A stretch of DNA of 56,404 nucleotides, filler included, from Bipalium vagum (lineage: Eukaryota), in the NCBI GenBank assembly GCA_037834085.1. It is 3 parts of 3 records of this genome, joined end to end, with 100 filler letters (N's around TTAATTAATTAA, not from the genome) between each part and the next. Parts side by side here need not be neighbours in the genome. Positions count along the whole stretch, not along the records: positions 40,773 to 56,404 come from JBBMKC010154733.1; 2 more parts are not named here. One strand, written 5' to 3'. Position 1 is the first letter of the stretch; every line of letters starts with the position of its first letter. A model generated the notes under the pieces. The model was given only the letters and a program-made list of their open reading frames with translations. It had not been told where the DNA came from and searched no databases. This document shows, in pieces, positions 1-56,404 of the stretch. Position numbers and translations under genes: made by a program.

Positions 1-108
1 TATTATTTATATTATTTATATTATTTATATTATTTATATTATTTATATTATTTATATTATTTATATTATTTATATTACTTATATTATTTATATTATTTAT
101 ATTATTAT
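1..108. repeat. Tandem repeat of 9-bp unit TATTATTTA
   Basis: About 12 near-perfect copies at the window start. Confidence 0.9.
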
Positions 109-404
109 AATTACTGTCATCATTATCATTTTCTATGAGAAAATATAATTTGTAAAAATAATTAATAAAATTAAATTAAATGATAAATATATTTAAAGAA
201 AAATATTTTTAAATTCTTCTGAAGATTTGAGATTTTATGTTTATTGTCAATTTTTATGTATATTGTTTAAATCAAATAATTAATAAAAATAAATAACAAT
301 TATATCTAAAATTGTAAAATAATTAAATATTAAAAATAAATTACGTTCTCCTTTTTTAATTTTTATTCACCCCTTTTCTTTTAATAAAAATTCCTTTTTT
401 ATTT

Positions 405-3400
405 ATGGAAATATTTGGAGTTATATCTCGCTTAATCTTTGAAATTGGAAATTTCGGTTCAAAAGATTTTCTTGGTAATTTTTTATCAGATTAAATTTTT
501 TATTCGTTTATAATTCCTTTTCTCGGGAGCAAGTACTCAATATTATATATTCTCCTCATTTTGGCAGATACTCAGTCAAAAAGAAAATCGTTCAATTCAA
601 AGACCTGTTCCTTTGATAGCAACAAAATCAACTGGTGCAACTGGTCCAAGGAACGCAGAGCCGAATCTGCTCGGAGAACGGGTTCGGATTTCTGTCAGGC
701 TCTGCAGATGTCAAAGACGACTTTGACGAAAAATGTCAATCATACAGAATTACAACTGCTTCTGCCAAATTCCTGCAATCTTCAGGGGGACCAGCATAAT
801 ACCAACACCAACAGTAACTATGCCAATAATGCTTCTCCGTCAACGTCTCAGCTAAACAACCCAGTTCTCGGAAACGACACAGTTCAAGCGCCTGCTAATT
901 ACTTAGCTGATCTATCTCAAAAGGTTAATTTTATTTCATCAAAATATTGACCCAGTTCAAATTTGAAATCGTTGGTGACATTTTGTTAAAATTTAAGACA
1001 AGATTTGACACATTCCAGATATTCAATCACCCGTTACAAACCGGGAAACGTTTCTATTTTTAAAATTATTATTATTTTTTCTATTATATTACATTATATT
1101 ATTATATTATATTTCAATTAAGAACATAAACGTCATTTTTATGGAACAGTATAACGATAATAAAAATAAAATAATTTAAATAAAATAAAATACCATAATA
1201 GAAATATGAAAAAGTCATTTCGATTTTTAGTGTTAATGTTAATTGAAAAATTTTGTTAAATTTATCGTTCAATAATCAATCAATTGCATTGATTGATAGA
1301 AATATTAATAATCGTTAACCATTGATAGAATTTCACACTATTTTGTGAAAATAAATATTTTTAAATAAGAGGCATCATTTCTTTTGAGTATTTTAACTAC
1401 TAAAGATCAATCCCAGATTATCTAGTGAAAAAATAAGAAATATACTCGGACGTGATGTTACTTATATTAAGAAGCTTAAACATCGATAATGAGTCATGTT
1501 AGTTGAAAATTAGGCAGACATACGGGGATTCGAACCAAAGACCTTTCACACACACATGGACTGCTCTAACCCCGGAGCTATATCTCCGGACTACTGTTCA
1601 GTTTATCTCACATCCCTCTTTTTTAAAGCTCAACCAGGTCCTTAACTGCTCGCCTCTCTTTCTTCCATTACTCACAAGTCATATAGATCAGGGTCAAAAA
1701 TGAATTGATTAAGAAAAGAGTTTGAAAATAATTGGTTCTTAACAACGACAGTGATCTGTTTATTACATGGCTAATAATAATATAATATAATATAATAACA
1801 TTTGAGTTTCTGAAATTTTATAATTTCCGGAAAATATAAGAAAAGCTTTCCAAAATAAATCTATATAATATCAGTGTAAACATTAAACTGAAGTCTGATA
1901 GAGCAAACGCATTATTAATATTCACATCTTTTTGTCTGAAGATAAAAGATTATTTCCCAATTGTCGAAGAACAACATCGGTAGGGAGGCTTTTCAATTAT
2001 TGAGGTCAAATTGTGGCTATTTTGCAGAAATGTATATATGGTTTAATTACCTGGGCAAACCTGAATATTTCCCATTATTCTGCATATGAAAACAGTATTT
2101 TTCCTAATTGCTTTGCCTGCAGATTTTGAGCCCACATATGATTGATTGTTTCATTTGAGTAATCAATTAAGAATCTGTATTTTTTAAAGATATTTTATAA
2201 TTATCATCAGAATTATGAAAATAATATTTTTTTATTTTTAATTAACTTCAATTTACATTTATACAGAACTGAGAAATAATTTCCTGGGGAAAAATGACGA
2301 AAACAAAAATCAATGATAAAAATTTTTAATAAATAAATAAAAAAATATTAATAAAAATATTCTTCAAAAAATAAATAATATATATATATATATATTATAT
2401 TTTCTCAACTCGTAATAATTATGGCAAATGCAGTTGTACGTCCTTACCAGCGGTAATAGCAGATCAGAAGTCTGAATTCTTCTTGGAGTGAACTCATCTA
2501 AAATAAGCTCAAACGACCTTTCGTATCGATTAATTTGGATCTAATTTTGAACTTTAAACGATTGGATTATTAATTTAATAAAAATCATTGGAATTTCCAA
2601 CGTTCAGTGAGGACCTTTGCAAAGATCTGGTAATCCAATACTTAAATTTCTTCATGGCTGCTTATTAAAACAAATGCTTAAATAGTTTGTATTGAATAAA
2701 ATTATTAGTTATCCAGTTAGAATTATTAAAAATCAAATCGTAAGCTCAAAAAGCACGACCTACGGTTTCATACGATTTAACTGAAAACCAATAGAAAGCA
2801 AGATTAGAAATTTTCTCTTCCTTAATTATTCGAAACCAAGTTGAATCTTTGTCGTCTTGTATTGTAATATGTGACAAAAAGTTGATTGCATACGATAATC
2901 ATTGACGATCAGCACAATGGCTAGACGCTGATGAACAGCCTCATAGTCACTATCCTTAGCGAGTTTTTAATTTATTTAATAATACCTAGTCAATTCCAAT
3001 ACTTGGACGTTTGTAAATATTCTTAATGAAGTAATGAACTGGGTGTGCTTAAAATTCGTGTCCGACTTTGGATTCCAGCAAAATATTTTTATTAAAATTA
3101 AATATGTCCAATTTACATTTTTCAAAGAAAGAGAATTTCCGAAATTTCATGTGAGTGGTTAATTGTTTTTTTAATAAATCAATGTTATCGAATTTAATTT
3201 CGGTAAATTCGATTTTTAATAATGCTCTCCATTCAAGAAAGAGTGGAAATTGCTTTACTGATAACTGAGATGGAATCAATCACATTAATCAAACGACATT
3301 TAGAACACTTGAAATAGAAACGGATAGCATATCAGCGAGGACAATGAAGTAGAAATTTGCAAAATTCAAAGAAAATGGAATATTTGTGATCTAGGAAGTC

Positions 3401-6400
3401 CGGAAAACCATCAATTGAATATGAAAAAATATATTTTAAAAAATCAGATTTTTCAAGAAATACCTAAGATATCGCTAAGAACTACTGATAAGAAAGTTGG
3501 ATGCCGTTTTGGAGATGTACACAATGTAGTACGAAAAGATCTTCAGCTTTGTTATATTTATGATCTTCGAAGACCGAAAAGAAAATTAAATTATTGGACT
3601 ATTTTAATCAGCAAAATTTTATTGAAAGAAATTTTAAACATTTTTTAAAAATTCGCAACTTTTAATATTTTTTACTGAATTTGAAATAATTGGAAATTTT
3701 CTTTCATCCTTTGTTTTAATAAGCAACCAAATCAGAAGTGCAATTAAATTTCTTTCCTCTTGTCATCAAATCACTTGTAGTTACAAAGTGTTAAATGAAG
3801 AGATTTTCCTGCGAGTAACTCACAATATTCGTGGCACTGCTTAATCTGGGTTATAACTACAATGAAGTATCTTTTTTACTGCATCAATCCACTTATGATG
3901 CTCATACGTCAAAGTTGGAAAACAACAGATGAAGCAATTTCTTTGCACAGACCTATAATTTATGCCCATTGACAAACAAGAACATTTTTCGCGGAGCAGT
4001 GGGAAATGTTACCTTTAAATGTACTCACATAGCCAGAAACAGGGCATTTACAATCAATGATAGGCGATTTATTACAGAAGGCAAGGCTCGCTTGTGCAGA
4101 CGCTGTCATTCTGAGACTCATGTGCTGCAGGTTTGCAAGGCTAATCTTTCCTTTATTGGACAAGGACATGATATTTTTCCGGAAGAAATCTTCAATGAAC
4201 TTCAAAGACCAGAACTAATTGCACAGAAAAATACTCAATATCAAGATGTTCAAGACTCGAAAGAGAAAGTAGACCTAATCATTACAAACGTAGAGAAGAA
4301 GATTATTTACTTAGTAGACCTAAAATGTCCAATCGATTCTGTACAAAACTTTGATATAAGTGATAATAAAAATATCGTAAAGTATTAAGAATTGAACAGA
4401 AATATTAAACATGATTATTATGTCCAAATGAAGAAGCTGTTTATTTAATTTATTAGGACTATACATCCTGATGCCATAGACATACTAATCAATATTGGAA
4501 TTCCAAAAAGTAAATCAAATGCACTCTTGTCATGTGCAATATCAAACATTGATGAATTGGCGAAGATTTATAACTTCCATGCTACTGGATATTTAGTCAA
4601 TTTTATCTAGAGTGAAACAAATCAATTATCTCGCTGAATGAACTTTATCATAAACAGATGCTGGTTTATTACATCTATGGTACTTGTGCTTCCTTATATA
4701 TCAATGCTTTATGAGCCTTGTATACATCCAATTAAATTTTATCAATAAAATGTTAACTAATTTTTAATGAAAACTATACCGTTGCATTCCCTCAGGGTGA
4801 GATGATTGCCTTTATTGTTTAATGGAAATACCAGTAATAAAAGGTTGGTCTCCATGCTTCAGTTATGTGAGTAGATTGATACTTCATTGTTTAATGTTGG
4901 TTAAAGAATAAGTATGTTTTTTGTTCTCTTATTTAAATCTCATATTCTAAAGAGGATTTTTTGTTTCTAGGCTTTATCTTTTTTCATTTATGATATGCTG
5001 AATGTTTTAGGTTTTACCGGTTACTGTAGGTTGTTAAGGAAATTAATTACCAAGAGACCTCATGTCATTTTGTAAGGTCACTGTAAAATTCCCATTGTTT
5101 TCCTATCGTCAAATTATGAAATATGACCTAATTTGAAAAGTGCTGATCTCATTGAACCACAAAAGGTAAATAATCTATTTAAATTTTTTCTTGCAGAAAG
5201 AAATAAACAAAAAACGTCGGGATGAGGAAAACAGACTGACCCATGAGCAAATTCATTATTTGGTGGAATATTGGGATCATGATATTTTTGTACGCTTACG
5301 ATCATGGGCTCTGTGCTTTTCTTTATTGGCAGTGTCCTTGCAAATATTTGTTGGCCTCAGCGGTTCATGGTCATTCTTTGGAGATGGTTGGTGCAACTTA
5401 TTTTGTATACTAGTTTTATATAATAATTATAATTATTATTCATATTATAAATAGCATATTTAAACAAAATCATAATTAATCTCTTCACCTCTATAGCAGC
5501 ATTTTTCTGTGATTTTCTGGATACCATTTCTGATTCCCATTAAGGTTCCTTTCAAAGATGGTTCAACAATAAATCACATGCTTTAATTCAATGAATAGTA
5601 TTCCTCTCAATGAATAATATATTAGGTCTTCTGAATAATCAATGGGTTTGAAAATGGTGCAGACTATTGAATTAAACAAATTTAATATCTTTCCAATTTC
5701 TGAAGCTACCAAATGGCAACTTTAAGCTACATTCTTCAGTCTATCGTCATCACTTTTGATTGGCCTCCAGGAAATGGTTGACCTTGAGGATAGAAATTCC
5801 AGGAACTAAACCTAGAAAATCAACATTGACTGACAGTTAACGAATCCAAACACAAAACATAATCTATCTCTGGCTAGTGTGGCATTTTGAACTGTATTAT
5901 TTGATCTGTTATTGGCTGACATAAGTACCAGAGGCAAAATCCTCTAACAATTCCTTATTGGTCTTTTTATACTCGACTTTATATCTTTTCCAAATACCTG
6001 TTCTGGGTTTCCCTCCTTCAGATTTTTCATAACTGATAATCAGATTTCTAAAGATATCGAAACTCATTGATTATTATTCACATCCGCTGAAATTTATAAA
6101 TAAAATAATATATTAAATGTGCACAGAATTATTTTATTGAATTATTATTGAGTTACTGGAGAAAGTTAAAACACATTTATAAATTTCTTTTGTGGAAGTA
6201 AAAAATCGGCTTGTATAGCGATTTCTTATCCAGAACTTTTCTTAGGTACACTGCTTACTGTAATCTAGAAATATATCGAAATGCAATTTCTTGTCGTGCA
6301 TTTAAAATGTCACACAAAAATTAATTTGATATAACAAAACAAATTGACCAATAAATCAAGTTATACAAATCGATTGTTGTCATGGATAATGAATTAATAA

Positions 6401-8033
6401 ATTAAAACAATCTCTATTCCCAATATTCCACCTCACATTTGGAACATTACAAAATGCCTGTTGACTTATCGAAAATATCGACCTTCATTACCGATGGTAA
6501 AATGAATAAAAATCGGTGAAAAACATATTTTTGTGGGAAAAAAATCAATATTTTGTAAAAAAAATCAATTGAGTGTTTCGGATTCCAATGAGAAAAATAT
6601 TGAAGAAAGAGAAAAAATTTTCCTTGGCATAATTGAAGTAATGAAAGTAATGGCTTTAATCACCTTGAACAGGAAAACTTTACCGTGGTCAATTACGGGA
6701 ATTGAACTGAATAATAAAGTCTTCGTCCAAAAATATATCTAAATTGACTTAATGAAATTCTCCAATTTAGAGATTTGATAAATTTTTCTTATGAAAATGA
6801 CAATTATGAAGAATATTTATTTATTTATTTATTTATATTTGTATATAAGGCATGAGAAAAATATTATTTATATTAAACATACCAGAAATTAATGATCCTC
6901 AACACAAAATAAACTTATTTATCTTGAAAACAAGTTTTGTTTTAATTGTCGAAATTATGGATAACAACAATTTTGATGTCACAGTGGAATAATAATTGTT
7001 TGTCACTGGTCTCCCCTGGAAAAGTCAAGTATTACTATGAATGGTATCAGGGAGACTGAACCAGTAGGGAAAAGTGTCACTATGGTTCTGGGTATGATTT
7101 TCGTCAATTTATTTTTCAATCGGTTTTTGATGATTAAAACAAAAGATTTGTCTCGAAAAATTGATCATCATCACTCCTCGTTCAGGTCATTATCCCAATT
7201 ATTCCGGCTTATGGAAAACGTGTGTTCCAATCAATCATACCTGTACTTATACCTTTCCTTTTACCCAAACGGAAAACGGTAGGGTTGATGTGATATCATT
7301 GGTGGTGAAAGTGAATGATTGCTTTCATTTTGTTAGGTTATCGAGACAGTATCCTTTGCCTGGTGGCTGTATCCAGCATTTTCAGTATCGGTGGCAGTGG
7401 TTTCTCTTTCACTGGACTCTGTGTTACAGCACTGGCTAGAAAATTATACTATTATCATTCAGCGGGCGAAATATTTTTTGTCTCAGGTAGGAAATTTTTC
7501 AATGTCAACTTTGGAACGATAATTGATTTTGTTTCATTTTCCCTTGCCTGCCCCTCCCCCACCTTTCAGGTATGACAATGACTCTGGCAGTCTCATTGTA
7601 TTCGATAACCGTTGAATTTCATTTGAAGTTCAATAAACATCGTTACGGTTACACATTTTGGCTGGCCTGGCTATCTGCTGCTCTTCTATTGGTATCTGCT
7701 CTCAATCTGCTAATGGACGAATTGATCCAAGGCTCAACGAAACTCCGTGGTTGCTCTTGTCTTGCCAAATGTGTCCGATCTTGCTGCTGTAAACGGTCAC
7801 GGTCATTGGAACACAGATCCAACATGTATCATGAATCAGATCAGTCCCATTTCATCAGACATAACAACAGTAGAAAAAGCCAACACCGACGTCCGGCGAA
7901 AGTGCAGCACAATCGGAACGATTTAGGCATTTCTCAAATTCAAAACAAAATCGGCGGCAGTTCCAAAGCCGCCGCTACCGCCGCCGATCATCTGATGATG
8001 ATCGAGAACGATATCGAGGAGGACTTTGTATAG
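405..8033 (+). CDS. Claudin/PMP22-superfamily four-transmembrane protein (spliced)
   Basis: Core exons 5197-5386, 7186-7278, 7337-7486 and 7570-8033 are joined by phase-1 GT-AG introns. They encode TM1 (WALCFSLLAVSLQIFVGL), the W..GLWKTC..C claudin signature, TM2/TM3, YGYTFWLAW before TM4 and a Cys-rich tail. Upstream exons 405-474 (ATG) and 568-923 are phase-compatible but less certain. AATAAA at ~8459. Confidence 0.8.
1497..1676 (-). mobile_element. tRNA-LTR TRIM copy with deleted 5' LTR: PPT plus intact 3' LTR (1497-1612)
   Basis: The minus strand reads TGTGAG, partial internal region, PPT AAAAAAGAGGGA, then TGTGAGATAAAC...tRNA-like...CTAACA. Perfect 5-bp flanking duplication AGTCA at 1492-1496 and 1677-1681. 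Confidence 0.8.
1900..2140 (-). mobile_element. Possible piggyBac-like transposase relic
   Basis: Broken frames give CGLKIC...KYCFHMQNNGK and SLPTDVVLRQL, resembling the piggyBac KYGIKI..GY..YLGK and PTDVVLRL motifs. Confidence 0.35.
3700..4750 (+). mobile_element. 3' fragment of a restriction-like-endonuclease non-LTR retrotransposon (R2/R4/NeSL-type)
   Basis: ORF 3969-4388 has the CCHC knuckle CRRCHSETHVLQVC, the RHD-like GHD and the PD-(D/E)xK motifs VDL...VDLKCP...KY. Decayed; boundaries approximate. Confidence 0.75.
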
Positions 8034-11000
8034 TTTGAACCAACCACCATTCCATATGTGATACTCAAACAGACTGATAATACTGTACTAGTGGTTTATA
8101 ATATCGCGTAGCTCTACATTAATTAATTGATTAAATGCACTATTTTTTGGTACATGTCTCTATTGGTCTTTTTCTATTTTTATATTGAAATTAGTGAAGC
8201 GGAAAATGTGACGGTTCGCATTTTCGGGGCAGGTTCTGTGATTTTAATTTATCCACATGTAAATAGCGAAACTCAGCTGTCTTTTTTAATAAGGTTTTAT
8301 TATTATTATTAATAATATTCCACGATGATGATTTCTGAGAATAGATATTTAGAATTCTATTTTGATCATAGATGTTATTATTATTATTTACTAAGTTGTA
8401 GTATTTCCATTATATATAAATATTATATATAATGTATTTTTTGCTTGTTTTTGATGAAAATAAATGATCGAATTAAAGACGTTTAATCATTGTCGTTTTT
8501 TGCCCACTACAACAACAAGGGGTCCTGTTTTTTCTTCTTATTGTTCCAATGGAGAAAACTGTGATAATTAAAGTCAGCTGGCCACCGTTGCAGTTTGGTA
8601 TGATGGGATCCCTTAAACTGTGACTTTTCTAAGGAGAAAGGGAGATAATAATTGAATTGATAATCGAAACCAGTGGGAAATATTTATCAATTACGAAAAA
8701 TGGTGATTGTCTAAATCTTTGTTTTTGAAAGCTTTATTTTTAATTATTTATTTTTTATTATTTATTTATTTTCAATTATATGATTACTTATTAATTTTTG
8801 TTTAAATATTATGAAGCCTTTGCATTAAAACAAATTTTAAAAAAATTTATTTCATTTAAAATATTTTATTATTTTTTATCGTCATATAATGGGCTGAATT
8901 AAAAAAAAAGCTCAACTTTTTTGAATTATTATTCCAATTATGTTACTGTAACATTTTTCAATATAATAAAATTATCAATTATTTTTCTACAGTCCCATTT
9001 CCATTATTGAATCATTCATCCCAAACTAAATTGGTTCATTGAAATTTTAAAAATCTACTTAATATATTATTTTTTTGATAATAATTTTATTTTTCATCTT
9101 TCGTTTTGTTGAATCACAACGGACAACATTTTGACAAAATATTGTGACACCACTAAACAAATTATAAACATTAAAGCATTATAATACAGTGGGACCTCTC
9201 AAAAGTGACCGCATGATTTTGGTGACCACCTCTGTTAAATTGACCATATTTAAATTTTGTTAAAGTAAGGCTAAATTTCCAGTATAAATTATTAAATAAT
9301 ATCAAGAAAAGGTAACCGGTAAATATTTTGTTTAAATAATAGTGATAAATATCATATTTTGAATTTATGATAAAATTTAATTAGAATGGGAAAATTAAAT
9401 AATAATCAGAAAAAAGAAAACTTGAAACACTATTGTTAATCTTATACTGAAACGTAGCAACGTGTGCTCGTCTACTCGTGACTCCTCACTTTTTGTAACT
9501 CGTTGTGTCCTCTCAATCTTCTCGAATTTAAAACACCTCCCACAATACTGTATCCGCTCCCTTAAGAACCAATTCGAAATATTTTAAATAAAACTTTATT
9601 TTCACTAACAATTACAATGGTTAAATCGATCACAAAAGAAACGTTATTATGGATAAACTAAAATCCCGGTAATGCTGAGTGCGAATTTAATAATAATGAT
9701 AATAATTTTATAATAAAATTAAAAACAATGAAAAAATAAAAATGAACAAAATCGGTCTCACCAAGAGCGACAAGGGGTCCCCGGGGTCACCCTCTAGGCC
9801 CTTCTCAGGTCGTCTAGGGGTTCCCAAGCTCGCTGGGTCTCCTTGCAAATATCCGATGGCATAATTGCGAATAAATCCGGCATCATAATCAATGGTTACT
9901 TCTGAATTTCGACTGATTACTCTGGTTCTGCGGTGTATCTTTGGGCTATTCCTCTGCTATTACGGGAATAGCCGTCTCCTTTTATAGGCGTAGAGATTGG
10001 TCTACGATCACCATTCCCTACGCTCGGAGACGGTGCTTTTTCCCTAATAGCCTCTCACAATCTCCACGCCGAGATAGTCTCCCTCCTGTTGAGGCTAATG
10101 GATTCCTGTCAGGAAATCCATTAGCCTGATCCCATGAAAAATCCCCAAGGCGGGATTTTGCGCATAAAAAAATTAATAATTAAAAATTTTCACTCTATTT
10201 TTTTCAAAAATTTTATTATTATTAAAAATAATTATTATTATTTAAAACTTCTCATTATAATTATAATTATTATTATTTAAAAGTTATTATTATATTTATT
10301 TAAAAAATTATTATTATTCCTAAACTCAACATTTTTAAAACAGATAAGATTTTTTTAAAATACTTAAATTGCAGCAATCAAACCAAAATTAATCAAACGT
10401 ACCCATTCCATTATTATTTTGATCTAAGACATATTTTAAAAACAATATTTTAAGAATGTTTAATTTGATAAATTATAAATCAATACGAAAAAGTGATGAA
10501 CACAATTTAATGAAATTACACAGTTATTTTAAATGAAAAACATTTTTAGCTTGTAATAAACTTCAGAATTGTAGAAGTACTAACACGATCTCTCAGTTAA
10601 ACTAATATCTTCGAGGTGTAAGATTTGAAAATTTAATATGAATGTTGAATCTGTGAATTAATAAGTTATTGTTACAATTGAAAAGAATTATCCTAAGGAG
10701 GACTATACTCTTGCTACAATATTATTATTATTTTTTTAAGTGGACAAATAATTGAAATCAGGGATTTAGTAAACTGAATGGTGTTTAGCTGGCTACTCAT
10801 GATTCAGTTCATTTCTCGCGTTGCTAAGATAATACTTTTTTCTTGTTTTTTAATCTCTTGATATTTAAATAAAAACTTTATTGATATTGTTTAACAACCA
10901 TATTTATTTAAATGAAAAATCATTGTCCCTATCATTTATCTGTTATTTTATCCGAGTAAATTATGTCATTGAAAAACAATTTTTATTGATATACATTATT

Positions 11001-11169
11001 TAATTTATGAAGGATGCACCAATTAATAGTTAAGGATTCAGAATGTATCTTGTATTATATCGTTAACCTTACCATTAAAGCATAAAGAATTAAGAGTTTT
11101 ACTGATGAATATCTTAACATTTAAATCCACGTTCAAATATTTCATATTTAACTATTCTTAATTGTATCC

Positions 11170-11250
11170 AACAAAATAAATGAAATTATATTTAACAAAA
11201 TAAGTGAAATTATATTTAACAAAATAAGTGAAAGTATATTTAACAAAATT
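11170..11250. repeat. Three tandem copies of a 25-bp unit upstream of eIF5A
   Basis: AACAAAATAAGTGAAATTATATTTA-type unit repeated three times with few mismatches. Confidence 0.7.
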
Positions 11251-11631
11251 ATCAATATAAAAATCCATAGTAAATAATCAAAAATCTTATTGTTAATTAA
11301 GTATTCATAACAATATTTATTAGTAATGTTTTCAAAAATTACTTTGTTTATTAAATTTTAAAATCAACTTTAAAATGTTTGAAAATAAACTTAACATTTA
11401 ATCTTAATATGAATAGATTTCTTTACTTGAAAAAATAGAAACTATTATTTTTGAAAATGCTTAAATTGAAAAATAAAGGAATATAATTTTCAAATGCAAA
11501 AAATTACGTAAACTTACTACTGAATTATGCAATATCTGTAGTATGTTATTCAATATTATAATCAATATTTGAATTTGTTTAAATTGAGGAGTTAATTCAA
11601 GATACAAAACACGTTTTGGAGTTATTTAAAT

Positions 11632-12154
11632 ATGGTAAAATATTTCTATACAAGAAAATATTAATGAATTTTATGTAACTTCATAGTCTGATATTGAAGA
11701 AACATTTGAAAATACTAATTCTGGTGCTTCCGTCACTGTCCCGCAACAAATGAGTGCTTTCCGAAAGAATCATCATATAATGATAAAAGATAGACCTTGC
11801 AAAATAGTTGAAATGAGTACCTCAAAAACTGGTAAACATGGCAGTGCAAAAGTTCACGTTGTAGGAATAGATATATTTACCGGAAAAAAATACGAAGACA
11901 TTTGTCCATCAACGGCTAATAAGGATAAACCAATTGTGAATCGTGTTGAATATCAATTAATTGATATTTCAAGCGATAATTTTGTAAGCTTATTAAATGA
12001 TAAAGGGGATACAAAAGAAGACGTCAAGCTACCAGACAACGAATTGGCCGATGAAGTCAAGACGAAGTTTGAAAGTGGAGACAGTTGTATTGTAACAATC
12101 ATGTCAGCCTGTGGAGAAGAGCAAATTGTAGGATGTAAGGTCTTGACCAACTAG
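11632..12154 (+). CDS. EIF5A: Eukaryotic translation factor 5A (156 aa)
   Basis: ATG-only exon 11632-11634, 52-nt GT-AG intron, then exon 11687-12154: MSDIEETFENTNSGASVTVP...RPCKIVEMSTSKTGKHGSAKVHVVGIDIFTGKKYEDICPST. The hypusine lysine is intact. AATAAA at 12175. Confidence 0.95.
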
Positions 12155-12291
12155 CCGTTTTCATTAAAAATAACAATAAATTACTAGTCTCATGTTTTAA
12201 ATGTGTGATTAATGATACGTATAAAGTAATGTAGTTTTTCTATGTTTTTTATAAAAAATCAAATTTACATAAAAATATATTTATAAAACAT

Positions 12292-26500: not shown

Positions 26501-29500
26501 TATAACAAAATAGAGAAATAAATCAAATTTTATTTAGAAAATGTTTTTTAAAAAACATCTTCCACTCGTATGTCAGCTAGAAGATTCTTGGAAATTGTCC
26601 AACCGAAGCGAGCACTAGTTTGTGGTCAGAGAGGGAGAATTGAATTTGTAAACATTTTTTGTCGTCTTAGTCTGATACAAGGAAACTTACCGAAGGACCG
26701 ATTTTGGTCTGTATAAATTACTCAATTTTTTTCATTGATTTTGAGCTCCCCATTGACAAAAAACAAGATTAATTTTTTCTGTAAGCGATACTTCAATCCT
26801 CAAACTAAGATTCTAATTGTTTTTGAAGTTTGAGAGATCATATTTATTAATTACAGAGAGTAATTTATTCGTCTAAAAACACTTTAAAAGAGAACTGAGC
26901 ACCATATTATCTTTGTTTCCTGCTTTTTGACTTTTGTGATAATTAAGACCTTAGGATTTTTGGAGCTTTAAAGATTAAAATTTCAGTTAAAATTCTGACA
27001 TAAAGACTTAAGTAAAAAAGTTTTTCGTTTTCAATTTAAACTTTAAATTTATAAAAAATGAATTAACAGTGACTCCTGTAAACGATTTTTATTATTTCAT
27101 TTTATTAAAACTTTTTCAAATGAAAAAAAGTGTTAAATCAAATTGATTTCGAATATTGTGATAATCCTTTTTTCTAATTTAACCTTCAAAACGTTCTCGT
27201 CTCGATTGACTTATTTGCAAATATTTTGTGTTGATCTCAATTCTACATATGCATTGTTATTAATATTGAAAACTCTGTAACTATAAAAATATAGATAAAA
27301 ACGCAAAAATAATTTACAATCAATAAAAATATTTTTTTAATATTTCGATGTAGGCCCTGATGAAAAAAACTCAGGAACCTAATTATTACAGTTAAAAAAA
27401 ACAGAAAAATTTTAATAATATTTTATTTAAAATAATAATTATAAAATAATAGTATTATGTATAAAATAAATATGTATAAATAGTAATATGTAAAAAAATT
27501 ATGAAATTTAATTAAAAATGAATATTAAATAATTTGACTAAACTTTAATGAGTTTTAATAAAAATGAGATTCTAATTTGGGTTCGAGATCCTAAAATAAA
27601 CCTTAAAACTTATACAAAAATAATAAAAAAAATTATTAACATAATTTATCAATGTTAAAATTTAACCTTCTTCACATTTTTACTTAATTAATCGAATTTT
27701 ATTTTACCTCTCAATATTATACAAAAATAGTCAATTAAAACAAAAAAAAACTCACCGAATTCACTGTCCGTTTCAAAGTCACTTTCATTTTGAAAATCTA
27801 ATGATTTACAAATAATGGATGGATATATAAAAAATTATTGAAATTAATAAATCAATGTAATTTTATTTTTTTGTTAATTACAATTATTGATTAATAATTT
27901 TCTCTATTTATATCACTACACGAGTTTGATTTTGAGATTTTTTAAAAATATTTTTTATTATTTTCTTTTGTTAATAAAATATTTTAGATCTTCGAAGAAT
28001 TACATAATTTTCTTTTTTTTCCTTAGTAACTCTTATAATCTTACATATTGAATAAAAAATAAGATTGGATTTATCAATAAGAAATATATTAATATTATAT
28101 ACAACATTAAATATATTTACAGTAAATAATACAACAAATATATTAAAACGAACGTAATATTTAAACAAGGAAATATTATTAAAAAGATTATTTATTTTGA
28201 GTTTGAAAATAAGCAAGAAAATCTGCTTATATCTTTCCCAAAATCAGATTTTACAAAGAGTATATTTGCATGGAGGTTCATTAAAAATAATCCACATTTC
28301 TCTAAGATAAGTCTAACATAAAAGAAGAAAAATTTTAAGGACAAGAATAAAGATTTTTCAGAGACAAATGCAAAAAAAAATAAAATTATTGTGGTCTTTC
28401 TTAAACTGGTTCTGCAATATTTCTGATTTTAAATTGTTATGAAACATGTTTATTTCATAAGACAAAACATCTTTAATAACCGACACATGGAATTTAAAAA
28501 TCCATAAAATGTATTTTGGACATGAATAATAAATTTTTTCCAAGAATTTATTAAAGAACAGCTTCTGTTAAGAAAAGCAAGAAATAGTTAAAATTTTATG
28601 TACAAAATTTAGTGAAATGAAGATTATCTGAATTCCAGGTTTAATAAACAGAATAATAATAATAATGAAAAAATACCAAAATATCTTTATTAATTATTTT
28701 TATCCATCAAAATATTAATGACATACTGGTAGAAATATCCCGGTATTATGTATTTTTATACCTTTGGAGAGTATTTTGGTCATTCATTAAAATTGTTTTA
28801 ATTATTCAAAATATTACAGGATAATGCTTGAATTATCAGATTGTGTAAAACTAATGTCGGTTTTATGGAATAATATTTTAGTTGAATATTAATCGACACC
28901 ATCTTTAAGTTAATAAAATAATCTTTGTGTATTTAATTTAAATACAATTAAAGTTATTAGTTAGTTTTGTTTTACCAATCTAAATTGATTATTGATTATT
29001 CTAGACAAATTTGAAATGACCATGAATTCTGAGAAAATTAGAATATGTATGTATTATGAGTTTAAGCTGAACCATTCCGCAGCCCAGAAGACCCGTAACA
29101 TCATACAAGCATTTGGCGAGGACAGTGTTACAGAACGTATGGTTCACCGTTGGTATGTCCGTTTTCGTTACGGAGATTTTGGACTTGAAGATAAACCTCG
29201 TGAAGATATACCACGTTTAATAGCTCTTGACGATGAAGTTTTGAAAGAGCAGATTGAATCTGATCTCTCCGAAACAGTAAGTGAACTTGCTAAAATTCTC
29301 AATATTCATCCTGAGATCATTTCAAATCAATTTCATCAAATTGGTATAATATGGAAACATGATTGGTGGGTTCCACATAAATTAAGTGAAAAGAACAAAT
29401 CTCAGCGTCTGAGTATCTGCACTTCTTTGGACTACCCAACAACAGTTAACATTTTTTGAACAGAATTATCACCAGTGATGAGAAGTGATGACAACTCTTG

Positions 29501-32500
29501 TCGCTCTGGACAATGACTTGATGCGAGTGAGCCTACAGGGAAAGTGGCAAAAGAAGACATTCATTCCAAGAAGATAATGGTAAGTGTCTGGTGGTCCATG
29601 TCTGGTGTAATCTATTTTGAGTTTTTAAAATGAGATCTAACCATAACATCTGATGTCCACTGCTTGATAAAGTTCATAAAATCCTTAAAATTCAGCAACC
29701 ATCATTGGTCAACAGAAAATTTACAATTCTTCTCCAAGATAATACAAGACTTCACACGTCAAAATTAACTGTACAAAAATTGAAAGACTTCGGTTACGAA
29801 ACTCTTCCTCGATCTTACTTATTCACCCTTCAGGTTTCCATTTATTCAGGTCTTTGTCAAACTTTCTTACAGGCAAGTCTTTTAAAAAATTTTCAAGACA
29901 AGGCGAATTCATTATTCAAAAATTTATTAATTAAGAATTAAGAATTCATTAATTCCAAAAATCAGAAAATTTACAAATCAGGAATTGAAATGCTACTGGA
30001 ACGTTGGATCAATGTTATAAAATCAGATGGTGACTATTTAAATGAATAAATTTTATTTTATGACTTAATTATTTTTGTTCAAAGTTTTTTTCATAAAACC
30101 GAAATTACTTTTTACACAACCTGATATTAAAAAAACAAATAAAAAGGGGCGTATTTAAATAAAATATACCTGGAATACAAAGCCCAAGAAAAGAATAGGT
30201 GGATTGTTTACATAGTTATTAATAATAACTTAGTATGAAAAAACAATGGTTATATCATAAAAGATAAAGAAAATTTCATAATACAAGTCTCAATATGGAT
30301 TAGATGAATTTTGTACACATCGTTTTATTATATATATTATCATTTATCATTAATATATGTTTAATATCACATATACAATTACTTTATTAAATTTATTAAT
30401 ATTACTAATAATAATATTATTATTATTACTATTAAAGACATAATCATTATTACTACTCTAATAAAATGAAATAGCTAACTAAATAAAAATATAAACGACA
30501 TTTAGAGAAAGTTGGTGAGATTAAAAAGAAAAATAAAATACTGTTGTCGACAACATCTTTCTTAAACTCATGCAACAATAAAAATATATACCTTTTACAA
30601 AACAGATTTTTTGAGATTTAGAAGAATCTGACAAAAAGAAATTGTAAACCAAACATAAGATATTGAATGAAATATTAAATATTCCTTCCTTTTTCGTAAC
30701 AAGTAATGTGAAGAAATTTTGGATGAATTAAATCTAACAACCCCATTGCTATTTTGGCTTTTAACATTGTGGCTTTCTACATCGTTGTCTCATCACATGC
30801 GTGGTTTGACCGGGACCATCTAATTTTTTGGGATGGGATATTCAATATTATTTGATCTGTGAAATTAGAAAATTCCAAAGTGTAATGTAGACTGAAGCCG
30901 ATACCTGGCATTCTTGTTTAATTTCAGTAAACCATTTCCACAATCTTAAATGGTATTGTGAATTCGCATTCATCACGAAATTTTTTATGTGTAATTAACT
31001 CTTATCTCATTAGCCATACCACTTATCACCTGTTACTAATGCAAAATTGTCCAAAATTCTATTCTCGAAAATAGGCCTTTTTTCATAAACTCTCAACTCT
31101 AACTAGTTTTATATAAGATATTGATGTACAGAGGAATTTGACACTTAGTTAATTTTCACAATATTTATGTCACGTAGAGAAACACAAGATTTATTTTTTA
31201 TTCGTCTCTCAAACGAGACCAATCTCCAGTTGACCACTAACCTTTGTGTAAAACTATGATTTAACAAGGTTCAGAGCCATCAAAAGCCATTAAAAGTTCA
31301 ATATGGAAAAAAGTATTTATATTTCCATATTTTACATATTGGGTAGTCTAAAAAGTTTCCAGCGATTTTGTGAATAGGCGGCGAAATTATTTTAAAAATA
31401 AATATCCTAAATTCATTTTTTCTTGACTTTTTAAAATAAGTTGAATTTCTTTTAACTGAAATCTCTTGATCATCTATGGAATGTTTATTAACTAGAATGC
31501 ATTGTATTAAAATAATTGAATGGCGAACTGGCAAAATTATATTCCATCGGCATAATCTAACTTTTTCATGACAAGGTTGAGTTTGTTTTACACATTGACA
31601 AGTTCAAACAGTCACTTGATTATTTCAAAAATAAATATTTCAATCTCAAATTTCTTTCAAATTATAAAAAAAAATTAACTTGCGATAATAGCAATACCAG
31701 GATTTATTATGATTTTCGACGAGCATTATCTCAACAGTACATTAATTAACGTATTTCAACTTATCAATGATTTAAAGAATCTAATAGTGGTCATAGGTCG
31801 TTGATAAGTAGTGTTTTGAGCTTACAAAAATTCGAACCTACGAGTCGATTGCAAATTGACATCAACTAGAAATAAAGTAAAAGATGACATCAAGGAAATA
31901 TATAATACACTTAATGAATTCATAAAGATTTAGTCTAGAATTTAATCAGCAAGCTACAGATGATTTTAGTAAACTATATCAAATATGGAAAAGTTCATGA
32001 AAAAAAATGTATAGAAAAACCATAAAAAAGACAATTTTTAATTAAGATAACACTTAAACACCATTTAAATTCAATTATGAGTTTAATGAGATAGATTTAA
32101 TCTTCACCCCCATTTCTTTATCGTTTAAAACTGTTTTTATATTATTTTATTATATTATTAAATTCTCACAATTTTATTGCTTTTTTATCGACTATTTCTT
32201 AAAAATAACTCCAATAAAATATCAATTTTATTAAAATAAAAAATTAAATTTTACAAAGTATAAAAATGGTTTCAAGTTTCATAATTTAATTTCAATTAAC
32301 ATTTTGAAATAATTCTCTTTAAACCTCATTATTTCGGATCTTTATTTTCAATAACAAAAATTTATTTAAGAAAATCACATCTCTTTCGAGGAAAATTTGC
32401 ATCACGCACCAACATCCACGTGTTTCTTGTTTATTTAGCAGTCATCTTCATCGGTTTAGATATTGAGTAGCAGCGGCCTTTCGGCTACCGAGATCCCAAC

Positions 32501-35500
32501 AACAGGGCAATATGACTGTTCGTTGCCTGGTCATCTAATGCAACCAGGTTCTTACACTATTTAAGTCAGGTGAAATAACATAGGTAATTAAAAATATTGT
32601 ATATTCGAGTATTTCACCGTAAATATTTTTGCGGTAAATATTTCACCGTATTTCATCTGCGCAAAGATCTTACTTACGGTTTATTTCTTACCCAAACTAC
32701 CAAGCAAAATTCTTTTAAAAACTGAAAACATCCCCAAGAAAATTGTATATTCCAGTAAAATGATTTTAAAATAATAGGTGACCTGAAAAGTTACCACCAT
32801 CTTTTACGTAAAAAACAAACAACTTTATTCATGTAAAAAAGGCTTCATGAATCAAATATGTTCCATTTTGTTGGATACGTTTTCGCCACTTTCTGGTAAA
32901 TTCACAATGTCATCATTGTAGAATTTCTCAGATTTTCTGATCAAAAAGCCACAGAGTTATGTTGAAGAGAAAGTATATATTAATTCATGAACATAATAAA
33001 ATCCTTCTGCACGTGAAATAAAATGGAAATTAGACTAAATTAAATATTAAAAATTATTCCAATTTTTAAAAATTAATAAATATGTAAAAATAGGTTTCGG
33101 TATTATTAAAATCGTAATAATTTCAATAATAATTGGGATTTTTTAAAATTATTTCCCATATTTATTGAAATAAATTTAAATGCTAAATACCGTCTTTAAT
33201 AATTATAAATATTTATGCAGAAAGTGTTGAATTATTATTAAAAAAATAATTAAGTTTCACGTTTTATATTTTAAAAAAATTGATAGTTTAAACACGTGGA
33301 TCAAATTTTTAATTAATTTAGACGAAGATTAACTTTGAGAAATATAATAAAATCGTCCAATAATAACATGTAGAAATACGAGTTTGATGCAATAATGAAA
33401 ATAAAAACAGCGACAATAATTTTTTTTATAAATAAACTGGTTGAATTTTAAAAATTCATATTCAGTTTGTAATCAATTAAAACAGTTTTCTTAAAAATAT
33501 TTTATTGATTCTTAAATTCAGTTTTCATTCCTCAAATATATAATTAAAGCAATTTATTTATGTTTAGAATCATTTTTAAAAAAGCAACATTATTCAACAT
33601 TAAAACAATTCAGACAAAAATTATTTTTAAAAGATTAAAAAATTACCCTCTAATCTTCAAGTAAAATTTTTTTCAATAAATTCTTTATATAATTCAACAG
33701 ACTTTTAATTATAAAAAACATTTTAATAATCAAATATTTTTCCTTTATAAAATAATTTTATCAGATTTCTCCTTACGGAATCTCCGAATTAAAAAAAATT
33801 AGTTAAGTCTTTAAAAATATTTTATATATACCAAAAAATTAGTAAAAATGTAATTTGAAAAATTTTATTCAAAAATTTGCTTTTTATTTTTGAATCAAAA
33901 TTTACAATTCCTTTAAAAAAATTTTTGAAGAAAAGACATATTTACAGACATGGAACATATTTCTATTATTTGTAACTAATCAATATTCTTTTTAGAAAAG
34001 CTCTCTGATGTTCTGTTACAACAGGAGCACCTGACGATTTGTTCAAGTCCTTTTCCTGATAATTCTATATACAATGCTAAATACTGTTTCTTTTAACGTA
34101 CTCTGCTTTGATTTCACGTCTGCCTTTACTGTCTAATCAGAAAGTAATAATAAATTAATACTTTCAATTAATGAACATTTTAAACTACATATTTTCCATC
34201 TGAGACAATCATAATTATTCGGAAGCCAAAAATCATACAATGAAATTTGGAAAATATTCGGGTTCCGATAATATTTTGGAAATGTCAAATTCTTTCTTTG
34301 GATCTAAATGCCCTAATTTTTTAAGCACCGGGTCCTTCAAAAACCACACTTTAAAATCTAAACTAATAATTATTATGTCAAAATGCCTTATACAAAATAT
34401 TTTCATGACGATATTTAGAGCCTTAAAAATTAAAGGGGATTTATAAATGTATTAATTAATTATAAATATACCAATTTTACGTGGAAAGCAACACTTTCTT
34501 GATAGTCCACTGTTCTCGGAAATCATTAATTCATAATTCTTTCCAACCCAAATATTTTTCCCAAAGATTTTTCAAGAGATGAGATGTCCTAGGTAGGTTG
34601 GCTTTACCGAGTAGATTTTTATTTTTATTAAAATCTTTTTAATAGTTTGCAGTGCCATAATGTTTAAAAAGGAATTTACGGGGACAATATTTAAGCCTAC
34701 ATGAAAGACGCACAGGTTTTTAAAAAACCTTTTTAATGCTGTTTTAACTCTGCTTGCAATAACATGGGAAATTGATAGTAGCAATTTTGGTCTTATTTTA
34801 AAAAAATAGGCAAGGTAAATTATTTTATTTGTCCCGAACACAACCTTTGTAACATTATATAAATATTATTCGATTTCAAGTTGCAATATGTTAGTAAGCA
34901 CAGAAATAATTAATTATTATAAATAAATTATAATAATAATGAATTATAAAAAATGTTAATGAATTCACATTTATCAATAAATTAATTAATATCAATAAAT
35001 CAATATTATTGATTTTTAACTACTTGTAAATGAATTCTTACTTTTTATTTAGAAGACAAATGAAAGAGAAGAAAATAATTAATTAAATTTATTTATCATA
35101 ACTGGGTTTATCAATTCATAAGCGAAAACTATAAAGAGAAAGTTTCTTCACAATTTATTTATTTTTATTTTTTAGAAAAGTAATTATCAATAAATATTAT
35201 TTTAAGCTTTGTTTACTTAAATCATGATCCTTGGGATAAGTGAATTGATATTTGCTAAATGGAAAGAGTAAGAGAATAATTTCTTAGCAATGTAGAATGA
35301 ATAAAACCATTCTGCAAGTTATTTATTATCAGACGACATGAAGCTATTTTATCATTGTCATCTCATTTCCTTAGGTTTGGGTAAACATTCTTCTGTTTCT
35401 GTACAATAATAATAAATTACATAAAATAAATTATATTTCATTAAAATTTTTCATCCTTTTGAAATATATTTCTTCAACTCTGTTAGGTGCATAGTGTAAA

Positions 35501-38500
35501 CGTGTTTACTGGCTGAAGAACTGACCAACCTGGCTTTTTCAGTACGAAGAGTGCGATAAGTGGACCAAAACGTCGGTTCAATATGAAAAAAATTTCTATT
35601 TTCGAAATATTATACCATGACATTTGTAAAATGTTTTATAGTCTAATGACCCTACACTTGTCCAATGTAAATAAAACGTTTGTATAAAAAGAATGAATCT
35701 TATATTTTATCAGAATTAACTGTAAAATGTTACTTTGAACTTCGAAAATCTAAAACAACGTCCAACTTGTGAAATAAGTTATGATATATATTAATAAGAT
35801 TAAATTAAAAAAATATATTAAAGTTAATTACACATAGATAATAAAAGTTATACATGGAATATAAGACATTTTTTGGAAAGATATTTTTTGCTAAGTATCA
35901 CTTGAGACTCGATTAACATACTGTGACAAATTGTCATATTGCCAAATGCAGTATTGTTTTAATCTTTACAATAAAATAAAAATCAATTTATTTTCCAAAG
36001 ATATTGCTAGCCAAAATAGTAGCCCATTATATTTTGTCATCTTGTAAATTCCTATTAAGAATTAAATGCTGAATTGTAAAAATCCACTTATGCCTTATTC
36101 TATTTGAAAGCTTGCTTAAATTATACTTCGTAATCATTCCGTAAACGGCGTACTACATCATCCCACAAGTGTTCAAATGGGAACAAGTCAGTGGTGAATC
36201 TTGCGGGGTATGGAAGAACTTCAATTACATTTAATTTCGACATCACAATTCTGGCTTTATGAGAGCAGACATTGCCCTGTTGTAACGTCAGATGATTCTC
36301 TTCAACAACTGAAAAGGCCTGTAGCAGGACAATTTCATTTAAATAGTGTTTTCCTGTCACCGTACCTGGAATAACAATATTTTCTGTGCGACTATTCCAC
36401 AACATCGATCCACATCATTAAACTGTCTGTTTCATGACAATCGTGTTTTAAAATACAGTAATCGATATAGTTGTATTTTCAATCTTCTATCTCAATAATG
36501 CCATCATGAAAATCTAGCGAAAGTATGTCTATCAATATTGCCTTCTTTCCAATATCTGTCCCATCATTTTTGAACGGTCCTTTTTGACATTCCTATTCTT
36601 TTTGTGACATCCCACAGTCCGAGATCTATCTCCAATAGGTCACACAAGCATCCTTTGTGGAATTGTGATATTTGAGCCATATTCTTAACTGACATGTGAA
36701 TAAAAAACCAAAAAAACCGCAACGTAATACATATTAATCGGAAGCATTATTTTATTTTAAAATTGATAATATGTTTATAATGAGCAACTTTTTTTGGCCA
36801 CCAATATATTTAAAGAAAAATAAACACTAACATACAAAGTAAAATATCAATTTAAAATATTTACAGATTAATAATATTTATTAAAAAGCATAAATAGCAA
36901 TCGATAAAACGAAACATCATACTTATATCAACTGAGTTGAGTTCGTCAGAGACGGTGTTGTCTAGTTCTTGAGGTCTAGGGATAAATAAATAATAATAAA
37001 GTGAAATAATAACATATCTAATATTAAAACAAAATTCCAAAGGATAAAAATAGATCCGATAATAAATTATCTTAAAAAGTTAAATATTAATCATTACAAG
37101 TATGAATTTTCGTTTCCCATTTCTCTTGAAAAACACCGAAAGCAGAAATCTTTTTAAAATATACACAAAAGAAAGATAAGAGCAAAGTTAAGAAACGTAA
37201 AATAATTCCATCCGGAAGTAACACAAAAAAAATCGGATGTTTTTTAATCAGTTAAGATTAGTCTCAAAGTCAAAATAATTTACTTCACGAAACCTATTAT
37301 CATTTGAGTAGAAATTCAGGGAATTCATTGTGAGTGGCAATTGAACAAAATCCAGATCTCAAAGTTTACTATTTCACGCGACTGGTATTATTATGAGAAA
37401 ATATTTATTTATTTATATTTTATAAATTTTAGAGCTCTGCTGATGAAAATATTCTCAATAAATTTAATTCTTGTACAACACTCTTTAAAGATTTATTTTC
37501 AATTAAGTATTTAATTCAAATAAAAGAAAAAGGTTCAAAGACTGTTCTAAAATATTTTTGTTCCATGTAGGGCAAAGTCTAACACTGATAAGACTATTAA
37601 AATTTATTCTTACTAATTTGGATTTGCAAATCTCTATTTATATTTCAACATAAATAGATTCTATTTGAACCATTAAAGGAATTAAATATTAATTAAAAAG
37701 ATAATAATTAAAAATTACGAGGATTGTCTTTTAAGTTTTGCATATGGATGCATACAAGCCTACAATAATAAAATATTATGTAAAACAAGTCTATATTTAG
37801 ATACTAAGAATTATAAATTTTGTTTAAATATATCAAAGTCTTTGTTTATAGCAACTATTTAAAAAACATAATCAATGAAAAAAAATTGAATTCACGAGAG
37901 AAAATGTAGGAGCAATAATCGTGTACAATTTTCGAAGAGAATTATCTCAGGAACAATGTAGATCCGAAATGATATCAGTTCTTGGGGATGAAGCACTATA
38001 TTATTCAGCAATTTCCCGCTCTAGTCTAACCGATGAGCGGAGAATATGAAAAATTCGCTGGTGTAAATCAGCATATCTTGAAAGATCGACATGCAATATA
38101 TTTTGAGATAGAGTGTTCCTTGGGTATTTCAAAGACCTCATTGCATAAAACCCTGCATGAAGAACTGAATGTGAGGAAATTAGTTTCCCTTAGATCCCAC
38201 ATCTCCTAACTGATGAACAAAAAGTAGCTCGAATCAATTGGTGCCGAATAACCTTGCATAGATTCAACAACGGAAGCTCCAAAAATGTGCACAACATTAT
38301 CAGTAATGACAAATCATGGATTTATTCGTACGAGCCTGAAAAGAAAAGTCAATCTTGTATTTGGGTGTTCCAATCTGAGGAGAATCCGACAAAAGTTACC
38401 CGATCTCGTAGTGTGTCAAAGCAGATGAACGCAACGTTTGTCTCAAAAGTTGATCATAATGCTACAATTCCTTTACAAAATCGAAAAACGGTTACTGTGC

Positions 38501-40247
38501 AATGGTATACAGCAATATATTTTCCAGAAATATTTTCAGTTATCCGAAGAGCAAACATGAAATGGAGAATCATTCTTCACCACGAAAATGCTAGTTCACA
38601 TACAGATCTAGTAACAACAGATTTTTTATCATCTCAAAATATAGAATTATTGGGTCATCCAACATATAGTCCTGACCTAAGTCCAAATGATCTTTTCACA
38701 TTTCCAAACATCAAGAAAAAACAAGTCACCGGAAAAGGCAATCGACATGTTCAAAATGGAAATTTTGGGTGTTACAACTGATGAGTGGAATAACTGCTTT
38801 AACAATTGGTTTCAAAAAATGAAAAAGTGTATAAATCTTTGTGGAGAATATTTTGAAAAAGTAATAAAATATTTTCAATCTTTTTTGTCTCTGCAAAAGA
38901 CAACTCTCGTATAATTCAAACAGTTCTTCTTTCGAAAATGAAAATTATTATAATCGTCATTATGTTCAATTTTTGTAGTAGGTTATAGTATCGGGTGGAT
39001 ATAAAAACTCGTCTGATAAAATGTGACAGGGTTGTATTAGTATTATATGGGTGACCTAAAATATATTGCATAATAAAGGCGATAATTGATGTAATAAAAT
39101 AAGCTCTTGATTGTCGGTAAGTTTTTACAATAAATTTTTATGTATGACCTTTTTAATAAGAATCTGGATTATATCATTCCATGTTATTCCAGTGGGTACC
39201 TTTGTTGCAAAGATACCGTATTGATGATTGAAAATTGAAAATTTCAAAATTCCAAAACACCAATTCCCTTGTAGATAAAAACCCACAAACTCTTGGAAAA
39301 TTTCCAAGATTTTGATACTGGGAATTCACTTAACCAGTGTAATTAATTTTATCTAAACTATTTTTGAGGTTTTGGGAATATATTTGTGAGGTTTACACAT
39401 AATGATTGAATTTTATGTAACGGGCTTTTGTCTGCAGATGTATGACCAAGCTTAATAATTCGTTCACTTCATCACTTATATCAAAACATATTTGAAAGTG
39501 AGAAGAAGAAAATCTAATTCTTCAACTATTAATGAAGACCCATGGGATACGAACAGATAGTGTAAAAAGCAATGTAAAAGACAAGCTTCGCAAATATTTA
39601 TCAAAACAATTAAATAGGGCCCGTGGATAAAAATCATAATTTCCATAAAGAAAATATCACTGATATTGATAATTCAATAAGTGTAATCGAAAAACACTTT
39701 TAACAGCCACCCTTAAAGATTTTAAAAGCTAAAATACTGCACTACTGCCATTGATAGTAATAACAATAACAAAAATAAAAAAATAATAAATAACAAGAAT
39801 AAGAACAATAAATAATTTAATTTATTTTCAATTATCATTGCTTACTTATCCGCTAGGTTAAGCTCAATAGGATATTCTCGGTTTTCTTTCACAATATCTG
39901 AGACACATTCTGGTATGGTTTTTTCTGAAGTTAGAATGAAATTTTTCTATGAATAACAGAGATAATTTCCGAACCTTTCCATTCATTTAATAAAGTCTGT
40001 TCCAGTAAATCTAGGTCGTAATTATCCACCTGTGCGTATCGCTTATAAACTGGATCATTATTGGTTTCAGGAGGTGATTTGAGAATTCTTCCGATGGAAT
40101 GTTTCGGGAGAGAGATAACGTTGCCAATCCCAGAAAATTTCAATCTTTCTAATAAATCTGCGTGAGTCTTGAAAATATCCGTATATCTCTCGTACAGCTT
40201 CTGATATTCCTTTTTGTGTTCTTTTTCTTTTTCTTCCATTCTATTTA
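17537..40247 (-). CDS. MAPK8IP3: JIP3/JIP4 (Sunday driver/UNC-16) JNK-interacting motor adaptor, internal part only
   Basis: Nine phase-consistent exons: 40247-39975 ([27 protein letters not shown]), 39924-39846, 36975-36923, 27797-27756, 24671-24614 ([20 protein letters not shown]), 24553-24497 ([18 protein letters not shown]), 20438-20282 (leucine zipper II), 17847-17669 (RH2: [38 protein letters not shown]) and 17617-17537. The RH1 N-terminus and WD40 C-terminus are not in this contig. Confidence 0.92.
18140..18610 (+). mobile_element. Mariner transposase relic (C-terminal part)
   Basis: Fragments resembling KILLSV.WD...VHYELL, LHDNA and W..VI.HNGEY. Confidence 0.6.
25606..25900 (+). mobile_element. 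Near-complete tRNA-LTR TRIM: LTR, PBS, 129-bp internal region, PPT, truncated LTR
   Basis: LTR1 25606-25718 (TGTGAGA...TAACA). PBS-like TGACGACTACATCAGGA follows immediately. PPT AAAAGAGGGGAA at 25836-25847 abuts LTR2, which starts TATGAGATAAATT at 25848 and is truncated at ~25900. Confidence 0.8.
26400..26660 (+). mobile_element. Possible Ginger/Gypsy-type integrase relic
   Basis: Broken frames give VCQLE and [18 protein letters not shown], resembling the end of the H2C2 finger and the KPI....RGQVDLID integrase start. Confidence 0.35.
28836..30124 (+). mobile_element. Full-length mariner (DD34D) transposon with disrupted transposase
   Basis: TA-flanked ~28-bp TIRs TCAG(G/A)TTGTGTAAAA..TAAT.TCGGTTTT, 1289 bp long. 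HTH, WVPHKL, IITSDEK and LLQDNTRLH motifs, with stops and frameshifts. Confidence 0.93.
36002..36806 (-). mobile_element. Internally deleted Tc1-family element
   Basis: Degenerate TIRs TATTGGTGGCCAAAA..AGT.GC.CATT. ORF 36121-36405 has [12 protein letters not shown] and [15 protein letters not shown]. Confidence 0.78.
37718..38909 (+). mobile_element. Mariner transposon (irritans-like), disrupted
   Basis: TA-CGAG..TTGTCTTTT termini. [30 protein letters not shown] and [12 protein letters not shown] motifs. Confidence 0.9.
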
Positions 40248-40672
40248 CTATCAGTAAAAGTTAGCATTAGCAATGGATGGAACACAGTTGGATGAATTGT
40301 GTTAAAACAATATTTATTAAATAATTCTCTAAATATTATTTTATTTAAAAATAAGTTTAATAAATTAAAAATATAATATATTAATAATAATAATAAATAA
40401 TAAATAATAATAAAAATTCAAATTCCAAAGATTAAATATTTTCTGATTTATGAAAAAGTAAGAAATGATTTTAAGCGAATTTTGAAAGCAAATATTACGA
40501 TAAATATTGTTCAGTTGGAAAAAAATATATTTTAGAAAAATAAGTAATTTTTATAATTGATTAATTTTAATTGTTCTTAAATTACTGGCTTTTATTAAAA
40601 AGTTGCATTATGCGAAACAAACTACTTAAGATTAAATTATTTTTAATTTTTATTTATGTTATTTTTAAACAA

Positions 40673-40772
40673 NNNNNNNNNNNNNNNNNNNNNNNNNNNN
40701 NNNNNNNNNNNNNNNNTTAATTAATTAANNNNNNNNNNNNNNNNNNNNNNNNNNNNNNNNNNNNNNNNNNNN
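40673..40772. other. Artificial contig linker
   Basis: N44-TTAATTAATTAA-N44. Confidence 0.95.
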
Positions 40773-41009
40773 TTTATTTTTATTTTTATTATTTTTATTT
40801 TATTATTATTAGTATTATTATTTTTTTTTATGTTTTTTTTGGATTATTTATTTTCCTTTATTTTATTTAAAATTTTTAATTAATATTTTTATTAAACTTT
40901 GTGAATATTAACAATATTTCGGATTGATTAACATGTTTCCTGATACCTGAGGGTTTGGAAATATAAAATAAATACATTTTTAAAGTATTATTTTATCGGA
41001 TATTATGTA

Positions 41010-41543
41010 CAGGGTGGCTCAAAAAAAATGTATACACACTTAAAATAATAATAAATCAGAAGTTTAATGAAATGCATTTTATTTCAAAATTGAATACAAT
41101 CTTTTGAGATTCCTAGCTCAAGACTTGCTTATCTCACATATGTATGTGGGCGTCGATTAAACAAGTACAACATTCTTTCTTCCTTTGTGGTACTTGTCGA
41201 TATTCTCCGTCTTCCAGAACGGTTCTTGTTGACATTAATAATTCCATCTTTTTCGAATTTATCATTTATTCAACTGATTGCCAGTCTTGTTGATGGATCT
41301 ATCTGAAATTCTTGAACAGGGTCTGTACCTCTTATGTTTTCTAACTTGAAGTAATCTTTGATAATAATTTTTCGCTGCTCAAAGTTCTACCTACCTTTTA
41401 TGATTCAACATTTAAGAATAAATTTATTGATTTAATATAGCGGCAATTTCTTAACAGTTATTGGAGTATTTAAACAAACTATAAAACAAGTAATAAAAAC
41501 TTATAATTACTTAACGATTTATATTTAAAGATGAGACACCCTG
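41010..41543 (-). mobile_element. Deletion derivative of a Tc1/Tc3-like element
   Basis: TA-CAGGGTG...CACCCTG-TA termini. Retains N-terminal HTH remnants (FEQRKIIIK, RINDKFEKDG, RSGRRR). Confidence 0.75.
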
Positions 41544-41559
41544 TATATACCGCTTTTTA

Positions 41560-42847
41560 ACCTTTAGAATTTTATTGTTTACATAATATGAGCGCCATTT
41601 AATTTCTGTGCGAATATTTTGAAAGAATGTAATTAGATAATTTTTCTTAAATATTGATTATATAGATAAATATGAACATCACAAAGGAGCATCTGAGATG
41701 CATAATGCACTACTCCTTTCGGACGGAAGAAAAGACAACTCTTACAGCTCATTCCATATGTAATGTTTATGGAGGTGTAATATCTGAACGAGCGTTGTGG
41801 TATTGGTTCCAGAAATTTTGTTCTAGTGAAACATCGATAAATGACGCCACCCGGTCAGGTAGACCCACTGCCATTGACGATGATGTTTTAAATGAGTTGG
41901 TAACACCCAACCATAGATTGACATGTCAGAAAATTGCTAAGGAGGAGAGGCTTTGTGAGGAAACTGAATTGTTGAATTCCGCATACAATCTCAGAACGTC
42001 ATTTGATTGTCCGCATTAATATCTGCGAATCATAGTTAAAAAGGAATGAATTTGAGTCATTTTTGAAACAGATGATAAGAAGAGGTAAAAAGTGGATCTT
42101 ATATTGTAATGTTACGAGAAAAAGATCTTGGATAAAAAGGAGTGAACCACCATTAGCTTCACCAAAGGCGGGATTACGTCTCAAAAAGTAATACTTATTT
42201 ATGGTGGAATTGGAAAGGTCCCTTCTATTATGTTCTACTTCCGACAAACGAAACAATAAATTCCAAGGTTTACTGTAACCAACTGAAAAATTTACAGGCT
42301 GCTATTGTAGAAAAGCGACATTATTTGGCGATTAGAAAAGGTGTTGTATTCCATTATGTCAATTCCAGACCCATACATCAATGATCACCAGGAAGAAGCT
42401 GAAGGAGTTTGACTGGGAGGTTTTGCAGCATCCTGCGAATTTCCCAGATCTTGCACCTTCCGATTATCATCTGTTTAGATCTGTGAGATATGTTGAAAAT
42501 TAGTCGGGGGATGTAGCTCAGCGGTCAGAGCAGTCCATGCGCATGTGAAGGTTAAAAATCGTTCGAATCCCGGTATCTTTCATTAATTTTCACTAACAAG
42601 ATCGTTACAAAACTCACTCAGGATCAGATTTTCAGTAATGTAAAAGATGAAAAGTTTCACTTGAAAGAGTTTTTAAATTCCAGGAAAAATGATTTTCGGA
42701 AATCCGGAATTTTTTCCATTCCAAATAGATGAAAAGAGACCGTAAAAAATGATGGTAGTTATATTTTGTATTGAATATGTATTTTCAATTTGTGAACTTT
42801 TGAATTTTTTTTAAAAAGACGGAAAACAACTATCCGGTTCACCCAAA
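41560..42847 (+). mobile_element. Mariner transposon, disrupted and interrupted by a solo LTR
   Basis: MNITKEHLR..HTH..RSGRP, KWILYCN and HPANFPDLAPSDYHLFRS|LQNSL motifs. Right TIR-like end near 42820-42847; left end approximate. Confidence 0.85.
42482..42598 (+). mobile_element. Solo tRNA-Ala-derived LTR (117 bp)
   Basis: TGTGAGA...CTAACA with perfect 5-bp TSD AGATC (42477-42481 and 42599-42603). Removing the element and one TSD restores mariner DYHLFRSLQNSL. A box TAGCTCAGCGG and B box GTTCGAATCC present. Confidence 0.9.
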
Positions 42848-42934
42848 AATCAAAATAAATAATAAAACTAAATAAAATTAAAAAAAATAATTAGAAAAAG
42901 AAAGAAATAATATTAAAAATTAATTTTAATTCAG

Positions 42935-45900
42935 TGAAAAATTTGTTAATCACAATGGGTCATGTTTTAATCTTTCCGTACAACTTCTGACCCCTTCGTT
43001 ACATCTAAAATTGACTGTGGAGAATGATCTCGGTAATGCCTCGTTCAACTTTACTATAAACCGAACAAAAATTTTGAAACCCTTAAGTCCTGAACTAACT
43101 CTCACGGCTAAAACAGCAACCGACTTGACCCTTATTATCCGTATGCCAGATGATGGAGACTTCATTGTGAATTATAGCTGTTCTTCCAGAAGCCCCAAAA
43201 ATTTATTTCAGGTGACTGCTTTCCTTTCATTGTTAATGAATTTTTCTTCTATCAATAAAATTTTTGAAAATGCGACTGCGGAGGACCCATGATTGGGATT
43301 GGATAAAGTCACGATTTTTTATTTGAAATGATCCATTTTTAAACTTACGATCTCTGATTTGAATACAATCTAAACCGATTCGTTGTCTGATCAATTTATA
43401 GAATTCGTTTTGAGTTAATGAACAAAAATTTGCCAGAGTGAAAACCGCTTTTTAAATTTGTTTTAAAATTATATGACTTGTTTGGGAACAGATTTATGGT
43501 CTACCACCATAATTGCTGAGAAACTGTTAGTTTAGGTCATATTAAATATTTAAAATTAAACTAAACCAAAAGGTTTAATATCCACTGTGAGTATTTAAAG
43601 TGATTTTTAAAATTTTTTAATTTTTATATTGTGCATAATTTAAATTTGTAATTAATTGTAAATTTAATTTTAATATTTATTTAATTTAATTTTGTATATT
43701 TATTTTAAAATAATTTTTATTGAAATGAATTAGGGCACAATACAGGTTTATGCAGAAATGTATAGAAAATATATTTTAAAAATATATAAATCTATTCAAA
43801 ATTTATAGAAAATTATTCAGAAATATATTGAAAAAAAATTCGATTTTTTCTATTTAAATTTGATCACATTTTAGTCAGCCAAAAATATCAGCTGCACGAT
43901 TACTATTAAAATGTCAGGTTTCATTGTTTTGTCATCTGTTTTTTATTAAATCAAATTTACAGGCATTTTTTGCTTCGAAATCAAAGACGGGTCTTTCAAT
44001 GGACTTTATTAGTGACAAGCTATGCAATGATTTCGGTCGAAATCCTGGGGATGTATTGATGATGGACAATTGCAGGTTCCATCACCACAAAGATGTTATT
44101 ATATTGTTAACAGAACGAGGTATTCCTTACAGATTTTTGTCACCATACTCGCCTCAGCTACAATTCGCAAATACTGTATCATCATTTATGGGAACCATTA
44201 TAGATCGGGACGATTGATTACTCAAGTACTCATGCATAACGATATAGATATAAGTGATTATTTTCGCAACATGAGGCGGTTTACAGAAAAACCTTGGCGA
44301 GACAATAATTTATTTAGTGTACATTTCCATTATATATTTCTGTATAACCCTGTATATTAATTTATTAAGAATTGAAAATTTGTCTAACTATTATTATTTT
44401 AAAAACACATTCAAAAATGAACTGTATCTTTAGAATTATGACTGATTTTGTTGATATTGCAGCTGATATCCATAATTTTTTGGTACTTATTTGGAATAGA
44501 ATGAAAATTTTGATAAATTGAACCAATTAAATATACAGAGTGTCCCAAAGGTAATTGTACAGTTACTTAAATAAAAATTAGATGTCAAAAAGAAATAACT
44601 AAATAGGTATATATAGTTTTTTTATAAATGTACAGAATATCCACTATAATACTGAGACATACTTTCTGGCAAGTTTTCTTACAAATATGGTTCCACTCGT
44701 TCCACTAGAAGATTTAGAGCAAATGAGGTTTTATTTAAACAACATAGTCTCTATTTGCACGAATCACATCTTTACAATATGGATGCAACCGCTGTAATCA
44801 TGAACAAAGCGTTCTCGTTGGATGGTACGGAATAAGCGCAACGACTCTGTGTTTCTTTCTTTTTAAGATCCTTCTTCAGATAAAGAAATATCCATCGATC
44901 TACCAAATAAAAGTCTGGATTATATACTGATGACGGATGAGAGTAACTTGACTTCGTACAAAAAACTGTTGTGTTGCTGCCGCTGAATTTGGAAATACAT
45001 TGTCATGCTGCCACCACAGTTGATTCAGTCGTGTTGGTGATGATCGAAGAGTTTTCCATTTCTTTCCAGTTCGATGAACAAAAGAGACGTACTCTTTTGT
45101 TGTCACTGTTTGACCAGGGTGGAAGGCTTCTGTGTGCATTTCCCATCACCTGTGAACGCAAGAAGGAACAATTTCTTTTTATTCGTCTACTTGGGCAAAA
45201 CCAACTAAAAATAGGCCAGCATTCTAAGAGATTGTCTTTGGTTTTCATCCAGAGAATGTTTGACAAATGCCACGTTCTCCTCTGTGGTTGCAGTTAAGGG
45301 TCTCCCAATTCTGTGTTGGTCATAGTAGGATATTCAACTTCCATCAATTAAATCTTCCCACCAACGGAATATGGTTGCACGTGAGAGAACGTTACTTAAA
45401 TGAGTATCCAACAGTTGCTGATTCAAATCAGTTGTGGCTCGTCCACGCTTCATCTCCAAAAAGACAATAGCGCGATAATATTCTTTTTTCAAATCCATTT
45501 CACTAAATCAGTGCATTAATTAATTATTGTAAGAAACAATAGTTTATATAGACTCAAGTGTGTATCTGTGTAAGGCCTTCTTTAATTGATCAATTCTTTC
45601 ATGGATTTGTGATTGGTCAAAAGCAATTTCATTATTATAAAAATAGATTTCCAAGAATGGAATACGTAATCCCATTACTTTTTAGACACACCAAATACTT
45701 TAGTTAAGTTGATTAATTGTCCTAGGCTTATTAGATATAAACAACGTTCTTTAGAACTCCCCATAGAAAAAAAATCATGTGATGTCATATCCAAGGATCT
45801 GGCAGGCTATTCGATTGGTTCTCGACGTCCAATCCAACTTCCAGGAAACGCTTCATCAAGCCATTGTAGAAAATCTTTGATGTAATGCGCAGGTAGGTGT

Positions 45901-48900
45901 TCCATCTAGTTGAAAATGAAGATTACCGAAATTGGAGAACTCATTAACAATAAGGAAACACCGTATTAAGGTAACGTCCACCATTAACAGTTCCTTTAAA
46001 GAAGAATAGGCCAACTAGGCCAGTGAAACGGATTCAAGCCCAGACTGTGACTACAGGAACATTGACTTCTGTTTCAATAATACTAAGGGGATTCACTCTG
46101 TCCCAATAAATACACTTGTGTCTGTTAAGATACCCATGCAATCTGGAAAATCTTTTAATTCTTCACAAAACTTTCAAGAATCAGAGTCCAGCAGCGCATG
46201 AGGAACAAAAATCAAGCAATTGCGTCAGAGCAAGATCATTAAGGTCACGACAGCAAAGGTCATTCCAAAGACTACTATTCGCAGAAGGAAATGAATAGTA
46301 ACGAAGATAGCATAAAAGAAGAACTTACATTAATCGTTTTTGATATCTAATTTCGGTTAAAGTCTAATCTATCTATATCTGAAAATTTCTTAATAAATCC
46401 TCAGTCTTAAATAAAAAATTGCCAATTCTTAATTCTAAAGGACCATTATTGACTTTAAGAGTTACAAAAGTGAAGAAATTCAAGTTTTAACTCTCAACCA
46501 AGCACAGCTAATATGCGAATCAATAGAGCGAGAGAATAACAGAAAAAATAATAATTAAAACGAAAAATCAAAATAGAAAGCCGACGTTATCTATGTGAAA
46601 ATCTAAATATATAGGCACAGTACAATTATTTTTAATGTTCTTAATTAACAAGAGAACAATTAAAACAATTTCATCATAAGATGTTTGAAATTGTAAAAAA
46701 ATAATCAATAATTATTGAAAAAATCGATACTAGACATTGATTTGAAAAACTTTTTTACTGAGATTTCTTTGATTAAATTTGACAAATTTGTTTTTTATCT
46801 TTACAAAAGTTAAAACTGAAATTTTTTCACTTTCTTGCAACTGTACAAAGTAATAACGGTCTTCTAAAATCAAAAGAGTTGGCATGTTTTATTGCCCACT
46901 GAAGATTTGTTTACAAAATTGGATATATTTCATGGGCTGAATTTTTTAAAGTAAGTTAGCCAATCAAAATTATCATACACTGCCAAATGAATACCATCTT
47001 TTCTAACATAAAATCCGTAAAATAAATTAAATTACCATACCATCAGATTTTCAAATTTTTATTTTAAAATTTATTGATTAAGTCTTATTATTTAAATATC
47101 GATTAAATTAATTATTATTTTATAGAGGGCTCCATAAAAATGTCGTTTTTTAAAAAAAAGTATTTAGCGACATAAAGATGCATAATAATGATATATTGTA
47201 TATACTGTACTAATTATTTTAGTATTTTGTTTTTTATAAAACGAAATTTTTTATGGATCTCTTTATATTATTATATAAAAATTAAACTATTTTACCCATA
47301 AGTCATGCTCTTTTTCATTGTTTTATAAACTACAAACATTTCGATAAATTCTCCTTCATTCTGTACACTTCTTTCCGATCATTTTGGTAAACTTGCAATA
47401 CATCTGAAGAAATCCTGTACAATTCCTTTAGTTTTGACTCAAAGAACTTGTTTAGTACCGTTTTTACCTCAACTATAGTTTCCTTGATAACCCTTTCAAA
47501 TAGTTTTGCAGATTCCAAAACAAGTGTTAGCATAATGAGGCAATATCGGACGAATACGGTGGATGAGTCAGTATTTCCCATTCTGAGGTTCTTAGTTCTT
47601 CTCTGTTAACCAAAGCTTGTCGTTTTTCTTTTAGAGTAATCCAAATGACGAATTTGATTACAATAAATAGTATTGGTTTTTTTAGGGGATTTATAAAATA
47701 ATTCCATTCATATCCCACTAAACATTAATAAAAATTTTCGTTGAAAGCCTCTTGGCTGAGATATTTGACTTTCCCATGGACTGATCCATCTTATAATACT
47801 TTGTCATTAGGTCATTTTCTGATACATCGTGTGGTAACCATTGTCTAAGTCTGGAAACCTAATAAATAATTTTCAGGCACAGATGGTAGATTTTATTGAA
47901 TCGAGTATCCCAGCTGATTTTTAAACGGTTACAACTGGATTTATCTGCCACCTTTAATAAATCTTTATCGGATTCCATTGGTCAACTAGATCGATTTGAA
48001 TCCTGTAGATTGTAGTTCCGGGATCGAAAATTTTTAAACCATCGTTTTGATTGACTTACACTGATCGTTGATTTTCCATATACTTTGCATATATTTTTGT
48101 TGCATCTGTCGCGTTATTGTGTTTATTATTATTTTCGAACTGCAAAATATGTCGAATATGATCCTATTTCAAGTACTTTGAAAAAAAGTACCGAGTACCA
48201 GAGAAAATTTTAATATTACAAATATTAAAATATTATTATGTGAATGTGGAAGAAGTTCCCAATTAAAATCTTTAATTTTCTGTACAGTTATCTTTGCCGA
48301 ATGTGGTCGAGCATTATTGTGATGAAATAAAATTTTTCGTCTAGTCACTAATTTTGGACGCTTTTCAATTAAGGCTGAATGCAAACGTGATAGTTGTTGA
48401 CAATATAATTCTGCATTGATTGTTCTATTGGGATCTAATAATTCCCTATGGATGACATCACATATGTCCCACCAGAGAGACATAAGGATCTTCTTCGGGT
48501 GCAATCATGCTCTTGCTTTTGGTGAATCCGGCTTATCTGCATCGACCCACTGCATACCTTGCCTATTTCTTTTAAGTGTCGGAATATGGTGCCATGAGAT
48601 GATTTAAGTCTTCTTGAAATTTCATCCACTGTTAGTTCCAGTTCGGAATCCAAAACAGACTTCAGAGCATCATTCTGGAACTTGACTGGGCGTCCTAAAC
48701 GTGGTTCATCGCTAACATTGTTTCTCCCATCTTTAAAATTTTTAAACCATTTCTGTGCCATCCTTATACTGACTTTATTTTCATCATGAACTGCATTAAT
48801 TTTCTTTGATGCAGTACTTGCATTTTCCCCACTCATAAACAAAAAGTGCAGAATATGCCGTTTGTATTCATTGGTAATTTCCATTCTAAAAGTATTTATT

Positions 48901-51054
48901 ATAGTCTGGTGATTAAAAATTTAGTCAAATCCTTACCACGTGATCGAAGATTAAAAATGATTTATTAAAACAAGTTTTATTTAAATCTCATTAGTTTTTT
49001 AATGAAGAATCAAAGATATAATGCAATACGCACGAATTTATGGACTGACCTGCACTGTAATAAAAAAATAGAATTAATAAAATCCTCTTCGACATTAAAC
49101 TTTAAAATTGCTTCCACATTAAACGCGAGTGTAGATTTATAAAAATTAACGTGAATTATTTAATTATTATATTACAGCTGGGGTGCTGATGTATTTTGTA
49201 AAATCTGGTGCTTTAGTGATATCCGTGTTTTATAAATGACAGTCATACAGTGACTCTGTGAATCATTTCACTGAATTTAATTAAACAAATTTATTTTAAG
49301 CAGGTAAACATTCGAAATTGGAGTTATAAAGTATGAATCTTTAATCGAAAATTGTCGTTCGATGGTTTCGTATGAATTCCAATGTGATCTTACATTAAGC
49401 AATGTTTAGATCGACTTTATTTAGGTTTTCGGAATGCAGCATCATCAACGACCTGCGTTTTGCAGAATTCCAGTGTGGTCGCACAAGTCTGGAGAACGAA
49501 TTTAGTGAGGACCGTCCGTCAATATCCGCTCCTGCAGCTGATATTGATGATGTGCATGAAATGATTGAAAGAGAACGACATATCACATACTGTGAAATTG
49601 AGGCATCCGTTGGTATTGGCATGAAAGCTATTGAAACTATTTACACCAGCATTTATATGTATATATGGAGGCCTTGCAGTCGTTGGATGCACCGTAATTT
49701 GACATCTACTGAAAAAAATATACTGTAAAATGATTCAAAAAATGTTCCCTAAATTTAACAGAGGTCGTTCAAATTTAATTTACAATATCGTCACCGGTGA
49801 TGAAAAATGAATTTATTCGGGTGATTCTAAAAGAAACCAACAATCCAATATTTGTGTGTCGATCCAAACTAAAAAATGTTATTCAGTCCAGCAGTGCTGC
49901 ATTTTTTGTGTTTAAAAGAACGTGCGACGGTTATAATTAATGGCACATATCCCGTATTCACCTGTGTTATCATCTTGTCATCAATAAAACATTTTCGTCA
50001 TCTGAAGCAGTGTTATTGAAAAATTTGAAGTATTGGTATTTGTAGTGTCAACTTTAGAATGGAAAACCTGTCTCGAAAATTGGTTCGATCACATGCAAAA
50101 GTATCCTGACTTGAAAGACGATTATTTCGGAAATTATGAAGTACTGAATTTTGGGCTTGTTCCCCACAAGCGCTGGATTCCACAAACGTCCCCAGCAGCC
50201 ATCTTATAAATTAAATTATATAATGAACTAAAATAAAAGGTCAAAAACCGTTGTTGGAGGTGATGATTGCAGCTAGATTTTCGTTTTTGTGGCAATAATG
50301 TTTGTGAGATAAATTGAAAATTAGTCGGTGGATGTAGCTCAGCGGTCAGAGCAGTCCATGCACACGTGAAGGTCAAAAATCGTTCGAATCCCGTATCTCC
50401 CATTAATTTTCAACTAACAGTGTTAATTAACCAAAACAAAGACCCTGTTGATGTTGTCGAACGATTTTAATCTCTTATACGATATATCAGAGAAAATTTC
50501 TCATGTTGACAGTCCTTTATCATTTTTACAGTCAGACAAGATCAACATTTTTGATCGGGTCACAGAGATCAGTTTGGCAGGCTGGAAGCCTCATTCCGAA
50601 GTGATTTGCACTGCAGAAAGTCAGGTCGTGTTACATAACCTTGGAATCGGAAACTTCAGTGGTCCGTCGAGTTCCTCTTTGACCATGCCACAAAGCTGTG
50701 AGTCTTCTTTATTATTAAATTTAATTTCTAGCTAAGCAAATGACAAAGTTCTAAACGGGACAAAGAATCCCAAACATTGTTTTCGTTAATGTATCTGCAG
50801 ATGTGTACCAGTACCTCCGAGAGTCAATTTATCTTTAATGGTCATTTAAGTATATTAAGAATTGTGACCTGAGTGTTGATTGAATGAAAACAATTTAAGG
50901 AGAAGACAAGAATAAAACCCGTAGTAACTTTCCGAACAACCGATCATTTACCCACACAACTTGACAAGAGAAAGAGAGGAGTTATGGTGGTAAAGGAAAT
51001 GACAAAGGTTGTCTCTTCAGTTTGCGGTTGGAGAATGAAGACATTTAATAAACA

Positions 51055-51130
<76 letters not shown>

Positions 51131-54100
51131 GTCACAATAGAAGTAATAATGAACATGTTAAGAGTTTCGCTGTTTTGTCAATTTAACCACTGAAATCAAT
51201 CATCAAATCGATGTTCATCTGAACTTGTTCGAGTTCCATTGACCGTAAACAAATATGAATTGAAATGTCGCTTGATAATATTATCTTATTGTGGTGGCAC
51301 TGATCAATGTGCTATTATTATTATTATTATTATTAATTATTATTTTTAATAATAATTATTTATTATTTATTATTATTATTATGTTTTTATTTTGAGTATT
51401 ATTTATAATTTATTTTACTAATATAATTGTGTGATTGTGAATACAGTTTTATACATTTTTAAGCTGGAAATCACAAGTTCTCAACCATTAGACCTCGTCC
51501 ATAAACTTTAATTCTGAGAAAGTCGTTACTATTTTCAAAAATCTATACAAAGCTTTTCTCTTATAACGAACTAAGTCCTGTGTCTTCAGATATCCTTTTA
51601 CGAAGGATTTGGTCTGATACTGGTATTATCATTGCAAAAGCCAAAATGGTTTGGTGGAGGCTTGTGGAAAGGACAGTGGCTGGATGAAATTGATTTATGA
51701 GTAAAATTGAAAACATTAATTACTTATTTTACTACTTAAATAATTATTAATTATTACGCTGTACTGCAGACATCAGACTTTAATATCGTGGTAAGAGTGA
51801 CAGTCGATTTTACAATGCAATGTGTCTCTCAATTAAGGGACAAAGGACAATCTTACCATTCGACTTCTATTTGAAGTTAAGACCATTTGATGATGACGAT
51901 GGCTGTGAATCATGAACCACATTAAAGTCTCTGTTACGATTGCAATTCGTTTTGTTTGTTAGAACAACAAAACCTAGTCACCTAAGACTTGTGATTTTGC
52001 ACTGTGCACTGTATTTGAACCCTCTCCGCCAAGCGAAAAGTGAAACCGTATCACAATCATGAATCACAACTTCGGGGCAGAGAGGGTCTTCCGTAAAGGG
52101 CATTGGCAGTATTTACTTTGGTGAATGTAAATATTTATTACTTTTCCGAAACCACTCGACTTATCTTGTCCTCACCATTACTAATTGCGCAGTGCCTCAC
52201 GTGTCTTCGTCTTTTTGTAGCAATAAGTTTGTACTTTCTATTTCATCTGGCCCCAGAGTCCTTGTTCCCCATCTCATTGTGCATTGTCATGATCCAGAAT
52301 TCGTTTCAGCAGGGTTCCATTTTTCGACGAAGTCTTTTCAATGTTTCTCAAATCATTTTTCACAAACAACAATTTTAAGGCAATGTTTTCTCCCAAAAGT
52401 GTGTCAGGTCGTTGGAAAGCTTCGTTCAGTCTCGTTTTCTTGTTGAGGGTTGTCGGTTTCGACATAGATTATTGGTAAAATTTCTCGGTGTGCAATGCAC
52501 AAGTGTCAATTTGTGTAATAATTTATTTTCTGAAATCATGGATCTGAATATTCAAACAAATTTTTTCAAACCATGGGAAATCAATAAATCATTGTCGATC
52601 AAAAAATACATTTCATTTATAATTATTTTTATTTTAAATTGTTAATTTAATAAATTCTGCTATTTAACTTTTTAAATTATACAACAGATATTATGAAATT
52701 ATATTAAAACGGAAATTATATTTCAAAATGTTATTATTTTACAATATTATTACAATATTATATTTGTAGTAATAGTAAATATAATGTAATAATAAATAAT
52801 AAAAGATCAAGACATTATAATATAAATGATTTAACAATTAAAGATTCCCATGGTCAGTGGAGCTTCCTTTATTAAAAAAACGTTATTCTCTTTCAAAGCA
52901 CTTCATATCATCTGAAGGCCAACTTTGGCAGTTGTTTTGTTTTTAGAAACAGGTTAAGGACCGTCTAAAGATTTTTTAAATAGAAGATAAGTATTGTTTA
53001 AACACAAATCTTCTATTTTAAATTTTGTTTGAATCGATCAATTTCCTCAAAGATTTAAGTCGTCTGTCGAAGAGAACCCAGTTGAAGACTGGCAACAATA
53101 ACCGTGTATCGAGGTGGTAAGGTCTTCTCTATCTTGAGGGTCGATATTGAAATGAATATAAATTATTTATTTATATAAAATATATTAAAATATTCACACA
53201 TTTGACCGTCAAGAGTCTTGTTGGCAAACTTACTTTCTTTCAACTTTACCACAAATGATCCAGGATTTAACAACCGTCTCCAATATGTTGATACATCTCT
53301 CTGAGTTGATTGCAAGGTCTTTTTCGAAAAACGTGTAAATGCATGATGTCGTTTTTCACTAGATAAGGCAGGCAAAATCATTAAAAATGCAGGAAGCATA
53401 CATCTATGACTGTCGGAACATCCGTAGCAAACTGACAGATCCAGCAGTCATTTTGGTAGTTGACTTTCCGTTCTTCAACAAAGTACTTATCGGATAAGCA
53501 CTAAGATAAATACCAAGCTTCATGCTTCATGTCATTTCGAAATGTACTGACATTATTACAGGTTACTATTGGACTTTTCCTCTTGAACATAAGATTTGTA
53601 GATTATATCCTACCTTATTACACTAACTGCTGACATGACCACCTTCATTTCCTTTGATATGTCCGTCAAACTTCCAGATTCATCAGCGTCAATCTTCTCT
53701 TTTAAATTGGCCATGAAAATTGTATTCCTTTTTGAGTCATAACATTTGATGTAGGTTTTCCTTTGCATTTGCACATATTTCCCTCATCTACCTTAAATAT
53801 TTTATCTGTAATATCCTGTAAACTGTTACCGTAATAAAGCCCAACCAATAAGAATTTGTGTGGGCGTTTTCTGCTTATCTTCGGTCATATTTTGAAGTCA
53901 TCTAAAATTATAAAGTCTATATTTCCATATTCGGGGTTCGTCGGATTTTGTAAAAATACCATGTTTATCACAACTTGGAAAGCATTTCCCATTCATCTCG
54001 AATACCTCGGGAAATGATTGAACGTTTTCATTTCTTTTAATTTATTATTTTGAGAAATGTTCTCAATTTTCCTCTCCCAAAAACGAACACTTAAGTCATT

Positions 54101-54452
54101 TTTATCGATAAAATATGTTGTCAAGTCGACGTTCTTCTATGAAGTTCTAAATCCGAGACCCAATCAACCCGGTGCCTATTGCCAATGGCTAAGAACCTTC
54201 AGCGATGGGTAAACGACAAATTTAAATCATTTTTGTTACTGTTTCACAATTGTAAACAATTGATTATTTTTTATTTTTTTAAAACCGGAACAATTTTCGT
54301 TTCAGATCCGAATTGCGGCCCAGCCCTCCTGCCCTCCCTGGTGCGCTACAAGTCAATATCGGACGACAGTTATCTTACCAATGTTGAGATATATTTCCCA
54401 GTGAGTTGCGAAATAATGATGATAATGATTATATTAGTAGTATCAATATTAA

Positions 54453-54497
<45 letters not shown>

Positions 54498-55823
54498 CTC
54501 AGTGTTAATATTCTCTAAAACCATTGAGCTCCAAACGAAAATTAGACGATTAATGTTTACTACTCAAAGTCAACGCGCTCTAATCTTTTAAGCTTTGTTG
54601 TTTCATGTCATGCTTCGTTGACCTTTAATCTGTGCGTTAAGACCTCTTTAAATTGGTGATTGATTAAAATCACCAGGTAAGTCATGAGAAGGATTCGTGA
54701 AATGGTAAGCGTCACAAAGCGACCTCGGTTTTGTTATCAGTTGTAAGTGTAGCTAAGTCTTCTCCACTCTCAACGAAAAAAGACAAAACAGTGCTTGTTT
54801 TTTGAAGGTGCAAGTTGTCACTCGTTTCCAAGTACTCAATATTCAAAATGAGAACACATTTTGCAACTCTCTTGAATGATAGTGAGAACAAGAAGAAAAG
54901 CGAAATCATTTTTGTATTGATCTTCACCTCAAATGGTTTCTATTTTGATAAATAAAATTTTGTCTGAGCTGTGAAAAAAACCCCACCATTTATTTTTTAC
55001 AACCTAATATTGGATCCTTATTTTGGATGAAGANNNNNNNNNNNNNNNNNNNNNNNNNNNNNNNNNNNNNNNNNNNNNNNNNNNNNNNNNNNNNNNNNNN
55101 NNNNNNNNNNNNNNNNNNNNNNNNNNNNNNNNNNNNNNNNNNNNNNNNNNNNNNNNNNNNNNNNNNNNNNNATTTATCGATCAGTCACAATAAAGCAATA
55201 AAACCATTAGAAAATATTATTGAAGATAATTGGACATTTTAACTGTGCCGCGCCATTTCATTGTTTCAAACAAACACCGGAGTGTCTTCTGTAACTCTTT
55301 TAATATTATTTTTTCTGTGAATGTTACTGTGAATATATTATGAATATTAGTAAAGAGATTTGTGAATAAAAAGTTATCTTCTGTGGTTTAATGATTTTTT
55401 ATAACCTTGACTTTCCTTTAATCAGCGTGATCCAAGTCCATTGATCTTTATTGAGAGATTCCCAAAGGCAAAACGATTGATGGACGAACATGGGTTTCGC
55501 TGTAGAGTCAATGAGAATTGGTGATTTCACATTATTTATTTGATCTTTGAGGAACTACGATTCCATTTTATCTCGAGTATTTCAATGTTCAGGATTTGAA
55601 TTTGGAGGACCAGAACGGAATAATCAACAAGTACCAGTGGCGATGCTCCAGCTGCTTTTTCAATTATATCGACGTGTCCAATGAGGTCCAAGAGATGGGC
55701 CCAAATTCTAGAAGAGTTCTGTTAAGCAGAGCGCGCTTGATGAGCACATTTTGCGTAACCGCTTGCACGGTGGTTGGATGCAGCGAAAACTGCAGTGAAA
55801 TAATTATCAGCCCATTACCATGG

Positions 55824-55824
<1 letters not shown>
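42935..55824 (+). CDS. Ig/fibronectin type III cell-surface protein (receptor-PTP/Dscam/sidekick-like architecture), internal exons
   Basis: Phase-consistent exons 42935-43211 (LTVENDLGNASFNFTI, then KPLSPELTLTAKTATDLTL..PDDG), 50532-50697 (ISLAGWKPHSE..NLGIGNFS), 54306-54400 (YPNCGP) and 55593-55824 (EDQNGIINKY...FCVTACTVVGCS). They give an Ig C-terminus and two FN3 repeats. Confidence 0.78.
43900..44330 (+). mobile_element. IS630/Tc1-type transposase relic
   Basis: VLMMDNCRFHH...YRFLSPYSPQL motif. Confidence 0.75.
44536..45693 (-). mobile_element. Decayed mariner-family element
   Basis: Degenerate TIRs CAG.GTGTC..AAA.GTAAT. Minus-strand WWQHDNVFPNSAA and RNCSFLRSQVMG fragments. Confidence 0.7.
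45700..46150 (-). mobile_element. Tc1/Tc3-like transposase relic
   Basis: CVYWDRVNP..IETEVNVPVVTVWA...GLFFFKGTVNGGRYL, FPGSWIGRR and PDPWI-type fragments. Confidence 0.7.
47290..48180 (-). mobile_element. Mariner relic
   Basis: DHIRHILQFE..NATDAT, RWFKNFRS, WLPHD and WEILTHPPYSSDIA motifs. Confidence 0.75.
48200..49054 (-). mobile_element. Mariner element, 3'-truncated
   Basis: ORFs 48435-48884 (HTH, DEPRLGRP) and 48169-48504 (LHPKKILMSLWWD, FHHNNARPH, WELLPH). TIR-like end at ~49030-49054. Confidence 0.85.
49174..50140 (+). mobile_element. Mariner (irritans-like) relic
   Basis: EFQCGRTSLENE..DRP, RHITYCEIE, SRWMHRNLT, IVTGDEK and WKTCLENWFDHMQK motifs. Boundaries approximate. Confidence 0.8.
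50303..50419 (+). mobile_element. Solo tRNA-Ala-derived LTR (117 bp)
   Basis: TGTGAGA...CTAACA, about 10 differences from the 42482 copy. Flanks ATGTT/GTGTT form a 5-bp TSD with one mismatch. Confidence 0.88.
51055..51128. repeat. (AAT)n microsatellite
   Basis: About 24 units; explains the poly-Ile ORFs. Confidence 0.95.
52950..53760 (-). mobile_element. maT/DD37D-like transposase relic
   Basis: SDKYFVEERKVNYQNDCWIC..TDVPTV, FEKDLAINSERCINILETVVKSWI, VCQQDS and DDLNL fragments. Confidence 0.65.
54454..54495. repeat. (AAT)n microsatellite
   Basis: About 14 units. Confidence 0.9.
55034..55171. other. Assembly gap
   Basis: 138 N without the stop linker; the FN3 gene reads across it in phase. 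Confidence 0.9.

Positions 55825-55825
<1 letters not shown>

Positions 55826-55890
<65 letters not shown>
55826..55890. repeat. (AAT)n microsatellite fused to a splice donor
   Basis: G|GTAATAATAAT..., about 21 units. Confidence 0.9.
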
Positions 55891-55891
<1 letters not shown>

Positions 55892-56404
55892 CCGAAACCT
55901 TTTGTTATTGGTCCAATCGCCATTACCAAATGATTAAACGGCAAACGAAATGTGATTAATAACTTGAACACTCACGTCTTTATTTCTGAACATTTGCTAA
56001 TGTTCATGTTACATTTGTAATGTGCAATTTTGATCCCAAAACGACTAGGACAACATGTAACATTTAGGTTGTAACCCCCTCTAACCATGACTCGACCTTA
56101 AAGTTCGCCAACGTTCTGTCCTGACATAGTCATAATTTAGACAATCGTGAGAGGGAAATCTGAAAAAAGGTAACATTGGTCCACAAATTTGGGTAGTTTC
56201 TGAAGTTTTCAATTGTCATTGTCAGGACTACCATAGAATGTGATTGAAACAAGACGTCTTTGTCTAGTTTGACAGTTTTGCAAATCTTTATTATCATTAT
56301 TATTTTATAATTTTTAAATTATTTCTCTGATTGATAATATTATTAACATTATATTTGCTTTATTTTTTAATTTTCAAATAATATTATCAGCTATTTTATT
56401 TTAT

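Follow-up and report, generated by a model that had tools for sequence, protein, structure and literature searches.

Which kind of element interrupts a decayed mariner copy of Bipalium vagum, and whose integrase put it there, is the question raised by a 117-bp repeat flanked by two copies of AGATC. The window, by which we mean the whole stretch of DNA analyzed (56,404 nucleotides, filler included, assembly GCA_037834085.1), joins three parts. The 100-base gaps between them (15553-15652 and 40673-40772) consist of 44 N, TTAATTAATTAA and 44 N, a non-biological linker with stops in all frames.

An insertion in a decayed mariner copy

The host of the insertion is a mariner copy at 41560-42845 (plus strand, ends approximate), delimited with Pfam, reading frames and sister copies. 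It carries stops and frameshifts and still matches HTH_48 (E 2e-10) and Transposase_1 (E 4e-12) in a Pfam search. The inserted repeat, with TG…CA ends, occupies 42482-42598 (plus strand); about 25 bp precede its tRNA-like core and a T4 run stands near its 3′ end. The original prediction held that AGATC was duplicated exactly around this element, and direct reading of the sequence together with a duplication-length test bore this out: the copies at 42477-42481 and 42599-42603 (both plus strand) agree at 5/5 positions for a length of 5, and lengths of 3, 4, 6 and 7 fail with 0-1 matches. Two 5-mers lying 122 bp apart in the window agree by chance with a probability of 0.0032 when exact and 0.035 when at most one mismatch is allowed. 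It had also been claimed that the insertion splits the mariner codons for FRSL, so that the empty site can be reconstructed. When the element was excised together with k bases (k = 0-8), only k = 5 yielded …APSDYHLFRSLQNSL, and the mariner motif SDYHLFRSL was regained by the 5-bp duplication alone, as expected from this claim; the mariner frame is also intact at removal lengths 2 and 8, with one residue gained or lost.

The ends and the abundance of the repeat were followed in the contigs of one public sequencing run (X1), which is possibly the window's own source and thus not independent of it. There, 3035 records matched positions 41540-42860. The matches of 221 contigs end at 42482 and those of 40 more at 42481, and the sequences beyond are unrelated (agreement 0.44-0.46), which fixes the 5′ end of the LTR independently of the duplication. 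Summed depth over the LTR reached 4e4-2.6e5, where single listed contigs have 17-35; this depth, which is not a copy number and to which true tRNA genes may contribute, marks a very abundant repeat. Pattern scans for further copies returned 0 in metagenome contigs (two scans) and 0 in viral contigs, collections that are unlikely to hold this animal.

Sister mariners in X1 are about 85% alike and span the host copy. One sister contig aligns over 42160-42481, halts exactly there and never enters the element, and three further ones depart at 42475 into other sequence. As the sister copies appear to lack the element, the insertion postdates this mariner copy, in line with the relative age first proposed. 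Alignment of sister mariners had been put forward to confirm the empty site, and it did so in part: the contig that halts at 42481 speaks for it, and the empty-site joint itself was absent from the rows listed (15 of 59 X1 joint rows). The empty site is thus supported by sister copies, though not by direct sighting. Also supported is an integrase-type insertion of the 42482-42598 element into a pre-existing mariner copy.

Copies of the element and its architecture

A BLAST search of the window recovered five family copies, at 42482-42598, 50303-50419, 25606-25718, 25848-25900 (a 53-bp piece) and 1497-1612 (minus strand), the whole copies being 77-93% identical over aligned columns. All four whole LTRs have TG…CA ends; their A box lies at position 32-33, their B box at 74-79 and their single T4 at 101-106, and the tRNA-like part begins at LTR position 25-26. 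In the 42482 copy, this degenerate tRNA-Ala-like core spans 42507-42582 (plus strand, 3′ limit approximate), with the A box at 42514-42524, CGC at the anticodon position (42540-42542) in an unpaired stem, and the B box at 42560-42569; the T4 run at 42587-42590 (plus strand) is a putative Pol III terminator.

The Rfam tRNA model gave 17.8 bits (E 0.16) for the 42482 copy and 17.4 for another, under a gathering score of 29, and returned no row for the third of the 3 copies scanned. Over the whole window, Rfam produced 2 chance rows, neither of them a tRNA, and ARAGORN 0 tRNA genes. The anticodon stem is unpaired and the anticodon differs in each of the four copies (CGC, CAC, TGC and TGT). A functional tRNA gene is ruled out by the unpaired stem, the varying anticodon and the lack of ARAGORN genes, and the core is promoter-like because this stem is unpaired, ARAGORN is empty and the Rfam scores lie below threshold. 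The acceptor start and the CGC and TGC at the anticodon position of two copies would point to a tRNA-Ala origin, an assignment for which we take G3:U70 to be the alanine mark.

The stretch 25606-25900 (plus strand) shows the order LTR-PBS-internal region-PPT-LTR, with the two LTRs in direct orientation and 129 bp apart. Its 5′ LTR (25606-25718, 113 bp), placed by BLAST and alignment, is followed right behind its CA by a PBS-like 17-mer (25719-25735) with TGA instead of the usual TGG and with GGA at positions 15-17. The internal region (25719-25847, 129 bp) is non-coding, purine-rich and free of T4, and ends in a polypurine tract recognized by purine count (25836-25847) that adjoins the 3′ LTR (25848-25900). 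This last LTR begins with TA and is truncated after 53 bp. Because this one stretch holds two LTRs, a PBS-like 17-mer, an internal part and a PPT, it argues for a Helenus-type TRIM. It is the only two-LTR copy seen in the window, and a complete element of this kind would measure about 355-360 bp. Frames scanned over the element copies gave no Pfam match, the element being short and non-coding (113 + 129 bp and the second LTR).

The PBS shape, which was modelled on the tRNA ends shown in PMC10886601, Fig S2 (available in part), and defined after the site was seen, occurs at 134 of 112774 positions; the PPT shape occurs at 640 of 112780. Ahead of both 3′ LTRs 12/14 bases are purines, against 5-8/14 ahead of the other three copies. 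The PBS-like 17-mer, with its one departure from TGG, is a candidate PBS seen in a single copy, and the PBS and the internal region are both known from window copies alone. The primer tRNA would presumably be tRNA-Arg, tRNA-Ser being possible. T4 is also absent from 17% of window stretches and from 92% of the internal region's own shuffles, so that its absence is a weak signal, which we rejected as evidence. The LTR's first bases recur as TGTGAGAT in the internal region at 25826-25833, just 5′ of the PPT, and this copy is not conserved in the homologous 1613-1676 stretch.

The truncated 3′ LTR agrees with the 50303 copy at 47/53 positions and with its own 5′ LTR at 41/52. This disagreement fits an old insertion, as well as a chimera or a misassembly, and a drift of about 10% per LTR in an old insertion fits the pairwise values. 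Since its 3′ LTR is truncated, the two-LTR copy has no testable duplication.

Two other 5-bp duplications, at 1492/1677 and 50298/50420, had been part of the original prediction. Their length stood (5/5 and 4/5), and the unit enclosed by the first proved not to be a solo LTR. This unit, at 1497-1676 (minus strand) with AGTCA on each side (1492-1496 and 1677-1681), comprises the first 6 bp of an LTR (1671-1676), the 3′ part of the internal region, a PPT (1613-1624) and a complete 3′ LTR (1497-1612). The LTR by itself has no duplication (1/5), the AGTCA pair enclosing the whole 180-bp unit, and the internal sequence is homologous to 25719-25847 (0 of 5000 shuffles attain the score). The copy is best read as internally deleted, that is, as a full element that would have lost about 180 bp of its interior and kept both ends.

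The copy at 50303-50419 (plus strand), 108/116 identical to that at 42482, is flanked by ATGTT (50298-50302) and GTGTT (50420-50424). There is no PPT ahead of, and no PBS behind, either the 42482 or the 50303 copy, and duplications are present, which is the appearance expected of solo LTRs. They have in common an A-rich replacement just 5′ of the B box (42555-42560 and 50376-50381). X1 contigs depart from the alignment by the hundreds at this replacement (172, 56 and 73), so that the two solo LTRs form a minor subfamily. Duplications of 5 bp are thus found at all three copies that retain both ends, two exact and one with one mismatch, and a 4-bp duplication fits 0/3 of these sites (the 42482, 1497-1676 and 50303 copies), a count of n = 3 insertions in the window in which the 1497-1676 copy has its outer end set partly by its duplication.

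The 117-bp repeat is, in our view, very probably the solo LTR of a Helenus-type TRIM with a tRNA-Ala-derived Pol III promoter and a borrowed integrase of 5-bp stagger. The ends, the A and B boxes, the order of parts and the 5-bp duplications are directly seen, and the cycle of transcription and mobilisation is what we infer. Pol III would start at the tRNA-like 5′ end inside the 5′ LTR, read past the leaky T4 of this LTR and the T4-free internal part, and end the transcript at the T4 of the 3′ LTR; with such a start and stop, the tRNA-like stretch would be the R region. A helper particle would package and reverse-transcribe the RNA, a host tRNA priming at the PBS and the PPT priming the plus strand. 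The helper integrase would then insert the cDNA and make the 5-bp duplication, here within the FRSL codons of mariner, and recombination between the close LTRs would leave one LTR between the original duplications. The earlier claim that LTR-LTR recombination followed an integrase-type insertion finds support in the two-LTR copy of the window, with its PBS-like and PPT-like signals.

Alternative readings and relation to known TRIMs

Against a clean TRIM reading, the LTR ends form imperfect inverted repeats (11/22 to 15/17), which is MITE-like too. A MITE-like DNA transposon that had captured a tRNA and was mobilised by a Ginger2/TDD-type integrase-related transposase would account for these imperfect terminal and subterminal repeats, and 25606-25900 would then be two neighbouring insertions, for which LTRs just 79% alike could speak. 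We nevertheless consider it unlikely, as a PBS-like 17-mer stands behind one copy, a homologous interior and PPT precede two independent copies, and no duplication flanks the 25606 copy taken alone (1/5). Also, animal Ginger elements have TIRs of 40-270 bp and 4-bp duplications in the available part of PMC2836005, whereas the inverted ends seen here are short and imperfect, not the long TIRs expected of a Ginger2-dependent MITE, and folding is no more stable than that of shuffles in 5/5 stretches (z -1.38 to +1.17).

An ordinary 4-bp Helenus family with a 4-bp Gypsy helper, the three 5-bp cases being a minority class or chance, is very improbable. Such a minority exists in tapeworm ta-TRIMs, where 5/57 duplications are 5 bp and most are 4 bp (PMC4558846, available in part); at that rate, three 5-bp sites out of three would be expected with a probability of about 7e-4, and 0/3 sites fit 4 bp. 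Insertion by target-primed reverse transcription, as a tRNA-derived SINE or a tRNA retropseudogene, would explain the tRNA-like core, the A and B boxes and the T4, but is hardly credible in view of the fixed TG…CA ends common to hundreds of contigs, the constant 5-bp duplication, the 25 bp of conserved sequence ahead of the tRNA start and the absence of a poly(A) or simple-repeat tail.

The favoured reading, a Helenus-type TRIM, agrees with the composition of Helenus elements (tRNA-containing TRIMs, TRIMp3): two short LTRs, a sense, non-functional tRNA-like part and then a T run, a PPT, a non-coding interior, and solo LTRs with duplications; the PBS-like 17-mer would be the counterpart of their PBS. 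Its size of about 355-360 bp is within or near the Helenus range (311-1263 bp in the portion of the source available), and 5 bp at 3/3 sites fits the general Helenus/TRIMp3 range of 4-6 bp. It is unlike animal Helenus as described in having a 5-bp instead of a 4-bp duplication. The 4-bp rule invoked in the original prediction holds in our own count of Table S1 of Kojima 2024 (PMC10886601, available in part), in which duplications are 4 bp in 113/115 animal families, undetermined in 2 and 5 bp in none; because this list has no 5-bp animal family, the difference is real. In the available part of the same source, fungal and plant Helenus have 5 bp, Copia helpers are inferred for fungi, animal Helenus go with Gypsy helpers and are described as having their PBS in common with an autonomous Gypsy of the same genome, the list covers six animal phyla with flatworms absent, and Pol III transcription of Helenus itself is putative (PMC10886601). 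A motif search of the Kojima 2024 supplement found none of four LTR motifs of our element, and its 7-nt PBS start only in two bivalve Ser-primed Helenus families. The PBS-like 10-mer gave no related paper among the literature matches listed.

Ajax, a nemertean TRIMp3, and Cassandra also have a Pol III promoter within the LTR of a TRIM, and Ajax is an animal element with 5-bp duplications. They differ in that their promoter is 5S rRNA-derived, not tRNA-derived, and Ajax primes with tRNA-Leu. The ta-TRIM of taeniid cestodes is likewise an animal TRIM, whose numerous solo LTRs have retained their duplications, and differs by 4-bp duplications in 52/57 cases and a tRNA-Leu PBS, a tRNA-derived promoter not being mentioned in the available part of PMC4558846; its helper was assigned there by common LTR ends, PBS and duplication length. 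No later description of an animal tRNA-TRIM with 5 bp was found in the literature searched, Repbase and subscription journals lying outside this search. What is new is an animal TRIM of Helenus type whose duplications are 5 bp long; since the mechanism is already known, the gain lies in range and helper biology.

This element breaks the published split between animal Helenus (4 bp, Gypsy) and fungal and plant Helenus (5 bp), and it counts as one of the most compact TRIMp3 elements, its LTRs measuring 113-117 bp. Its helper can be traced by a usable signature that combines duplication length with the primer site and the LTR ends. Also, solo LTRs that are tRNA-like and abundant can lead to an excess of annotated tRNAs or SINEs, and they may furnish introns with Pol III promoters.

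Candidate helpers and neighbouring sequences

The original prediction took a 5-bp duplication to mean an independent origin or a different helper integrase. The second half of this alternative stood, as the duplication points to a helper clade other than that of the listed animal Helenus. The first half is not implied: 5 bp alone shows neither an independent origin nor a non-Gypsy helper, since Mag-clade Gypsy elements, and Ajax as well, have 5-bp duplications. In the available part of PMC3286476, the Culex Mag rows give 5 bp in 20/21 cases, LTRs of 119-304 bp and a Ser, Leu or Arg PBS, and Culex Mdg1, Mdg3 and Osvaldo have 4 bp among the rows listed. Mag is also the largest LTR clade in the flatworm Macrostomum (78/137 LTR families; PMC12801592, available in part). 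For BEL/Pao, one Pao element with a 5-bp duplication (PMC3630058) and the presence of BEL/Pao in Schmidtea (PMC3118150) are reported in the parts available, and no PBS types for this group were found in the literature searched.

Our element is like Mag-clade Gypsy in its 5-bp duplications and short LTRs, and the Ser, Leu or Arg primers of Mag would include the primer presumed here; Mag elements are, unlike it, autonomous and coding. Pfam found no autonomous LTR element among 112 open frames of at least 62 aa in the window, so the link to Mag is drawn from these likenesses. A Mag-clade Gypsy helper would have slightly the better of an even chance, a BEL/Pao helper is conceivable at perhaps one chance in a few, a Copia helper is doubtful, and any other helper would be a surprise. 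It is an even question whether tRNA-Ala was captured independently, giving rise in flatworms to an abundant animal tRNA-promoter TRIM that uses a Mag, BEL or Copia 5-bp integrase, 4-bp families maybe coexisting. If true, independent capture with coexisting 4-bp families would offer a natural setting in which to tell helper switching from repeated origin.

The window is dense in decayed Tc1/mariner copies of several families, partly nested and some recognized by eye only, at 16035-16898, 28989-30100, 36124-36746, 37879-38781, 43864-44217, 47333-48920 and 49399-50210. The frames at 17668-17847 and 39934-40260 (both minus strand) resemble what we take to be the RH2 and RH1 regions of JIP3/4; the 39934-40260 frame had no Pfam match and the 17668-17847 frame no homologue. 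Should this assignment hold, introns of that gene would contain the 25606 element together with several mariners. A weak claudin-family match at 7527-8033 (plus strand, E 0.005) falls below the cutoff. A gene for eIF5A (11687-12154, plus strand) and a divergent dynein light chain (12292-12681, minus strand) are arranged tail to tail with about 140 bp between them, and each occupies a single open frame. The eIF5A is 53-67% identical to named metazoans, none of them close, and near its hypusine site it reads GKHGSAKVH and PSTAN, where we presume the usual forms to be GKHGHAKVH and PSTHN.
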